Shown one piece after another: positions 1 through 64,000 of a DNA stretch of 64,000 bases. The DNA is taken from NCBI GenBank assembly GCA_963716725.1, contig CAVQUB010000005.1:96001-160000 (forward strand), written 5' to 3'. The notes under the pieces are model-generated. The model was not told the origin of the DNA. It was given only the letters and a program-made list of their open reading frames with translations, and made no database searches. Every line of letters begins with the position of its first letter. Position 1 is the stretch's first letter. This DNA is from an uncultured delta proteobacterium. GTDB taxonomy: Bacteria; Myxococcota_A; Polyangia; Polyangiales; Polyangiaceae. The position numbers and the translations under genes are program-made.

Positions 1-143
1 CGCTTCGAATCGGCCTCGCCACTCGTCGCGCCGCGACGAGTCGGGGCGAACGTGGGCCACGACCCGCTTGCCCGACTCCGCGAGCACGCGCACCAGCTCG
101 CGGCCCGTGTATCCCGTTGCTCCCGCTACGAACGCATCGACCT

Positions 144-1277
144 TCATCCGCGACTCACCGCCTCTCGATACACGTCCAGCGTCGCCCGGGCCGCGCGCTC
201 CCAGGAGAACTCGCGAGCGCGCCGCAGGCCCGCTTCGACGAGCCGCGCTCGGAGAGCTGCGTCGGAGTCCAGAGATCGGATCTTCGCCACCAGATCGTCG
301 TGACTGTAGGGATCCGCGTGGAGCGCCGCGTCCCCCGTCACCTCGCGGACCGCCTCCGCGGTGGACGCGAGCACCGGCAGCCCGAAGCCCATGGCTTCTA
401 CCGCCGGCAGCCCGAAGCCCTCGTACAGCGACGCGAAGAGCAGCATCTGGGCGTGAGCATAGAGCGTGAACAAGACTTCGTCGGTCACGTGGGGGATCGT
501 CACGACGAGACGTTGCACCTCGGGTCGCGACAGGAGCTCGGTCATCTCCGGGTCCACTCGGCTGAAGCGCCGGACGAGCACCAGCTTGTGATCGCTTCGC
601 GTGCCCATGGCCGCGACGAAAGCGCGGATCATTCGCGGATGGTTCTTGTAGGGCGAGCCCTGCCCGACGATGAGCGAGTAGCGCACCCCGGGGGGTAGCC
701 AGGCGTCGAGGCCGTCCCGCGGTCCCCCTCGAGAGCGATCGTGTCGCGAGGGATCGAAGCCATGGTGCACGACCCGGACCTTGTCTGCTTCGGTCGGATA
801 GACGCGTCCGATGGCCCGCGCGGTCGCCTCGGAGATGGCGATGACGCGCCGCGCGCCGCGGATCGCGCGGCCGAAGTTGGCGCGGTACCAGAGCCCATTG
901 ACGAGGCGCACGGGCAAGAACGCCGAGGCGAGCTCGGGCGCTTCGATCCACATCAGGTCGTGGACCGTCACGACCCAGGGGCAGCCGAGTCCGAGCGGGA
1001 CGATGTCCGCGGGCGAGTGGAAGAGGTCCCACTCGGCGAATCGATGGCCGAGACCCAGGGCAAACACCGTGCTCGGGCTCTTGGTTTCTCCCGGGAAGAC
1101 CAGCTCTTCTGCCCGTTCGTGCTCGATCAGCGGGCCCTTTGCGTCCGGGTGCCGGAGTAGCAAGAACCGGAAGCCCTCGGCCATTGGGACCATCTGGCGA
1201 AGGAGCGCCTCCAAGGTATTGCCGATGCCGCTCTTCCTCCCGGAGAGGGTTCGGGCATCGATGACCACGCGCAGCAC
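144..1277 (-). CDS. Glycosyltransferase family 4 (GT-B) protein
   Basis: N-terminal 'VVIDARTL..SGIG', 'VVTVHDL' and C-terminal 'SLYEGFGLPAVEAMGFGLPV' (EX7E) GT4 motif. Confidence 0.9.
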   Translation of the reverse strand: MLRVVIDARTLSGRKSGIGNTLEALLRQMVPMAEGFRFLLLRHPDAKGPLIEHERAEELVFPGETKSPSTVFALGLGHRFAEWDLFHSPADIVPLGLGCPWVVTVHDLMWIEAPELASAFLPVRLVNGLWYRANFGRAIRGARRVIAISEATARAIGRVYPTEADKVRVVHHGFDPSRHDRSRGGPRDGLDAWLPPGVRYSLIVGQGSPYKNHPRMIRAFVAAMGTRSDHKLVLVRRFSRVDPEMTELLSRPEVQRLVVTIPHVTDEVLFTLYAHAQMLLFASLYEGFGLPAVEAMGFGLPVLASTAEAVREVTGDAALHADPYSHDDLVAKIRSLDSDAALRARLVEAGLRRAREFSWERAARATLDVYREAVSRG

Positions 1278-1367
1278 GACGCGGCCGAGGCTAGCGCATC
1301 TTTGGATGGAATCGCGGCACTAGCGCGGGGTTTGCGCGCCGGGTCGGAATTCGCTACCAAGAAGGCG

Positions 1368-2153
1368 ATGAGCGACGACGCCCCGGCGCCCAAGCAGACT
1401 CTCGAGATCCCCGAGCCCGCGCTCGATCCGCCGACGGAGAAGAGCGCTGCCGAGCCGGAGCCCGAAGCTGCCGCCGCCGAGCCAGCTCCGAAGAAGGTCG
1501 CCGCGACCGTCGTAGACGCACCGGTGCCCGCACCGCCCGCGGACGAAGCGCCCTGGGGCAAGGCCGGCAAGACCCAACCGGGTGAGCCCCCGCTCTTCGA
1601 CGCGCCGATGGGAGCGTTCCCGCCGGTGCCGGCGGCAACCTTCGCGCCCACGCCCTTTGCGCCGGCGGTTTCTCCGGGACCGCCGCCGGTCCGGGCGGCG
1701 ACGCCGTATTACGCGCCGCCTCCGCCTCCGCCGCGCGGTTCGAGTAGCGGTGGCCTGCTCATCGGCGGCCTCCTGGGCGTGCTCGCGGTCATCGGCGGGC
1801 TGATCGCCGTCGTGCTCGTCCTGAGGGGCCGAGACGACGAGCCGACGCAGACGCTCGCGGTGCCGACGGGTGGCGGGGGACCGGTGGTGATCGCACCGCA
1901 AGGCCCCGCGCCCGAGCCCGCCATCGCGCCAGCGCCGGTGGCGTTCGAGCCCGCACCGGCGGTGGCGCCGAACCCAACGCCCAAGCCCAAGCCGACGGCC
2001 ACGCAGAGCAAGCTGCCGCCCCCGCCCACCGCGCCCACTCCGACGGCGCCGGCGCCGCCGCCGCCACCACCGGCGACGACTCAACCCGATCTGCCGCCGC
2101 CACCACCCGCGAAGACCGGCGGTGGACGGCTGAAATTGCCTGGCAAGAAGTAG
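1368..2153 (+). CDS. Pro/Ala-rich single-pass membrane protein
   Basis: ATG at 1368; low-complexity Pro-rich regions flank one hydrophobic helix (LLIGGLLGVLAVIGGLIAVVLVL). Confidence 0.7.
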   Translation: MSDDAPAPKQTLEIPEPALDPPTEKSAAEPEPEAAAAEPAPKKVAATVVDAPVPAPPADEAPWGKAGKTQPGEPPLFDAPMGAFPPVPAATFAPTPFAPAVSPGPPPVRAATPYYAPPPPPPRGSSSGGLLIGGLLGVLAVIGGLIAVVLVLRGRDDEPTQTLAVPTGGGGPVVIAPQGPAPEPAIAPAPVAFEPAPAVAPNPTPKPKPTATQSKLPPPPTAPTPTAPAPPPPPPATTQPDLPPPPPAKTGGGRLKLPGKK

Positions 2154-2157
2154 CCGC

Positions 2158-2979
2158 TCAGTTTATCGCGGCGCGCATGCCGATGCCGAACCAGCTGTGG
2201 ATCTTGGGGTCGCGGATGTCGCCCGAGCGGTCGCTGTCGCCCAAGGCATCGCTCTTGATGCTCAGGCTCTCTTTCGTGAACTTGCCCATCGAGTAGCTGA
2301 CAAAGACGCCGTAGAAGTCACCGCGCGAGCGCACCTCGAGCCCAGCTTGGGCGTTCAAGTACTCCAAGCCGTGAGCGTAGTGGCGGACCGAGACCACCTC
2401 CGTCGATCCGCCCGTGGTCATCCACTCGTACCCCGCGCCGAGACCGATGAACGGAGTCACGTTTCGGTGTGGCTCAATGCGAAAGAGCACCATCGGTCCC
2501 CCGCGCAGCTGCCAGCCGGAGCAGCTCGCTTCGTCGCTGCAGTCGGGCATGACGTAGCCGCCGCTGAGACCGAGACCCACGAAGAAGAACGGCGCGGGCC
2601 AATAGCCGAACTCTCCACCGATGAAGATCAATCCGTCGACGTCGTCCGAGAATTTCTCGTTGCCAGAGTAGTCGCCCATTGGGAACGCAAACCCCAGGTG
2701 GCCGGCGCCGGCAAAGCCTGGTTTCCAGCGCTGCTCGCGCTGCCCGACGGGATCGGGCTTGGTGTTCGCGAACGGCGTGTCGTTCTCGAACATCTCAGAC
2801 TCTTTCTCCTCCTCGGCGAGGGCCTTGTCCTTCGCCATGCCGCGGTTGTCGAGCACGACGTCATCCTCAATCTTGTCCGGCTTGCCCGATTTCTTGTCGG
2901 CCTGTTTCTCTTCCGCGACCGCGTTGACCGCGAGGCCGAACACGGCGAGGCAGACCAGCAGCGTTCTGGTGCGAGACAT
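2158..2979 (-). CDS. Putative outer-membrane beta-barrel protein
   Basis: Signal peptide (MSRTRTLLVCLAVFGLAVNAVA); alternating aromatic/Gly beta strands such as 'PFIGLGAGYEW'. Confidence 0.6.
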   Translation of the reverse strand: MSRTRTLLVCLAVFGLAVNAVAEEKQADKKSGKPDKIEDDVVLDNRGMAKDKALAEEEKESEMFENDTPFANTKPDPVGQREQRWKPGFAGAGHLGFAFPMGDYSGNEKFSDDVDGLIFIGGEFGYWPAPFFFVGLGLSGGYVMPDCSDEASCSGWQLRGGPMVLFRIEPHRNVTPFIGLGAGYEWMTTGGSTEVVSVRHYAHGLEYLNAQAGLEVRSRGDFYGVFVSYSMGKFTKESLSIKSDALGDSDRSGDIRDPKIHSWFGIGMRAAIN

Positions 2980-2987
2980 GCCGCCGA

Positions 2988-5900
2988 TCATAGCGGGTTC
3001 GCCGGCCGGGGCGCAGCCTTCTCGCGTCGGACAGCAGGCGGGGGCAGGAGCAGGTCGGCGAGCACCGCGCCGGTGGCCGTCTTTCGCTGGGCGATCTTCG
3101 CTGGGGGACCTTCTGCGACGATGCGACCACCACGGTCGCCACCGTCAGGACCGAGCTCCACGACCAAGTCCGCGCCCGCGATCACCAGCGGATGGTGTTC
3201 GATGACCACCACGGTGTCGCCGCGCTCGACCAAGCGACTCAGCACATCCACCAGCTTGGCGACGTCGGCCAAATGCAGCCCGGTCGTCGGCTCGTCGAGC
3301 ACGTAAAGCGTCGGCAGGTGGCGGACGCTGGCGGTGAGCTCGGCGGACAGCTTCAGGCGCTGCGCTTCGCCGCCGGAGAGCGTGTGCGAGCCTTGGCCCA
3401 GGTGGATATAGCCCGCACCCAGATCCGTGAGGGTGCGGAGCGGCTGAGAGATGTTCGGGTGGTTCTCGAAGACGAGCGCCGCTTCTTCGGCGGTCAGGTC
3501 GAGGACCTCACCGACGCTGAGCCCGGCATATTTCACGTCGAGGGTCAGCGGCTCGAAGCGAGCGCCGGAGCAGGCGGCGCAGGGAGTGATCACATCCGGC
3601 AAAAAGCTCATCTCGTGACTGATCACGCCCTGCCCGTCGCAGGTCCCGCAGCGCCCGCCCTTTGGCGTGTTGAACGAGAACCGCGACGCAGAGAACCCTG
3701 CGACCTGGGCGTCCGGGGTGCGGGCCCAGATGCGGCGGATCTCATCCCATACTCCCAGGAAGGTCGCGGGCACCGAGCGCGGAGTCCGGCCGATGGGGGA
3801 TTGGTCCACGGCCACCGCTCGCGCGAGCTCGCCGAGGCCCGAGAGCCCGTCGTGGGCGCCGGCGGGGGCGCCAGCGAGGCCCAGCGCGCTGCGCACCGCA
3901 GGCAGCAGCACCTTCTGGATCAGCGTGCTCTTGCCCGAGCCGCTGACGCCCGCGATCACGCTGAGGCGACCCAGCGGCAGCGCGAGGTCGACGCTCTTCA
4001 GGTTGTTCTGTCGGGCCCCGGTCAGCAGCAGTCGGGGCGCCGAGCGCGAGACAGCCAGCGCCGGGCGGATCCGCGCCGGTTCTCGCAGCACGCGTCCCGT
4101 CGGCGAATCGGGGTGGCCAAGCACGACGCGGGGTGGACCGCTGGCGATGACCCGACCGCCCCGGGCGCCGCCACCGGGGCCGAGGTCGATCAAGTGATCG
4201 GCCGCTCTGATCGTGTCGGCGTCGTGCTCGACGACCAGCACCGTGGAGCCGATGTCGACCAGGCTCCGGAGGTTGTCCAGCAGGCGCCGTGTGTCGCGGG
4301 GATGCAAGCCGATGGTGGGCTCGTCGAGCACGTACAGCGCTCCAGTGAGCCCCGCGCCGAGCTGGGCCGCCAAGCGCAGGCGCTGCATCTCTCCACCCGA
4401 GAGCGACGCGGCCGCGCGATCGAGCGATAGGTAGTCCAGGCCCACTTGCATCAGGAACTCGAGCCGACGGACCAGCTCCGTCGTCACGGGGCCCGCGACC
4501 TTCAGGGCGTCACCATCGAAGCGCCAGCTCTTCACGAGGGTGAGTACGGCCGCGACCGAACGCTGGACGACCTCGTGGTAGCGCGTTCCGTGCACGCGAA
4601 CGCCGCGTGGCAGCGCTGCCAGCCGCGCGCCGGCACACTGCGGACAGGCCTGGAACACCGGCTCGGGTTTGGTCTTCTGACCACGCCGGCGCTTGGCCGG
4701 CCGCTCGACCAGGCCGGCTCCTTCGCAGGTCGCGCAGCGCCCTTGGGCGGTAGCGAAGGAAAACCAACGCGGATCGAGCTCGGGCACCGCCAAACCGCAA
4801 CGCGGGCACGCACTCTGGATCGAGAGCAAGCGCTCGCTTCCGTCGGAACGCTTGAGCTTCACGGCGCCGCTGCCCCAGCCCAGCGTGCGTTCGAGCAACT
4901 CCCGGGACAGCGCCCTGGGTCTTGGGACCTTTGCCATCGAAAGATTCGATGTTGTGCTCGACCGTCTTCTTGAGCTTGGGAGGCTCGTCCGTCGAGACCA
5001 GCTCGCCATCGCACCACGCTCGCTCGATGCCGTCTCGTGCGGCGGCGCTGAAGACGTCGAGATAGAGGCCCTTCCTGCCTCGCACCACCGGGGCGAGCAG
5101 CTCGAAACCGCGCTTCTCCGCGCGGGCCAGGGCGAGCACTGCGTCGGTGTTCGTCCGCGCGATGGGTTCGTCGTGATCGGGGCAGTGCGGTACCCCGAGC
5201 TTGGCAAAGAGCAGTCGGAGGTAGTGTGCCACTTCGGTCACCGTCGCCACGGTCGAGAGCGCGCCTGCGCGCTGCGTGCGCTGCTCGAGGGCGATGGAGG
5301 GCGGCACTCCGCTCACTCGGTCGACGTCAGGGCGCGGCATCGTTGGCAAGAACTGGCGCGCGTAGGGCGTGAGCGTCTCGAGAAAGCGCCGCTGGCCTTC
5401 GGCGAAGACGACGTCGAAAGCCAGCGTGCTCTTGCCCGAACCGCTGGGCCCGGTGACCACGGTGAGCGCGCCGTGGGGGATCTGCACGGAGATGTCCCGC
5501 AGGTTGTGCTCGCGGGCACGCTCCACCGAGAGCGCGCGTTGGGTGGTTGAAGCGCGAGCGCGCTTCTGCGGCAGGGGCTTCTGACCCCGCGCCGCAAGCG
5601 CCTGGCCGGTGCGGGTCGGCAGGGCGCGGATTTCGGCGGGGGATCCGAGGCCGACCACCTCGCCGCCGTCGGCGCCGGCACCGGGGCCAAGATCGATCAC
5701 GAAATCCGCCGCCGCCACCAGATCGAGGTCGTGCTCCACCACCATCACGCTGCCGCCGGCTTTCAGGATGACGTCCAGCGCGCCGAGCACCGCGCGGACC
5801 TCGTCGGCGTGCAGGCCCGCGCTGGGCTCGTCCAGGATCAAGAGCGCGCCCCGGTGATCGTCGGCGAGGACCCGTGCGAGCTTGAGCCGTTGCGCCTCGC

Positions 5901-8325
5901 CCCCGGACAGGGTCGAGAGCGGTTGTCCCAGGCGCAAATAGCCCAGACCGAGGCGCGCCACCGGGCCCAGCGCGCGCGCAATGGCCACTTCCGGAAAGCG
6001 TTCGAGAATTTCGTTCACGGTCGCGTCGAGCACGTCGGAGATGCTCATGTCTCGGTGCCGGATGGCGAGCACAACGTCTTTGAAGCGCCGCCCCCGACAG
6101 ACGGGACACACCAGCCGCACGTCGGCGAGGAACTGCATCTCGACGGTCTCGAAGCCTTCACCTGCGCAGGTGTCACAGCGCCCGCCCTGGACGTTGAAGG
6201 AGAAGTGCGCGGGCGAGAGCTGCCGGGCCCGCGCCGCAGGCTCTTTGGCGAACGACGCGCGGATGAAGTCCCACGCCTTGGTGTAGGTGGCGGCGTTGCC
6301 CCGAGAAGTCCGGCCGAGCGGCGCTTGGTCGACCAGCGCCACGCTCTTCAACTGTTCGACCCCGTCGATCGCGTCGTGGGGGCCGGGTGCCTCCACGTCG
6401 AGGGCGCCGAAGTGACGCGCCAGCGCGCGATACACGACGTTCACCGCCAGCGTGCTCTTGCCCGAGCCGCTCACGCCGGTGACAGCGACCAGCACGCCCA
6501 GCGGCACGTCCACCTGGACGTTTTTCAGGTTGTTGGCCCGAGCGCCCCGCACGCGGAGATGTCCTGTTGGCACGCGCAGGCTGGCGCCGAATTCGCGGCT
6601 GGTGGACGCAAACGCCCGCTGAGTCGCGCCCCTGCGTCGAACGACCTCGCTCGGCGTTCCGTCGGCCACGATGGTGCCGCCGGCCGCGCCCGCGCCGGGG
6701 CCGAGTTCGATCACCCGATCGGCGGCGCGGATCACCGCCGGGTCGTGCTCGACGATGAGCACGGTGTTGTCGCGCTCCGCGAGCTCCGTGAACAGGTGAG
6801 TGAGGTTCTCGACGTCGCTGGGGTGCAGGCCCACGCTCGGTTCGTCGAGCACGAAGAGCGCGTTGTGCAGCGAGGTGCCCAGGGCCGCGGTCAGCGTGAC
6901 GCGTTGGGCCTCGCCGCCGGAGAGCGTGCGCGCTTGGCGATCGAGGGTCAGGTATCCGAGGCCGACGCGCTCGAGATATGCGAGCCGGCTCGACAGCTCC
7001 CGGCGCGCGAGGTCGCCCTGCCCGGTCCCCGCGCTCAGCGTGGCGAAGAAGCGGCTCGCTTGCCGGATCTCCATGGCGTGCAGCTCGCCGATGTCACGCC
7101 CTCCCACGTGATAGGCGAGCGCCAGGTCCCCCAGCCGTCGGCCCTGGCAACGCGCGCAGAGATCGTAGGCCCGGTAGCGGGAGAGCAACACACGAACGTG
7201 CATCTTGTAAGTGCGGGTCTCGAGCCAACGGAACCAGCCGAGCACTCCGGGGAAGAGCCCGTCGTTCCAGCTGCCGTCGCCGGCGAGGATCAAGCTCCGC
7301 TCCGCGTCGCTCAGCGCGCTCCACGGCACGTCCATCGCTATGCCATGTCGCCGGCACAGCTTGGCGAGCTCGCTGCGCTCCCAGGTCGTGCTCTTGCCGG
7401 CCCAGGGTCGGATGGCGCGCTGCTTCAGCGTGCGCCGCGGGTCGGGGATCACCTTGTCGAGATCGATGCCGATGGTGCGACCGAAGCCCTTGCACTCGGG
7501 ACACGCGCCGAGGGGCGACTCGTAGGAGAAGAGCCCGGGTCGGGGCGGCTCGAGGACGCGCGCGCACTCCGGGCAGGACAGCCCGCGGCGCAAGGTCCGG
7601 CGCTCCTCGTCCAGGAACAGTCGCGCGACGCCCTCGCCGCGCTGCCAGGCTTGCTCGACGGCGGACGCGACGCGTTTCTCGTCTCGCTTTCCCATCGCCA
7701 CGCGGTCCACGAGCACGTCGAGCGTCGCGCCGGAGCCGAGTACGCTGGAGGGTTTGATCCGATCGAGGTCTTCGACCTGTCCGCCCACGACGAGCCGCCG
7801 GTAACCGTCGCGCGCCAGCTGCTCTCGGACTTCGAGGTAGCCCTCGACGCCGCCGTGCACGCGGAGCGGATAGCTGATCAGCGCGCGGCGTCCGCCGAGT
7901 TCCTCGAGCAGGCCCCGGGCCGCTGCGCCGGCGTCGAGCGCTCGGGCCGGGACGCGGTGCTCGGGGCAGATCGGCACCGACTCGCGCACGAAGAGGGCCG
8001 CGAGGTAGGGCTCGAGATCGGCCATGGTCGCGACGGTGGAACGCGAGCTCTTGACCGGTGCGCGTCGGTCGACGGCGATCCCGGCGGGCACCGGATCGAG
8101 CGAGAGCATCGGCGGTCGCTCCAGCCGCTCCAGGAACTGGCGCGCGTAGGGGCTGAAGCTCTCGACGAAGCGGCGCTGTCCCTCGGCGTAGAGGGTGTCC
8201 ATCGCGAGGCTGCTCTTGCCCGCCCCGGAAACACCGGTCAGGACAATCACACGCCCCGGTTCCAGGTCGAGATCGACGCCGGCCAGGTTGTGCGTACGGG
8301 CGCCGCGGAGTCGAGTCGCGAGCAT
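2988..8325 (-). CDS. uvrA: Excinuclease ABC subunit A, double-length (four ABC ATPase cassettes); apparent one-base frameshift near 4945
   Basis: Four Walker A motifs ([32 protein letters not shown]), LSGGE signatures and CxxC zinc modules; ORFs 4510-8325 and 2988-5207 join if one base is removed (HNI-DLSMAK). Confidence 0.9.
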
Positions 8326-8423
8326 TGCGCAGGGGCATAGGGCGACCCGAGCGAGAGCGCCAGCGCGACGCGGGAAATGAATGAGTTGCGCTTTGGCGCG
8401 CGAGCGGCCAATTTGCCCGGCCC

Positions 8424-8909
8424 ATGGCCAAGGGCAGCCCCGACAAGAAGGATCTCGGCGGCGACCGCGTGGTCAGCAAGAACCGCCGCGCGTTCTTCGA
8501 CTACGAGGTCGCGGACACGATCGAGGCGGGCCTGGTCCTGATCGGCAGCGAAGTGCGGACCCTCCGGGTGCGGGGCTGTGATCTGAGCGACGCTTGGGTG
8601 GACATCCAGAGGGACGAGGCTTGGGTCAAGGGCATGAGCATCCCGCACTTGGCGCACGCGGCCTTCGCCCACGAAGAGAAGCGGAATCGCAAGCTCTTGC
8701 TGCACCGCGAGCAGATCGAGCGACTGCGCGGCGCCAGCGATCGCGACGGCATGACGCTCATCGTCACCAAGTGCTACTTCAAGAACAACCGAGCCAAGCT
8801 CGAGGTGGCCCTCGCGCGCGGCAAGAAGAAGCACGACAAGCGCCAGACCATTCGCGAGCGCGACGCGTCGCGGGAGGCCGCGGTCGCCATCCGACGAGGC
8901 CGCCGGTGA
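8424..8909 (+). CDS. smpB: SsrA-binding protein
   Basis: 'NRRAFFDYEV..IEAGLVLIGSEV', 'RKLLLHREQI', 'LARGKKKHDKR' motifs. Confidence 0.97.
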   Translation: MAKGSPDKKDLGGDRVVSKNRRAFFDYEVADTIEAGLVLIGSEVRTLRVRGCDLSDAWVDIQRDEAWVKGMSIPHLAHAAFAHEEKRNRKLLLHREQIERLRGASDRDGMTLIVTKCYFKNNRAKLEVALARGKKKHDKRQTIRERDASREAAVAIRRGRR

Positions 8910-9157
8910 TCGTCTTTTCGTGGCGGCGCGGCGGTCAGGGTCGGCTGCTCCAGACCGACGGGGATCTGGTCAGCGTGCTCTCGAGTCTCGCCTGCCCACC
9001 GGGCACACCGCTCGAAGGCGATCTCGAGGGATCGATGTTTCGCATCAAGGTTCGCTCGTGTCGAAAGTGCGACGAGGACGCCGAGCTTCCGTTCCGCATC
9101 GAGGGGCGCTTGCAGAACCTCACGCGCGAGCAACGAGCGCGTTTGGTGCGAGGCTGA
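8906..9157 (+). CDS. Small hypothetical protein
   Basis: GTG start overlaps the smpB stop (GTGA); 83 aa, ends 'FRIEGRLQNLTREQRARL'. Confidence 0.6.
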   Translation: MIVFSWRRGGQGRLLQTDGDLVSVLSSLACPPGTPLEGDLEGSMFRIKVRSCRKCDEDAELPFRIEGRLQNLTREQRARLVRG

Positions 9158-9174
9158 GCTAGTCTCGCCGGGCC

Positions 9175-10341
9175 ATGCCCCGTCCGCCCCACAGCTCCGC
9201 CGCAACCGCGAGTCTGTCCGATCGCGTCTACGGCGCGCTGCTCGACGAAGCCAAACGCCGCCCTCCGCCGGTGCATTTCCTGAATGTTGGCGACACCTAC
9301 CTCGAGCCGATGCCGGGCGCGCGCGCGGAGGCGCAACGCGCCGCTGACCATCCGAGGCTGCACAACTACGCGGCCGTGCAGGGCGAGGCCGCACTGCTCG
9401 ACGCGGTGGTGGCCCGCCTGGAGCGCGTGCACGGCGCCAAGCTCGAGAGAGAAAACCTGCAAATCATGTCCGGTGCGACCGGCGGGTTCACCGTCGTCGC
9501 CACCGCGCTGCTCGAGCCCGGCGACGAAGTGGTGCTGCTCTCGCCCTTCTGGCCGCTGATCCGCGGCATCGTGGCGTCGCGCTCGGCGACCGCGGTCGAG
9601 CTGCCGCTCTACACGCGACTCGACGAGCCCGGGTTCGATGTGGAAGCGGCCCTCGAGGCGGTCATCACGCCGCGCACCGTCGCGGTCTACGTGAATACGC
9701 CCAACAACCCCACCGGCCGTGTGCTCGCGGATGACGTCGTGGGCGCGATTGCCCGCGTCGTGAACCGCCACAACCTCTGGCTCTGGTGCGACGAGGCCTA
9801 CGAGGAGCTCTGGTACGGAGCCGCGCGGCCGTCGGCAATCTGGGCGCGCGCTGATCTGCGCGAGCGCGCCGTCGCGTGTCACACGCTGTCGAAGAGCTAC
9901 GCGCTTGCAGGTGCGCGCCTGGGCTTCACCCATGGACCGGCCAGCGTCATGCCGGCGATCCGCGGGGCGCAGACCTTCCTGACCTACTGCGCGCCGCGGC
10001 CCCTCCAGTTCGGGGGCGCCCACGCGCTCGCTGAGGGCGACGCCTGGCTCGAGAGCACGCGTCGGCTCTACGCCGTGGCTTCGCGCCGAGCGGCGGAGGC
10101 GCTGCGCCTGCCGCCCCCGGAGGGCGGCACCTTCTTGTTCTTCGACGCGCGCTCTCTCTTCCGCGACGGCGAAGACATCCACGGCTTCCTCGCGCGCTGC
10201 TTGGACGCCGGCGTGCTGCTCACTCCCGGAGCCGCGTCGGGCCGGGATTTCGAGAGCTGGGTTCGCCTCTGCTACACCGCGGTGGCGCCCGGTGAGCTCG
10301 ACGACGCGCTCGAGCGACTGGCGAAGGTCGTGCGTGAATAG
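9175..10341 (+). CDS. PLP-dependent aminotransferase class I/II
   Basis: 'NTPNNPTG', 'DEAYEEL', 'TLSKSYALAGARLG' PLP-lysine motif. Confidence 0.92.
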   Translation: MPRPPHSSAATASLSDRVYGALLDEAKRRPPPVHFLNVGDTYLEPMPGARAEAQRAADHPRLHNYAAVQGEAALLDAVVARLERVHGAKLERENLQIMSGATGGFTVVATALLEPGDEVVLLSPFWPLIRGIVASRSATAVELPLYTRLDEPGFDVEAALEAVITPRTVAVYVNTPNNPTGRVLADDVVGAIARVVNRHNLWLWCDEAYEELWYGAARPSAIWARADLRERAVACHTLSKSYALAGARLGFTHGPASVMPAIRGAQTFLTYCAPRPLQFGGAHALAEGDAWLESTRRLYAVASRRAAEALRLPPPEGGTFLFFDARSLFRDGEDIHGFLARCLDAGVLLTPGAASGRDFESWVRLCYTAVAPGELDDALERLAKVVRE

Positions 10342-10426
10342 CGGGCGGTCGTCCGCTTCGACTTGACACCGCGCCGGGTGACAGCCAGGGTTCGGCCGAC
10401 GGGCCGGCCCCGGAGGGAGAACGCTG

Positions 10427-11623
10427 ATGAACAGGGCAACGGGACTCGCTTGGGGTGTGGCGCTCGCCGCCATCGCGGCGGCGTGCAGCGCGAGCAGCGG
10501 TGGTGACGATCCGCCGGGTGGTGGTGGCGGTGGCGGAGGTGGCGGCCAGGCCGGCAGCGGCGGCGCCACCACCGGTGGGACTTCGTCGGGGGGCGGCAAC
10601 TCTGGAAGCGGCGGCTTCGTGATCGACAGCGGCAGCGGCGGCGATGGCAGCGGTGGCTTCGCCGGTGACGCCTGCGCGACGACCTCGGGCAAGGCCGCGG
10701 AGCCGACGGTGCTGCCCGCCGACATCATCTGGGCGGTGGATCAGTCCGGGAGCATGAACCAAGAGACGGCCTACGTTCAGAGCAAGATCAACGACTTTGC
10801 CAAGGCTATCGGCGCCACCAACATCGACTACCGCGTGGTCATGATCGCCGCGACCTCCGGAGGAAACGCGATCTGTGTGCCGGCCCCGCTCTCCGGCGGT
10901 AGCTGCGGCAACGGCCCGCGTTTCCGCCTGGTCGATCAGAAGGTCGACAGCAACGACGCGCTCAATCAGATCATCAACCAGTACCCCAAGTACTCCGACT
11001 TCTTGCGCCCCAACGCCACGAAGCACTTCGTCGTGGTGACCGACGACAACGCCACCGATGGCCCGAACAAGTCGGCCGCCGCGTTCACCGCTTCGCTGGG
11101 CGGTCTCCAGCCCGCGGGCATGTTCTCCAAATGGGTGTTCCACTCCGTCTACGCGTTCGGATCGGTGCCCGTGTTCGGCTGCATCGGAGCGTTCGGGACA
11201 GGAGCCGCCTTCGGTGCCGTGTACGACGCGCTGGTCAAGCAGACGGGCGGAGCGCAGGGTGAAATCTGCCTCGGCGACTGGACGGCGGTCTTCAACGCCA
11301 TCAATAAGGCTGTGGTTGTCAGCTCCAAGGTGGCCTGCGAGTACGACGTGCCCGCGCCGGATCCGGGCCAGACATTGGATCCGAACAAGGTCAACGTGGA
11401 CTACCTGCCCAACGGACAGCAGCCCTCGAACCCGATCTTCCGTGTCAACGACCTCGCCGGGTGTTCGTCGGGCGCGAACCAGGGAGGGTGGTACTTCGAC
11501 AACAACGCGAGTCCGAAGAAGATCCACCTGTGTCCGCAGACCTGCGCCGCCGTTCAATCCGACCCGAACGCGGTCATCGACGTGAGATTTGGCTGCGAGA
11601 GCGTGTTCAAGCCACCGGCCTGA
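10427..11623 (+). CDS. VWA-like domain lipoprotein
   Basis: Lipobox (IAAAC), Gly-rich linker, 'DIIWAVDQSGSM' MIDAS-like motif, 'FVVVTDD'. Confidence 0.75.
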   Translation: MNRATGLAWGVALAAIAAACSASSGGDDPPGGGGGGGGGGQAGSGGATTGGTSSGGGNSGSGGFVIDSGSGGDGSGGFAGDACATTSGKAAEPTVLPADIIWAVDQSGSMNQETAYVQSKINDFAKAIGATNIDYRVVMIAATSGGNAICVPAPLSGGSCGNGPRFRLVDQKVDSNDALNQIINQYPKYSDFLRPNATKHFVVVTDDNATDGPNKSAAAFTASLGGLQPAGMFSKWVFHSVYAFGSVPVFGCIGAFGTGAAFGAVYDALVKQTGGAQGEICLGDWTAVFNAINKAVVVSSKVACEYDVPAPDPGQTLDPNKVNVDYLPNGQQPSNPIFRVNDLAGCSSGANQGGWYFDNNASPKKIHLCPQTCAAVQSDPNAVIDVRFGCESVFKPPA

Positions 11624-11630
11624 GAGGCCG

Positions 11631-12600
11631 TCACAATCGGCCGAGGGCGTCCAGGGTGAACCCCGCCGTCAGGCCCAGCCAAACGCCGCCGAGTCGGTGA
11701 GGCTCTCCAGCGTCGTCGATGACGGGCATTCGTCTGAGCGCGGCACCGACCTCTGGACCCACGCTCAGCCGCAGGTGTCGGCCGAGGCTGGGTTCGAGTC
11801 GCAGGCGCGCGACGGCTCGCGATGACCACGTGTCGAGCAGCCCGGGATCGCCGTCCACCGCGGACACGCCGGTGAAGTGAACCGCGGACGCCGACGCCAA
11901 CATGCCGACGGCGAGCTGGGTCCTCGACGAGATCGAGAACGCGTGTTCGGGAGCGATCGCCAGCTCGAGCCAGCGGACGCTGGGATTGCCGCTCATGGGC
12001 GGCGCCGCGCCGAAGAGCCAGTTCACGCCGATCCCGAGGCGACTTCCCGAGTGGAGCCGGCCCTCCATCGAGAGCCCGGGCCCGGAGAGCCACATGGCGT
12101 CGCCGCCCACAGCGGCCGCGGTGACGCGCGCTTCGAACAGCACCGCGGGCCACATCGAGAGCTCGGACAAGCGTTCGCGATCGCGATCGCGCTGGGCCCG
12201 CTCGGCCTCGAAGGCTCGAGCCTCGACCAGGCGCCGTTGCTTCAGGTCCCGAACCAGAGCGGCGGATGCCAACGCGATGCGCCGTGCGAGCAACTCTTTG
12301 ACGTCCCGAGAGTCGAGACGACGTGCCCCGTAAAAGCCGCCCTTGTCCCAGAGCTCCACGCGCAGCGCGTCCGGTGAGGTGGCGAGCACCCGGAAGTAGA
12401 CGGTGGGGCGCTTCTCGCTCTTGTCACCGCTGCGCAGCGGAACCTCGGCGTCGGACAGCTCGATCTCGACCAGCCGACGCGTGAGGCGCGAATCGAGGTA
12501 GCGCTCCGCCTTGGCGCTGATCTCGACGATCACGCGCGGTCGGACCTGCGCCTCGGCGATCCGGGGCAGCGTGAGCAGCACGAGCCCGACGAGGGCGCTA
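11631..12600 (-). CDS. Hypothetical exported protein in the ECF operon (start uncertain)
   Basis: Signal-like 'ALVGLVLLTLPRIAEA' and beta-strand-rich C-terminus; directly downstream of the TPR gene. Confidence 0.55.
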
Positions 12601-13626
12601 CTTGCTCGGAGCGCCCTTCGACTTGGGCTTCTGCTGGCTCTCGTCGTCGACCTCGTCGAAGGGAGTTTCGTCGTCCCCCGCGCCGGCGTCGACCGCGGCT
12701 GCTCCGGCATCGACACCGGCGAGCTTGCCGACGCGGGTGCGGAGATCGCCGAGGCGGCGACCGCTGGGGAAGTCCTTCGCATACTGTTCGACGAGCTGCT
12801 TGGCTTGTTCGACGTTGCCCTGGGCGATGGCCGCATCGACCTGACGCGCCAGCGCATCTTCCGCGAAGTCCCCCTTCGGAGACAAGGCTCGATACGCCGC
12901 GTAGGCCTTGGCCGCGCCGGCTCGGTCACCGGCCTTTTCGAGCATGTCTCCCAGCGTGTACGCTGCCAGGGCGGCACGCGGGTCGCTCGGGTGCTTCTCG
13001 ACGACCGAGCGCAGGGCCTTGATGGCGGCGCCTCGCTGGCCGTTCGCGCGAGCCACGTCCACCAGGCTCATCAACTGAGCGGCGCCAGTTGCCTTGCCCA
13101 CGACGGCATCGAAGCCCCCGTGGCGCTCCACTGCCTGCCAGGCCGCGGGGTAGTCGTAGCGCTCCGCCAGCGACTGCCACTCGGGCGACGCGGCGACCGG
13201 CGGCAGGCTCGCTGTTGGAGGGGCGGGTTCGTCCGGGCCGGCCGCGGGCTCGCCATGACCGAGCGGCGAGCCGGGTGGCGACGCGGACTTCTTCTCTTTG
13301 TCCAGCTGCGGCTCGTCCGGCGCCGCCGGCTCGTGCGCCAGGGGGGCCTGACCCGGGCGGGCATTGTCGTCCCCCGCGAGTGCCGGTTCGGCCGCCACCG
13401 AGGTGTCCACCGGCGCGGGACGGAACCAACGCGCGCCGACGAACACGCCGGAGCCGAAGACGATGACCGCAGCGGTGGGCGCCCAGAGCCAGGCGTGCCA
13501 CCGGGGGCGCGACGTCAGCTGAAGGTCACCTTCGATGCGCTGCCAGACGCGGTCGATGCGCTCTTCGCTGCCATGGTCACGAAGAGCGGTGGGCGGGACT
13601 TCGGGCAGGTTCTTGTTGGTGCTCAT
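12598..13626 (-). CDS. Membrane-anchored TPR protein, probable anti-sigma factor
   Basis: One TM helix and C-terminal TPR-like helices; 4-bp overlap with the ECF sigma stop. Confidence 0.65.
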   Translation of the reverse strand: MSTNKNLPEVPPTALRDHGSEERIDRVWQRIEGDLQLTSRPRWHAWLWAPTAAVIVFGSGVFVGARWFRPAPVDTSVAAEPALAGDDNARPGQAPLAHEPAAPDEPQLDKEKKSASPPGSPLGHGEPAAGPDEPAPPTASLPPVAASPEWQSLAERYDYPAAWQAVERHGGFDAVVGKATGAAQLMSLVDVARANGQRGAAIKALRSVVEKHPSDPRAALAAYTLGDMLEKAGDRAGAAKAYAAYRALSPKGDFAEDALARQVDAAIAQGNVEQAKQLVEQYAKDFPSGRRLGDLRTRVGKLAGVDAGAAAVDAGAGDDETPFDEVDDESQQKPKSKGAPSK

Positions 13627-14273
13627 GGCTGTTCCTCCGCGAAGGGAGGTACGAAGTGTGACGTCAGGTAGTTCTGCGCGCGGGTGAGGCGCCGCTTGAC
13701 GGTGGCCAGCGAGCAGCCCGCGAGATCGGCGACGACCTCGAGTCGATGACGCTCGATGTGGCGGAGCGTCCAGGCGATGCGATCATCCGCCGGGAGTGTG
13801 TGCAACAGCGCGTAGACCTGGGCAAGCTGGGCTCGGATCTCTGGGCTGGCGTCCGGGGCGGCAATGGAGTCGAGATCCACAGGCTCGACGCTGGCGACGC
13901 CAAGGGCGGACAAAAGGCGCCGGCGACGCATGCGGCTACGCACCAAGCGCACCACGATCGAACCGAGCCACGAGCGGAAGAGCGAGGGCTCACGCAGCTC
14001 TGCGAGGCGCTGGTACGCGCGGATGAAGGCATCGTGCACGATGTCTTCCACGTCGCCGGAGTTGCCTTGGATTCGAGCCGCGACGTTCAGCGCGAAACCC
14101 GCGTGTCGTCGGTAGAGCGACTCGAAGGCGCTGGCGTGACCGTCCCGCGCGAGCGACACCAGGGAGGCGTCGTCCAGGGCCGAGGCGGAGTTTGGCTGAG
14201 GGCGCGCCCCGTCGGCCGAAGCGGTTGTCCCCCCGACCAAGCGAAGCCGCGCGTTATTTCGGGAGCTCGTCAT
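13623..14273 (-). CDS. ECF RNA polymerase sigma-70 factor
   Basis: Region 2 'DVEDIVHDAFIRAY...FRSWL'; region 4 'VADLAGCSLATVKRRLTRA'. Confidence 0.9.
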   Translation of the reverse strand: MTSSRNNARLRLVGGTTASADGARPQPNSASALDDASLVSLARDGHASAFESLYRRHAGFALNVAARIQGNSGDVEDIVHDAFIRAYQRLAELREPSLFRSWLGSIVVRLVRSRMRRRRLLSALGVASVEPVDLDSIAAPDASPEIRAQLAQVYALLHTLPADDRIAWTLRHIERHRLEVVADLAGCSLATVKRRLTRAQNYLTSHFVPPFAEEQP

Positions 14274-14469
14274 TCGAGGTGGATCGCCGTCTCGATCATG
14301 ACGCCGTTCGAGACCGTTTCGGCTCAAGATTTCCCGCCGAGCGCGGCCCTGACGCGGTGCGTGTGTTCAGTGAGGCGCATTTCCCTTGAACCCACCGCCG
14401 ATTGTGGGGAGTCTGCCGGCGGTTCGCTTCGGGGAGAAACTCGACGGACCCACCAGGAGGACTCTGCAA

Positions 14470-14679
14470 ATGAACATCGGCAAGGTAATGGCTTTCGGCA
14501 TGATCGCGGCTCTGGCTTCCTTTGGCGTCGCGTGCGGCGGCGGCGAGGTTCCGGAGGCGAAGGCCCCGGAGACCCCCGAGGTGAAGGCCCCGGAGACCCC
14601 CGAGACGCCCGAGACGCCCGAAGCTCCGGCCGGCGGCGAAGAGAAGCCCGCCGAGGGTGCAGCCGAAGAAGGCAAGTGA
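14470..14679 (+). CDS. Small acidic lipoprotein with PETPE repeats
   Basis: AGGAGG upstream, lipobox FGVAC, tandem (KA)PETPE. Confidence 0.75.
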   Translation: MNIGKVMAFGMIAALASFGVACGGGEVPEAKAPETPEVKAPETPETPETPEAPAGGEEKPAEGAAEEGK

Positions 14680-14729
14680 GCCGATCGGGCTGAGCCGGGC
14701 TGTGCTCGGTTCTCCCCAGGTTCCGCGGG

Positions 14730-14760
14730 AAGGACGGCGAGCGCCGTCCTTTCTGCGTTT
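14730..14760 (+). terminator. Putative intrinsic (possibly bidirectional) terminator
   Basis: 9-bp stem AAGGACGGC-GAGC-GCCGTCCTT followed by a T-rich tail, between convergent genes. Confidence 0.5.
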
Positions 14761-14781
14761 GGCCCCACCGAGTGCGGCCGC

Positions 14782-16215
14782 TCAGCCCGCCGACGGCGAG
14801 AGATCGACGACCAGCCGCGTGCGACCGACGACGATCTCGTCGCCCTGCTCGAGTTCTTGCTGACCTCTGATGCGCACGAACACGCCGGTGCGGGAGCTCA
14901 GGTCGGTGAGGTACACGCTCCCGGCCTGCTCTTCGATCAGGCAGTGCTGCGAGCCAACCAGTGGATCGTCCGGGAACACCAGATCGCCGATGGCGGAGCC
15001 AATCTGAAGCGTGTTGCCGCGTGATACGACGCAGGCGCCGACGACCCCGCCCACGAAGACCTGAACGACGCGGAACGACGAGGGCCACTTCGGGGACGAG
15101 TAGAAATAAGTCGGTGCGGGATCCGGGCCATCGTCGGGCGTCGGGTTCTTCTCCATCCTGAGGAGCTGATCGCCGATCACGAACTCGTCACCGAACTCGA
15201 GCTCGATGGGCGTACGGATGCGAAGGAAGACCCCGTTGCCACGACCGAGGTCCTGCAGCCAGAGGCGCCCGTCCTTGTGGATGAGCATGGCCTCGCGGGA
15301 ATGACAGAACACTTCGCCCGAGAGTGCGACCTCGCCCTCGCGACCGATCAGCGCCTCGGTGCCAAAGGGCTCGAAGCGCTCCGGCCCGCCCCACAGACTT
15401 CGCAGCACGTGGAGGCGGAAGTACTGCCGAGAAGCCGGCGGCGGCTCCGGACGCGGAACGGATGGTCTGGGCGACGGCTGGGTCGGCGGCGGCGGCTCGA
15501 ACACCGGCGGCGGAGGCATCGGTGCCTCGGCGACCGCGGCTTGCCCGGCCTCGGCGCGCGCTTCCTTCTTGCTGGCGAGCTTCTTGACGTTCTCGACGTT
15601 CGGCGGCTCCGTCAGCAGCGAGACGCCACCAATCTCCTGACCCGCGAGGATCTTCGCGAAGCGACCCTCACGCAGCATCAGCACCATCTCCAGGTGCTGG
15701 CCTTTCATCAGCTGCTTGACGTAGTCGGCGATGTCCGACCGCGACACCTGCTCGTGGTAGTCGCGCTTGTGACTCTTGATGACGCGGCCACCGTCGGCGA
15801 AGAGGTGCGTGATGATATGCGGCGCGTCGAGGCCTGAGTCCTCCGTTTGTACGTGAAAGACCTGCTCCTGGAACTTGATGTTGTTGTTGAACCCCATCTG
15901 CGCGCGGCGAAAGCTCGGCCGCCGCGCTTCGGTATCCAGCCGCGCGACCTCGGCCGCGCTGTAGTGCGCGATGACGGCGTCCAGATCCGCGTGGTCTCCC
16001 GGCACGCCCTCCATGCGCTCGAAGGCCTGCTGCGCGACGCGCGCGCTGGGATCGACGCGCAGCGCCTCGGCGAGCAGTTGCTGCCCTTCGCTGTCGTTGG
16101 GGCCCGCCGCGGCCCACGCGGCGAGCAGCGACACAGCTTCGTCCGGTCGCCCTTTGTCGACGAGCCACTTGGCCACCCGGCAAGCGGCAGCGCGGGTCTC
16201 GGCGACGTCGGTCAT
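14782..16215 (-). CDS. Protein with two C-terminal FHA domains
   Basis: 'LIGRE..LQDLGRGNGVFLRI' and 'LTDLSSRTGVFVRI' FHA-like motifs; N-terminal TPR-like part and 'FHVQTEDSG' domain. Confidence 0.8.
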   Translation of the reverse strand: MTDVAETRAAACRVAKWLVDKGRPDEAVSLLAAWAAAGPNDSEGQQLLAEALRVDPSARVAQQAFERMEGVPGDHADLDAVIAHYSAAEVARLDTEARRPSFRRAQMGFNNNIKFQEQVFHVQTEDSGLDAPHIITHLFADGGRVIKSHKRDYHEQVSRSDIADYVKQLMKGQHLEMVLMLREGRFAKILAGQEIGGVSLLTEPPNVENVKKLASKKEARAEAGQAAVAEAPMPPPPVFEPPPPTQPSPRPSVPRPEPPPASRQYFRLHVLRSLWGGPERFEPFGTEALIGREGEVALSGEVFCHSREAMLIHKDGRLWLQDLGRGNGVFLRIRTPIELEFGDEFVIGDQLLRMEKNPTPDDGPDPAPTYFYSSPKWPSSFRVVQVFVGGVVGACVVSRGNTLQIGSAIGDLVFPDDPLVGSQHCLIEEQAGSVYLTDLSSRTGVFVRIRGQQELEQGDEIVVGRTRLVVDLSPSAG

Positions 16216-16237
16216 CGACGCAATAATCGGTATGTTA

Positions 16238-17712
16238 CTAGGGGGAAAGCAAGGGGATTCCCGCTGCCGTCCAACGGATCTCGGTCCCATCGACGCGGAT
16301 CGAGCGGTCGCCAGGCCTGGGCTCGGGAACCAGCAGGAACCCCCCTGGCAGGTGGCTGTACGCGAAAAACTCCGCGCGCACTTGCCGCCGCAGCCGGGAG
16401 TCATCGCCCCGCACCTCCAGCGTCCGCGGCTGGCCGCGCGGGCGTTTTTCGAACTCGACTCGTGACCCCGGAGTCGCCCCACCCCGCCCGTCCAGGGACA
16501 CCATCCACATCGGCTCACCGCCGGCGCCCGGCGCCTCGTCCGCCGTGGTCCCGTTCACGTGGCCAATCCGGTCGAACAGCGCCCGCCAGGTGTAGTCGCT
16601 GACCCAAGCGGGCTCGCAGTAGCCCATGAAGTCCCAGGCCTGGTCGGGTCCGAAGAGCGTGCCTGTCTTCAGGTCGTAGCCCCACGCGCCAATCGCGCCG
16701 CCCGCGTGAGGGAATTCTGGATCGACGTTTTGGATGAAGCCCAAAGGAGCGCAGGGCGCATGCAGCCGTCCGTGGGCGTGTCCGATCTCGTGCGTCAGCG
16801 TCTCCGAGAATTGCTTGCCGGCGAAGCCCAGACCGACGGCGCCACGCGCGAACTCGCTATCGGGGTCGGCTTGAGGCGTCGAGAGACCGAGCACGCAGAC
16901 GGGGTTGTCTGCGCAGTAGAGCTCGAAGCTAGGGCTCGGCGCGACCAGCCCGTAGTAGTACTCGCTCGCTTCCGCCAACCCGTCGGTACGGTCTTGGTTG
17001 CGGCGCATCAACAGGAGTTGCAGGACCTCGCCCCAGCCCTCGCCGCTCGGCGACACCACGCCGTTGAACGCGACCGGATCGTGGACTCGATCTCGACCTT
17101 GGGAGTGGGGTAGCGGGACCGTAGCGCTTCGCGATGGGAGGCCACCTGCTCGCTGCCGAGCTGAGGAAGTCTGCCCGAGGCGTCGGCGTGATAGAGCAGA
17201 GGCACGAGCACGATCCGGAGCGCGGCGCCGCTGCTCTTGGCTCCGAACGAGGCTCGCCCGTGGGCCGGACGGACCGCGTTCGGGGACGCGGGACCCAGGC
17301 GTATCCCCGAGGCTTCGTGCAGGGAAATGCCGAAGCGCGAGTCGGCATCGAGCATCGCGCCCGGTAGCTCGAAGTTGAACGTGGTCGAGAGATCGCCGTC
17401 CACCGACCCGCCCCCAACCCACCGCCGCGCGTGAATTGGCGGTGATTCGCCCTGGCCCGTCTCGAGCCCGAGCTCCGCCACGACCTCGCGGGGCGACCAG
17501 TCGGATTCGGGCACGACCGAGACACGCACGAGCCCCGGTCGCCCGCTGACCACCGGCACGTCCGTGTCGACCGTGAGCGGCACTTCGACGGCTTGGTTGA
17601 TCGAGATCTTGGAGACGGAGAGCCCGCTGACCAAGGGCAGGCCTCCGGCGTCGGCGTCGATGCTGGGCGCGCAACCCAGCGCGAGCAGAGCTGGAACGAG
17701 GTGACGGCTCAC
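16238..17712 (-). CDS. Zinc metallopeptidase lipoprotein (M66-like); frameshift near 17086
   Basis: Lipobox ALGC; 'HEIGHAHGRLH' (HExxHxxGxxH) and 'DFMGY' Met-turn; two ORFs join with one added base. Confidence 0.75.
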
Positions 17713-17741
17713 GGCGAGCCGATCAGCCTATCACTCGATGA

Positions 17742-19440
17742 TCAGTTGGGCTTCGGTGGCGGCGGATCATCGTAGCAATCCCACGGGCAGGTCTGCCATT
17801 CGCTGCCCTCGCAGATCCCGTTTCCGCATACGCCGCTCTGGCCGCAGTCCCAGGCGCAGGTCTTTGAGTTCTCACCTGGTCCGCACCAGCCGTCGCCGCA
17901 GTAGCCGGCGTATCCACAGTCCATGGGGCAGCTGTACTGGTTCTCGCCGGGCTCACACACGTAGTTGCCGCAATAGCCGGCGTATCCACAGTCCATGGGG
18001 CAGCTGTACTGGTTCTCGCCGGGCTCACACACGTAGTTGCCGCAGTAGCCGGCGGAGCCGCAGTCGTAGGGGCAGCTGTACTGGTTCTCGCCCGGTCCAC
18101 ACCAGCCATCGCCGCAGTAGGTCTGGCTGCCGCAGTCCATGGGGCAGCTGTACTGGTTCTCGCCCGGTCCACACCAGCCATCGCCGCAGTAGGTCTGGCT
18201 GCCGCAGTCCATGGGGCAGCTGTACTGGTTCTCGCCCGGTCCACACCAGCCATCGCCGCAGTAGCCGGCGGAGCCGCAGTCGTAGGGGCAGTTCTTCTGG
18301 TTCTCGCCCGGTCCACACCAGCCATCGCCGCAGTAGCCGGCGGAGCCGCAGTCGTAGGGGCAGTTCTTCTGGTTCTCGCCCGGCCCGCACCAGCCGTCGC
18401 CGCAGTAGGTGGAGGAGCCGCAGTCGATCGGGCAGTTCTTCTGGTTCTCGCCCGGTCCGCACCAGCCGTCGCCGCAGTAGGTGGAGGAGCCGCAGTCGTA
18501 GGGGCAGTTCTTCTGGTTCTCGCCCGGTCCGCACCAGCCGTCGCCGCAGTAGGTGGAGGAGCCGCAGTCGATCGGGCAGTTCTGCTGGTTCTCGCCCGGC
18601 TCACAGACGTAGTTGCCGCAGTAGGTGGAGGAGCCGCAGTCGATCGGGCAGTTCTGCTGGTTCTCGCCCGGCTCACAGACGTAGTTGCCGCAGTAGGTGG
18701 AGGAGCCGCAGTCGATCGGGCAGTTCTTCTGGTCCTCGGGCGGGACGCACTTGCCGTCGCCGCAGTAGGTGGAGGAGCCGCAGTCGTAGGGGCAGCTGTA
18801 CTGGTTCTCGGGCGGGACGCACTTGCCGTCGCCGCAATAGGTGGAGGAGCCGCAGTCCGACGGGCAGTTGTACTGGTCCTCGCCGGGTTCACACACGTAG
18901 TTGCCGCAGTAGGTGGGGCTGCCGCAGTCCGCGGGGCAGGTGTTGTGATCCTCCCAGGGGTCGCAGATCCCGTTTCCGCAGTAGTCGCCGCCGCAGTCTT
19001 GCGGGCAATCGTACGAGCTCTCCGGATACTCGCAGACGCCATCGCCGCAGTAGCCGTCGCCGCAATCCTGCGGGCAACTCTCGACGCTCTCGCCCGCGTC
19101 GCAAGTGCCGTCGCCGCAGAACGTTGGGCAGTCTTTGGGGCAGACGCCGATCTCGTCCGGATCGCACTCCCCATCGCCACACGACGACGGACAGTCCTGC
19201 GGGCAGCTCGACGGACTCTCGTTCGCTCCGCAGACGCCGTCGCCGCAGCTGCCTCCGCAATCCGCGGGGCAAGAGCTTGGCGTCTCTCCCGGATCGCAGA
19301 AGCCGTTGCCGCACACCTGGCCCGTGCCGCCCGTGCCTCCGCCGGAGGGGTCGACGTCGGATTCGACTGCAGCCCGCCAGGCTCCAGATCACCGTCGCGA
19401 CCAGCGTTGTGCGCAGCACCCAGGCGTTGAGCTTTGCCAT
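17742..19440 (-). CDS. Cys-rich repeat surface lipoprotein (22 CGxxxC...C...DC repeats); frameshift near 19368
   Basis: Signal 'MAKLNAWVLRTTLVATVIWSLAGC' is out of frame with the repeat ORF 17742-19316. Confidence 0.75.
17830..18980. repeat. 72-bp tandem coding repeat (24 aa)
   Basis: Near-identical units such as YCGDGWCGPGENQKNCPYDCGSST. Confidence 0.95.
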
Positions 19441-19596
19441 GCTGTTGGTGTTGCGTAGCAAGAGCCACGCCAGAGCAAGAACCAAGGGTCCACCTCCCGT
19501 CCGCGGCAATTATCCGCTGACCCGGGTGGCGTGTGCCAAGTAGCTCGCGCTTTCGGCTGGCACAAACCGGCGGCCGGTGCCGTCTGTGGTCGGCTA

Positions 19597-20708
19597 TGCT
19601 CGACCGTGTGGAAAGCAACGTCGCAGCTGCGCTGGTGATCAGCATCGCGGTCTTCACGGTCGGATGCGGCGGGGACGCCGGTGCCGGCAAGGGCGGAACG
19701 GGAGGCGTCGCGACCGGAGGCAACGCCGGTTCTGGTGGCGGCGGTTCTGGTGGCGGCGGTTCGGGCGGCGGCGGCTCGGGCGGGACCGCGAGCGGCGGCG
19801 GCGGCTCGCCGACGGGCGGTGCTGGGGGCGCGGGCAGTCAGAGCCCGGTGCTGGGCGGGTGCGAGATGTTCCCGCCGGGCGACGAATGGAACCTGGACGT
19901 CTCCGGCGCCACCGTCGACGCGGGCTGGACTCAGAAGCTGATGACCTTCGTGGGCTCGGGGTTGAAGCTTCACCCTGACTTCGGTGGATCTCAGTACGGC
20001 ATCCCGATCAATACCGTGCCTGCGAGCCAGCCTCCGCTCGACGTGGTGTTCGACGACTACCCGAGCGAGAGCGACCCAGGCCCTTACCCATTTCCGAGCC
20101 CCACCAGCGCGCAGATCGAAGGCGGCACGCCGTCGTCGTGCAGCGGCGATTGCCACTTGCTCACGCTGCAACAGGGCAGCTGCAAGCTCTACGAGGGATT
20201 CGTCTGCCAGTTCACCAACAAGTGGCATTGCGCCAACGGTGCGGTCTGGGACCTCACCAAGCTCTCCTACGGGCAGCGGCCGAAGACCTGGACCAGCGCG
20301 GACGCCGCAGGGCTCTCGATCACGGCGGGCCTGCTCCGCTACGACGAGGTGATGGCGCACTCGGTGCGGCACGCGGTTCGGTTCACGACAAAGTGCACCA
20401 TCGGAAAGTTCGTGAAGCCGGCGACCCACAAGGCCGTGCCGGGCAGCTGCAACCCCAACGATGCGAACGCGCCACCCATGGGTCTGCGCGTTCGCATGAA
20501 GGCGGGCTTCGACGACTCCGCGCTGTCCGCCGAGGGCAAGGCGGTGACCGCTGCGTTCAAGAAGTACGGCATGATCATCGCGGACAACGGCTCGAACTTC
20601 TACTTCCAGGGCGAGCGCAACGCCGGGTGGCCCGACTCCTTCGTCAGCGAGCTGAAGTCGCTGCCCGCGAGCGCCTTCGAGGTCGTGGCCGTACCGCCGC
20701 TGGAGTAG
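19597..20708 (+). CDS. Secreted lipoprotein of unknown function (start approximate)
   Basis: Lipobox TVGC, Gly linker, globular domain 'WTSADAAGL..LLRYDEV', 'KKYGMIIADNGS'. Confidence 0.7.
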
Positions 20709-20899
20709 TGGGTCGCGCTGACGATCATCACCCACAGCAGCAGGAGCACCGCGGCCGTGGCCGGGCCGAAGAACGCCGCCGAGATCTGCGGTCCGCGATT
20801 GACCAGGAAGCCCACGAGAAGGCTGAAGCCGACGGCGGTCAGGGCGCGATAGTCGAAGAACAGAACTCTGCGCCCTCGACGCCGGCATTGCCGCGCATC

Positions 20900-21556
20900 T
20901 CAGTTCGGTTCGCGCAACGCTGAGTCCGCGGTAAGCAACGAACCGGAGCCGTCTGGACTGTCATCGGGCAAGTAGCGCAGGCACCAGGCCCAGAGCGCGC
21001 CCAACACATCCGCCTCTTGGGCGGTCTGCCCGGCGGGCAGCGCGCGGAACAGCTCGAGCCCCACGGGGAACCAACCCTTCACCACCGCGAGGAACAGCGC
21101 CTGTCGCCCGCCTGGGCTTTCGCTCGAAGCTCGCGCCAGCTCGGGCAGTGCCTGCGCCAGCGCCTCGTCCACGCGGAGCGATGCTCGCTTGATCTCGTCG
21201 GGGCCGAGTCGTCGCTGCTCGTCGAGGCGGTAGATCCACTTGTCGAGCTTCACGTCGGGCGTCGCCCGTCGCTCCTCGAACCATGCTGAGCTGAGCTTCT
21301 TGATGTAGCCCCGACCCGCGCCCACTTCGTCGAGGGTGCCGGACAGCGCGCGCCCCAGCTCCGTCCAGACCACCAGGGCGTTCACGGGATCGTCCGTCTT
21401 GGGGTCCGCCGCGAGACACTCCAAGATCGTGCGGCGCACGGCCTCGAGCGTCGCATCGTGCTCCGGATCACCCGCTGCCCGCGCCTCGTCGGCCTGCTCC
21501 TCCGTGGTCTCGAGCAGCTTGGCGATCGCGATCAGCTCGTCGTCATCGGTGTGCAT
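20900..21556 (-). CDS. Hypothetical protein
   Basis: 218-aa ORF with coding-like composition; no recognised motif. Confidence 0.55.
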   Translation of the reverse strand: MHTDDDELIAIAKLLETTEEQADEARAAGDPEHDATLEAVRRTILECLAADPKTDDPVNALVVWTELGRALSGTLDEVGAGRGYIKKLSSAWFEERRATPDVKLDKWIYRLDEQRRLGPDEIKRASLRVDEALAQALPELARASSESPGGRQALFLAVVKGWFPVGLELFRALPAGQTAQEADVLGALWAWCLRYLPDDSPDGSGSLLTADSALREPN

Positions 21557-21610
21557 CGCGCTCGTGCCTACCCTGGCGGGCGGCGCGGCGCCACCCGATC
21601 GGAAGCTGTT

Positions 21611-23533
21611 TCACTTCGGGATGGGCGGTACGGTCACGGTGTTGATCGGCTGCACGCTGGCACCCGCGGGATAGGCGTAGCTCACGGCCTGCGAATAGAA
21701 TCCGCTCCCGCTGCCGAAGCTGCCGCCCGTTGCGGCGCTGCCCCAGCCCCAGACGGTGAGGCCGATGGGGGCGTCGCTCTTGATCAGGTGCACGCCGTTG
21801 TCGCAGTTGCCCTGCTTCTGGAAATTGCCGGTGACCAGATCTACGCGCGAGAACTCGTACTGTCCCGAGCTGCCCAGGGGCTGCCAGCCGCTCAGCTTGC
21901 CGGCGCAGCCGAGATCGACGTCGTGAAATGCGCCTTCGTGCTTGCTGCGGATCACCACCAGGTTCGTCTCCGGGTAGGTCGGATCGGTGAAGAAGGTGTA
22001 CTGCCGCAGGTACTGCGCCGGTGGGATGATGTTCACGAACTCGGGATCGCCGCGGCAGTCGTTCGCCGTGCCCACCTTCGTGCAGCCCGTCATGTGCGCG
22101 GACATGTAGAAGGGATGATCGGCGTCCTGACTCTTGACCACGAAGGGACCCGGCGCCCAGAACTCGGCGACCTGACTGGTCGACAGCGTGGTCGGTGCGC
22201 CCGGCGGCGCCGCCGGCTCGTAGCTGAGCGTGGTGCCGCCCACCGCGCCGACCAGGCGCCAGGGCACCGACTCGTCTTTGCCCGCGTAGCGTTCGCGGTA
22301 GCGCACGGCGACGTACTCGTGCCCCAGGGCCTTGACCGGCGGGATCTGCTGGTGCGCCGAGTCGCAGGCCGAGTCCATCACGTCGATGCTCAGGCAGGTG
22401 GCCGCGCCCCACACGGCGACGGGTTTGTCTGATTGGATGGGGGAGCCGATCAACGACGCGTTCTGCGTGAATTGCAGGATTTCGCCCCGCGCCAGCGCAT
22501 AGGTCTGCGGGACGCCCTGGCCCGTCGCAGCGACGCCCGGGCCGCCCACGATGGCCGCCGTTGGGCTGATGGTCACGGTGGTGTTGTCTTCGGCGGCGAC
22601 GATGTCGATCGAAGGCTGCGCCTCGGCGACGAGCGTGCTCTTCCGAAACGCGTCGACCGCGACGTAGTTGGTGTCCCAGACCGAGGTCGGCAACAGCAAG
22701 GTGGCGCTGGTCGCTGCGCTCTGACCGCCGCCGTAGGGGAAGATGTCGTAGACCACGGCCGGCGCCGAAGTCGTGATGCGAAACGCTTGCCCGCGACCGC
22801 TGCCGGTCACGGAGGCGTGGGCGGCGGTGTACGCCGGAGTCACGCCTGCCGGGCAGCTGGTGAGCGTCGAGCCGAAGCGCGCTAGAAACAAGATCGCGAC
22901 CTCTCCGGCGGGCAGCTGCCCGCCAGGCAGAGGCGCGTAGCTGAGCGACTGGCCCGTGCCCGAGGGGATGCGCGCGAACTGCGCCGCAGAGAACACCTGA
23001 CCGGCCCGCTCCACGTCGATGGTGATGGGATGACCCCAGGTGTTGGCGACGAAGGCCGCGAAACACGCGCCGCGACCCGCGCTGATGACGTCCGGAGGCA
23101 CGGCGTAGTAGTCGCAGCCGATCGTGGACTTGTTCTGCTTGGCCGCATCGCAGGCGGGGACGCAGCCGCTCGCGCCACAACCCTGGTCGGGTGGGCACTC
23201 GACGACGACGTTGCCCTTGCAGTCGAGGACCTTGTGCAGATCGGTCGAGCAGGTCTTCTCGCAGCCGCCGCCGTCGCCGCCGCCGATGTTGATGCTGCCT
23301 CCGCTCGCAGCGCCGCCGCCAATGCCACCGCCCACGCCGCCCCCCGCGCTGCTTCCGCCGCTTCCGCCGCCGCCGCTCACGTTGCCGCTTCCGCCGCCAC
23401 CGGCCGTGCCGCCGCCGCCGCCAGACGCTGAACACGCCGCCGGCGCCGCGAGCGCCATCAGGGCCGCGCCGACGATCAGCCGCGCCGCGCGCCCGAGGAA
23501 GTCGTTGGTGTCGTTGATCCGCGCCATCCGCAA
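21611..23533 (-). CDS. IgGFc-binding-like domain lipoprotein
   Basis: Lipobox, Gly linker, 'IQSDKPVAVWG', 'DPEFVNIIPPAQYLRQYTF', C-terminal 'SYAYPAG'. Confidence 0.8.
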   Translation of the reverse strand: MRMARINDTNDFLGRAARLIVGAALMALAAPAACSASGGGGGTAGGGGSGNVSGGGGSGGSSAGGGVGGGIGGGAASGGSINIGGGDGGGCEKTCSTDLHKVLDCKGNVVVECPPDQGCGASGCVPACDAAKQNKSTIGCDYYAVPPDVISAGRGACFAAFVANTWGHPITIDVERAGQVFSAAQFARIPSGTGQSLSYAPLPGGQLPAGEVAILFLARFGSTLTSCPAGVTPAYTAAHASVTGSGRGQAFRITTSAPAVVYDIFPYGGGQSAATSATLLLPTSVWDTNYVAVDAFRKSTLVAEAQPSIDIVAAEDNTTVTISPTAAIVGGPGVAATGQGVPQTYALARGEILQFTQNASLIGSPIQSDKPVAVWGAATCLSIDVMDSACDSAHQQIPPVKALGHEYVAVRYRERYAGKDESVPWRLVGAVGGTTLSYEPAAPPGAPTTLSTSQVAEFWAPGPFVVKSQDADHPFYMSAHMTGCTKVGTANDCRGDPEFVNIIPPAQYLRQYTFFTDPTYPETNLVVIRSKHEGAFHDVDLGCAGKLSGWQPLGSSGQYEFSRVDLVTGNFQKQGNCDNGVHLIKSDAPIGLTVWGWGSAATGGSFGSGSGFYSQAVSYAYPAGASVQPINTVTVPPIPK

Positions 23534-23594
23534 ACGGTAGCGGAGGCTGCGGGCGCGCGCCAGGCAGTCCTGGGCTCTCGAACGCGACCCCGGC

Positions 23595-25115
23595 TCAATC
23601 TCCCAGGGTCTCGCGCACCCGCCGAAGCAGCGCCGTCGCCGTGAACGGCTTCTCGAGGATCTCGATCTCGCCGTATTCGTCCGGCGTCAGCGCGGCGTCG
23701 CGCCGATAGCCGGACATGAAGAGCACGGGCATCGACGCTCCGGCAGCTCGGAGCCGCCGCACCAACTCCGGACCGTCCATGTGCGGCATGACCACGTCGG
23801 TCAGGAGCAGGTCGAAGCCAGCCGGGCCATCGAGGCACAGCGAGAGCGCCTCCTGGCCGTCCGCGGCGCGCTCGACCGCGTAACCTTGCGCGCTCAGCAC
23901 GCGCAGGACCACACCGGCCACGCTGTCGTCGTCCTCCGCCACCAGGATGCGCTCGGTGCCACCGCGGGGCGCTGCCGCTGGCACGCTCTGCCCGGAGCTG
24001 GCGGGCACCTCGTGACAGAGCGGCAAGTAGACCTTGACCGTGGTGCCGTGCCCGAGCGCGCTGTCGATGCGGAGTTTGCCGCCGCTCTGCTTGGCGATGC
24101 CGTACACCGTCGAGAGCCCGAGGCCGGTCCCACGCCCCACCTCCTTGGTGGTGAAGAAGGGATCGATTGCGTGCCGCAGCGTATCCGGTGACATGCCCGA
24201 GCCCGAGTCCGAGACCGTGAGCAGCGCGTAGCGTCCGGCCTCGAGTTGCTCCGAGGCGCCGATGCTCTCGTCGGAGATGGTCACCGGGCAGAGCCGAAGT
24301 TGGACGGTGCCGCCAGTCGGCATCGCGTCGCGAGCGTTGGTCACCAGGTTCACGACGACCTGCTCGACGTGACTGCGCGTGCTGCGCACCGGGAGCGGAG
24401 TCGGATGCGCTTCGACGACCATGCTCACCCGGTCGCCGATCAGGCGACGGAGCAAGGTCTTGATGTCGTGCAGCACCGGCACGATGTCGATGACTTCCGT
24501 CGGCGACTCGTGAGGGCGGCTGAAGAGCAGCAGCTGACGCACCAGGCTCGCACCGCGCTGACCGGCGGCGATCATCTCCTCGACGTAGGCGGAGAGATCC
24601 GGACGATCGCGCAGCTGTCTCTGCAAGAGCTCGCCATTGCCCATGATGGCGACCAAGAGGTTGTTGAAGTCGTGGGCGATGCCGCCCGTGAGCTGACCGA
24701 TGGCCTCCATCTTCTGCGAGTGTCGGAGCTGCTCCTCCAGTCGCTTGCGGTCGGTGATGTCCCGCCACACGACGTGAAGCACCTGCTTGCCCCCGCGTTG
24801 CACGGCGGTGAGCAGCACCTCGACCGGAAACACCTCCCCGTCGAAGCGGCGGTGGTCCCACTCGAAGCGGTGGCTGCCGCGGGCGGAGGCGGCGGCCATC
24901 ATCTCGTTGGCCTTCTCGAAGGAGCTGCGACCGTCGGGCTGCTCGGGCGGCGACAGGTCGGAGGGATGTGCGCGACGCAGGGCTTGCCGGTCGGGACAGC
25001 GCAACATGGTGAGGGCGGCGTCGTTGAACTCCACGAACGACCCGTTCTCGATGATCAGGATGGCGTCCGCCGAGCGCTCGAAGAGCTCGCGGTAGGGATC
25101 GAGGTCGTCGGCCAC
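23595..25115 (-). CDS. PAS-domain hybrid histidine kinase/response regulator (start approximate)
   Basis: 'SQKMEAIGQLTGGIAHDFNN' H-box, 'PFFTTKEVGRGTGLGL', receiver 'DLLLTDVVMP'. Confidence 0.92.
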   Translation of the reverse strand: MADDLDPYRELFERSADAILIIENGSFVEFNDAALTMLRCPDRQALRRAHPSDLSPPEQPDGRSSFEKANEMMAAASARGSHRFEWDHRRFDGEVFPVEVLLTAVQRGGKQVLHVVWRDITDRKRLEEQLRHSQKMEAIGQLTGGIAHDFNNLLVAIMGNGELLQRQLRDRPDLSAYVEEMIAAGQRGASLVRQLLLFSRPHESPTEVIDIVPVLHDIKTLLRRLIGDRVSMVVEAHPTPLPVRSTRSHVEQVVVNLVTNARDAMPTGGTVQLRLCPVTISDESIGASEQLEAGRYALLTVSDSGSGMSPDTLRHAIDPFFTTKEVGRGTGLGLSTVYGIAKQSGGKLRIDSALGHGTTVKVYLPLCHEVPASSGQSVPAAAPRGGTERILVAEDDDSVAGVVLRVLSAQGYAVERAADGQEALSLCLDGPAGFDLLLTDVVMPHMDGPELVRRLRAAGASMPVLFMSGYRRDAALTPDEYGEIEILEKPFTATALLRRVRETLGD

Positions 25116-25410
25116 GTGAACCAAGAGGGTCACCCGAAGGCTCGGGACGGGCAACGCCGAAAGGCCGACGCACCCGCGCGGGGTGTGCGGCCAGCCGACC
25201 GAGCCCGGAGTCAACCCTCGCCGGCAACCGCCGCTTGGCGCTGGACTCCCGGTGCCCCTCGGAATGGCGCGAGAATCATAGGCGATTTGCCGAGGCGCGG
25301 AGGCTGCACGCGGAGCGCGTATGGCTTCGATTGTCGGCTCTTCGTCCGGGTCACGCAGGGGGCACTCGGGGGTCCGCAGTTGCAAAAGGTGGCGGGCGCC
25401 ATCGCCGTAT

Positions 25411-26871
25411 TCACGTGCAGTCTGGATCCCCGGTGGCGCAGGGCAGCACGACCAGGGTGTAGGCGCCGGACTGTTCGCCGCTTGGCGCGGTGAAGGTGTC
25501 GACCACGATGTGATGCGTGCCGGCGGGGAAGGTGCCCTGGATCAGGCGGTCGTTGCGGGCCACGCAGCTGCTGCCACCCAGGCCGCCGCTGAGGAAATGC
25601 ACGTCCACGTCGACGCCCCCGCGATCGAAGAGCACGATGCGCAACGCCGTCGGCGCGGGCAGGCTGAGGGTGTAGTGCAGCTCCGGACCGGACTCGTTCT
25701 GCGTCGCCGCGCAACCGTCGTAGCTAGCGATGTTGCGCTCGTTCGAGAGCGACGTGTCGGCGCTGTGGGAAAATGGCAGCGTGTCCACGACGAAGGGCAA
25801 GGTCGCGGTGCCCGTGCCCGCGACTGCCGCGCCGGGCAGCTCCGTGGCTGGCTGGTTCAGCACCACGCCGGCGTGCAGGTGCTGCAGGAGCTCCATCGTC
25901 AGCAGGTTGCGCTTGTTGTAGTTGAAGCCCAGGCCTTCGCTGGTGAAGATGCACGGCTGCGAGCCGCCGCCGGGGTTGTAGGCGTTCCCGTGGATGCCGT
26001 CGGCGATCATGCCCTGGTTCGCCAGGCCCTTCGCGGAGTAGTACAGGCTCATGAAGGGCAGCTGCCGCGCTTCGGCGAGGGCGCGGGTCAATGCGTCGTA
26101 GGTCGGCACCCACCGCCCCGCGGCCACCGAGTCCGTGCGAGGGTTCAGTCCCGTCACGATCGGAATGATGCCGCCGGCCTCGAGCTGGTCGAGGATCTGC
26201 GACAGGTTCTCGGCGAAGGGAAACAGCGCGCTGGCGAAGGTCACGCCCTGCCCCATGTCGTTCGTGCCGTAGTTCACCACCGCGAAGCGCGGATTGAGCG
26301 CCTGGATCTCTTGGTCCAAGGGCGACGGGCTGCCAGCGATGGCCCAGCTGGCGCTCATGCCGACCTTGGCGGCCAAGGTACTGCGGTCGAAGGGCGTGCT
26401 GCCCGCCGCGTCTCCCGAGCGGAAAAAATCAATGCTCGGCAGCATCGCGCTGCGACCGTCGAGGTCCAGGCTGTAGCTCGGCTGCGCCGAGCCCGCGAAG
26501 CAATACGCGAAGCTCTTGTTCACCGTGCCGGAGGCGCCGACCTTGATGAAGACGTCGTCCTCGCGCGTCGGATCCGAGGCGCGGATGGCTTTGGCCCGGG
26601 CGAGCGCGCTGGGCGTGACGGGCGAGCGCTCGTTCGCGGCGTAGCGCGTGAACCCGGTGAGCGGCGCGGCATCGCCGGTAGCGTCAGCGTCAGCGTCAGC
26701 GTCAGCGTCAGCGCCAGCGTCGGCATCGGTGACGCTCGCGTCGAATCCGCTGCCGCCCGTGCCGGCGTCGGGCTGCGGCTTGTCGTCGCTACCGTCGCCG
26801 TCCGAAGCGCAAGCGGCCGACAGCACGCAGAGCAAGCAGAGGAGGCCGGGCCCCACGACGCGCGCGCCCAC
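25411..26871 (-). CDS. SGNH/GDSL-like hydrolase lipoprotein
   Basis: Lipobox SAAC; 'VVNYGTND' block III and 'DGIH' block V; (DA)n linker. Confidence 0.7.
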   Translation of the reverse strand: MGARVVGPGLLCLLCVLSAACASDGDGSDDKPQPDAGTGGSGFDASVTDADAGADADADADADATGDAAPLTGFTRYAANERSPVTPSALARAKAIRASDPTREDDVFIKVGASGTVNKSFAYCFAGSAQPSYSLDLDGRSAMLPSIDFFRSGDAAGSTPFDRSTLAAKVGMSASWAIAGSPSPLDQEIQALNPRFAVVNYGTNDMGQGVTFASALFPFAENLSQILDQLEAGGIIPIVTGLNPRTDSVAAGRWVPTYDALTRALAEARQLPFMSLYYSAKGLANQGMIADGIHGNAYNPGGGSQPCIFTSEGLGFNYNKRNLLTMELLQHLHAGVVLNQPATELPGAAVAGTGTATLPFVVDTLPFSHSADTSLSNERNIASYDGCAATQNESGPELHYTLSLPAPTALRIVLFDRGGVDVDVHFLSGGLGGSSCVARNDRLIQGTFPAGTHHIVVDTFTAPSGEQSGAYTLVVLPCATGDPDCT

Positions 26872-26893
26872 GCGGCCGCGGTGCCGCCTGAGT

Positions 26894-27040
26894 CTAGCGT
26901 GCACGCACCCAGTTCTGGACGACGAGCCCTTTGAACGACTTGAAGTCGCCCGGGTTCGAAGTGATCAGCGGGATGCCACAGGTCACAGCGGTCGCCGCGA
27001 TTCGCCGTGCCACTCCGCCGCACGCTCGTCATACGAGGAA
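26894..27040 (-). pseudogene. Remnant of a VapC/PIN toxin gene (3' part, internally deleted)
   Basis: Minus strand encodes 'YDERAAEWHGE' and then, in another frame, 'IAATAVTCGIPLITSNPGDFKSFKGLVVQNW', a typical PIN C-terminus. Confidence 0.7.
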
Positions 27041-27268
27041 GTCGCCACCGTGTAGCTCTTGGACATGCTCTCGTGTGTACATGCAGATGTACATTTGGTC
27101 GAGGGCAGGCCAAAAAGGCGATCAACCCGCCGAAGGCCGGTCGCGTCGCTACGGCTTCGGTTTCGCCAGGCCGGCGATCGCCGAGACGTGAGCAGCGGAC
27201 AGACCTGCTGCCCGAGTTGTTGGTCCGGCGCGGAAGCTTCAGCTCCGGACCAACTAGAACCCGGAGGC

Positions 27269-27874
27269 TCAGCCCTGGACGCAGTAGGTGCCGGAGGCGT
27301 TTCCGACCTCCGTGCAATCCCAGAAGGTCGGACAGTCCGTGAAGCTCTCGCAGGTCTTGGAGCAATACCCGAAGGACGCGCCGGTCTTGAACAGACAGAT
27401 CTTCGACTGGCAATCGCCATCACCCTGGCATTCCTCGCCGACTCCTGCGCCGCTGGATCCGCCGCCGATGCCGGACCCGCCGCCGATGCCGGATCCGCCG
27501 CCGATGCCGGATCCGCCGCCGATGCCGGACCCGCCGCCGCTACCGCTGCCGCTCCAGCCGCCCTTGTCGTTGCAGGCGTCGTTGCAGACGGCCGCTTCGG
27601 ATGCGCAGCAACCGTTGTCGCAGAACGACGCGTTGACGATGCTCGAGTCCCCGCAGTGGCAGGGCATGTATGGGCAACCGTTGCCGCATGCGGTGCAGTT
27701 GCTGCCGCCGCCGGAGCCGTTGTTGCCGCCGCCGCCGGAACCGTTGTTGCCGCCGCCGCCGAACCCGTTGTTGCCGGCGCCCGCGGCTCCGCCTCCTCCG
27801 CCTCCTCCTCCGGAAGAGCAAGCCAACGCGCCCGCGGTCAAAAATACTGATAGGACCAAGTCAATGCGATGCAT
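27269..27874 (-). CDS. Gly/Cys-rich lipoprotein
   Basis: Lipobox ALAC; GGGNN and GGGSGI repeats; Cys-rich modules. Confidence 0.7.
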   Translation of the reverse strand: MHRIDLVLSVFLTAGALACSSGGGGGGGGAAGAGNNGFGGGGNNGSGGGGNNGSGGGSNCTACGNGCPYMPCHCGDSSIVNASFCDNGCCASEAAVCNDACNDKGGWSGSGSGGGSGIGGGSGIGGGSGIGGGSGIGGGSSGAGVGEECQGDGDCQSKICLFKTGASFGYCSKTCESFTDCPTFWDCTEVGNASGTYCVQG

Positions 27875-27946
27875 GGGAGTTTTCTCCTTTCGCCGCATGG
27901 ACGCGTCCTGTCCCGGGACGTCGCAAAAATAGTTCGTGGCGGGCGA

Positions 27947-28780
27947 TCAGCTCTTTTCGCTGCGCAAAATGCGCGTGACGCTGGCGTCGAGCTGGCTGCC
28001 AATGACGCGGATCACGCTGTCGATTTCGGGTGCCGGCAGGTTCAGTCGCTGGCTGAGCTCAGCGACCGTGCCGTCGAATAGATCCTCTCGGGCGCGGGTC
28101 AGCCAGCGGGCGGCGGTGGCGCGATGCACGCCGTAGAGCGATCCGATCGCGTCTATTCCGAGCTGATCGAGCAGCTGGTGACGCAGTAGATTGCGCTGGC
28201 GGGCTTCCAAGCCGCCGAGCGCGACCTCGAATGCCGCCTTGAACTCCGCGCCATATCGGGCCCGGAGCGACGAGAGTTCGGGATCTGTGCCGCTGGCGAC
28301 GCCTTCGAGCTCCGGTTCGGTGTGTCGGGCGGCCGTGCCCGCTCGCCGGGTGAGCGTCACCACCTCCCGAGCCGCGATCACGCGCACGAATCCGCGAAGG
28401 CTTCCGCGCGCGGTGTACTGAGCGAGCTTGCCGGGCTGGCTGTCCGAGCCGAAGAGCAGCTTCTGGCGGGTGGCCTGCAGGGCATCATCGAGGTTCGCGC
28501 TGCCGAGCTCGAAGCGTCCCAAGGTCGTTCGAAGGTTCTGGATGCACTGCTCGTCCAGGCGCGCCACAGCGCCGGGCACGCCGGTCGCGGCGGCGCGGGC
28601 GAGCCAGACGTCGGCTGCCGGTAGCGTCAGCGGATCCGCACCATCGGAGATGCAGCGGGCGACGGCCACGGCAAATTCGTCGACGGGAAGCTCGAGGTCG
28701 GGGTGAGCTGCCCGCGCCTCGGCGACCAAGCTTTCGAGCACGCTCTCGGGGATCTCGGCCTGGGGCGGAATGGCCACCAT
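27947..28780 (-). CDS. ECF-type sigma-70 factor (myxobacterial type)
   Basis: 'YTARGSLRGFVRVIAAR' and region 4 'IGSLYGVHRATAARWLTRAR'. Confidence 0.75.
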   Translation of the reverse strand: MVAIPPQAEIPESVLESLVAEARAAHPDLELPVDEFAVAVARCISDGADPLTLPAADVWLARAAATGVPGAVARLDEQCIQNLRTTLGRFELGSANLDDALQATRQKLLFGSDSQPGKLAQYTARGSLRGFVRVIAAREVVTLTRRAGTAARHTEPELEGVASGTDPELSSLRARYGAEFKAAFEVALGGLEARQRNLLRHQLLDQLGIDAIGSLYGVHRATAARWLTRAREDLFDGTVAELSQRLNLPAPEIDSVIRVIGSQLDASVTRILRSEKS

Positions 28781-28851
28781 GCCGCCACAGTAGCCCGTCC
28801 TCCCAAGCGGCGATCCCAAGAGCGCAACTGCCGGGAATCATTGGGGCCTAC

Positions 28852-30159
28852 ATGGAGCCCCGGTCTCAGCGGGACCGCGTGCTATTGCAACGCCGCGGAC
28901 CGATGGGACTCGGAGGGCAAAAGGCCGGCGACGTGGCCGCCGATAAGTACCGCCTCGTGCGGCGGTTGGGCTCCGGCGGCATGGGCGCCGTGTGGCACGC
29001 GACGCACGTGGTGACGCGGCGACCCGTCGCGTTGAAGTTTCTGCACGCGAACCGGCACACCGACATCAACGCGCGCGCCCGCCTGTTGCGGGAGGCCCGC
29101 GCTGCTGCCGCCGTGGGGCATCCCGCCGTGGTCACGATCCACGACGTGATCGAGGTGGGCGGGGCGCCGGTCCTGGTCATGGATCTCTTGGAAGGCGAGT
29201 CACTGCGCGAGTGCCTGGAGCGCGAGGGGCGGCTTGCCCCCGGGGTCGCCGTCGACATTGCGCTGGCCATTCTGTCGGTGTTGAGCGCGGCCCACGCGCA
29301 CGGCATCGTGCATCGCGACCTGAAGCCGGAAAACGTGTTCCTCCCCCAGGGCGGGCCGTCGGAGGCCCGACTCTTGGACTTCGGCATCGCGAAGATAACG
29401 CGCACCGATGGGCTGCAGGGGCTCTCGACCGAGACCGGCGCGATGCTCGGGACTCCGCACTACATGGCGCCGGAGCAAGCCTTCGGCGAGAAGGACGTGG
29501 ACGGCCGGGCAGATCTCTGGGCGCTGGGCGTGCTTTTGTACGAGTGCTTGAGCGCCAGGCGGCCCATCGACGGCGAGAACCTGGGTCAGATCCTGCGCGC
29601 GATGACCGAGTGCAAGGTCAAACCGCTGCTGGAGGTGGCGCCCGACGTGCCAGTCGAGCTGGCGGAGATCGTGGGCGCTCTTCTGGTGGAGCGCGGGGCG
29701 CGTCCGGCGGACGCCGATACCGTGAGCCAACAGCTGACGAACCTTGCGCCTGGGCTGAGCAAGCAGCTGCCGGCGCAGCAGAAGCCCGCCGTGGGCGCGA
29801 CGGAGGCCACCACCGGGGAACCAGTGACGCGTACGGCGCCCCGGGCTCGACGACGGCTGAGTCGGGTCGGGAGCTTCGCCGCTGTCGGTGCGGCCGTCGT
29901 GCTGGGCGCTCTGAGCTGGCTGATCCTCGCGGGTCATTCGGAGGTCGCCACGCTGCACGCCGGGCTGGGGACTCCAGTCTTTCCGGGCGTCGACCGGCCC
30001 GCGCCTCCACCGGATCCCCGCGCCGTGGCGTCGCTGGGGAGCGAGCGTCCCCCAGCCCCCGTGATCCGCCGAGCGCCGACGGCGAAGCCCCCGCCGTCGG
30101 CACAGCCGGAGCCGCTGCGCACCGGCTCTGACAAGCTCATCAACGAGCCACCCTTTTGA
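28852..30159 (+). CDS. Membrane Ser/Thr protein kinase
   Basis: GSGGMG, VALK, HRDLKPEN, DFG, GTPHYMAPE; TM helix after the kinase domain. Confidence 0.95.
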   Translation: MEPRSQRDRVLLQRRGPMGLGGQKAGDVAADKYRLVRRLGSGGMGAVWHATHVVTRRPVALKFLHANRHTDINARARLLREARAAAAVGHPAVVTIHDVIEVGGAPVLVMDLLEGESLRECLEREGRLAPGVAVDIALAILSVLSAAHAHGIVHRDLKPENVFLPQGGPSEARLLDFGIAKITRTDGLQGLSTETGAMLGTPHYMAPEQAFGEKDVDGRADLWALGVLLYECLSARRPIDGENLGQILRAMTECKVKPLLEVAPDVPVELAEIVGALLVERGARPADADTVSQQLTNLAPGLSKQLPAQQKPAVGATEATTGEPVTRTAPRARRRLSRVGSFAAVGAAVVLGALSWLILAGHSEVATLHAGLGTPVFPGVDRPAPPPDPRAVASLGSERPPAPVIRRAPTAKPPPSAQPEPLRTGSDKLINEPPF

Positions 30160-31154
30160 GCATGGCTCGCGCTTGCTTCATCGCGACCTTGGTCGCGCTC
30201 CTCAGCGTGTGCGGCGTGACCCACGCCGAGGCGGAAGCGGATCCGAACACCGAGCAGGCAAGAGGGCTCTTTCGCAATGGGTCCGAGCTGGCGAAAGACG
30301 CGCGTTGGGGCGAAGCTCTGGCTCACTTCGAGCGCTCGGCCGCGCTTCGGCCGCATCCAGGCACCACGTACAACATTGCGATCTGCCAGCGCGCTCTGGG
30401 TCGCTACACCCGGGCCGAACGCGCATTTCACCGCGCCCTGAAGCAGAACACCGACGCGGAGCTCGCGGCGAGCGTCGCGCAAGACATCCGGGGTTACCTG
30501 GTGGAGATCCAGGCGGCGCTTGCTCGCGTGCAGATCAGCCTCTCGCCGCCCGGGGCGAGCATCAGCGTCGACGGCGCCCCGCTGGAGGTCGTGTCGCTCT
30601 CGCCGCCCGAGCTGTCGGCGGGCACGCTGCCTGCGGGCGCGGGTCGTTCGCCGCCAGCCGGGAAGTTTCTGCTGATCATCGACCCAGGGACACACCTCTT
30701 CGTCATCAATCGCAAGGGCTACGCGGACACGGTGGTCCGGCGAACGTTCGGGCCGGGACAGCGAGCGACTCTCGACCTGGCGCTCGATCGCTTGCCGGCG
30801 ACCCTGCGGGTCACTGCCAACGAGCCTCGCTCCGCGGTCAGCGTCGACGGAATCGACGTCGGACTGACGCCGGTGCAACTGTCGCGGCCGGCCGGCAGCT
30901 ATCGAATCGTGGTGCAGAAGGCCGGATTTCTGCCCTACGAGGCTGCCATTCGCGCCCGCGCGGGACAGAGCGTCGAGGTGCCCGCCCGCTTGGCCCGGGA
31001 CGAGCCAGCGCTGACCGAACGCTGGTGGTTCTGGACGGCAGCGGGAGTAGTGGTCGCCGGAGCGATCTTGGGCACCTACGCGGCCACGCGGCCCGAGCCG
31101 GACCGGCCGGCGCTGAGTGGCGGAGGACTGGGATGGACCATCCGCGCGCCCTGA
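30156..31154 (+). CDS. TPR + PEGA domain protein
   Basis: Signal peptide, TPR-like N-terminus, 'VSVDGIDVGLTP..AGSYRIVVQKAGF' PEGA, C-terminal 'WWFW' TM. Confidence 0.85.
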   Translation: MSMARACFIATLVALLSVCGVTHAEAEADPNTEQARGLFRNGSELAKDARWGEALAHFERSAALRPHPGTTYNIAICQRALGRYTRAERAFHRALKQNTDAELAASVAQDIRGYLVEIQAALARVQISLSPPGASISVDGAPLEVVSLSPPELSAGTLPAGAGRSPPAGKFLLIIDPGTHLFVINRKGYADTVVRRTFGPGQRATLDLALDRLPATLRVTANEPRSAVSVDGIDVGLTPVQLSRPAGSYRIVVQKAGFLPYEAAIRARAGQSVEVPARLARDEPALTERWWFWTAAGVVVAGAILGTYAATRPEPDRPALSGGGLGWTIRAP

Positions 31155-32590
31155 TCGCCGTCGCCGTGCTCTGCGCTTGCGCGCCGGCGGCGCCGCCCCC
31201 GCACGGAGAAATACTCGTCAACGTCGACACGGATCTGCCGGTTGTGCGCGCGGTCAGCCAGCTGCGCGTCGATTCCTATGCTGGCGACGGCCGCTGGTTC
31301 GACTCCCGCACCATCGGCTTGCCGGACGCCGAAAGCTGGCCTGTCAGCTTCTCCGTGTATTCGGATGACGATCGAGCGGACAAGCTGCTTTGGCTGCGGC
31401 TTCGAGCGTTCTCCGACGGTGCGGTGCGGGACTACCGTGGGGAGCGATTCACTTCTCCATCATTCACCGCTCCGCCGCCCGCTGGCGATGGACCTCGATT
31501 GCTAGGGCATGGCGCGGACGTGACGCCTGCCCTCGAGCCGCTGCCTGCCCTGACCGTGGATCGGTTGGTGCTTCTGCGGCTCTCGCCGGGTCGACGACGG
31601 AGCGTATCGCTGGTCCTGGCCGGGGTCTGCGCCGGGCGCATGTCTCGGCTGAGCGAGGCGGGAACGCCGAGCGCCGGGAGCGAAAGCTGCGAGTCCGGCG
31701 AGCCGGCGGTTGTTTCCGAGGCTTCGCTGACCGAAGGCATCGTGCGACAAACCCAGTCCCAGGTGGGCAGCTGGAGCGAGCCCTGCGACGGAAGTGGGGA
31801 CGCTGATCGCGTGTGCGTTCCCGGTGGCGCGACCATCATGGGCTCGCGGGAGTTGCTCGTTTACCCGGACCTGCCGCCGACGCCAGAACGAGTCGTGTAT
31901 CTGTCCCGCTTCTGGGTCGACCGGAACGAAGTCAGCGTCGGTCGCTTTCGTGCAGCGTTGGACGCGGGCTTGCCCGTTTCAGACCTACCGCGCGCCACAC
32001 TCGGAACCTTGGGACCGGACTTCGTCCAGAATGGCTGCAGCTGGACGCCCACCGTGGCCGAGCGCGAGGACTTCGCGCTCTCCTGCGTGTCTCAGCCGAC
32101 GGCGCGGAAGTTCTGCCAGTTCATGGGCGGCGATCTGCCGAGCGAGGCTCAGTGGGAGTACATGGCGACCTCGGCGGGTCGGTCGCAGCGCATGCCGTTC
32201 CCCTGGGGCGACACGCCACCAACCTGCGACGCGGCGGTGTACGGGCGGCTCTCGTTGAGCGGTCTTCCGGGCGTTTGCCAGGACTTCGGCAGTGGCCCAC
32301 TGCCGCTCTGGGCAGGGCCCGGGGATGCGTCTCCGTTGGGCATCGCCGGCCTGGGCGGTGGCGTCAGCGAGTGGCTGCGCGACGCCTATGCCGATTATGG
32401 AGCGCCGTGCTGGAGGCATGCTCCGCTGGTGGACCCTCAGTGCCAGGAGGCAGTCGCCGAGCGCTCGGTGCGCGGGGGCAGTTGGGCTGCGCCGCCCACG
32501 ATCCTGCGTAGCGCTGGGCGGATGGGCGTGGACGGCAGTGGCGAAGCCTCATTCATCGGTTTTCGCTGCGCATATCCGGGGACGTCGTGA
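31133..32590 (+). CDS. FGE-sulfatase (SUMF1-like) domain lipoprotein
   Basis: 'FWVDRNEVSV', 'LPSEAQWEY', 'GGVSEW', 'VRGGSW', 'IGFRCA'. Confidence 0.85.
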   Translation: MDHPRALIAVAVLCACAPAAPPPHGEILVNVDTDLPVVRAVSQLRVDSYAGDGRWFDSRTIGLPDAESWPVSFSVYSDDDRADKLLWLRLRAFSDGAVRDYRGERFTSPSFTAPPPAGDGPRLLGHGADVTPALEPLPALTVDRLVLLRLSPGRRRSVSLVLAGVCAGRMSRLSEAGTPSAGSESCESGEPAVVSEASLTEGIVRQTQSQVGSWSEPCDGSGDADRVCVPGGATIMGSRELLVYPDLPPTPERVVYLSRFWVDRNEVSVGRFRAALDAGLPVSDLPRATLGTLGPDFVQNGCSWTPTVAEREDFALSCVSQPTARKFCQFMGGDLPSEAQWEYMATSAGRSQRMPFPWGDTPPTCDAAVYGRLSLSGLPGVCQDFGSGPLPLWAGPGDASPLGIAGLGGGVSEWLRDAYADYGAPCWRHAPLVDPQCQEAVAERSVRGGSWAAPPTILRSAGRMGVDGSGEASFIGFRCAYPGTS

Positions 32591-33939
32591 GGTGGGTGGC
32601 GGCGCTCGGCTGCGCTGCTCTCCTGATCGGATGCGGATCCGAAGCTCCGCCGCCGGAGGGGCAAGTCGTGGTCTACGTGACGACGGATGCGCCGCTCCCA
32701 GCCGCGCCCGGCGACCCTCCGGGCGACGTTCCGGCGTTGTTCGATCGCCTCGATCTGGCGGTATTCGAGCCCGGCGCCAGCGAGCCCTGCGGCGGCTGCA
32801 AGAGGAGGCTGGCGGTCGACCGCGACGGGGTCGATTCGGGTGCCGTGAGCTTCGGACTGGTCGCTGCGCCGGGACAAGGAGGCTTCCGAGTGCGAGCACG
32901 CCTGTACCGCAGCGCGATGACCATCGCGGGATCGCCTCGCCCTGCGTCCACCATCGAGCTGGTCGCGGCGCTACCGGCGGTGAAGCAAGACGCCGTGACG
33001 AGCGTGACGTTGGTTCTCCACACCGACGACGTGGGCCGGCCCGTCGGTGATCTCGAGCAACCGGTAGAGCCGCTGCCCGGCCGGTCACCGCGTGGCTTGG
33101 TTGGCAGCTATCCGGGTGCGGTTCGCGTCCCATGCCCGACGGCACCCCCGGCGAACATGGCCTGTGTACCAGGCGGAGCGTTTTGGATGGGAGATCCCAC
33201 GTTGGATACCACCGACAGCAACGAGTACGACGGGCGCCTCGAGCGTCTGGTGGTGCTTTCGCCGTTCTTCGTCGACAGGACCGAGGTCACGGTGTCCAAG
33301 TTCCGCGCGTCGGGCCTGGCCATCTCGCTCATTGCCGGTAGTCCGAGCGACAACCCCCACGTGCCTGACGCGAGCTTCCCCTACTGCCGCTACACCGACG
33401 AGCCTGGTGAGTTCGAATCCCACGCCGTCAATTGCATCAGCTGGCATCTCGCCGCGAAGTACTGCGAGTCCCTGGGCCGCACCTTGGCCACGGAGGCCCA
33501 GCTCGAGTACCTCATGAGTCGGCTCGGGCGCGGGCCGTACGCATGGGGCACGGACTCGCCCGCCTGCGAGGACGCGGTCTTCGGTCGTGAGGTGGGCGGA
33601 TCCTGCGAGGCACTGGGCGAGGGGCCGGTCGAGGTCGGGAGCGGATTTCGGGATCGACTCGCGCTCGACGGCGTGCAGGTCGTCGACCTCACGGGCGGTG
33701 TCACCGAATGGGCAGCCGACGCGTGGAATCGTGAATCCGAGGGCTGCTGGGGAACCGGAGTTTTCGTCAATCCTCGCTGCGATACGCCGAGCGGCCTGGA
33801 CGCTCCGGCACGAGTGATGCGTGGCGGCGGATGGTATTCCTCGGCCTCGCTACTGCGGGCTGCGCTGCGCGCGCGCACCGCCAACGAGACCCAGGCCGTG
33901 TCCGCCGCCATTGGCCTGCGTTGCGTGAGCACGCCATGA
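32587..33939 (+). CDS. FGE-sulfatase (SUMF1-like) domain lipoprotein
   Basis: Lipobox LIGC; 'FFVDRTEVTV', 'TEAQLEY', 'GGVTEW', 'MRGGGW', 'IGLRCV'. Confidence 0.85.
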   Translation: MRWVAALGCAALLIGCGSEAPPPEGQVVVYVTTDAPLPAAPGDPPGDVPALFDRLDLAVFEPGASEPCGGCKRRLAVDRDGVDSGAVSFGLVAAPGQGGFRVRARLYRSAMTIAGSPRPASTIELVAALPAVKQDAVTSVTLVLHTDDVGRPVGDLEQPVEPLPGRSPRGLVGSYPGAVRVPCPTAPPANMACVPGGAFWMGDPTLDTTDSNEYDGRLERLVVLSPFFVDRTEVTVSKFRASGLAISLIAGSPSDNPHVPDASFPYCRYTDEPGEFESHAVNCISWHLAAKYCESLGRTLATEAQLEYLMSRLGRGPYAWGTDSPACEDAVFGREVGGSCEALGEGPVEVGSGFRDRLALDGVQVVDLTGGVTEWAADAWNRESEGCWGTGVFVNPRCDTPSGLDAPARVMRGGGWYSSASLLRAALRARTANETQAVSAAIGLRCVSTP

Positions 33940-34970
33940 GCGAGTGTCTGGACGACGAGCTGCTTCTTGGCTTCGTCGAGCGGCGCCTGGACCTCGAGAC
34001 GACCGCCCGCGTCGAAGATCACATCGACGCCTGCGCCGCGTGCCGGCGTCTGCTGGCCATGTTGGCACCCACTGAAGCGCCGAGCTCCGGTTCGGAGCAC
34101 GCGTCCGAAGGGGAGGACTCCGCCGTGGAGGGCTATGCGATGGAAGAAGTGATCGGAGAGGGGGCCATGGGTCGGGTCTTCGCGGCGCGAGATCGCCAAA
34201 CCGGTGAGCGCGTCGCGGTGAAGGTCATGCGCGCCGATGCGAGGGAATTGGTCGAGCGTTTCGCTCGGGAGGCCGCCTTCATGGCGCAGGTCTCGCACCC
34301 CAACGTGGTCGGTATCCGGCGGGTGGTCGAGGTCGGTACGGGCGGCACCTTGGCCCTGGTGATGGATCTGCTCGAAGGCCGCACCCTCGAGGACCAACTG
34401 CAAGCAGCCCCGGCGCTCTCCGTGGCCGAGGCGGGCCGGATCGGGATCTGTCTGGGCAGAGCAGCGGGAGCCGCGCACGCGCATGGCATCATCCATCGAG
34501 ACATCAAGCCTGCGAACGTGTTTCTCGAGACCGCGTCTGACGGTCCTGCCCGCGTCCGCTTGCTCGACTTCGGGTTGGCCAAGCTGTTCCGCGTTCACCC
34601 GACGGCGTCCACCCTCGGCCGATTGACGGCGAGCGGTGCGGTGCTCGGAACGCCCGCCTACATGGCGCCCGAGCAGGTGCGCGGCGACAGCGATATCGAT
34701 CCGCGTGCGGACGTGTGGGCGGTGGCGGCAGTGATCTATCGGCTGCTCGCCGGTCGGGCGCCGGTCGTCGGTCGCGGCTTCGCGGACATATTCCGTCGCG
34801 TGGGCGAGCCGATCGCGCCCGTGGAGAGCCTGCGCCCGGAGACGCCGCCGGCGATTTGCCGCGTGATCGGCCGCGCCCTCGCGGTCGACCGGGACGCACG
34901 CCCCGCCGATGGCAACGCGCTGGCCAGCGAGCTGTCAGCTGTTCCAGCCACGACGTCAATCGGCAAGTAG
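33936..34970 (+). CDS. Ser/Thr kinase with N-terminal ZAS-type zinc motif; probably C-terminally truncated
   Basis: 'EDHIDACAAC' (HxxxCxxC), HRDIKPAN, DFG; ends right after the kinase domain, overlapping an opposite-strand fragment. Confidence 0.85.
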   Translation: MSECLDDELLLGFVERRLDLETTARVEDHIDACAACRRLLAMLAPTEAPSSGSEHASEGEDSAVEGYAMEEVIGEGAMGRVFAARDRQTGERVAVKVMRADARELVERFAREAAFMAQVSHPNVVGIRRVVEVGTGGTLALVMDLLEGRTLEDQLQAAPALSVAEAGRIGICLGRAAGAAHAHGIIHRDIKPANVFLETASDGPARVRLLDFGLAKLFRVHPTASTLGRLTASGAVLGTPAYMAPEQVRGDSDIDPRADVWAVAAVIYRLLAGRAPVVGRGFADIFRRVGEPIAPVESLRPETPPAICRVIGRALAVDRDARPADGNALASELSAVPATTSIGK

Positions 34971-35197
34971 TCGATCGACACGCCGTCGACCGATTCGGGA
35001 AGCTCGACCCGAGGCGCTTGCGAGCCGTCCGCACAGGTGTCCCAGGCCTCCGGCGCGAGCAAGAGGTCGACGTCGACCGTAGCTCGTGGCCAGCCATGCA
35101 CGCCCACGGCGAGCGCCCCGATGGTGGCGTGGCGAATCCCGGCGGCGCTCAAACGCCGCGGCGCCTCGCGGAGCGCCGCGATGACCCTGGGGTGATC
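34940..35197 (-). pseudogene. Truncated nucleotidyltransferase-like gene
   Basis: 'IGALAVGVHGWPRATVDVDLLL' (G..A...G.PR.T.DxD) motif; runs into the kinase 3' end. Confidence 0.55.
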
Positions 35198-35520
35198 ACC
35201 CGCCGGCCACCGTCGCGTGAAACACCTGGCCGTGGTGCACGATAGCGTTGAAGGCGACCTTGCCGGACTCGCCGTGGTGGGTCGTTCCGCAGCCTGGTGG
35301 CTGTGCGGTGCTGGCGGCGCTCGCTTGAATCCGCGCGAGCAGGGCCATCACCACTTTGGCCGGATCGCTCTTGCTCGACGTTTTCGGACCGAACTGGCGC
35401 TTACGCCAAACTGATCCGCAACCATCAGCGACGATGGCACTGTCTCGAGCGCCGCGAGAATCCTCTGGCGCAAATCAAGTGATAGGGCTCGCGTGCCCCA
35501 CTCGTATTAGGTGTTCCCGA

Positions 35521-36880
<1,360 letters not shown>

Positions 36881-37106
36881 CACCGGAAATCACGCGCGGC
36901 TGAACGTGCCCTGTTCCGCGAGCATCGTTTCAGTCGGCGATCAGTGACTCTGGTTGTCTTCCGGCGTGATGCCGATCCTGGCCGTCGGGTTTGCCCCCGC
37001 GGGGGCCCTCTTGCTCGATGCGCCGACGAGGGGGTTGGTGGTGTTGCCGCTGCTGCCGCTCGGGCTCGATGTTCAGCAAGGGGCACCGCACGAAATCCTG
37101 CCCGCT

Positions 37107-40100
37107 TCAATCGGCGGCCATCGCTCGAAGCTCCTCGAGCCACGGCACCTTGGCGTCGAGCGACGACCACGCCTCGATGAGCGGCTTGGCGAGCGCCTTC
37201 GCCTTGGCCTTGTCACCTCGCTTCCAAGCTCGTCGGGCTTGCCGGAGGTCCTCCATCCCATGGCCCCGGACGTCCCGATTGACCCCGAGCGCGATGTTGC
37301 CCTGGTCGAGCTTCTGGGCGATCTCCGGCTCGCCAGCGGCCTCGAAGAGGTCGACCGGCAAGAGGGTGGCCATGGCTGTGTCCTGGAGGAGGGGTCGCCA
37401 CTGGCGCACGGCACCCTTGTGGTCTCCACTCGTCGCGAGGCTCGCGCCTCGCAGGTGCGTTTTGACCTCGGGAGTGAGCAGGGTGCTATCGAGATAGCGC
37501 TCCGCGAGTGCCTTCACGCACGCTCGCCCGTCGGACCGAGACGCCGCGAGGCAGACTTTGGTCCAGGCGGCCAATCCAATCGGCGGCGCGTCCGGTAGCG
37601 GGCCTTTCGAGACGCGAGAGGCCCACGTGTTTGCCACCTCGACCCCCCTCCCGATGACCGCAGCGATATTGACGGCTCTCAATGGGATGCGCCCGGCCCC
37701 CTCATTGCGTTCGAGCCTGTCGTCGAGCTTGTTCATGAACCGCATGGCAGCGTCTGTTGCTCTTGCCGGGAATCCGTCTGCACCGTCTGCGGCGATGAGG
37801 AGATAGGCGGATGCGTCGCGCGCCGCCTCGTCGCCCCCTGCGGCGAACACGGCGAGCGCGCGAGCCTCGGGAATGTGATCGAGCATGATCAATCGCCTCG
37901 CGAACTCGAGCATCCGGTCTTGGACCAACGGTGCGATCTCGTGCGCTCGGCGGGACCAGCGAAGGCTCAGTTCGACGTCCGACTCGCCCCAGTTTGCAGC
38001 AAACCACTCTCCGGCGTCGAAAGGGGCCCAGGCGTGCCCACTACGTCGCACGCTGTGGCGAGTGCGTTCAGTCGGAACGAAGCCGGAGGCAGAGAAGCCC
38101 AGCTGCCAGGCCGCCTCCCATGGGTGTTCACGCGCCGAGCGCGCGTAGAGGGGGAAGGCATCGGAAGGAACTCCGGTGTCCACCATGAGAAGCGTGGCTT
38201 CCGAGACGCGGAGGGCGACCTTCGCCTCCGGAAGGTCCTCATGTTCGGCTGCTGTGCGAAGCTCTCGCCCAAGCCCAGCTGCATCCTCGAGTTTCGCGCC
38301 CAACAAGAGGTGCGTCCCCGTGGAATAGGCTAGGCTCATTGGAGAGTTCCGCACCAACGCGAGATCTTTCGGAGCGGCGGCCCGGCCGATCGAAGCGCGA
38401 CAAAATGTCGTCACGTTCTCGCGCATCGTCGGATCCCACTCATCGTTCGCGAGAACGCGACGACAGCGCGGCGCATTCGCGAAGTCTTGGTTGATAGTAA
38501 ACGTGTCCAGATCCCAGCCAAGGTCTGGACTCGCAATCAACAAGGCGCGCCGGACCTCCGAGGTCGTCTTGGTGGCGACGGGGAATGCGCCCGCTTCCCC
38601 AAGGGTGTTCGATGCAACCCTTACGGCGTCGGCCAGATCTGGAGCGATTCCCACGCCTCGTCCCGCCTCCCTGCCGTCGGGTGCGAGGAGACGCAACTCG
38701 ACAGTGAAGTCCCTTCCGCTCGCCCTCACGCTTCCATCGAGCGTGGCTTGGGTGCGCTCCGCAGCAGCGGCCAGGCTCTTTGCGCGGAGCTCGGGCGGGG
38801 CATAAGGATCGTCCGGCACGTCCTCGGAGTAGCCGGGCGGAAAATCGAGCAGAGAGGCGGCGGAGACCACCCGCCGGCTGTCGCCCCCGAGGAGCCATTG
38901 CATGCGTCGGCAGGCGAGGCCCGACGTAGCTGCGCCGAGCCAGCCCACTGGTGCCGTAACGCCGCTCGCTTCGAATACTGCGCAACCGAGCTTGGACTGG
39001 GGGTCGGCGAGCATCTGGCCGACTGGCAAGCCTGCTGAGGCCGACGAAGATGGCGCAGCCACAGGTAGCGAAGGCGCGTGCGCTACCTTCCACACGCCCA
39101 TGCCCGCGACTCCGAGCGCCGCGATCAAGGCCCCCGCAATCCAGCGAGCACGTCCAGCTTGGGTCGAGGGTGCTCCCACTTCGGTCGCGCTGCGCGCCTC
39201 GATCATCCAACGATCAGGTCCGGTTTGGGTCGAGGGTGCTCCTCTTTCGGTCGCGCTGTGCGCGTCGATCTGGGGAGCAGGCACCAGCGCGGTGTCCGCC
39301 AGCCCGAGCGCCTCAGCGGCCTCTGGCTCCGAGCGCCGCTGTGCGCTCTCCCGCTGCGGGCGCCTCGCGACGGGGGTTCGCTTCGCCGCATGCAAGGCGA
39401 GCACATCGACGACGTCGCTCATGGTCGCGTGGCGCTGGTCGACCTCGGGCTCGAGCATTCGATCGATCAAGACGGCAACGTCCGGAGGAAGCTCGGGAGC
39501 CAGCTCCGCGACCGGGCGAACGTGACCCGAGCAGCACCATGACCACTTGCGCGAAGCTCTTGCCGCGCGTGGGCAATTCGCCGGTCACCATTTCGTACAG
39601 CATGAGTCCGAGAGACCACACGTCGGTGCGTGCATCCACCGGTCGCTCTGCGAGCGCCTGCTCCGGTGACATGTACATCGGCGTTCCCATCAGCGAGCCC
39701 GCGGCAGTCTCCGTGGACTGGTTCGGGAGCCCGCTTCCGACCTGCTTCACGATGCCGAAATCGAGCAACTTCACGTCTCCGTCCTTCGTCACGAAGGCGT
39801 TCGCTGGCTTGAGGTCGCGATGAACGATGCCGAGACCGTGTGCAATCTCGAGCGCCTCCGCGATGGGGAGTGTGAGCGCGGCCGCTGCCCCGACGTCGAG
39901 CTTGCCCTCGCGCGCAAGTCGGGCCTCGATGGACTCACCGACGAGAAGATCCATGACCAACACAGGCTCGCCGTCGTCACCCTCGATGACATCGTGCACG
40001 GGGACGACGGCTGGGTGATCGATGGCGCATGCAGCTCGCGCCTCCTTGATGACGCGACGACGCGCATCCTCGCTCAGTCCGCTCTTCAGAAACTTCAGCG

Positions 40101-40224
40101 CGACTTGGCGCTTCGTGAGCACATGCTCGCCGACCCACACCTGCCCCATGCCGCCCTCTGCGAGCATCCGGACCAAGCGGTACCGAGCGCCGATCGTCTC
40201 TCCTTCTTTCACCACGAAGGGCAT
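37107..40224 (-). CDS. Large membrane Ser/Thr kinase with helical extracytoplasmic domain; frameshift near 39527
   Basis: EGGMG, HRDLKPAN, DFG, GTPMYMSPE; ORFs join on removing one base from a CCC run. Confidence 0.85.
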
Positions 40225-40392
40225 TTGCGAGAAGCCTCGCAGAGTTGGACTTCGAAGTCTCGCGGAGGCCCGAATTCCGGCCGTGGCGGAGCCGAAACGT
40301 CCCACAATGTCTGATCTGTCGGCTTCGCGTAGCCGTTCTTCTTGAAGCAGCGCAGCGCGCGTTCCCCCCCAGTCCTGTCCGTTCAGCGCATG

Positions 40393-40531
40393 TCGCGGAT
40401 CCGGACGTTGTCACACGTGCGATCCGCGGAAGGGGGGTGGTGCGTTGGCGTCGTTCGACGCCAGCAGCATCGCGGTGAACGCGAACGCCAACGTTCGCAC
40501 CGTCTGCCCATGTCGCATCGTCCACCTCCCG
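40393..40531 (-). repeat. Diverged copy of 52489-52622 (RBS and signal-peptide 5' end of the peptidase/RCC1 gene)
   Basis: Direct alignment of 'cggacgttgtcac…gcgttggcgtcgttcga…cccatgtcgcatc.tccacctcccg'. Confidence 0.9.
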
Positions 40532-40562
40532 CGTGCCCGACGCCGTCTCGATCCGCGCCCCA

Positions 40563-40581
40563 CCCTACGACGTATAGCTAG
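40563..40581 (-). repeat. R1 left part: copy of the 4Fe-4S gene 3' end, split by IS630
   Basis: ccctacgacgtatagctag is identical to 52706-52724. Confidence 0.92.
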
Positions 40582-40609
40582 TACCTCGACGCAGAGGAGT
40601 TGACCGTTT

Positions 40610-41405
40610 TCATGCGGCGGTTCGAACGGCGCGCGGCCGTACGACCGAAGGGTGGGCTCGCCCGAGCTTCTCCCGGGCTCGCTCCAGCGTGAAAAGCCAC
40701 CTGATCCGTGCCTTCTCGCGATTGCGGCGCCGCTCCCACGCCTTGACCTCGGAGACCAGCATCGCTTTGGTCGGGATGCGCCGGTCCAGGCACTGCGACA
40801 CCATGACCCCGATCTCGATCTCGACCATGTTCAGCCAGCTCGCGTGCTTCGGCGTGTAGTGGAACTCAAGTCGACGGAGGATGCGACGCGCCTCGGCGGG
40901 CTCGAGGCTCTCATACAGTGCGGCGTGTGTGTGTGTCGACAGGTTGTCTATCACCACGCGGATCTGGTCCGCCTTCGGATAGTGGTCGTCGACGAGATCG
41001 CGCATGCACTCGGCGAAGTCGCGCGCGGCTCGACGATCGGTGACCTTCGCGCGACGCCACGAACGGTGTGCGTCGACGAACATGAAAACGTTCGCGGTGC
41101 CGTTGCGTACATATTCGTAGTCGAAGCGCGCTGGCCTGCCCGGCTTCGGGGCGACCGGCACACGAGACTCGCCGATGAGTTGTCGCGGCGTCTCGTCGAA
41201 GCAGACCACCGGGCGACTCTCGTCGGGCGCCTCGGCGTAGAGCTCGAGCACGTCTTCCATCCGTGCGACGAATTCGGCGTCGACTTTCGGAATGCACCAC
41301 ATCTTCTTCTGCCACGGTTTCAGCTCGTTTTCCGCGAGTCGGCGGCGGATCGTCTCCGACGAGAGCGACCTGTGCTTGGTCAGGCGCACCATCGCGCCGG
41401 CCAGC
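40610..41405 (-). pseudogene. IS630 transposase, C-terminal DDE part
   Basis: 'VVCFDETP', 'DYEYVRNGT', 'DNLSTH', 'HYTPKHASWLNMVEIE'. Confidence 0.92.
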
Positions 41406-41557
41406 TGTAGGCCGTCACCCTCCGTCGTGATCCCCCGCGGTCGTGGTGTCGGTCTGGGCGCTCGTTGTTTCGGGTGAGCCGGGTTCGGACTCCGGAGAGC
41501 TTCGCCGTTCTTTTTTCCTGAGAGGCTGATCCGCGGAAAGCTGATCGCCGGAGAAGG

Positions 41558-42235
41558 TTGGTCCGTCGCGGTAGCACCCGCACGGACCCGGCCAGCGAAG
41601 GATTGGTTGTCCGTTACGAGACGACCCTCACCAGCGAGCGGTACGTTACCGAGCAGGCGTGGCGGGCCGCAAGTTTGGAGCGGTGCCCGCTGCACCCGGA
41701 GGGCGGCTGCGGTCTCGCGGGGCACGGGAGCTACGGTCGGGTCCGCCCCGTCGGCGTCCGCGTCGCCCGGTTCTGGTGCCCGCGGGCTCGGGTGACTATC
41801 AGCCTTTTGCCTGATTTTCTGGCTTCCCGACTGTCGGGCACGCTCGAGGAGGTCGAGCGGGCCGTCGAGGTGGCCGAGGGCGCCAAGAGTCTGGAGGCGG
41901 TCGCCGAGAAGGTGCGCCCCGCGATCGCAGCGGACGCGGTGACGCTTCCAAGCGCGCTGCGGTGGCTCCGGCGGCGGCGTGTTGCTGTCCACGCGGCGCT
42001 CGTGGCGGCAGTGACGCTGGTGCCGGCGCTCACGGGCTGCCCGGCGACGCTTGGCGCGGTGCGGCAACGACTCGGGGTGTCGGATGCGCTCGTGGCGCTG
42101 CGGTCGGCCGCGGCCATTCACCTGGCCGCCATGCCAGCGCCGGTCGGACTGCGGGCGCGAGGGCGAGCGCGGCAAGCATCGCGAGAGCCGACCCCACACG
42201 AAACGGGGCCGGACCCTCCTCGGCGGGACCGATAG
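41558..42235 (+). CDS. Transposon accessory protein with Cys/His motif (start uncertain)
   Basis: 'CPLH..CGLAGHGSYGR..RFWCP..TISLLPDFL'. Confidence 0.65.
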   Translation: MVRRGSTRTDPASEGLVVRYETTLTSERYVTEQAWRAASLERCPLHPEGGCGLAGHGSYGRVRPVGVRVARFWCPRARVTISLLPDFLASRLSGTLEEVERAVEVAEGAKSLEAVAEKVRPAIAADAVTLPSALRWLRRRRVAVHAALVAAVTLVPALTGCPATLGAVRQRLGVSDALVALRSAAAIHLAAMPAPVGLRARGRARQASREPTPHETGPDPPRRDR

Positions 42236-42286
42236 CGGGTTGGTGTGCCCGGGACGGACCCGGGCCGACACCGAAAGAGAACTCCG

Positions 42287-43690
42287 ATGAGGACACCGAC
42301 CCCCGAAAACGAACGCACGCTCGCTGACGCCGAGCGCAGAAAGCAGATCGCGCTGTTCCGTTATGGCGTGATCGCAGATCTGCTCCACCTCGAGCGCGGT
42401 GCGCGCGGCATGTACGCGAAGCTGCGCGAGAAGGCGGAGAAGGACTGGGAGATCCCCGGAACGCTCCGGCGGAAGGTCCAGGCCGAAACGATCCGCGGAT
42501 GGCTTGCGGACTACCGACGCGGCGGCTTCGACGCCCTTGTCCCGAAGATCCGACGGGACGAGGGCTCGGCTCGCGCCATTCCCCGGGAGATCGCGGATCT
42601 GCTCTGCGAGACGAAAGAGCAGCACGCGGACTTCAGCGTCGGACTCGTCATCGCGCACGTGACGCGCTTCGCGAAGATCCCGGAGGGGGTCACGCTTGCG
42701 CCATCGACGGTGCACCGGATCTTGTCTCGGGCCGGACTCATGCAGAAGAAGCAGGGCGAGCCGACGGCGAAGGACCGCCGACGCTTCGCCTTCGAGAAGG
42801 CGGGCGAACTGTGGATGAGCGACGTGATGCACGGCCCCGCCGTCGCCGTGTCCGGGCGGCAGCGGAAGACGTACCTGCTCGCCGTCATCGACGACGCGAC
42901 ACGGATGGTGCCGTATGCGGCCTTCGCGCTCAGCGAGAACGCCGCGACCCTTCTCAGCGTGCTCGAGCAAGGGATCTGCCGCCGCGGGATCCCCAAGCGG
43001 CTTTACGTCGACAACGGTGCCGCCTTCAAAGCACAGCACCTGGCGCTCGTGTGCGCGAAGCTCGGCATCACCTTGATCCACGCGCGTCCCTACACGCCCC
43101 AGGGAAAAGGAAAGATGGAGCGGTGGTTTCGGACCGTGCGTCTTCAGCTCCTGCCGACGCTCCAGCCCGAGGACAGGCGGAGTCTCGAAGCACTCAACCG
43201 CCGTCTCTGGGCGTGGGTCGAGGGTGAGTATCATCGGAGTCCCCACCGCGGACTCGACGGTGAGACGCCCGCGGATCGCTGGGCGATGCGCTCAGACGAG
43301 GTGCGCCAGTCGTCGAGCGACCTCGCCGATCTGTTTCTCTTCGAGCAGAAGCGCCGTGTGCAGGCCGACCGCACCGTGTCGCTCGACAGCGTGGCCTACG
43401 AAGTGGACGCGATGCTCGTCGGCGAGACCGTCGTCCTTCGCTTCGATCCGGCGCGTCCGCGAGAGACACGTGCCGTCCAGGTCTGGCATCGCGGAAAGCA
43501 GATCCAGATCGCTCGCCGTGTCGACGTCTACGCCAACTGTTTCGTCCGACGCGATCACACGACGAAGGCCCTGCATCCATCTCAGCCCGTGGACGAGCCG
43601 CCCCCCGGCATGCGCTTGAGCGACTTCGACTTCGATGTCGGGGACAACCAGCAGGGCGGCGCTGGCGACGACGAGGGGGACCTCCTCTGA
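42287..43690 (+). CDS. DDE integrase-core (rve) / Mu-like transposase
   Basis: 'LWMSDVMHGP', 'IDDATR', 'YVDNGAAF', 'PYTPQGKGKMERWF'. Confidence 0.92.
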   Translation: MRTPTPENERTLADAERRKQIALFRYGVIADLLHLERGARGMYAKLREKAEKDWEIPGTLRRKVQAETIRGWLADYRRGGFDALVPKIRRDEGSARAIPREIADLLCETKEQHADFSVGLVIAHVTRFAKIPEGVTLAPSTVHRILSRAGLMQKKQGEPTAKDRRRFAFEKAGELWMSDVMHGPAVAVSGRQRKTYLLAVIDDATRMVPYAAFALSENAATLLSVLEQGICRRGIPKRLYVDNGAAFKAQHLALVCAKLGITLIHARPYTPQGKGKMERWFRTVRLQLLPTLQPEDRRSLEALNRRLWAWVEGEYHRSPHRGLDGETPADRWAMRSDEVRQSSSDLADLFLFEQKRRVQADRTVSLDSVAYEVDAMLVGETVVLRFDPARPRETRAVQVWHRGKQIQIARRVDVYANCFVRRDHTTKALHPSQPVDEPPPGMRLSDFDFDVGDNQQGGAGDDEGDLL

Positions 43691-44487
43691 TGTACCGCAA
43701 GCACTTCGGCCTCACCCGCCACCCCTTCGCCAAAAACATCGAGCCCGACGAGCTCTTCGCCTCCGGTGCGCTCCGAGAACTCGACGCCCGGCTCGCCCAT
43801 CTCCTCGACTTGCGCGGCATCGGTGTGGTCACCGGTGAGAGCGGCAGCGGCAAGACCACCGCGTGTCGGAAGATCGTCGCCGGTCTCCACACGGGTCTGC
43901 ACCGCGTCCTCTACGTGTCGCTCACCACCGGCAACGTGATGGATCTCTACAAGACCATCGCCTGGGAGATCGGCCTACCCACCGAGCGCAACCGCGCCGC
44001 ACTGTTCCGGCAGATCCGGACCGAGGTGACGCGGCTCTGCAGCGAGGCCCGGCAGAAACCGATCCTGATCGTGGACGAAGCTCATCACCTCAGGAGCGAC
44101 GTGCTCGAGGACCTGCGCCTGCTCACCAACTACGCGATGGACTCCGACAACCGCCTCTGCCTGGTCCTCGTCGGACACCCGGAACTGCGCCGCCGCCTCG
44201 GCATGGCGGTGCACGAGGCGCTCTCGCAGCGCGTCGTCGTGCGCGCTCACGTCCCGGGTCTTGCCCGTGACGAGCTCGGCCCGTACCTCACGCACCTGCT
44301 CCGACTCGCCGGAACCGAGCTCGAACTCTTCGAGCCCGCAACCCAGGAGGCGATCTTCCAGGCGTCGAACGGCCTGCCCCGGAAGGTGAACCTGCTCGCT
44401 CACCACGCGCTCATGGCCGCCGCGCTCACCAAGAGCAGGACCGTCACGACCGAGCACATCCAGTCCGCCATGGCCGAAGTCACCTGA
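43690..44487 (+). CDS. ExeA-like AAA ATPase (transposition helper)
   Basis: 'MYRKHFGLTRHPF', Walker A GESGSGKT, Walker B 'LIVDEAH'; TGATG coupling to the transposase. Confidence 0.92.
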   Translation: MYRKHFGLTRHPFAKNIEPDELFASGALRELDARLAHLLDLRGIGVVTGESGSGKTTACRKIVAGLHTGLHRVLYVSLTTGNVMDLYKTIAWEIGLPTERNRAALFRQIRTEVTRLCSEARQKPILIVDEAHHLRSDVLEDLRLLTNYAMDSDNRLCLVLVGHPELRRRLGMAVHEALSQRVVVRAHVPGLARDELGPYLTHLLRLAGTELELFEPATQEAIFQASNGLPRKVNLLAHHALMAAALTKSRTVTTEHIQSAMAEVT

Positions 44488-44663
44488 GCCCAGCGCCCGG
44501 CGACGGTCCACAAGGCCCGGCGGAGATCCACGTCTCCGTCGGGCCGCTCCCTTTCTGCCACCACCTCGCCACGCCCACTCGACCACCGCACTCCGGGAAA
44601 CCACCCCGAGGGCATCACGAAAATGCCCGGGATTCGGGCGGGGGAAGAGCGTGGGAAACTACA

Positions 44664-45013
44664 GCCAGCAACGAGAGCGTCCAGCGCGCTCGCCCAGCCG
44701 GCGGCTCCGAGCACGCCGTCGCGATCAGCAACGCTTCCTCCTTCGCCGCGAGCTTGCGCTCGGCGCCGGGTCGAGGTTCCTCGCTGAGCGCCGCCTCCAG
44801 GCCCTCTTCGGCGAAGCGCCGCTTGGTTCGATAGACCGTTGACGTGCCAACGCTGACGTTTGCGGCGATGGTCGCGTCGCCAGAGCCGCCTGCAGCTGCC
44901 AGCAGGATCTGAGCTCGCTTCAGTCTGCGAACGCGCTCCTTGCCGGCCTGGATCATGCCCCGAAGCAGTTCGCGCTCCTCCGACGTCAACGTGATGCGGT
45001 ACCGTATGTTCAT
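44664..45013 (-). pseudogene. IS630 transposase, N-terminal HTH part
   Basis: 'RAQILLAA…TVYRTKRRF…ACSEPPAGRARWTLSLLA'. Confidence 0.9.
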
Positions 45014-45051
45014 GGTGGTTCCTGCAGCCCATTGATCATGAGAGTGCTCTC

Positions 45052-45339
45052 TTGTCGATCCCCCCCTCCAAGTCGCGGTTCACGGAAAAGCAGGGCCAGT
45101 ACCTTGCCTTCATCCACACCTACGGCTTGCTCAACCGCCGCTCGCCGGCCGAGGCCGACATGGAGAACTACTTCGGAGTGACGGCCCCGTCCGTCCATCG
45201 CATGGTCGTCGAACTGGAGCGGCGCGGACTGATCCGTCGGGTGCCGCGGCAGCCCCGAAGCATCGAGGTCTGCTTACCTGCCGCGGAAATTCCGGCGCTA
45301 CGCTCGCAATCGATCGAATCCTCTGCGTCGAGGTACTAG
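45052..45339 (+). CDS. LexA-like winged-helix DNA-binding protein (IS passenger)
   Basis: 'FTEKQGQYLAFI..Y..PAEADM..YFGVTAPSVHRMVVELERRGLI.R.P..PRSI'; no peptidase domain. Confidence 0.75.
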   Translation: MSIPPSKSRFTEKQGQYLAFIHTYGLLNRRSPAEADMENYFGVTAPSVHRMVVELERRGLIRRVPRQPRSIEVCLPAAEIPALRSQSIESSASRY

Positions 45340-45389
45340 TGTTCTCGAGCAGGATCACGTTCGTCCTGCTGCGCGTCTCGCCGGCGCTC
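45336..45389 (-). repeat. R1 right part: copy of the 4Fe-4S gene 3' end
   Basis: Encodes SAGETRSRTNVILLENT with three synonymous changes relative to 52721-52774. Confidence 0.95.
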
Positions 45390-45603
45390 TGATGCTGCCC
45401 CCATCCGCGCGTCCTCGGCCGCTCCACCCCTTCGGGTATGCCCCTCCGGGCACTTTCAAGGATCGTCGCGAAGCGCGTTGCGGCCTGCGGCCGCTCGACT
45501 TCCCCCAAAGCCGTGCTCGCAGGCAGCGCGAGCGGCGCGGCCGTGAATTGCGCTGACTGACTCTTCGCGCTGCCTGCTGCGCGTGGCAGGGGGAAGTGGC
45601 GCG
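45390..45603. repeat. E1: conserved palindromic element
   Basis: tgatgctgcccccatccg…acttccccc(45498-45506)…gggggaagt(45589-45597); has an extra ~55-nt insert in the first hairpin. Confidence 0.9.
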
Positions 45604-45606
45604 CTC

Positions 45607-46178
45607 GCGTCCGGTGATGTTGTCGCTGGATCGATGCGTTGTCTCAACGGCTCGGCGGCGGAACCTCAGCGTCTGGGGGCGAGTGCCCACTTGATCGGCT
45701 TCGAGACCGTCGGCTTCGAACACGCCCTCCACCTCGTCCGTGCAGTTCGTCCGGTTGCTGCCGGCACCCAACGGCGCATGGTTGGTCTCCCGCTACGCAG
45801 GCACCACGTCTTCGGAGCAGCCGCCCATCATGTTGCTTCGTCTCGACGCAGGTGGCGCGCCCCTGGGGGCTCCAGCGCCCGTCGCGCACAATTCGTTCTA
45901 CGGCCTGCCGGGGTTGGCGAGCCTTGGGGAACGCGTCGCAGTCGCCGTAACCGATCCCAACGATCCCCTCGGCACGACCTTCGAGATCCGCATTGTCAAC
46001 GCGGCGCACCACCTTGCATCAACGCAACTATCAACCGAGCAACACCTTCGCCGAACCCCGCCTCAGCCTGATGCCATCGCCGGACCAGGACCAGTTGCTA
46101 CTCGGTTGGTCGTCGCCGGCGCCCGGCAACAGCGTATTGGCGGCGCGCGTCGCAAGGTTTTGCGTGCCGGGACCTTAG
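45607..46178 (+). pseudogene. Frameshifted 3' fragment of an exported beta-rich protein gene
   Basis: Coding-like segments in successive frames ending 'VARFCVPGP*'; no start before E1. Confidence 0.45.
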
Positions 46179-46199
46179 GGGCCTCCCCTCGCCTCGTCC

Positions 46200-46814
46200 T
46201 CAGGCCGACGAGCCAAGGTTCAGCTGAGCCAGTGCTTCTAGGACCAACGTGCGCCTTGATGCCGCTTTGATTCGGGCGGCCATCTTTCGGGCAAGTGCGA
46301 AACTGAAGCCGCGGGGGAACTCAAGCTCCGGCAACGCGCGAAACTTTCGCGACCGAGCGGGCCGGAGGTAGAGAAAGTCCACCAGCGCTTTCTCCGCCAC
46401 AGCCACCTTCGCGCCCAAACGTGGGTCCGTGTCAAAACCGAAAAAGAAGTGCGGCGCCAGTGTGTGAAACGAGACAGCCGCTATTGGCGTCTTCACGCGG
46501 CGCGACGGGCCCAGGGTCGCGGCGTAGACGATCGCGGGGATCTGCTCGATCAATCCGTGATGATGGAGCGCCGACTGGAATGACACATAGCTTGGAGTGG
46601 GTGCGCTGAGTCGTTCAGGCACGGCGAACGCGTGCAAGCGGTCCCGAAACGCCCACCGGCCTCTGTGTAGACGAACCAAATGTCCGGCTTCGGCAAGACG
46701 TCGAAGAACGACCGACACTTGCTTCGGCGGGCGAGCAAGGCAGGCCGCCGCGTCGCTCGTGGAAAACGCGGGACTCAGCCTTTCGAGCAGCCGCAGCGCT
46801 TCAATAGAGGTCAC
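46200..46814 (-). CDS. abiEi: Type IV TA antitoxin, AbiEi family
   Basis: N-terminal wHTH; 'YVSFQSALHHHGLIEQIP', 'AEKALVDFLY'; GTGA coupling. Confidence 0.85.
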   Translation of the reverse strand: MTSIEALRLLERLSPAFSTSDAAACLARPPKQVSVVLRRLAEAGHLVRLHRGRWAFRDRLHAFAVPERLSAPTPSYVSFQSALHHHGLIEQIPAIVYAATLGPSRRVKTPIAAVSFHTLAPHFFFGFDTDPRLGAKVAVAEKALVDFLYLRPARSRKFRALPELEFPRGFSFALARKMAARIKAASRRTLVLEALAQLNLGSSA

Positions 46815-47566
46815 GTTGCAGGCCGCTCCAGTGCGGTGACGACGCGCAATACCAACTGATCCCATTCGGCCGAACTAGCCGGCACGTTTGGTTCGTCCTC
46901 CGGAAGAAATGCCCGCACTTGTCCGAGATAGTCATCGAAGCTCACCGTCATCGCATTTGCCACAGCTCCTTCGAAGTCCCCGCGACCGCTCTCAGAAACG
47001 TCCGGCGGCCACTGTCCCGCGCGGAGGAGCAAATCGAGATCAAATACGTCGCGCGCCTGGGTTTCGACACGGCGCGCGAGTGCTCGTGCTTTCTGCACGA
47101 ATGCGGTCGTCGACGTGTAGTGAGAAAGGAATACCGGGGCAAGGCTGTAGCGCCCGATGAGCATCGAGTCGACTGGATCGAACGACGTGCCTTGGTCGAC
47201 GCCGCGTCGGCTAAACTCGATCTTCGTGCGCAAGCTGGCCGCGGGCGCGCTGACGTCGAGTGCAATCTTCCAGCGCTGGGTGGTGTCGGTCTGTTTGGGG
47301 GTCGTGATCTGGCCCACCGTTAGCCCATGCGTCGCCAAGGCGAGGCGGAACGAGCGGGATCCCAAGAGGCGTGAGACCTTGTTTGTCAGCGTGCTCTTTT
47401 CGATGGTCTGGACATCGATATCCAAATCCTCGGAGTATCGGGGGCTCTTGAAAAAGAAGCGCAGGTTGCAGCCGCCCTTCACCGCGTACAGCTGCTTGTC
47501 GAGCTGTCGCCCAAGTTCGGCGAGGAAAACTAGATGAAAGCGCTCAACCGCCTGCCGATCTCGCAT
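46811..47566 (-). CDS. abiEii: Type IV TA toxin, AbiEii nucleotidyltransferase
   Basis: 'KGGCNLRFFFKSPRYSEDLD', 'KIEFS', 'QARDVFDL'. Confidence 0.88.
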   Translation of the reverse strand: MRDRQAVERFHLVFLAELGRQLDKQLYAVKGGCNLRFFFKSPRYSEDLDIDVQTIEKSTLTNKVSRLLGSRSFRLALATHGLTVGQITTPKQTDTTQRWKIALDVSAPAASLRTKIEFSRRGVDQGTSFDPVDSMLIGRYSLAPVFLSHYTSTTAFVQKARALARRVETQARDVFDLDLLLRAGQWPPDVSESGRGDFEGAVANAMTVSFDDYLGQVRAFLPEDEPNVPASSAEWDQLVLRVVTALERPAT

Positions 47567-47742
47567 TCCGCCATAATACAACGAATCAACACCCGAGTTG
47601 ATTCATACACTTATGGATCGTGCGATCCAGGATGACTCTAGCCAGCTTTGTGCAGTCTTTTCCGACACTTAACCTCCGTTGCGTCGCTGGCGGCGCGGGC
47701 ATATCGTTTGACGTAAAATGACATGCCCGCCAGGCTGGTTGA

Positions 47743-48036
47743 GTGATCCAGGGATTTTGCGATGCAGCTACCCAGGACATCCACGACGGCAGAACCACGA
47801 AACCGGCTAGAAACCGGCTCCCCGGCAGCCTGTGGCGGGTCGCAACGCGGAAGCTGGACCAACTGCATCGCGTGCTCGAACTGGCCGAGCTTCGGGTGCC
47901 GCCCGGTAACGACCTGGAGGCGTTGAAGGGGGACCGCGAGGGCCAGCACTCGATACGGATCAACGATCAGTACGGCATTTGCTTCGAATGGACCGGCGAC
48001 GGCCCGGATGCCGTCGAGATCGTCGACTACCACTGA
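47743..48036 (+). CDS. higB: HigB/RelE-like toxin
   Basis: 'LRVPPGNDLEALKGDREGQHSIRINDQYGICFEW…VEIVDYH'. Confidence 0.93.
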   Translation: MIQGFCDAATQDIHDGRTTKPARNRLPGSLWRVATRKLDQLHRVLELAELRVPPGNDLEALKGDREGQHSIRINDQYGICFEWTGDGPDAVEIVDYH

Positions 48037-48058
48037 GCCGAACCAGCTGAGAAACATC

Positions 48059-48385
48059 ATGACCAGAGAAAAGAAAAGCGGAGTCGGTCTTCCCACCCTT
48101 CGTCCACCGACGTCGCCGGGTGAGATGCTGCGTGAAGAGTTCCTCGTGCCGCTTCAACTCACCCAGAGCGAACTGGCCGAGCGCATGGGTGTGCCGGTGG
48201 GGCGTGTGAATCAGATCCTACAAGAGAAGCGCGCCGTGACCGCGGATACCGCGGTGCGCTTGAGCCGGGTGCTCGGCATGAGCGCGGAGTTTTGGCTCGG
48301 ACTCCAGACAGATTGGGATCTCTGGCGCGCCCGGCGTGAAGTGAATTTGAAGGCACTGAAGCCCATCCCCGTCAAGGCCGGATAG
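48059..48385 (+). CDS. higA: HigA antitoxin
   Basis: 'PGEMLREEFL..QSELAERM…TADTAVRL…AEFWLGLQ'. Confidence 0.93.
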   Translation: MTREKKSGVGLPTLRPPTSPGEMLREEFLVPLQLTQSELAERMGVPVGRVNQILQEKRAVTADTAVRLSRVLGMSAEFWLGLQTDWDLWRARREVNLKALKPIPVKAG

Positions 48386-48405
48386 CGAAGAGTGTGGCGT
48401 TCCCC

Positions 48406-48459
48406 CCCTACGACGTATAGCTGGTGTTCTCGAGCAGGATCACGTTCGTCCTGCTGCGG
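48406..48459 (-). repeat. R2: copy of the 4Fe-4S gene 3' end (15 bp shorter)
   Basis: Encodes RSRTNVILLENTSYTS* with three synonymous changes. Confidence 0.95.
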
Positions 48460-48619
48460 TGATGCTGCCCCCATCCGCGCGTCCTCGGCCGCTCTGCGGC
48501 CTCCGGCCGCTCGACTTCCCCCAAAGCCGTGCTCGCAGGCCGCGCGCGCGGCGCGGCGATGAACCGCGCTGCTCGACTCTTCGCGCTGCCTGCTGCGCGC
48601 GGCCGGGGGAAGTGGCGCG
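48460..48619. repeat. E2: conserved palindromic element
   Basis: Same 5' motif; stem acttccccc(48514-48522)/gggggaagt(48605-48613); similarity to E3 continues to 48663. Confidence 0.92.
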
Positions 48620-48702
48620 TCCCGCGTCCCGCCGGCTGCTGCTCTCGTCACCGCTCCGGCGGCAGAGCCATCGGGGCGGAGGGCCGGCACCGTGTGACTC
48701 GT

Positions 48703-49368
48703 TCATTCCTTGCTCGTGAGCTTCAGCATGCCGTTTTCGGCGAGCTCTTTCCGGGCCGCCTCGAACTTCCCCCAGTCGGCGCGGAGCACGATTCGGGCCT
48801 GGTGAGCCGGCGCCTCGGCGGTGGTGTCGCCCAGCGCGTCGCGTAGGATCACGATCACCGAATCGCCCGGCCGGACGCCGCCTCCCGCGAGGCCCTCGAC
48901 CCACCATCTCGAGCCCGGTGAGTGCCCAGCATCAGCGGTGGAGACTTGCCGTTCCACGCGCACCCGGTACTTCGGGTGCTTGCGCGGTTGAGCCACCACG
49001 CGCTCCACGACCGCGCGCACGATGACTGACGACAAGTGAATGTCGAAGTGCATGGCCAACCGTTGCCTCAGCTTTTCGACGAAAGCCGATGAGGCATCGA
49101 TGAGCGCGGGGTCGTCCACGCGCGAACCCTCGCCTTTCAGCCAGATGTGAAAGACCCGCGAGTGGGAGCAGCGGTCAGGTGCCGGGCAGGTGTCGTGCTC
49201 GACCTGGGTCGTGCGAAACTCGGCGCGGATACGCTGGAGCTCCGCGATTTCTCCGCGATCGAGTCGCGCGACGACGGCGGGGAACTCGGGGTAAGTGGCG
49301 GCCGAAATCAGGGCACGGCCATCGCGCATGACGATGGTTCGGTAGGGAGGAACGCCATAGCGAAGCAT
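48703..49368 (-). CDS. Hypothetical protein
   Basis: TGATG overlap with the upstream ORF; could be one frameshifted gene with it. Confidence 0.5.
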   Translation of the reverse strand: MLRYGVPPYRTIVMRDGRALISAATYPEFPAVVARLDRGEIAELQRIRAEFRTTQVEHDTCPAPDRCSHSRVFHIWLKGEGSRVDDPALIDASSAFVEKLRQRLAMHFDIHLSSVIVRAVVERVVAQPRKHPKYRVRVERQVSTADAGHSPGSRWWVEGLAGGGVRPGDSVIVILRDALGDTTAEAPAHQARIVLRADWGKFEAARKELAENGMLKLTSKE

Positions 49369-49883
49369 CACGGCGTCCCGTGCTGCGAGCACCTGCCCTC
49401 GCTGCTCCAATTCGAGGCGCTGCCAATGACCCAGGGCCCAGAGCCACAGTCCTCGGTCGAGCCGGCGAGGCGCGTCTTCGCGGGATACCAGGAACTCCAG
49501 TCGAGTGCGAAATCGAGCGGCGGCTCCCCATCCGAGAACAGGAGTTCGTCGACGTCGATGCCGACTCGTTGGCAGCCCGAGCAGAAGTGGGAGCGCCCGT
49601 CGTCGCTCTTCAGCTCCGCGGAGCCGATGACTGCGACCCAGCTGGCCAGCGTGAGCACCTCGACGGGCGGGCGCCGCGAGGGGGTGGCCATGGGAAGGCA
49701 GCCGTAGAACGCTCCCGGAGGTAACTCGGGTTGGCGCAGAGGAGGCGGTGCCGGTGCTGCGTTCGCAAGCGCAGGGGGCTCATCAGGGGGCTCATCAGGC
49801 GGCGCTTCGCAGGCCGGTGAGCCGGTGCACAGGATTGCCCAGGCGACCACCAGGCTGGTCCGGATGCCGGCCGTACCCGCCAT
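49368..49883 (-). CDS. Hypothetical exported protein
   Basis: Hydrophobic N-terminus, Pro-rich linker, Cys-containing domain. Confidence 0.5.
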   Translation of the reverse strand: MAGTAGIRTSLVVAWAILCTGSPACEAPPDEPPDEPPALANAAPAPPPLRQPELPPGAFYGCLPMATPSRRPPVEVLTLASWVAVIGSAELKSDDGRSHFCSGCQRVGIDVDELLFSDGEPPLDFALDWSSWYPAKTRLAGSTEDCGSGPWVIGSASNWSSEGRCSQHGTP

Positions 49884-50096
49884 CTCGGCTGAAGCTTAGC
49901 GCGCCGCGCGGCTCCGTGCTGCCGCGGCCGATTCAGAACCCCGAGCCCGGCTGCTTCAGGAGCTCGAGTCTCTCGGCCGTCGAGGCGCGGCCGAGCGTCG
50001 CGTCCCGGTGCGGGAAGCGACCGACCCCTGGAGAAACGCCGAGGGGCGAGCGAAATACGATCGCAGCGTGCGCGACGCCGTCTCGAGCCACGCCCT

Positions 50097-50165
50097 CCCT
50101 ACGACGTATAGCTAGTGTTCTCGAGCAGGATCACGTTGGTCCGACTGCGGGTCTCGCCGGCGCTC
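50097..50165 (-). repeat. R3: copy of the 4Fe-4S gene 3' end
   Basis: 69 bp with one synonymous mismatch to 52706-52774. Confidence 0.97.
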
Positions 50166-50325
50166 TGATGCTGCCCCCATCCGCGCGTCCTCGGCCGCTC
50201 TGCGGCCTCCGGGCGCTCGACTTCCCCCAAAGCCGTGCTCGCAGGCAGCGCGAGCGGCGCGGCGATGAACCGCGTTGCTCGACTCCTCGCGCGGCCTGCT
50301 GCGCGCGGCAGGGGGAAGTGCGCGT
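50166..50325. repeat. E3: conserved palindromic element
   Basis: Stem acttccccc(50220-50228)/gggggaagt(50311-50319) with nested stems. Confidence 0.92.
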
Positions 50326-50352
50326 CACGCGTGGCGCCGGCCTCTGCTCTCG

Positions 50353-52612
50353 TCACCGCGCCGGCGGCGTCGACTCGCCGTAGGTGTTGCTGCCCCAGCA
50401 CGCGATCGAGTGGTCGGCCCGGAGCGCGCAGGCGTGGCCGAACCCGACGTCCATTTGAACGAAGCGCCCCGCGGGCGGACGGATCAGCTCTTCGTTCTGG
50501 ACGCCGACGCAAGTGAGGGTACCGTCGAGCTCGATGACGCAGGCGTTGTACCGCCCGCCGGCATGCACGGAGCGGGCGAGGCGGCCGTGGAGGTTGCCGA
50601 AGGATTCCTCGAACCCCCAACACGCGACGACGTTGTCGATGTTGCGGGCGCAGGAGAAATGGCTGCCGCTGGTGATCTGGACGAAGGTGCCGGCCGGGGG
50701 ATTGGCCTGGCCGTTGTAGTTTGCCCCCCAGCACGCGAGCGTGCCGTCGGCGCGGATGGCGCAGGCGTGCATACCGCCCACGGCCACGTCCTGGAACTTG
50801 CCCGGGGGTGGGTCGTCCAGTCCATGGCCCTGGTTGCCCCAGCACGCGAGCGTCCCGTCGAGGCGGACGGCGCAGGCTGTCATCCCCAACGTCGAAACCG
50901 TCGAGTAGTGGCCGGGCGGAAACGCGCCGACGGAGTTCATCTGGGCGGTCGGCCAGCAGCTCAAGGTGCCGTCCCGCTCGAGGCCGCACGCCCGCAACGA
51001 AACATCAGGGTAGCCGGGCGTCAGTTGAGCCGTATCCTCGTTCAGGTAGCTGCCAGCCCAGAACGAGAACGCCGCGTGGGTGCCAAGGTCCTGGTAGCCG
51101 GGGTGCGGCGGGCTGTTGGCGGGGTCGCTCAGCCACTCCTGCTGCATGTCGTTCATGGCCGCCATCGCGAAGCAATCCGAGAGGCCCTCGTAGATCGCCT
51201 TCTCCTCCGTCTTGTCGGCGGGGCGTGGCAAAACGTCTTCCCACAGCGAGTGCCCGAGCTCGTGCGCCAGGACCATCGGATCGGCTGAGGTCTTGAAGCG
51301 CTCGCCGCCAACGCCGACCTGGATGACGCCGTTGTCCGTCCCGAGGGACGTGTTCAGCCTGGTGAACCAGGCCTGCTCCGCGTACCCCCGCTGCCACCCG
51401 ACGTAGCGCACCGGGATGTTGCTGCCCACCCGCTTCGTGTAGCCGTTCTTCTTGAAGTAGCGCAGCGCGCGCTCCCCCCAGTATTGCCCGTTCACCGCGT
51501 GTCGGATCAGGGGGTCGTTGCTGATCCAGGAGTTGTCGGCGTCGCGGAACACGTCAGCCTGATCGAACTTCGGATCGACCAGCGGGCTGTCGCGGAACGT
51601 CACGACATCCTGCGAGCCCACGAGGCGGTCCGGTGTGCCCCACTCGTTGCACGACACCAGGGCCCAGGGGTTCTGCTCTTTCGGGTAGTAGGTCGTCGAG
51701 AATCGGCGGAGGCCCAGATCGGTGTCCAGCCCTTCGCCCTCGTTGTAGAGGCAGAGCCAGAGTGGGATGAGCGCGTTCTGAAACGCCGCTTGCCCCGCGG
51801 TGATGGCCTTCCCGATGGGCTTGGTGGAGCCTGACGACGAGTGCGACGCCAGCTGGATGATCCGACTGATCTGGCCCGACGCGGCATCGACCCACACGTC
51901 CGCGACTTGCTGGGCGACCACGTCGTCGCTCGTGAGGCGCACGGCGTACACGAGCTGATCGTTCCCGCGACGCACCTCGGTGGCTCTGCGGGCGCCGCCG
52001 AACATCGCGGGCTCGCGCACCACCAGGAACGGCGGCGGATACTCGCGGGCGGTGAGCGGGATCGACGAAAGCTCTGGCGCCACCTCGAGCGCGCGCGCCA
52101 CCGCCTCGTCGGGTGCGATCTCTTCCTCGGGTGGCGCGAGATCGGGTTGCGCGGTGCTCACGATCGAGGCGATGGAGATCCCGTCGCCCGCGATGTTCAG
52201 CGCAATGCGCGCGCCGCGCACGAGCGCACCGCGGTGGCGTTGTTCCAGCGCGACGACGCGCCAGTTCGCTTCTCCGGGCAACGCTTCGAGCGTATCGACG
52301 TCGGGCGTGAGCCCGAGCAATGTCAAGACCGCGGGCGACGTCGCCAGATCGATCACGCGCGCTCTTCGCTCGGCGTAAACGCGCCGCGCAATCGCCGCCG
52401 GCATCGGACGCTCACGTGCGCTCGCGAGCCAGAACTTCGCGGTGCGGCTCAGCCCCGGGATCGGGAACGTCCGCTCCCACTCGATGATGCGGACGTTGTC
52501 ACCCGTGCGATCTGCAGGGGGGGGGGGGCAAAGCGTTGGCGTCGTTCGAGGCCAGCAGCATCGCGGTGAGCGCGAACGCCAACGTTCGTACCGTCTGCCC
52601 ATGTCGCATCAT
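50353..52612 (-). CDS. Secreted M4/M36-like zinc metallopeptidase with C-terminal RCC1-like repeats; signal peptide out of frame at a G12 tract
   Basis: 'LAHELGH' with downstream 'YEGLSD'; repeats 'HACAIRADGTLACWG'; signal MRHGQTVRTLAFALTAMLLASNDANA is in frame only with G11 or G14. Confidence 0.75.
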
Positions 52613-52705
52613 CCACCTCCCGAGGGCAACGGTACGCGGCGCGATCGGTCCGCGCAATGTGCGCGTTGTCGCACGATGTGGGCCCGCGCGTTCCGAGCGC
52701 GACCA

Positions 52706-52774
52706 CCCTACGACGTATAGCTAGTGTTCTCGAGCAGGATCACGTTCGTCCGACTGCGGGTCTCGCCGGCGCTC
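52706..52774 (-). repeat. R4: native 3' end of the 4Fe-4S gene (putative attachment site)
   Basis: In-frame end …VT-SAGETRSRTNVILLENTSYTS*. Confidence 0.95.
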
Positions 52775-54730
52775 GTCACGTAGACGGCGGGCTTGTCGAC
52801 GATCGGGCAGACCTTCTCGCAGGCGCCGCAGCCGATGCACAGCGAAGGATCGACGTGCGGGCGTTGCACCTTGATGGTGGTCATCTTGGCGTGACCGCCG
52901 CCCTCCTCGTAGTGCGCCTCGCGCTTCGGGACCTCGACGTCTTCGGCCCAGATCGCCTTGGGTGAGGTCGGGCAGAACTCTTCGCAGACGATGCAGGGCG
53001 TGGCCATGGCCCAGGGCAGGCAGCGCCCTTGGTCGTACATGGCGGTCCCGATGCTGATGGGCTTCTGACCGATGCCCATCTTCTGCTTCTCGTCGATCTT
53101 CTGGATGGCGCCGGTCGGACAGACCTGGCCGCAGAGCACGCAGCTGAACTCGCAGTAGCCGATGCGCGGGATCAGGATCGGCGTCCACAGTCCCTCGAGC
53201 CCGGCCTCGAAGAACGCGGGGTGCAGCGCGTTGTTCGGGCAGACCTTCATGCACTCGGCGCAGCGGATGCAGCGCTCGAGGAAGTCGCGCTCGTCCACCG
53301 AACCCGGCGGACGGATCACCTTCTCGCTGTAGGCCCGGTCGGGCCAGTTGGCGATGCGCATCGCGGGGATGGCCACCGCGCCGGCGGCGGTCGAGGCCAG
53401 GATCGTGCGTCGCTGCAGGTCCGGCTTGACGAGCTCGCTCTTGCGGTTCGGCAGGAACTTGAACTTGATGACGTCTTCGGGGCAGGCGGCCTCGCAGTTG
53501 AAGCACATGAGGCACTCGTCTTGCTGGTGCTTGACGCCGCCTTGCGGGCTGTCGGCGCCTTGGCAGTGCACCAGGCACAGGTTGCAGTCGGTGCACTTCG
53601 AGTGGTCCTTCTCCATGCCGAAGATGGCGAAGCGCGAGAGCACGCCCAAGAACGAGCCGAGCGGGACACAGCGCCCGGCACCAGAAGCGCGGCATGATGC
53701 GGTTCATGAACAAGATCGCGACCAGCGCGAAGACGATGAACCAGGTCTGGTGGAAGTAGGCCTGGTTCGCGGTCCAGACGGTCTGGGCGAAGAAGTCCTG
53801 GGTCGCGTCGCTGGCCGTCTGCACGGCGCGCAGGTTGCTGTCGGCGGCGACGGTGGCGCCGCGGATGCCCAGGTATTGCAGCGCGGGCACGACTCCCAGG
53901 CCGATGGCACGGACCGCGATGCAGATGGGATCGAGCAGCCCACCGATGGCGCTGCCCGCCGCCGCCGCGCCGAGGAAGCCCCACATCAGGTAGAACTTGC
54001 CGCGCTGCCAGCCCTTGGTCTTGTTGGAGTCGACGCGCTTGCTGCCCTTGAGATAGCGACTCGGGAAGATCCAGCCGAAAAAGTGATGCAGGGTGCCGAA
54101 GGGGCAGATCCAACCGCAGAACACGCGACCGAAGAGCAGCGTCAGCGCGACGATCACCAGCGACCACGCCAGGCCGCGGTAGACGGAGTGGGTGGAGAGG
54201 AGCGTCATCGCGGCGACGAAGGGATCCGCCATCAGGAAGGCTTCGACTGGGAGCGGCATCCGGATCGCTTTGTCCGCGCCGGCGGCGAAGCTGCCGCGGA
54301 AGGCCGTCGCGAACAGGAACCAGAAGAAGACGCCGAGGAAGACGATCTGCGAGACGACCCGCGCCTTGGCGAGGAATCGAATCACGCCGCGGGCGGGGAT
54401 GCCCGAGCCCGGCAGCTTGCGCGGGCCGAAGCGGCGCTTCATCCAGCGCCGGAAGCGCGACGGGGGCGGGAGCTTCTTCGGAGCGGGCGGGGAGCCGGCG
54501 CTCGAGCCCCCGGCCGAGCCGTTGCCTGCGCTCGTGGCGGGCGTCGTCGAGTCCGTCGCCGCGCTGGCGTTCACCGCGGACGAGCAGCCACCGCCCTGGG
54601 AACCGCAACCACACTGCTTCGGTGCCGCCGGCGCGGGCACCGCATCGAGCGGCGCTACCTTCCCAGGAGCCCCCAGCCACGGGATCGGGCGGGGCAGATC
54701 GGGCGTTCCGGAGTGGGTGGGTGGGTGCAC
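52708..54730 (-). CDS. Membrane polyferredoxin (NapH/MauN-like + NapG/MauM-like 4Fe-4S); frameshift near 53664
   Basis: 'GRVFCGWICPFG', 'FWCRALCP', multiple CxxCxxCxxxCP; an extra base in a GGG run breaks CPLGSFLG. Confidence 0.88.
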
Positions 54731-55723
54731 TCAGACCTCCACGCGAGGGACCGTCTCCCAGCTCGCAGTGCCGAGTCCTCGCTCCTCCCCCAGCGCGAGG
54801 TACTTCACGTTCGACGGCTTCTCGCCAATCAGCGTGGCGCCGTAGGCGTCGACCGCGACCTGATCGAGGCTGGCGATGACCTGGTGCATATCCTTGGCGT
54901 CGTCGATGTTGCCGCCCTGTGGACCGTTGCGCATCAGGACCCGCGTCGCGTCCAGGACGGTGAGGGTCGGTCGCATGAAGGTCGCGAGGTCGGCGATGGA
55001 CACGTCGATGTTCTGGTGCAGCCGGTTGCGCCGCCCGCCGAGCAGGCCGTACCAGTTCTTCATGGCGCCGGTGTACTTCGACAGGTTGTGGTGCTTCGCC
55101 ACCGGCACGTTGATGACCTTGTCGGCGTTCACCAGTGGTGTGTACACTGGCCAGAGGTCGAGCACGTCGCCTTTCATGCGGATGTCGCGGAAGCGATGGG
55201 CGGCCGGCAGGATCACCGTCGCACCCACCGCGTGCGCCGCGCGCCAGATCCCCGAGCGCTGGAAGCAGCGGTTCGGTTCGTTGCACGAAGCGTCGGTGAC
55301 AACGACCCGGGCCGCGCCCGCATCGAGCACCAGCTTGACCAGCTCGGCGACCACCAGCGGGTTGGTGTTGGCCGCGTGCACGGGCATGCGATCCCAGCCG
55401 ATGTTGGGCTTGATAGCCACCACGTCGCCCCGCGAAATGAAGCGATCCATTCCGCCCAGCGCCTCGACCGCCTTGCGGGTGAGCTCGGCGGCGTCCGTCG
55501 AGCTCTTGGCGATGGCCAGGATCGGCGCCGCGCTGCCGGCCGCCTTCGTCCGGAAGTCGCGGACCTGCCGCTCCGCGTCGAGGCGCGTCAGGTCGATCCC
55601 GCCCGGATCCCAGACCAGCTTGGCGGCCAATGCCGAGGCGCCGAGGGCGGCTCCCGCCGCCCCGACCCGCCCGAGGGCGTCGCGGCGCGAAATCGTCGAC
55701 ATGGCCTGGCTGATATGGGCCAA
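54731..55723 (-). CDS. DUF362 domain protein with Tat-like signal
   Basis: 'SRRDAL', 'VAIKPNIGW', 'INVPVAKHH', 'MKNWYG', 'DQVAVDA'. Confidence 0.85.
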   Translation of the reverse strand: MAHISQAMSTISRRDALGRVGAAGAALGASALAAKLVWDPGGIDLTRLDAERQVRDFRTKAAGSAAPILAIAKSSTDAAELTRKAVEALGGMDRFISRGDVVAIKPNIGWDRMPVHAANTNPLVVAELVKLVLDAGAARVVVTDASCNEPNRCFQRSGIWRAAHAVGATVILPAAHRFRDIRMKGDVLDLWPVYTPLVNADKVINVPVAKHHNLSKYTGAMKNWYGLLGGRRNRLHQNIDVSIADLATFMRPTLTVLDATRVLMRNGPQGGNIDDAKDMHQVIASLDQVAVDAYGATLIGEKPSNVKYLALGEERGLGTASWETVPRVEV

Positions 55724-55873
55724 GGCTCACGTAACGTCAAATTTGGCGCCGCGGAAGATAACGTAACGTAATGACTTTTCTGATTTCAGGCCTTCCAGCT
55801 TGCTCGCCCCGGGAGCCCTCCCGTGCTGGAGCTTGAACGTCGGCGGCTCTGGCGCTAGGGTCCGCGCCCCGCC

Positions 55874-56077
55874 ATGAAAGCCGGCATCCACCCCGAGTAC
55901 AACGTCCTCTCCGTGACCTGCGCCTGCGGGAACACGTTCCAGACCCGATCGACCGCGAAGGAGATGGCCGTCGACGTCTGCGGCGCCTGCCACCCGTTTT
56001 ACACGGGCAAGCAGCGCCTGATGGACACCCAGGGCCGCGTCGATCGTTTCCGCAAGCGGTACGCGAAGACGGCGTGA
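55874..56077 (+). CDS. rpmE: 50S ribosomal protein L31
   Basis: '[13 protein letters not shown]…[18 protein letters not shown]'. Confidence 0.98.
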
Positions 56078-56153
56078 GCCGGATCGCTCGAAGCTGGCTC
56101 GAAGCACGGGCCGACTTCTCCTTGCGTGACCCGACGCTATATTGACGGTCAGC

Positions 56154-57269
56154 ATGAACCAACCCCCGGTCGTCGGTCGCGACGGAGTCGCTCGTCCCTA
56201 CATCGGCGGGCAAGCCCTCATCGAAGGCGTGATGATGCGCTCGCCGCATTCTTACGCGGCGGTGGTGCGACGCCGCAACGGCGCGCTGATGGTGCGCGAA
56301 GAGACCATGGTCGACCCGCGCGTAGGCGCCAAGGGCTGGCCGCTGGTGCGTGGTGTCGTCACGCTGGTCGAGGCGTTGAAGCTCGGGAGCCGCTGCTTGC
56401 GGTTCAGCGCCGAGGTTTACGAAGAAGACATGGAGGCGGAGGAGAAGTCCAAGTCCAAGTCGGGGCCGAGCACGCTGGCCGCGCTGTCGCTCCCCATCAT
56501 CGCGCTCTTGACCTCCGAGCCCGACGGGCCGTCGCCTTCCGCGGGCAAAGAAGGCGGGGTCGGCAAGTCGCTCTTCACGTTGCTCACCATCGTCTTCGCC
56601 ATCGGGCTCTTCGTCGCGCTGCCGCAAGCCTTTGCCGAGGGCACGAGCCGCGTCTTCAGCTTGAACCTCGACGTTCGAGATCCTCGCTTCCAGCTGCTGA
56701 CGGGCGCGGCCAAGATGCTGATCGTCGTGAGCTACATGCTGGCGATCCGGCGCATGCCCGAGATCTACCGCGTGTTTCAGTACCATGGCGCCGAGCACAA
56801 GGCGATTCACGCCTACGAGGCCGGTGACGACTTGAGCGTCGCGAACGCTCGCAGCAAGACCACGCTGCACCCGCGCTGCGGCACGACCTTCTTGGTGATG
56901 GTGGCGATGGTGTCGATCGTGATCTTCAGCGCGCTCGGCCCGCTGCTGCCTCAGCTGGGCTTGGGCAGGATAGCGGACAACGTGCTCTTCTTCCTGATGA
57001 AGCTGCCCTTCTTGCCGATCATTGCGGCGATCACCTTCGAGATCCAGCGGGCGCTGGCTCGCTGGGGTCGGGGGCCGCTGAGGCTGCTGCTCTACCCGGG
57101 CTTCTGGGTCCAGAAGATCACGACCATCGAGCCGGACGACGCGCAGCTCGAGGTGGCGCTCGCGGCGCTCCGAAGCGCCTTGGTGCGGGAGCAAGTTGGC
57201 AAACAGGCGGACGGTGACTCGACTTTCGCCGGCTACGACGCGCTGAGCGAAGCGCGCCCGGCTGCCTGA
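56154..57269 (+). CDS. DUF1385 membrane protein
   Basis: 'IGGQALIEGVMMR', 'YHGAEHK', 'HPRCGT'; rpmE-DUF1385-prfA synteny. Confidence 0.92.
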   Translation: MNQPPVVGRDGVARPYIGGQALIEGVMMRSPHSYAAVVRRRNGALMVREETMVDPRVGAKGWPLVRGVVTLVEALKLGSRCLRFSAEVYEEDMEAEEKSKSKSGPSTLAALSLPIIALLTSEPDGPSPSAGKEGGVGKSLFTLLTIVFAIGLFVALPQAFAEGTSRVFSLNLDVRDPRFQLLTGAAKMLIVVSYMLAIRRMPEIYRVFQYHGAEHKAIHAYEAGDDLSVANARSKTTLHPRCGTTFLVMVAMVSIVIFSALGPLLPQLGLGRIADNVLFFLMKLPFLPIIAAITFEIQRALARWGRGPLRLLLYPGFWVQKITTIEPDDAQLEVALAALRSALVREQVGKQADGDSTFAGYDALSEARPAA

Positions 57270-57270
57270 C

Positions 57271-58341
<1,071 letters not shown>

Positions 58342-58431
58342 GCACGGGTCGGTCCGGCGCGCAGCGCAAAGTCGATACGCGCGCGGTGCATTGTCCTCGA
58401 CCTGGAGAGAGTTCGCGGCGAACATGGGCAG

Positions 58432-58872
58432 GTGAGCCAAGCGCTTCACGACGCCGACACTTCGAGCCGCCGCCCTGTGGATCTGGACGGGCTGTTCTGC
58501 GCGCTCGTGCTGGTGCCGCCGAGCTTCAGCCGAAACCGGTTCTTCCGCCTGTTCGAGGAACCGTCGGCGCATCGCGTACGCCGCCGCGCGGCTCGAGTGC
58601 GCGGAATCATCCGTCAGCTCTTGGGCAAAGGGCGCATGAAGAGCGAGATCACCGGTGAGGCGGTGCTCGACGACGGGCGGGTGCTGCTCAGGTTCCGCGT
58701 CGATGGAATGCGTTACGATCGCACCGCCGCGCTGAACCAGCTCGAGGCCGCTGCGCTGCGCTTCGCGCTTCATCGCGCTGGCGCGGGCGACATCGAGGAG
58801 GCGGATCGCGCCTTGGTCGAGCAGGCGCTGGCGCGACTGGGCGGGCCTGAGCTCTCGTCAGCGCAGAGCTGA
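58432..58872 (+). CDS. Hypothetical protein
   Basis: 146-aa ORF filling the intergenic space. Confidence 0.6.
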   Translation: MSQALHDADTSSRRPVDLDGLFCALVLVPPSFSRNRFFRLFEEPSAHRVRRRAARVRGIIRQLLGKGRMKSEITGEAVLDDGRVLLRFRVDGMRYDRTAALNQLEAAALRFALHRAGAGDIEEADRALVEQALARLGGPELSSAQS

Positions 58873-60858
58873 GACGAGCCGCTCCCAGGCGGCGCTCTCG
58901 GCGCCGCTCAGCTCTGGGTTGCGCTCGCCGCCAAAGGGCAGTGCGCGAGCCGTCGGCGCGCCGAGCCGCTGGATGGCCAGCGTTGCGTGTTCAATCCCCG
59001 CGAGCCGGCCCTGGGCGCCAACCACCAGCGCCGCGAGATCCGGCCCCACCGCCCGCCGTGGCGAGGGTCGGACCAAGAGCCGTTGGCCAGCCCCGAGCAG
59101 CGCGGAAAACCCCGCGAGCGGCTGCCCGACCGGATCGCTCCAGGGATCCCGCGCTCCGGGCATGCCGGCGCCGATCCAGGCGTCGATGCGGGTCGAAGCG
59201 GAGACCTCGGACAGGCCCAGGCTGAAGCCGCGGGGCCGGAGCGACTCTTCTGCCATGCCGAGGGTGAGCTGCCCCGAGAAGGTCGCGAGCAGCGACTCTT
59301 CGTCGATGCTGCCCGGCAGGAAGGGCGGCTGCGCGTGGGTCTCCGGGATCGGCGTGTCTGCCCGCGGCGTGAGATTCCCGGGGTTCATCAGGCCGTCGGG
59401 ATCCCAAGCGCGCATCAGGCGGCGCACGACTTCGACGCCGTGACCCAGCTCTTCGCCCAAGCGCGGCGCCTTGCTGCGCCCGACGCCGTGATGGTGGCTG
59501 AGCGTGCCGCCGGCCTCGATGGCTGCGCCGAGCGCCGAGCGCCACGCAGCTTCGTACTTCTCGATGGCGCCCGCATCCGTGTCCGCGGATCCGGAGAACG
59601 TGAAGTAGATGCTGCACCCGTCGGGATAAGCGTGAGACAGGTGGGCCATCACCAGCACGTGTTCACCGAGTGCGGCACGCACGGCGTCGTAGAGCGTGCC
59701 CAGCTTCGACCAAGGCGCCGCGACCTCCATGGTGTCGCTGAAGGCCCCGAGGCGGAACACTGGCGCTTGGCGATAGCTCACGCTGTAGCGGTGCGCGAAC
59801 CACTTGCGCGCTGGCCCCTCGCCCAGCGCGCGCGCGCCGGCCTCCGCCGCGATCCGCGTCGCGCGCTCGCAGTCGGCGTGCGCTTCGTCCGAGCTGCCTT
59901 CGAAGACCAAGACCATGGTGGCGCCACCCAGGAGGTTGCCCTCGGCGGCTTGGATGACGGCGTTGAGCGCGCGCGGCACGCTGAGCAGACTCCGCGCCAG
60001 CGACGACAGCGAAGCGCTGGCGGTCTTGGGCCCGTGGCGCTTGCGTCCCGACTTCACGGATCCGCTCTTCATGATGGCGGAGTCGATGGGGTCGTAGAGC
60101 CGCGACACCGCCGGCCGCAGTCCGGCCTGGAACATTTGCCGCATGGCATCCCAGCCCGACTCGACATCGGGGTAGGAAAACGCCGCGTAGGCCCGGGCCA
60201 CCGGCGCCGGATGCAGGCGGAGCTTGGCCCGCGCGATGGTGCAGAGCGTGCCTTCGCTGCCCACCACCAGGGGCACCATGTTTGGGCCGTCGAAACGTCG
60301 CTTCAAGGTGACCACATCGCCGGTGCCCAGCACGCAGTCGACGCTCACCACCATGTCTTCGATCTTGCCGTACATGCCCGAGCACTGGCCCGCGCCCCGC
60401 GCCGCGACCCACCCGCCGACGGTCGAGCACAAGATGCTCGACGGGAAATGTCCGATGGTGAAGCCGGCGCGCTCCAGGTCTTCTTCGAGCGTGATGCCCA
60501 TGGCGCCGGCACCCACGTCGATCTGGGGCCCGCTCGGGTCGATGCTGAAGTCGCGGATCTTCTTCAGGTCGACGACGATGGTGCGCGCGCTCGGATCGAC
60601 AGCGCCGCAGACGCCGCTGCCGGCGCCGAAAGGCACGAGCGCGCAGCCTTCTTCATGAGCGAAGCGCGTGAGCGTCGCCAACTCGTCCGTCGAGGTCGGC
60701 CACACCACCGCGAGGGGCGGGCTCACCGCGGGGCGACCCGCTCGCACATCCAGCAAGCGCCGAGGCCAGAGGTCGCGCGAGTACGCGACTCGGTCCGGGT
60801 TCGATGTGCTGACCGTGACACCCGGGAGCGCGCGTTCGAGGGCACGGGCGACGTCCAC
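58858..60858 (-). CDS. FAD-binding oxidoreductase, alkyl-DHAP synthase-like
   Basis: 'PFGAGSGV', 'GHFPSS..STVGGWVAARGAGQ..YGKIED', 'SHHHGVG'. Confidence 0.85.
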   Translation of the reverse strand: MDVARALERALPGVTVSTSNPDRVAYSRDLWPRRLLDVRAGRPAVSPPLAVVWPTSTDELATLTRFAHEEGCALVPFGAGSGVCGAVDPSARTIVVDLKKIRDFSIDPSGPQIDVGAGAMGITLEEDLERAGFTIGHFPSSILCSTVGGWVAARGAGQCSGMYGKIEDMVVSVDCVLGTGDVVTLKRRFDGPNMVPLVVGSEGTLCTIARAKLRLHPAPVARAYAAFSYPDVESGWDAMRQMFQAGLRPAVSRLYDPIDSAIMKSGSVKSGRKRHGPKTASASLSSLARSLLSVPRALNAVIQAAEGNLLGGATMVLVFEGSSDEAHADCERATRIAAEAGARALGEGPARKWFAHRYSVSYRQAPVFRLGAFSDTMEVAAPWSKLGTLYDAVRAALGEHVLVMAHLSHAYPDGCSIYFTFSGSADTDAGAIEKYEAAWRSALGAAIEAGGTLSHHHGVGRSKAPRLGEELGHGVEVVRRLMRAWDPDGLMNPGNLTPRADTPIPETHAQPPFLPGSIDEESLLATFSGQLTLGMAEESLRPRGFSLGLSEVSASTRIDAWIGAGMPGARDPWSDPVGQPLAGFSALLGAGQRLLVRPSPRRAVGPDLAALVVGAQGRLAGIEHATLAIQRLGAPTARALPFGGERNPELSGAESAAWERLVSALR

Positions 60859-60878
60859 AGGGCGCTTGTAACCCGCGC

Positions 60879-61301
60879 GTGGCAGGGCGTATACCTTGTG
60901 CCGTGTCGCAGAGAGCAGCCCTGACTAGCATCGCGCTCGCCTGCGCGTTGGCCATCGGCCCTGCTTGTGGTGGCGGCGGTGCCGGCGGGGCGCCGGCGAA
61001 GTCGGGCAAGGCAGCGGGCGCTCCCAGCGTTGGCAGCGAGGGCGAGGACGGACCGGGCGGCGACGACGGCGCGACGGGCAGCGTGTCTCGTTGCGCCGAC
61101 GGCACTTGCTTCGAGTGCGGCTCGGGCCTGTGCCCGAAGGGTTTTTATTGCGACGAAAAGGCCCCCGGCGGGCCGGCCTGCGGCTGGCTCCCGGAGTGCG
61201 CGGCGGTGGCGACCTGCGCTTGCGTCGAGCAGGTCCTGGGTGCGGACTGCTCCTGCACCGAGAAGGGCGTCGGCCCCAGCGTCAGCTGTCAGGGGCGCTG
61301 A
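60879..61301 (+). CDS. Cys-rich lipoprotein
   Basis: Lipobox GPAC; ten-Cys C-terminal module. Confidence 0.6.
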   Translation: MAGRIPCAVSQRAALTSIALACALAIGPACGGGGAGGAPAKSGKAAGAPSVGSEGEDGPGGDDGATGSVSRCADGTCFECGSGLCPKGFYCDEKAPGGPACGWLPECAAVATCACVEQVLGADCSCTEKGVGPSVSCQGR

Positions 61302-63298
61302 GCGAGAATCAAGATGCGCGGCGAGCTCGCGCCGAAGAACACCCCGGGCGTCGACGGGTGTCCGCTGGCTTCGGTCACGCGGAAGCCGGCATCGTGCAAG
61401 ATCTTGCCGAGCTCATGCAGCGAGTAGAGTCGAATGCTGTAGCTGCACTCCATCGTTCGCCCGTCGTCGAGGATCAGCGAGCGCTTCACCTTGAGGCGGC
61501 TGGTGATGAAGTCCACCGCCATGTCGTCCATGCACACGCAAGCGTCACCCTCGAACCAGGTCTGTGCTGGCTGGGTGGCGACCACGAAGTCACGGTTGGC
61601 GACGTCGAGTAGGAGCATGCCGCCGGGGCGGAGCGCACGGAAGAGGCGCTGGGCGACCGCCGCGTTCTTCTCTTCTTCGAAGTACCCGAAGCTCGTGTTC
61701 CAGCAGTAGATGCCGTCGAACATTTCCTCGAAGGCCATCTCCCGCATGTCGCCCTGCAGGAGATTCAACTTCTGGCCGGCTTCTTGCGCGACGTCGGCGG
61801 CCACGGCGAGCTGGTAGAGCGATAGGTCGTAGCCCACCACGCCGTAGCCGCGCTGCGCGAGTTCGATGGCGTGGTGCCCGTTGCCGCAGGCCAGGTCGAG
61901 CATCACGCCGCCCTTGGCCACGCCCAGGGACTCTTCGATGAAATCTGCTTCGGCCACGATTTGTTCCGGCTTGAGCTTGGCGTTCGCGCGCGCGAAGTCT
62001 TCGCCGAACAGCTCCTCCCACCAGGCCTTGCGCTGCTTGGTCCGCTGGGCCTCTTTCGCTTCGGCGACCGACGGAGGCTTGGGAGGATCGCGGCGTGGGG
62101 GCGGCGGCGGCGCCGGGCCCGCGGCCTCCTCCACCTCGACCGGGATCTCTGCCTCGCCCTCGCGGTCCTCGGGGATCGCGATGTCGTCCTCGGTGAGCTC
62201 CTCGGCGGCGGCCTGCTCATCGGCCGGGAACGAGATCTCGCTCTCGTCCAGGGCTTCGCCGCTCGGCGGGTCGGAGTCGTCAGCCGGGAACGAGATGTCG
62301 CCCTCGTCGAGGGAGGGCGGGGGCTCCGGCGTGCAGTCTTCGTCGCTCGACGCCGCCGGTGGCGGGGACGATGCCAACGGCGGCGTCGGTGCTGCCGGCG
62401 GCGACGCTGCTGCCGGTGCTGCCGGCGACGGGAGCACGCCTTCCGCGCGTGCCGGCGTCCCGACCGCCATCACGGCTCGAGCCTGGACGCCAATGACCCG
62501 CATCGGCTTGACCGTCGATAGCGCCGTCGCCACCTCCGTCGGGCCGTCGCCGCCGTCGAGTGGCGCCGGTGGTGGTGGATACGAAATCGCCGAGGGCTTG
62601 CCGGAGCTCGGCTCGGGCAGCGCGTTCCAGGGCTGGGTCGGCGGTTCGGATTCGTGCGTCGTCGGCGGTGGCGGCGGGCGCGACACCGGGCGCGGCGGCT
62701 GCGACACCGGGCGCGGCGGTTGCGACACCGGGCGCGGCGGCTGCGACACCGGGCGCGGCGGCTGCGACACCGGGCGCGGCGGGGTCGAGGCTGGCGGCGG
62801 CATCGGCAACACCGCGCCCGCGTCGTCCTGCATGCGAGTGGTTGGCTCGTCGAGATCCGACGCCGTCACGGCGGGATCGAGCCGCCGCGTGGTTCGTTCG
62901 AACTCCGACTCGTCGTCGATGCGGGTGGTGGGTTCATCCAGATCTGCAATCGATGGCGTCCGAGGTGGCTTCAGAGCGTTGCTCGTGGGGATGTCGTCTT
63001 CGTCAGTGCTCGGCGCGGGCATGCTCGCGCGAGCGATGGGCGTGGCCGGGTTGGTAGCCGTGCGCTTGCGCGGCGGCGGCACTGCTGGAACGACAGCGGC
63101 GGTGAACACCGCTTCCGGATCGCTGGGGTCATCGAAGTCGACGTCCACCTCCGACGGGAGTTCCGTCTCGGTCTTCGCCTCGGCGGAGGGCGGCGGCGGG
63201 ATTTCGGACGGCAGCTCCGGGATCGGCGCGACCTCGGGCTGCGACCCGATATCCGGGATGCTCGGCGGCGCCTCGTCGTCCAGCTGATCGTCGCTCAT
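61289..63298 (-). CDS. Class I SAM-dependent methyltransferase with long acidic/Pro-rich N-terminus
   Basis: 'MLDLACGNGHH', 'GDMRE', 'NTSFGYF', 'ALRPGG'. Confidence 0.88.
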   Translation of the reverse strand: MSDDQLDDEAPPSIPDIGSQPEVAPIPELPSEIPPPPSAEAKTETELPSEVDVDFDDPSDPEAVFTAAVVPAVPPPRKRTATNPATPIARASMPAPSTDEDDIPTSNALKPPRTPSIADLDEPTTRIDDESEFERTTRRLDPAVTASDLDEPTTRMQDDAGAVLPMPPPASTPPRPVSQPPRPVSQPPRPVSQPPRPVSQPPRPVSRPPPPPTTHESEPPTQPWNALPEPSSGKPSAISYPPPPAPLDGGDGPTEVATALSTVKPMRVIGVQARAVMAVGTPARAEGVLPSPAAPAAASPPAAPTPPLASSPPPAASSDEDCTPEPPPSLDEGDISFPADDSDPPSGEALDESEISFPADEQAAAEELTEDDIAIPEDREGEAEIPVEVEEAAGPAPPPPPRRDPPKPPSVAEAKEAQRTKQRKAWWEELFGEDFARANAKLKPEQIVAEADFIEESLGVAKGGVMLDLACGNGHHAIELAQRGYGVVGYDLSLYQLAVAADVAQEAGQKLNLLQGDMREMAFEEMFDGIYCWNTSFGYFEEEKNAAVAQRLFRALRPGGMLLLDVANRDFVVATQPAQTWFEGDACVCMDDMAVDFITSRLKVKRSLILDDGRTMECSYSIRLYSLHELGKILHDAGFRVTEASGHPSTPGVFFGASSPRILILAQRP
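62675..62782. repeat. 21-bp tandem repeat (PPRPVSQ), about 5 copies
   Basis: (gcgacaccgggcgcggcggct)n. Confidence 0.9.
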
Positions 63299-64000
63299 GC
63301 GGGTTTCAGCAGGGATTCGCCGTATCGGATGGGACCGACCGAACGGGCCAGGGTGATTCCGGGTTCCACGAGCAGCACCGCCGTGGACCCCAAATGGAAG
63401 ATGCCGAGCTCGTCGCCCTTCTTCGAGGCGACGGGAGGGACAATGCTGTGGTCGCCGGGCGGAACGGCGGGCTCTGGGATGACGCCAACGCTGATGCGCC
63501 CGACGATGACGGCGCCCACCATCACGACGTACACCCGCCCCAGCCCCTGAGTGTCGATGGCGATGGCGACGCGGTTGTTGCGCACGAACAAACGCGGCAC
63601 GTGGCGTTCGCCGATCTTGTTGACCGGATACAGGTCTCCGGGGATCCCGAGCACTCGAGTGATGGCGCCGTCGACCGGAGAGTGAACTCGGTGGTAGTCG
63701 CGCGGCGACAGGTAGACCACGGCGAAGCTTCCGCCGGCAAAGCGTGAAGCGTCTTTCGGATCACCGACGAGCTCGCCCACGTCGTAGGGCTGTCCCTTGA
63801 CGAAGACGCGGCTGCCCGAGTCGACGGGCCCGGTGGATTCGACGACCCCATCCGAGGGGCTGACGATGACGTCGGCGCTGATGCGGCGGGCGCCGGGCTT
63901 CAAGTCCCGCGTGAAGAATGCGTCGAAGGTTGGGTACGCGCCGTCGTGCTGCGCAGCTTCACCCATGTCGACTCGGTAGAGGGTCGCGTACAGCCGCTCG
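63295..64000 (-). CDS. psd: Phosphatidylserine decarboxylase proenzyme (5' end outside window)
   Basis: 'FFTRDLK', 'YLSPRDYHRVHSP', 'FHLGST' autocleavage motif. Confidence 0.93.
   Translation of the reverse strand, partial: ERLYATLYRVDMGEAAQHDGAYPTFDAFFTRDLKPGARRISADVIVSPSDGVVESTGPVDSGSRVFVKGQPYDVGELVGDPKDASRFAGGSFAVVYLSPRDYHRVHSPVDGAITRVLGIPGDLYPVNKIGERHVPRLFVRNNRVAIAIDTQGLGRVYVVMVGAVIVGRISVGVIPEPAVPPGDHSIVPPVASKKGDELGIFHLGSTAVLLVEPGITLARSVGPIRYGESLLKPA

Follow-up and report, generated by a model that had tools for sequence, protein, structure and literature searches.

The window analysed here, a 64,000-nt stretch (C5:96001-160000) of a metagenome bin that is 84% complete with 3.9% contamination, contains an operon of DUF362, NapH-like and NapG-like genes. 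Its final member, which we call the anchor gene, encodes a NapG-like 4Fe-4S ferredoxin (52708..53649, minus strand; Pfam Fer4 families, with an NCBIfam NapG/MauM match below the cut-off), has its TAG stop codon at 52708-52710 and is represented by orthologs in all five congeners at 92-96% amino acid identity. About 70 nt at the 3' end of this gene are present in four copies in the window, termed R4 to R1 and all on the minus strand. R4 (52700..52774) is the gene end in current use and comprises the last 22 codons, the stop codon and ~8 nt beyond; R3 (50091..50165) is a displaced gene end identical to R4 at 72 of 75 nt; R2 (48400..48459), likewise displaced, lacks the first 15 nt; and R1, the oldest gene end, is split by an IS630-family element into a 5' part (45336..45389) and a 3' part (40558..40577). 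The differences among R2-R4 were computed to be all synonymous in the anchor gene's frame, and those of R1 from the other copies, read by eye from the sequence, are likewise synonymous. Since the copies differ by synonymous changes only, each probably once served as a working gene end.

Directly 5' of R3, R2 and R1 in gene orientation lies a ~155-nt element, E. E3 (50166..50320, minus strand) is a structured element ending in ...GGATGGGGGCAGCATCA and matches the model built for E with 71 bits, followed by E2 (48460..48614, minus strand) with 61 bits and E1 (45390..45598, minus strand) with 49.8 bits, the last containing a 54-nt REP-like insert (45425-45478) found in many copies genome-wide. 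The copies are nearly identical to one another (E2/E3 148/155, E1/E3 144/156, E1/E2 145/156). R1 and R3 are joined to E at the same base (native GTGAC|GAGCGCC versus E-CATCA|GAGCGCC), and the R2 junction (CATCA|CCGCAG) lies 15 nt further 3'. Re-measurement of the four R and three E copies bears out the gene-end repeats, shared element and junction bases first reported by a sequence-only reading of this locus.

Together, these features form an array of three stacked cassettes with differing cargos behind the ferredoxin gene. Cargo 3 is a gene for a secreted RCC1-repeat protein (50353..52602, minus strand; Pfam RCC1_2, PepSY weak), cargo 2 consists of ORFs with no Pfam or NCBIfam match (48615..50090), and cargo 1 combines a HigB-like toxin and HigA antitoxin (47743..48385, plus strand; Pfam HigB-like_toxin and HTH_3, TIGR02607 HigA above cut-off) with an AbiEi-like antitoxin and AbiEii nucleotidyltransferase toxin (46200..47581, minus strand; Pfam AbiEi_4 and AbiEii). 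The IS630-family element inside R1 (~40578..45335; DDE_3, HTH, rve and AAA_22 domains) was inserted at CTAG, has 39-nt inverted ends and is itself interrupted by an IS21-type element (~41406..44663) with an istA/istB pair at 42245-44487. The unique cargo is covered, with 0-2 differences, by Logan contigs drawn from four runs, each of a different study, which also show an about eightfold depth step at the IS21-type element (41406-44663). These contigs break at the E/R repeats, so that no single contig in the four runs crosses the whole array. A comparison of cassette number between related loci had been suggested; no E lies 3' of the anchor ortholog in the five congeners or at 80 metagenome loci, so that this anchor offers no population series.

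E is a recurrent element at other genes, with 16 model matches in this genome, 11-19 in each of three congeners and a spread across the Polyangiaceae. The host is described as a soil bacterium, and E also occurs in its Polyangiaceae relatives. At 12 of the 16 E copies, a copy of an upstream stretch begins 1-5 nt past the end of E, compared to 4 of 300 random positions, which excludes chance and answers affirmatively the earlier question of whether E accompanies duplicated gene ends elsewhere in the genome. These direct copies are 40-344 nt long and their upstream originals lie 0.5-17 kb away; the arrays of congeners G002 and G003 carry such a copy at 14 of 17 E, and over all E loci surveyed the repeats range from 40 to >400 nt. 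The proposal of one fixed site is contradicted by the same E-bounded layout behind at least six further anchors in this genome, and by congener arrays of up to five units. An intact gene followed by dissociated gene-end pieces is also observed at loci on C10, C12, C13, C34 and C1, and anchors elsewhere include ftsZ, an RHS core end (185 nt), a TPR-like gene and an L,D-transpeptidase gene, where R spans 193-212 nt and one pair from the two cassettes is 100% identical. For example, ftsZ, its terminator and DUF2079 follow each other without interruption in G002, representing an empty site, and in the genome under study an insertion of 4.3 kb, made up of [cargo+E], occupies this position, the ftsZ end and terminator hairpin being present twice. 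Junction sequences are unrelated between anchors, at many genes the new junction involves the same few bases of E, and the E terminus abuts an internal point of seven different genes. Additionally, among the 53 E copies listed, about 16 lie directly against the 3' end of a tRNA-Ser gene encoded on the other strand, some of them adjoining 18-30-nt tRNA fragments, and further copies border on a convergent gene at its stop codon; these geometries are not explained by the copying of gene ends alone.

In an alignment of 27 sequences, 8 of the 23 base pairs predicted for E have undergone double compensatory changes, among them 4:103 (UA in 13 and CG in 13), which marks E as a structurally constrained, covarying element. 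Rfam 15 has no match in the window at 38000-56000 (expect value E<=1), and at 10 E-bearing loci Rfam returned tRNA and weak unrelated matches only and no E family. Among known transposon systems, the TnpB-omegaRNA of IS200/IS605 has no PF07282 match in this genome. We also considered E as the end of intact IS91/ISCR elements and rejected this, as the four strongest full-profile Y2_Tnp matches lack an E within 9 kb; the genome has 14 Y2_Tnp matches, and two of the four weakest (29-33 bits) lie ~1.2 kb from E.

The gene family that co-occurs with E is DUF559, a Vsr-like predicted nuclease, which addresses the earlier question about co-occurring nuclease or recombinase genes. Six of the ten DUF559 matches in this genome lie no more than ~400 nt from one of the 16 E, four of them in divergent [DUF559<-|->E] modules; the genes in sister units are at C13:81460-81771, C12:70723-70935, C34, C5:377211 and C10. 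In metagenome-assembled genomes (MAGs), a DUF559 homolog is present within 2 kb at 9 of 45 E loci versus 0 of 31 non-E loci. The E-linked proteins are free-standing and 110-150 aa long, and the DUF559 protein matches PDB 3HRL, an 'endonuclease-like protein', with E = 3e-10. The window itself has no DUF559 gene or remnant (tblastn E<=1) and no other nuclease in its cassettes, and E copies without a DUF559 gene number 10 of 16 in this genome and 36 of 45 at the MAG loci. Moreover, DUF559 genes that are ~85% nucleotide-identical (alignment read by eye) sit at different anchor genes, counting against a homing nuclease, which would be expected to be target-specific.

We give an even chance to the reading that the window holds three stacked cassettes of C-terminal displacement that derive from a DUF559/hairpin mobile family, lack its nuclease gene and were acquired via break repair or a single crossover at the gene-end copy. 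Each cassette unit would comprise, in this order, R', which repeats the final ~20 codons of the anchor gene, then the cargo and E. Upon insertion, R' would be joined to the gene body and the prior gene end shifted downstream, where it now abuts E. E would be the structured end, acting as RNA or single-stranded DNA, of a small mobile cassette family of Polyangiaceae whose autonomous form carries a divergent DUF559 (Vsr-like, PD-(D/E)XK) nuclease gene; in the window cassettes this gene may have been lost or never present, with the RCC1-repeat gene, the ORFs, and HigBA and AbiE in its place. In the most likely mechanism, the anchor would be nicked or broken close to the junction point and mended from a cassette-bearing donor allele, or, equivalently, a single crossover within R would join the chromosome to a circular [R-cargo-E] intermediate. 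By either route, a unit would be gained and the anchor gene kept intact, and the old E|R junction would stay put because the intact target is no longer there. The E-linked DUF559 family, rather than an integrase, is the likely driver; we infer that DUF559 is the nuclease starting the event, and likewise the origin of the first E|gene junction and the action of E as RNA or DNA. The R2 junction, being 15 nt off, counts against this explanation, as do the absence of DUF559 from the window and from most E copies, the large serine recombinase carried by one E-ended element in G002, the lack of E at the anchor orthologs, and an array crossed by no single contig in an assembly that is a metagenome bin. 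As for the sequence-only reading, its division of the array into units of new gene end, cargo and E, the newest adjoining the gene, gains support, and its repeated accretion of small non-autonomous cassettes stands, while its description of the process as integron-like at one fixed site was too narrow.

The foremost alternative, itself unlikely, is that site-specific integrative elements decayed in place: islands with a tyrosine or large serine recombinase would have entered serially at the gene's 3' end, each supplying a replacement end, and later lost their integrase genes, as in the accretion of CIMEs, with E as an attP arm. In its favor, one E-ended element in G002, which is 11.3 kb long and flanked by 54-nt copies of the end of an IgGFc-binding gene, encodes a large serine recombinase of 703 aa, its gene lying ~1 kb upstream of E, and the frequent placement of E at tRNA-Ser 3' ends, in some cases with tRNA fragments, is a classic integrase footprint. 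However, a domain search of C5:96001-160000 for Phage_integrase, Resolvase and Recombinase gave no match, in agreement with the initial report that the window lacks tyrosine and serine recombinases. None of the 19 tyrosine recombinase (PF00589) matches in the genome is on contig C5, those on E-bearing contigs are confined to C1 and C10 at least 55 kb from E, and no serine recombinase (Resolvase or Recombinase domain) occurs in the 84%-complete assembly. Likewise, the 109 ORFs that flank E within 2 kb at 45 loci include no recombinase. Anchor junctions that are unrelated and repeats of such variable length are at odds with a single att specificity, and an arm site bound by protein would not be expected to show the compensatory base changes observed in E.

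Ordinary tandem duplication of a segment comprising gene end, downstream gene and E, followed by deletions and replacements and with E as a mere downstream limit, is distinctly improbable as an account of the whole array, and part of the evidence favors it. Next to R1 lies a remnant (40322..40536, minus strand) of a deleted paralog or allele of the RCC1-protein gene, consisting of a signal-peptide start and then a piece matching 51432-51479; it is ~90% identical to the R4 flank and to part of the RCC1 gene, and the start of cargo 3 and the spacer preceding it match the remnant at the same level. The ~30 nt 3' of R3 resemble the R1 flank, and the 50 nt 5' of E2 are homologous to the RCC1 gene end and its hairpin, with the last 15 nt of the gene and the hairpin retained. 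Cassettes 3 and 2, in part, and the stretch 3' of R1 thus have sequence in common beyond R and E, so that in-situ duplication or allelic exchange was partly involved and some cargo is an allelic copy of the native downstream gene instead of foreign DNA. On contig C6 of G003, three of four units are even 91-94% identical over their full length. Nonetheless, two R copies occur at single-E loci, which duplicating [p..E] cannot yield, cargos 1 and 2 are unrelated to cargo 3, and the ftsZ cassette has E alone in common with the unit downstream, at a site that is empty in a congener. The novel junction at the same few E bases in many independent genes is also at odds with plain duplication. As the sequence-only reading had it, the array is not one plain tandem duplication, given the unrelated cargos, an R count one above the E count and the ftsZ sister that shares E alone.

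RNA-mediated copying appears less probable again. Here, a reverse transcriptase would copy [cargo-E] and switch template to the 3' end of the anchor mRNA, and the resulting [R-cargo-E] cDNA would circularise and recombine at R. The sharp, fixed 3' terminus of E, as opposed to the varying 5' limits of R and cargo, would suit such a process, as would the duplicated ftsZ R, which stops precisely where the terminator hairpin does, near the mRNA 3' end, and the presence of group II intron reverse transcriptases, one of them inside an E copy. On the other hand, the linkage of reverse transcriptases to E is limited to two or three intron insertions, and R has no evident terminator at its end at the window, C12 and C13 loci. 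A hairpin-targeting class of group II introns would explain the intron insertions without a role in cassette formation. Least probable of all is that E has no mobility role, being a terminator-like or regulatory RNA while gene-end recombination alone builds the arrays as in the rhs model, which in its published outline requires no special element (PMC2935791): E does lie just past stop codons or tRNA ends at many housekeeping-neighbour loci, and a hairpin followed by TTT within it serves as a group II intron site, but recombination at R would not set the E terminus at an internal point of seven genes, and neither the excess of displaced copies 1-5 nt past E over controls nor the link to DUF559 agrees with it.

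The preferred reading of displacement cassettes can be set beside several known systems. Integrons and CALINs are arrays of promoter-poor cassettes, with a folded recombination site closing each cassette and the newest cassette nearest the anchor. In contrast, the present arrays have no IntI and no attI, and their anchor is a coding sequence copied at each cassette start. The conserved motifs of E do not appear to resemble attC boxes (R''-L''...L'-R', with a folded bottom strand), and the likeness to integrons drawn initially is not upheld, contig C5 having neither intI nor any tyrosine recombinase and 45 other loci having none in the 2 kb around E. In CIME/ICE accretion and tycheposons, att-like gene-end repeats flank integrase-less units that are moved by a tyrosine recombinase of fixed specificity. 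The flanked integrase-less units are alike here, whereas no recombinase is linked to E at 45 loci, and a cognate integrase and single conserved att core are lacking apart from the one G002 element. REP/REPIN sequences with RAYT are short structured repeats at gene ends partnered with one small Y1 HUH nuclease gene. E differs in being partnered with a PD-(D/E)XK Vsr-like protein in place of a Y1 HUH enzyme, and in that E spans 74-210 nt in two domains and bounds cargo cassettes with duplicated gene ends.

Vsr-fold homing endonucleases offer a likeness by fold family, which is related to DUF559, and by homing into conserved genes. I-Bth0305I, a Vsr-fold (EDxHD) homing endonuclease in a group I intron, is described with a large N-terminal DNA-binding region that sets it apart from the short free-standing proteins here (Taylor et al. 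2011; PMC3239194). Among known cases, the closest are the displacement of rhs tips and the gene hybrids associated with endonucleases in fungal mitochondria, neither of which the sequence-only reading named. For rhs C-terminal displacement, a circular intermediate and a single homologous crossover were proposed (Jackson et al. 2009; PMC2935791). As in the window array, the rhs loci described there show an intact gene followed by a string of fragments, each with a conserved-end piece and different downstream genes, and the newest unit adjoins the gene (PMC2935791). One E cassette of this genome even sits on an RHS core end (C10), the only locus at which a variable-tip toxin is the anchor. Elsewhere, including the window, anchors are ferredoxin, ftsZ and L,D-transpeptidase genes rather than polymorphic toxins, the displaced protein ends are invariant, and a nuclease gene family, DUF559, is linked to E. 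The structured E before every displaced piece has no counterpart in the published rhs model (PMC2935791).

The mORF gene hybrids of fungal mitochondria, reported in atp6 of Allomyces macrogynus and atp6, atp9, cox2 and nad3 of Glomus sp., have been attributed to entry of the element through cutting by an endonuclease, with a donor allele as the template for repair (Beaudet et al. 2013; PMC3630166). The fungal cases detailed there are single insertions in which a LAGLIDADG or GIY-YIG gene is the sole cargo (PMC3630166), whereas the cassettes here stack to 3-5 units, carry toxin-antitoxin/Abi cargo and a terminal E, and have a Vsr-like nuclease in some units, the endonuclease gene being absent from the window units and present in sister units. 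Both share the order of gene core, inserted foreign C-terminal, mobile element and native C*-terminal, the two C-terminals differing largely by synonymous changes in the hybrids as described (PMC3630166). The ftsZ locus, read against its empty site in G002, displays this same arrangement, with the inserted C-terminal upstream and the native one downstream.

The window (G000:C5:96001-160000) belongs to G000, a 7.9-Mb bin (68% GC, 35 contigs, 84% complete), and the array lies in it behind a minus-strand operon that comprises a DUF362 gene (54731-55723), a NapH-like gene (about 53650-54730) and, as its last member, the anchor, a NapG-like 4Fe-4S ferredoxin gene (52708-53649). Downstream of the ferredoxin gene stand three further copies of its final ~70 nt, all in direct orientation, and each of these displaced gene ends is immediately preceded by a copy of one element, E, of ~155 nt. 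In gene orientation, the ferredoxin gene with the end in use (R4) is followed by an RCC1-repeat protein gene, E3 and R3, then by unknown ORFs, E2 and R2, and finally by HigBA, AbiEi/AbiEii, unknown ORFs, E1 and R1. BLAST and sequence comparison place these repeats, each with its E, where the sequence-only reading had put them, and the E|R junction is again seen at the identical base in R1 and R3, with the R2 junction 15 nt further on. The window E copies show 92-95% pairwise identity. Differences among the R copies are confined to synonymous positions and sequence past the stop codon (R1 judged by reading), a pattern compatible with gene ends once used in different lineages. As had been claimed, a domain search of the window returned no tyrosine or serine recombinase; the window also holds no tRNA or tmRNA gene, and its cassettes contain no DUF559 nuclease remnant.

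Insertions interrupt the array. R1 is interrupted at CTAG by an IS630-family element (40578-45335; 39-nt inverted ends, CTAG target), within which an IS21-type istA/istB element is nested (about 41406-44663); the latter is multi-copy, since in four runs it is covered about eight times as deeply as the sequence around it. E1 contains a 54-nt REP-like insert (45425-45478) that recurs almost unchanged on contigs C2, C8, C9, C12 and C13 and elsewhere on C5, and a Y1_Tnp (RAYT/IS200-like) gene is found 5.5 kb past the window end (G000:C5:165574-165909). A 66-nt tandem repeat (39139-39270, within a large ORF at 37107-39470) and the 111-nt repeat units of the RCC1 gene (50360-50886) are ordinary coding repeats. 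Logan contigs from four runs of four different studies cover the unique cargo with 0-2 differences and are interrupted at E and R, so that the array is not spanned and circles are not revealed. Moreover, part of the array appears to stem from copying in situ or between alleles: R1 is followed by a deleted copy of the RCC1 gene start, the R1 flank is matched by the thirty nt following R3, and the last 15 nt of the RCC1 gene are retained upstream of E2.

The sequence-only reading had proposed a comparison with relatives as a check. The ferredoxin ortholog of five congeners (92-96% amino acid identity) has a single gene end; E is absent there, and nothing similar to window 30000-52707 is seen at the nucleotide level. 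Synteny with congeners G001 and G003 restarts only at window ~19580, so about 33 kb behind the ferredoxin gene are lineage-specific. In these two genomes, the syntenic repeat-protein gene (window ~17800-19580) follows after just 2.7 and 6.9 kb. The content of window 19580-52707 includes several Ser/Thr kinase genes as well as FGE-sulfatase and PEGA/TPR genes. Among 80 metagenome loci with the ortholog, of which 45 include at least 2.5 kb downstream, none has an E downstream of it; one (L233) has a single E, upstream of the ferredoxin ortholog.

Searching for E across the genome, another check named from the sequence, revealed E with duplicated gene ends at other genes, together with DUF559 genes. 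BLAST detected more copies of E in G000, on C10 and C1, as well as in congeners. A scan for the invariant 18-mer of E in one genome per species returned 101 stretches, 80 of which were taken further; these 80 loci yielded 44 distinct true copies, all in Polyangiaceae, Polyangiales or Myxococcota bins, the remaining matches being chance occurrences within coding DNA of other phyla. The length of E varies between 74 and about 210 nt; its predicted architecture is a closing helix and one or two variable hairpins within conserved internal-loop motifs, and its 3' terminus is sharply defined (GGGGCA and about 6 nt more). RNAalifold predicts 23 pairs from 27 aligned copies, with double compensatory changes in 8 of the 23 (for example, 3:104, GC 14 / AU 10; 4:103, UA 13 / CG 13; 110:143, GC 15 / CG 9), and by eye the length of the tail G-run covaries in this alignment with the C-run of the closing helix. 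Searching the window and 10 E loci against Rfam gave no family for E, and a literature search on Polyangiaceae intergenic repetitive elements found nothing relevant. Judged by conservation and covariation, E is a structured terminal element without a known family. A covariance model finds at least 16 copies in G000, 19 in G002, 11 in G005 and 15 in G003, counts that are lower bounds because 150 first-look candidates were scored per genome.

For each E copy, we asked whether the 400 nt after it have a same-strand repeat in the 30 kb upstream. This holds for 12 of the 16 copies in G000, where the repeated sequence starts 1-5 nt past the model end, spans 40-344 nt and has its partner 0.5-17 kb upstream; in a control of 300 random positions, a repeat of this kind was seen at 15, and at 4 it began within 5 nt. 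The sequence-only reading had envisaged a single fixed site. Instead, E-bounded units stand behind the ferredoxin gene, with its three cassettes; behind an L,D-transpeptidase gene of C12, where R measures 193-212 nt in two cassettes and one pair is 100% identical; behind an RHS core end of C10, where R is 185 nt long and the unit is a classic displaced tip; behind ftsZ (C1) and a TPR-like gene (C13); and at further sites on C34 and C5. R copies always outnumber E by one. Of 17 E copies in G002 and G003 arrays, 14 follow the same rule. An array in G003 (G003:C6:152097-172376; L156, L157) carries five E copies before its contig ends within it; four ~3.2-kb units have a common start of more than 1.1 kb and a common end of ~700 nt, and in one of the four the middle is replaced. 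A dense cluster at G000:C13:81235-88625 (three E copies, at 82063, 85819 and 86126, and two DUF559 genes) includes IS91 fragments and several partly overlapping repeats, and is messier than a gene-R-cargo-E-R order. The E-tail junctions join unrelated sequences, with no common motif or microhomology seen, and when E was compared at seven anchors with the 80 nt surrounding the junction, guide-like complementarity was no better than with random stretches, C34 alone reaching 0.05.

The ftsZ locus provides an empty site. In G002 the order is ftsZ, terminator, DUF2079; in G000 it is ftsZ, terminator, 4.3 kb of cargo, E, a copy of the last ~66 nt of ftsZ with the terminator, and DUF2079. Tandem duplication is rejected here: the cargo has only E in common with the next downstream unit, so it is an insertion. 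The proposed accretion of cassettes stands, and the window finding is real, the part in view of a system that extends across the family.

The DUF559 family, which Pfam groups with Vsr-like PD-(D/E)XK nucleases, has 10 matches in G000, six of them within ~400 nt of E. Four of the six form divergent [DUF559<-|->E] modules (C34, C13, C5 and C10), one abuts the end of E, and one lies directly past the fresh C12 gene end. In the smallest cassette (C13), a 74-nt E comes after a 485-nt cargo; this cargo is, in essence, an antisense DUF559 gene represented by its 5' two-thirds. In other bins, a DUF559 homolog occurs within 2 kb at 9 of 45 E loci versus 0 of 31 non-E loci, a weak control since the latter come from other phyla. 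Nearly identical DUF559 nucleases occur at different anchors, and the protein matches PDB 3HRL, an 'endonuclease-like protein'. Here E is present on one side only; the search for an inverted partner beyond DUF559 gave only weak matches (15 bits or less). Among the DUF559 papers listed by a full-text search, none concerns mobile cassettes as far as titles and abstract starts show. At two loci (L038:1894-3039 and L046:2023-3105), a YhgA/Rpn-like (Transposase_31) nuclease gene stands divergently beside E in place of DUF559, next to a 130-nt E subfamily.

Other enzymes fare less well as partners of E. A large serine recombinase (703 aa) is encoded upstream of E in the cargo of an 11.3-kb element of G002 (G002:C2:3027861-3039216; L033:6861-18216), which is flanked by 54-nt copies of the end of an IgGFc-binding gene, has E at its own end, and also holds IS91 fragments and duplicated MFS gene pieces; G000 has no homolog of this recombinase and zero matches to PF07508 and PF00239. 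The window's own IgGFc-binding gene (21611-23686) is without E. The integron analogy drawn from the sequence is not upheld, as neither an integrase nor a resolvase is encoded by the 109 ORFs next to E at 45 loci; what adjoins E there is housekeeping genes, together with a few toxin genes, two Rpn-like genes and fragments of IS91. IS91 is rejected as the owner of E because intact copies lack it. A Y1 enzyme is rejected, neither of two Y1_Tnp matches in G000 adjoining E, as is TnpB, which G000 lacks.

E also occurs in other contexts. About 16 of 53 listed copies have their 3' end against the 3' end of an opposite-strand tRNA-Ser gene, a setting seen in many Polyangiaceae bins (GGA, CGA or GCT; loci including L059, L061, L064, L065, L084, L090, L097 and L106); ARAGORN, run on 15 loci chosen as tRNA-like in appearance, found tRNA-Ser in 13. 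At five loci (L098, L108, L062, L085 and L049), two E-like elements converge on an 18-30-nt tRNA 3' fragment, and some other copies adjoin a convergent gene at its stop codon. In G000, one E copy is interrupted after GGCTTTGGGG by a group II intron (G000:C1:284130-286541, L002; RT at C1:284560-286227), and an E in another bin (L075) has one at the identical point.

Tentatively, and at somewhat less than even probability, we suggest that E, as structured terminal element, and the small Vsr-like DUF559 nuclease constitute a recombinase-free means of capturing arbitrary gene sets into the 3' ends of conserved genes, where they stack as arrays. Such a system would bring along a spare gene end, letting even ftsZ serve as anchor, and would work by break repair at many anchors and spread through Polyangiaceae. 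If true, part of the very large DUF559 family of unknown function would gain a role, a previously undescribed family of structured elements in myxobacteria would be identified, and defence and toxin-antitoxin genes would have a way to lodge harmlessly behind essential genes, and so be hard to lose. Furthermore, the rhs "displaced tip" model would gain a missing piece, a junction mark and possible event starter.

In the rhs model proposed by Jackson et al. (PMC2935791), a circle with a core piece and a new tip undergoes one recombination with the chromosomal core, and its crossover shunts the old tip downstream. In fungal mitochondria, mobile endonuclease ORFs enter atp6, atp9, cox2 and nad3 with a foreign C-terminal, leaving the native one behind (PMC3630166). 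The window layout matches both the displaced tips and these endonuclease gene hybrids, and homing endonucleases are known among Vsr-fold proteins (PMC3239194); on these grounds, the window is best read as three rounds of one event. A break near the junction point within the intact anchor gene would be repaired from a donor allele carrying [R'-cargo-E-R], where R' is the incoming gene-end copy; equivalently, a circle [R-cargo-E] would cross over within R. The gene|R' junction restored in this way would be open to new breaks, so that units stack with the newest proximal, and the E|R junction, lacking the left half of the target, would be inert. We class the array as a variant both of C-terminal displacement and of the endonuclease gene hybrids, its mechanism being inferred. 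Integrons offer a parallel in outcome, whereas here there would be many anchors and break repair. Compared with the rhs and fungal systems, three features are new: a structured terminal E, cargo-bearing units without a nuclease, and arrays behind housekeeping genes.

Follow-up and report, generated by a model that had tools for sequence, protein, structure and literature searches.

The window, a 64,000-nt stretch on a 799-kb contig (C5) of a Polyangiaceae bacterium metagenome bin (genome G000; 84% complete, 3.9% contamination), contains a minus-strand tandem array in which the 3′ end of a NapH/NapG-like polyferredoxin gene is present four times. A repeat finder and a four-way alignment gave the order gene-R4, RCC1-like gene-E, R3, unknown genes-E, R2, HigBA and AbiE-E, and R1. 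R1 to R4 are the gene-end copies and E is a conserved structured element of ~175 nt that lies directly before every displaced copy. The features, from the target gene outward, are the following.

52708-54730, minus strand: target gene, encoding a NapH-like membrane portion joined to a polyferredoxin of NapG type (sub-threshold matches to Pfam Fer4_5 and to NCBIfam NapH/NapG)
52708-52773, minus strand: R4, the live gene end, 21 codons and TAG (alignment, in-frame extraction)
50353-52602, minus strand: cargo A, gene for an RCC1-repeat protein of 749 aa (Pfam RCC1_2)
50166-50340, minus strand: E_A, conserved structured element whose 3′ end, GGGGCAG followed by CATCA, adjoins R3
50099-50164, minus strand: R3, displaced end, 21 codons and TAG (alignment, in-frame extraction)
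48641-50092: cargo B, open reading frames without a family match
48460-48640, minus strand: E_B, 94% identical to E_A
48408-48458, minus strand: R2, displaced end, 16 codons and TAG, without the first 15 nt
45621-48401: cargo C, two toxin-antitoxin pairs, HigBA and AbiE (profile matches)
47743-48036, plus strand: HigB of cargo C
48008-48385, plus strand: HigA of cargo C
46811-47581, minus strand: AbiEii of cargo C
46200-46865, minus strand: AbiEi of cargo C
45391-45620, minus strand: E_C, 88-89% identical to E_A and E_B
45336-45388, minus strand: first part of R1, cut by an insertion sequence (IS), 17 codons and two bases of the 18th
40583-45335: IS630-family element with 18-nt inverted repeats, TA duplicated in CTAG
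41406-44663: IS nested in the IS630-family element, 3.26 kb, rve transposase and AAA ATPase, 6-bp duplication
40566-40582, minus strand: remainder of R1, last codons and stop
40322-40531, minus strand: RCC1-type gene remnant beyond R1, comprising codons 1-39 and a 74-nt piece

R1 is a complete gene end interrupted by a nested pair of IS elements. After ...ENTS it enters the inverted repeat of the IS630-family element, which was inserted at CTAG, and the remainder further on supplies the final codons and the stop, followed by a few bases identical to those after the stop of R4. The nested 3.26-kb IS is present in 9 copies genome-wide. An earlier annotation made without database searches (the sequence-only reading) had overlooked this interruption and had R1 reading through to ...SYTS in place, which it does not; its observation that R2 lacks 15 nt at the junction was reproduced by alignment.

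Such a row of repeats could arise if the assembler had strung together strain variants of one site. The source is a metagenome bin, and its short-read contigs break at every E and R, none of them bridging an E|R junction, as would be expected of this artefact. However, four junctions are crossed by contigs from the sequencing runs (cargo C with R2, cargo B with R3, cargo A with R4, the IS with R1), and no strain with a single unit should contain E fused to a 5′-truncated R. The same architecture also occurs at other loci and in other assemblies, one in 5 contigs. A run from an independent study (X5) contained pieces of all three cargos with zero differences and bridged R4. Misassembly as the source of the array therefore appears extremely improbable. 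Neither a circular form nor an excised product nor a strain carrying fewer units came to light, which counts against the insertion model favored below.

In-frame extraction identified five variable sites among R1-R4, and all five changes were synonymous, in agreement with the sequence-only reading. At codon 5, R1 has ACG whereas R3 and R4 have ACC; R1 and R2 differ from R3 and R4 at codon 7 (AGC versus AGT) and codon 8 (AGG versus CGG); and ACC is confined to R3 at codon 9 and to R2 at codon 17. The synonymous share of possible single-base changes in the 21 codons was 0.25-0.30 (transition bias 1-4), and the probability of 5/5 synonymous changes under neutrality, which that reading had proposed to compute, was 0.0011-0.0025. 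Because only two of the five changes must postdate displacement, being necessarily on branches of already displaced copies (P ~0.06-0.09), this locus by itself gives a weaker statistic than 0.25^5 would suggest. The comparison was extended to other arrays bounded by E. Displaced and live ends of an IgGFc-binding-type gene in genome G001 differed by 11 synonymous and 0 non-synonymous changes in 33 codons, and those of ftsZ by 3 and 0 in 21 codons; the corresponding numbers for Rhs genes were 15 and 5. The 5/5, 11/0 and 3/0 counts support the earlier proposal that the copies look like former working gene ends.

Extra copies of the gene end were found only in G000. The end was matched in 20 of the 41 genomes searched (G000 included), and the remaining 19 had one copy apiece, with a stray 24-27-nt hit elsewhere in G002 and G012. 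Orthologous ends from metagenomes were likewise single within the sequence stretch available (21/21). TAT for Tyr is present in all four R copies and ACT for Thr-17 in three of the four, and each was seen in 0/6 genus-mates. AGT-7, CGG-8 and ACT-17 occurred nowhere else among the six genus-mates and 21 metagenome ends, and no native allele in either set had the full codon combination of any R copy. Consequently, the claim that the copies are alleles of different strains found no match, and donation by different strains is something that we infer rather than observe. Because lineage-specific codons are common to R1-R4, any donors would be very close kin. These shared codons would also fit local duplication or gene conversion, and the pattern of R1-R4 differences would be compatible with gene conversion as well.

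The sequence-only reading had not picked out E as the junction shared by all units. The element has two hairpins and a conserved tail of ~10 nt. Across 22 copies, 8 of the 24 pairs of the E-family two-hairpin fold had changes on both sides. With Rfam 15, no match reached the gathering score in the window, only chance-level hits (E-value 0.3-3) were obtained around E_B and cargo B, and only tRNAs were matched at five loci with compact E-like copies. The E copies within the array are 88-94% alike, E_C being the most diverged, and E_A is 90% and 89% like copies in G002 and on contig C10, respectively; the three array copies are no closer to one another than to copies at another locus or in another species. 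E_C is also interrupted by 54 nt (45425-45478) of a small repeat that occurs many times in the genome.

For 8 E copies of G000, the sequence immediately after E is found again 0.9-7.2 kb upstream (three in the window, one on C10 at an Rhs core end, two behind ftsZ, and one each at C13:82137 and C34:5780), and three further E-like hits were weak. Within the genus, E also adjoins 5′-truncated copies of ftsZ, of the IgGFc-binding-type gene and of Rhs genes, the last hosting two E arrays (C10 of G000 and C42 of G005). Junction points vary within arrays, by 15 nt in the window and by ~10 nt at ftsZ. In other genera, no duplicated flank was found at 34 of the 42 testable E-like copies, indicating that E is not always tied to displacement.

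The cargo is unrelated between units. The RCC1-like gene of cargo A is single copy in its own genome, and homologs with 41-65% identity are present in all six genus-mates at other loci. Cargos B and C were not found in the six genus-mates beyond short pieces, and the GC content of cargo C is 62% versus 67.8% for the genome. Because of the unrelated cargo, the low GC of cargo C and the lack of cargos B and C in genus-mates, the units look separately acquired, so that the serial horizontal acquisition put forward in the sequence-only reading is supported in this part. Its placement of R1 as the oldest copy also fits, because R1 carries the nested IS and E_C both contains the small repeat and is the most diverged of the three.

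The explanation we favor, with a probability of about 0.6, is serial, homology-anchored insertion of cassettes that end in E and supply a new gene end, R1 being the oldest copy. Under this model, a single chromosomal gene would have received insertions at its 3′ end three times in succession. Every arriving unit would consist of the last ~50-70 nt of the gene with its stop codon, accessory genes, and E at the far end, and its insertion would place the new end on the gene while shifting the resident end downstream, directly behind E. The target gene would thus be intact after each insertion, and each displaced copy would be a former working end. The youngest unit would be the one adjoining the gene, with the RCC1-like cargo, and the oldest the one adjoining R1, with two toxin-antitoxin pairs. 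The unit may be circular, with the 3′ tip of E joined to a point inside the donor's gene copy, and it may enter by one homologous crossover within the gene end common to both, in which case no integrase would be needed. This model would explain why E is found beside truncated copies of very different genes and why junctions vary between units.

Alternatively, an ancestral segment comprising the gene end, an RCC1-type gene and E could have undergone tandem duplication, perhaps through a template switch at the hairpin of E, with the inner genes replaced later and the synonymous pattern produced by gene conversion and by changes that mostly fell in whichever copy was then the live end. RCC1 pieces in several units are expected if one ancestral unit was copied locally, and RCC1-type remnants or flanks do occur in unit A, in unit B and after R1. 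In cargo B, the final ~60 nt agree with unit A in comprising the last codons, stop and spacer of an RCC1-type gene, and the opening ~45 nt are similar to the sequence beyond R1, where the remnant is 82-89% like cargo A. The codons that all four R copies share and other species lack, the identical junctions at E_A|R3 and E_C|R1, and the small number of changes that must fall in displaced copies point the same way. On the other hand, E_C is no nearer to E_A and E_B than are copies at another locus or species, and neither cargo B nor cargo C is related to cargo A, both being foreign to the genus-mates. The states of codons 9 and 17 also misfit a simple linear history, and the 11 synonymous differences of the G001 live end are excessive for in-place drift of 33 codons beside a 99% identical pair. 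We consider a local origin unlikely and prefer serial cassette insertion.

None of the 19 matches to tyrosine recombinases (Phage_integrase) in the genome is on contig C5, and serine recombinases (Resolvase) gave no match in this 84% complete genome. No recombinase was found within ~55 kb of the C1 and C10 arrays or among the ORFs scanned. Tandem accretion of integrative elements is seen with ICESt1/ICESt3 at fda, including integrase-less CIMEs at the gene 3′ end, and similar arrays occupy tRNA genes and protein-gene 3′ ends. The window units could be comparable integrase-less relatives of an integrative element, with a recombinase encoded elsewhere and E plus R as attachment site. As in ICE/CIME arrays, in which some members also lack a recombinase, each unit is flanked by direct repeats that include the gene 3′ end, the gene is whole, and a conserved arm-like element lies beside the repeat. 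In contrast to those arrays, one element family adjoins unrelated targets (polyferredoxin, ftsZ, Rhs and IgGFc-binding type) without a common core, and the variable junction points are incompatible with a fixed crossover point. Since neither type of recombinase was found within the units or next to the array and the attachment sites have no core in common, we did not assign the array to ICEs, IMEs or CIMEs, and site-specific accretion is very unlikely.

Integron arrays consist of promoter-less gene units, each with an imperfect hairpin end, the newest beside the entry point. The window array resembles them as a row of gene units, each ended by a hairpin site, in which the newest would be nearest the entry point. 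It differs in that contig C5 has no integron integrase, every unit opens with a copy of the target gene's end, and E, at ~175 nt, has no attC core motifs at its ends as judged by reading; membership was rejected on the first two grounds.

IS91-family transposases are abundant in G000 (14 Y2_Tnp matches), although none of the 14 matches is inside the window. In the ISCR1 model, the 3′-CS is duplicated and a circle is rescued by homologous recombination. According to a report on IS91, one end is constant, with subterminal imperfect palindromes beside the cleavage site, and the other is variable (PMC13181058). The window units resemble such elements in the adjacent genes carried along and in a flank that would be duplicated after homologous rescue; the two hairpins and ~10-nt tail of E and the varying target junctions may correspond to the constant and the variable end, as a resemblance only. 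Unlike IS91/ISCR elements, the window units have no Y2 HUH transposase in or beside them, and GTTC/CTTG-type target tetranucleotides were absent at the junctions read; a further difference is that E is upstream of the Y2 gene at the 4 loci having both. The units were not placed in this family. Y1_Tnp had 2 matches in the genome, neither beside E and the nearer one 5.6 kb beyond the window end, and TnpB-type proteins had none; IS200/IS605, PATE and REP/RAYT elements were discarded as candidates because no Y1 HUH transposase or TnpB is found at the hairpin ends. Our guess is that an HUH rolling-circle enzyme acts in trans at the tip of E. More generally, and as a tentative proposal that we regard as possible but rather doubtful, Polyangiaceae may harbor a class of gene cassettes, so far undescribed, that encode no enzyme and have E as their cis-acting end; an enzyme in trans (possibly of the IS91 HUH type) would cut at the E tip and join it to a site inside the upstream gene, and the circle would enter any genome sharing that gene by a single homologous crossover.

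A gene of the DUF559 family lies ~300 nt from E, pointing away from it, at four loci (C10, C13:81460 and C34:5094 of G000 and one locus of G002). These could reflect nuclease-driven homing: E would belong to a selfish DUF559-type endonuclease cassette, naive gene ends would be cut and then repaired with the cassette as template, the carried end would be silently recoded to resist cutting, and the window units would be decayed, nuclease-less descendants. Against this, 0/10 DUF559 matches fall within the window and its cargo contains no nuclease family, so the units were not classed as homing-endonuclease cassettes. Because R4 differs from R3 by one base, recoding would protect little. We judge homing to be highly improbable.

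Rhs/CDI toxin genes reportedly undergo C-terminal displacement that leaves orphan modules, a subject for which PMC5361080 cites Jackson et al. 2009 and Koskiniemi et al. 2014. The window array is similar in that an intact gene is followed serially by 5′-truncated copies of its own 3′ part with genes between them and without an integrase, an arrangement also found at ftsZ, Rhs and the IgGFc-binding-type gene. It is different in that the repeats consist of the unvarying final 16-21 codons of a redox gene of housekeeping type rather than a pre-toxin-domain junction, the variable part comprises whole downstream genes, and a conserved structured element marks every junction. Variable toxin domains with immunity genes were not found; the displaced pieces encode the same peptide, and the cargo is RCC1-like, unknown, HigBA and AbiE. 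In Vibrio cholerae, T6SS effector-immunity modules are displaced sequentially, with the newest beside the conserved gene and older ones shifted downstream, as would be the case here, and the authors propose homology-facilitated illegitimate recombination and liken the arrays to integrons (PMC5361080). The available part of that article mentions no conserved cis element at the junction and concerns T6SS clusters only.

If serial cassette insertion is correct, accessory genes such as toxin-antitoxin pairs, nucleases and surface proteins would be gained at conserved gene ends without an integrase, and the hallmark of the process would be E, a conserved, structured element for which the Rfam searches made here gave no family. 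The successive displaced ends would then document, within the genome itself, the order of acquisition and earlier alleles of the target gene. Since ftsZ appears to be hit by the same process, essential genes would be tolerated as targets. Should E indeed be a cassette terminus, accessory genes could be stacked behind conserved genes, even ftsZ, with these left unbroken and followed by a dated row of former ends. To our knowledge, the start of arrays at Rhs and T6SS loci has been ascribed only loosely to illegitimate recombination, and the tip of E would offer a testable handle on how end-replacement and C-terminal displacement arrays begin.

The target gene itself sits 3′ of a DUF362 gene (54731-55726). 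A GC3 frame plot showed that its reading frame switches at a CCC run near 53663-53665, a run that has one base fewer in contigs of three sequencing runs, and its orthologs are single ORFs of 585-1166 aa.

Along the gene strand, the polyferredoxin gene with its live 3′ end (R4) was followed by an RCC1-like gene, E_A, R3, unknown ORFs, E_B, R2, HigBA and AbiE pairs, E_C, a split R1 and an RCC1-type remnant. A conserved structured element of ~175 nt (E) directly preceded every displaced copy of the gene end, and each E ended on its 3′ side in GGGGCAG plus ~5 nt, immediately followed by the first base of the copy.

Features of the array and its target gene
54731-55726, minus strand: DUF362 gene, upstream of the polyferredoxin gene
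54730-52708, minus strand: polyferredoxin gene, directly downstream of the DUF362 gene; NapH-like membrane part fused to NapG-like polyferredoxin
52708-52773: R4, last 66 nt of the polyferredoxin gene
50166-50340: E_A
50099-50164: R3, recurrence of the gene end
48460-48640: E_B
48408-48458: R2, recurrence of the gene end without its first 15 nt
45391-45620: E_C, interrupted by 54 nt of a small genomic repeat
45336-45388: R1, recurrence of the gene end, abruptly cut
40583-45335: IS630-family element inside R1, with 18-nt inverted repeats and TA duplication in CTAG
41406-44663: 3.26-kb IS splitting the IS630-family element; rve transposase and AAA_22 ATPase, 6-bp duplication
40566-40582: missing end of R1, including the stop

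The four gene-end copies described in the sequence-only reading were all recovered, except that R1 proved to be split: it ends abruptly because the IS630-family element interrupts it at the CTAG spanning codons 17-18. The 3.26-kb IS nested in that element occurs 9 times in the genome and shows ~8-fold higher depth in public runs. The insertion in E_C (45425-45478) belongs to a REP- or MITE-like small repeat with ~25 partial copies on several contigs. E is predicted to fold into a long imperfect hairpin and a short hairpin (z-scores of -2.2 on the gene strand and -4.1 on the opposite strand), and the length of the G-run in its conserved ~10-nt tail covaries with the C-run of the first stem. No Rfam family matched E. 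E as a coding sequence was rejected because the frame across it is open for R1 and R3 and closed for R2.

The host assembly is a metagenome bin of 7.9 Mb in 35 contigs. In run X1, one of the public sequencing runs, contigs joined the IS to R1, the HigBA and AbiE cargo (cargo C) to R2, and part of E_B with the unknown ORFs (cargo B) to R3. Run X5, from another study, contained identical pieces of all three cargos and bridged R4. Because no public-run contig bridged an E/R junction, the evidence for the tandem order is the assembly itself, together with the same architecture recurring in other assemblies. Because the public contigs end at the repeats, they showed no relevant excision joints and no strains with fewer units.

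Orthologs of the polyferredoxin gene were present in 38 of the 61 related genomes searched, this genome counted, as single open frames of 585-1166 aa. The reading frame of the gene (52708-54730, minus strand) switches at a CCC run near 53663-53665; this frameshift may be an assembly error or strain-specific, since contigs from three public runs had one base fewer there. In the genus-mate G006 (73% complete), the gene was recovered only as a 3′ fragment (L062, G006:C17:422947-423099) that contains an in-frame TAG and has a different and longer tail; this fragment may represent an end that was displaced or has decayed.

The claim that all differences among the gene ends are synonymous was borne out at all five variable sites, for which P = 0.0011-0.0025 given that 25-30% of possible single changes are synonymous. 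The same pattern was observed at other loci. In the genus-mate G001, 10 and 11 of 33 codons differed between the live end and two displaced ends of an IgGFc-binding-type gene, all synonymously, and one codon separated the two displaced ends. Displaced and live ends of ftsZ differed by 3 synonymous and 0 non-synonymous changes (21 codons), and those of an Rhs core end by 15 and 5, respectively (61 codons). Judged by these codon patterns, the displaced ends appear to resemble former working ends, more clearly outside the window than inside, and on this reasoning the copies must have diverged while each was being selected, whether in different lineages or at different times. The full codon combination of any R copy was not found as a native allele among 6 genus-mates and 21 metagenome orthologs, so the donors, if any, would be close kin. 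The metagenome scan for the R core yielded those 21 orthologous ends, none with the allele of this genome and none repeated in the available stretch.

E was present in 5 of 6 genus-mates and, at an E-value ≤ 0.001, in 23 of 61 related genomes (this genome counted). The studied genome (G000) has 8 long-form copies, not counting three weaker hits, and the DNA right after each recurs 0.9-7.2 kb upstream: three in the window, one on contig C10 behind an Rhs gene, two behind ftsZ (91% identity over 444 aa to FtsZ of genus-mate G002), and one each at C13:82137 and C34:5780. The same signature of E plus a duplicated flank was found in G001 (the IgGFc-binding-type gene, with three end copies), G002 (contig C3) and genus-mate G005 (contig C42, Rhs). 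At G000:C1:273572-286560, two displaced copies of the last ~20 ftsZ codons lie downstream, each behind E; the second E is interrupted in the descending arm of its long hairpin, where a group II intron has inserted (Rfam group-II-D1D4-3, 78.9 bits). E also bounds duplications at G000:C13:81235-82483 and C34:2056-7581. These include a DUF559 gene and E together enclosed by a 344-nt repeat, as well as a 70-nt repeat beyond which a 5′-truncated gene copy continues, colinear but diverged, for ~1.8 kb. The window itself carries an IgGFc_binding-family gene (21611-23686, minus strand), of the family whose end is stacked in G001, with no adjoining E. Right after the stop of the orthologous gene, G002 and the related genome G004 gave only profile matches to an E-like hairpin that were too weak to use (E-values 5.1 and 0.17), and no E was found in the available flanking DNA beside RCC1-like homologs of genus-mates.

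Several observations count for acquisition of the units rather than local duplication. Cargo is unrelated between units, and the GC content of cargo C is 62%, versus 67.8% for the genome. Searches for cargo B and C returned nothing beyond pieces of up to 150 nt in 6 genus-mates; in three other genera, only short pieces were found (up to 325 nt, 67-82% identity). The E copies of the array are 88-94% alike, no closer to one another than to the C10 copy (89%) or the G002 copy (90%). Junction points vary within arrays, and codons 9 and 17, compared with outgroup alleles, do not fit a simple linear in-place history. A local component is supported by parts of the RCC1-type gene or its flanks being kept in unit A (with the RCC1-like gene), unit B and the DNA after R1, and by codons common to all four R copies that are absent from the other species compared. 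The sequence-only interpretation of serial acquisition with 3′-end replacement was right for the most part, if incomplete. R1 as the oldest copy is consistent with its nested IS, with the small repeat carried by E_C and with E_C being the most diverged of the E copies.

A compact ~100-nt form of E is widespread among Polyangiaceae assemblies; its fold is maintained by compensatory changes, found at 8 of 24 predicted pairs across 22 copies. A tRNA-Ser gene was present at 13 of 14 compact-form loci checked, often with the element 2-12 nt past its 3′ end and convergent. This spacing was seen in several genera (loci L078, L083, L093, L095, L098, L099, L124, L131, L140 and L148), and at L096, L132 and L142 E is separated from the tRNA by an 18-nt piece of tRNA 3′ sequence. 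Pfam identified no integrase among 102 ORFs neighbouring the compact form, whose flank was repeated upstream in only 8 of 42 testable copies. The long form in the genus of G000 behaves differently from the compact form.

Tandem accretion of integrative elements at gene ends and ISCR-type capture with homologous rescue are among the nearest concepts. So are C-terminal displacement in Rhs genes and sequential displacement of T6SS effector-immunity modules (PMC5361080). The array differs in that what recurs is the invariant end of housekeeping-type genes, the variable part consists of whole downstream genes, and one conserved structured element stands at every junction. Literature searches for a comparable repeat in Sorangium or Polyangiaceae listed no relevant records.

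Site-specific integration is unlikely because recombinases were not found as searched (no tyrosine recombinase on the 799-kb contig C5, no serine recombinase genome-wide), the targets are unrelated and the junctions vary. We infer instead that a circle carrying X-cargo-E would undergo a single homologous crossover with a resident X, yielding X-cargo-E-X with unequal X copies; the sole special step would be the joining of the tip of E to a point inside the donor's gene. The two subterminal imperfect hairpins and conserved ~10-nt tail of E recall the ends of HUH rolling-circle elements, and IS91 ends and one-ended transposition have been described (PMC13181058). At four loci, an IS91-family Y2 transposase gene has an E-like copy 0.2-3.5 kb upstream, and the genome has 14 matches to such transposases, none in the window. 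The IS91-type target tetranucleotide was not seen at the junctions examined. That an HUH/IS91-type enzyme might act in the joining at the E tip is our guess.

Three other candidates were rejected. Target-site duplication was set aside because the copies on either side are not identical (83-98% identity) and range in length from 51 to 344 nt or more. A diversity-generating retroelement was discounted because the changes are not specific to adenine and, among the window ORFs scanned, Pfam identified no reverse transcriptase. E as scaffold with R as guide of a TnpB-like nuclease was dismissed because the genome has no TnpB-type match and R4 would be self-targeted. DUF559 endonuclease genes adjoin E at four loci, none in the window. 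The genome has only two Y1 (IS200/IS605-type or RAYT-like) transposase matches, one of them 5.6 kb past the window end (G000:C5:165574-165909), and IS91-family transposase regions at G000:C8:414000-424000 and C13:110000-131000 contain ~1.14-kb tandem partial duplications.
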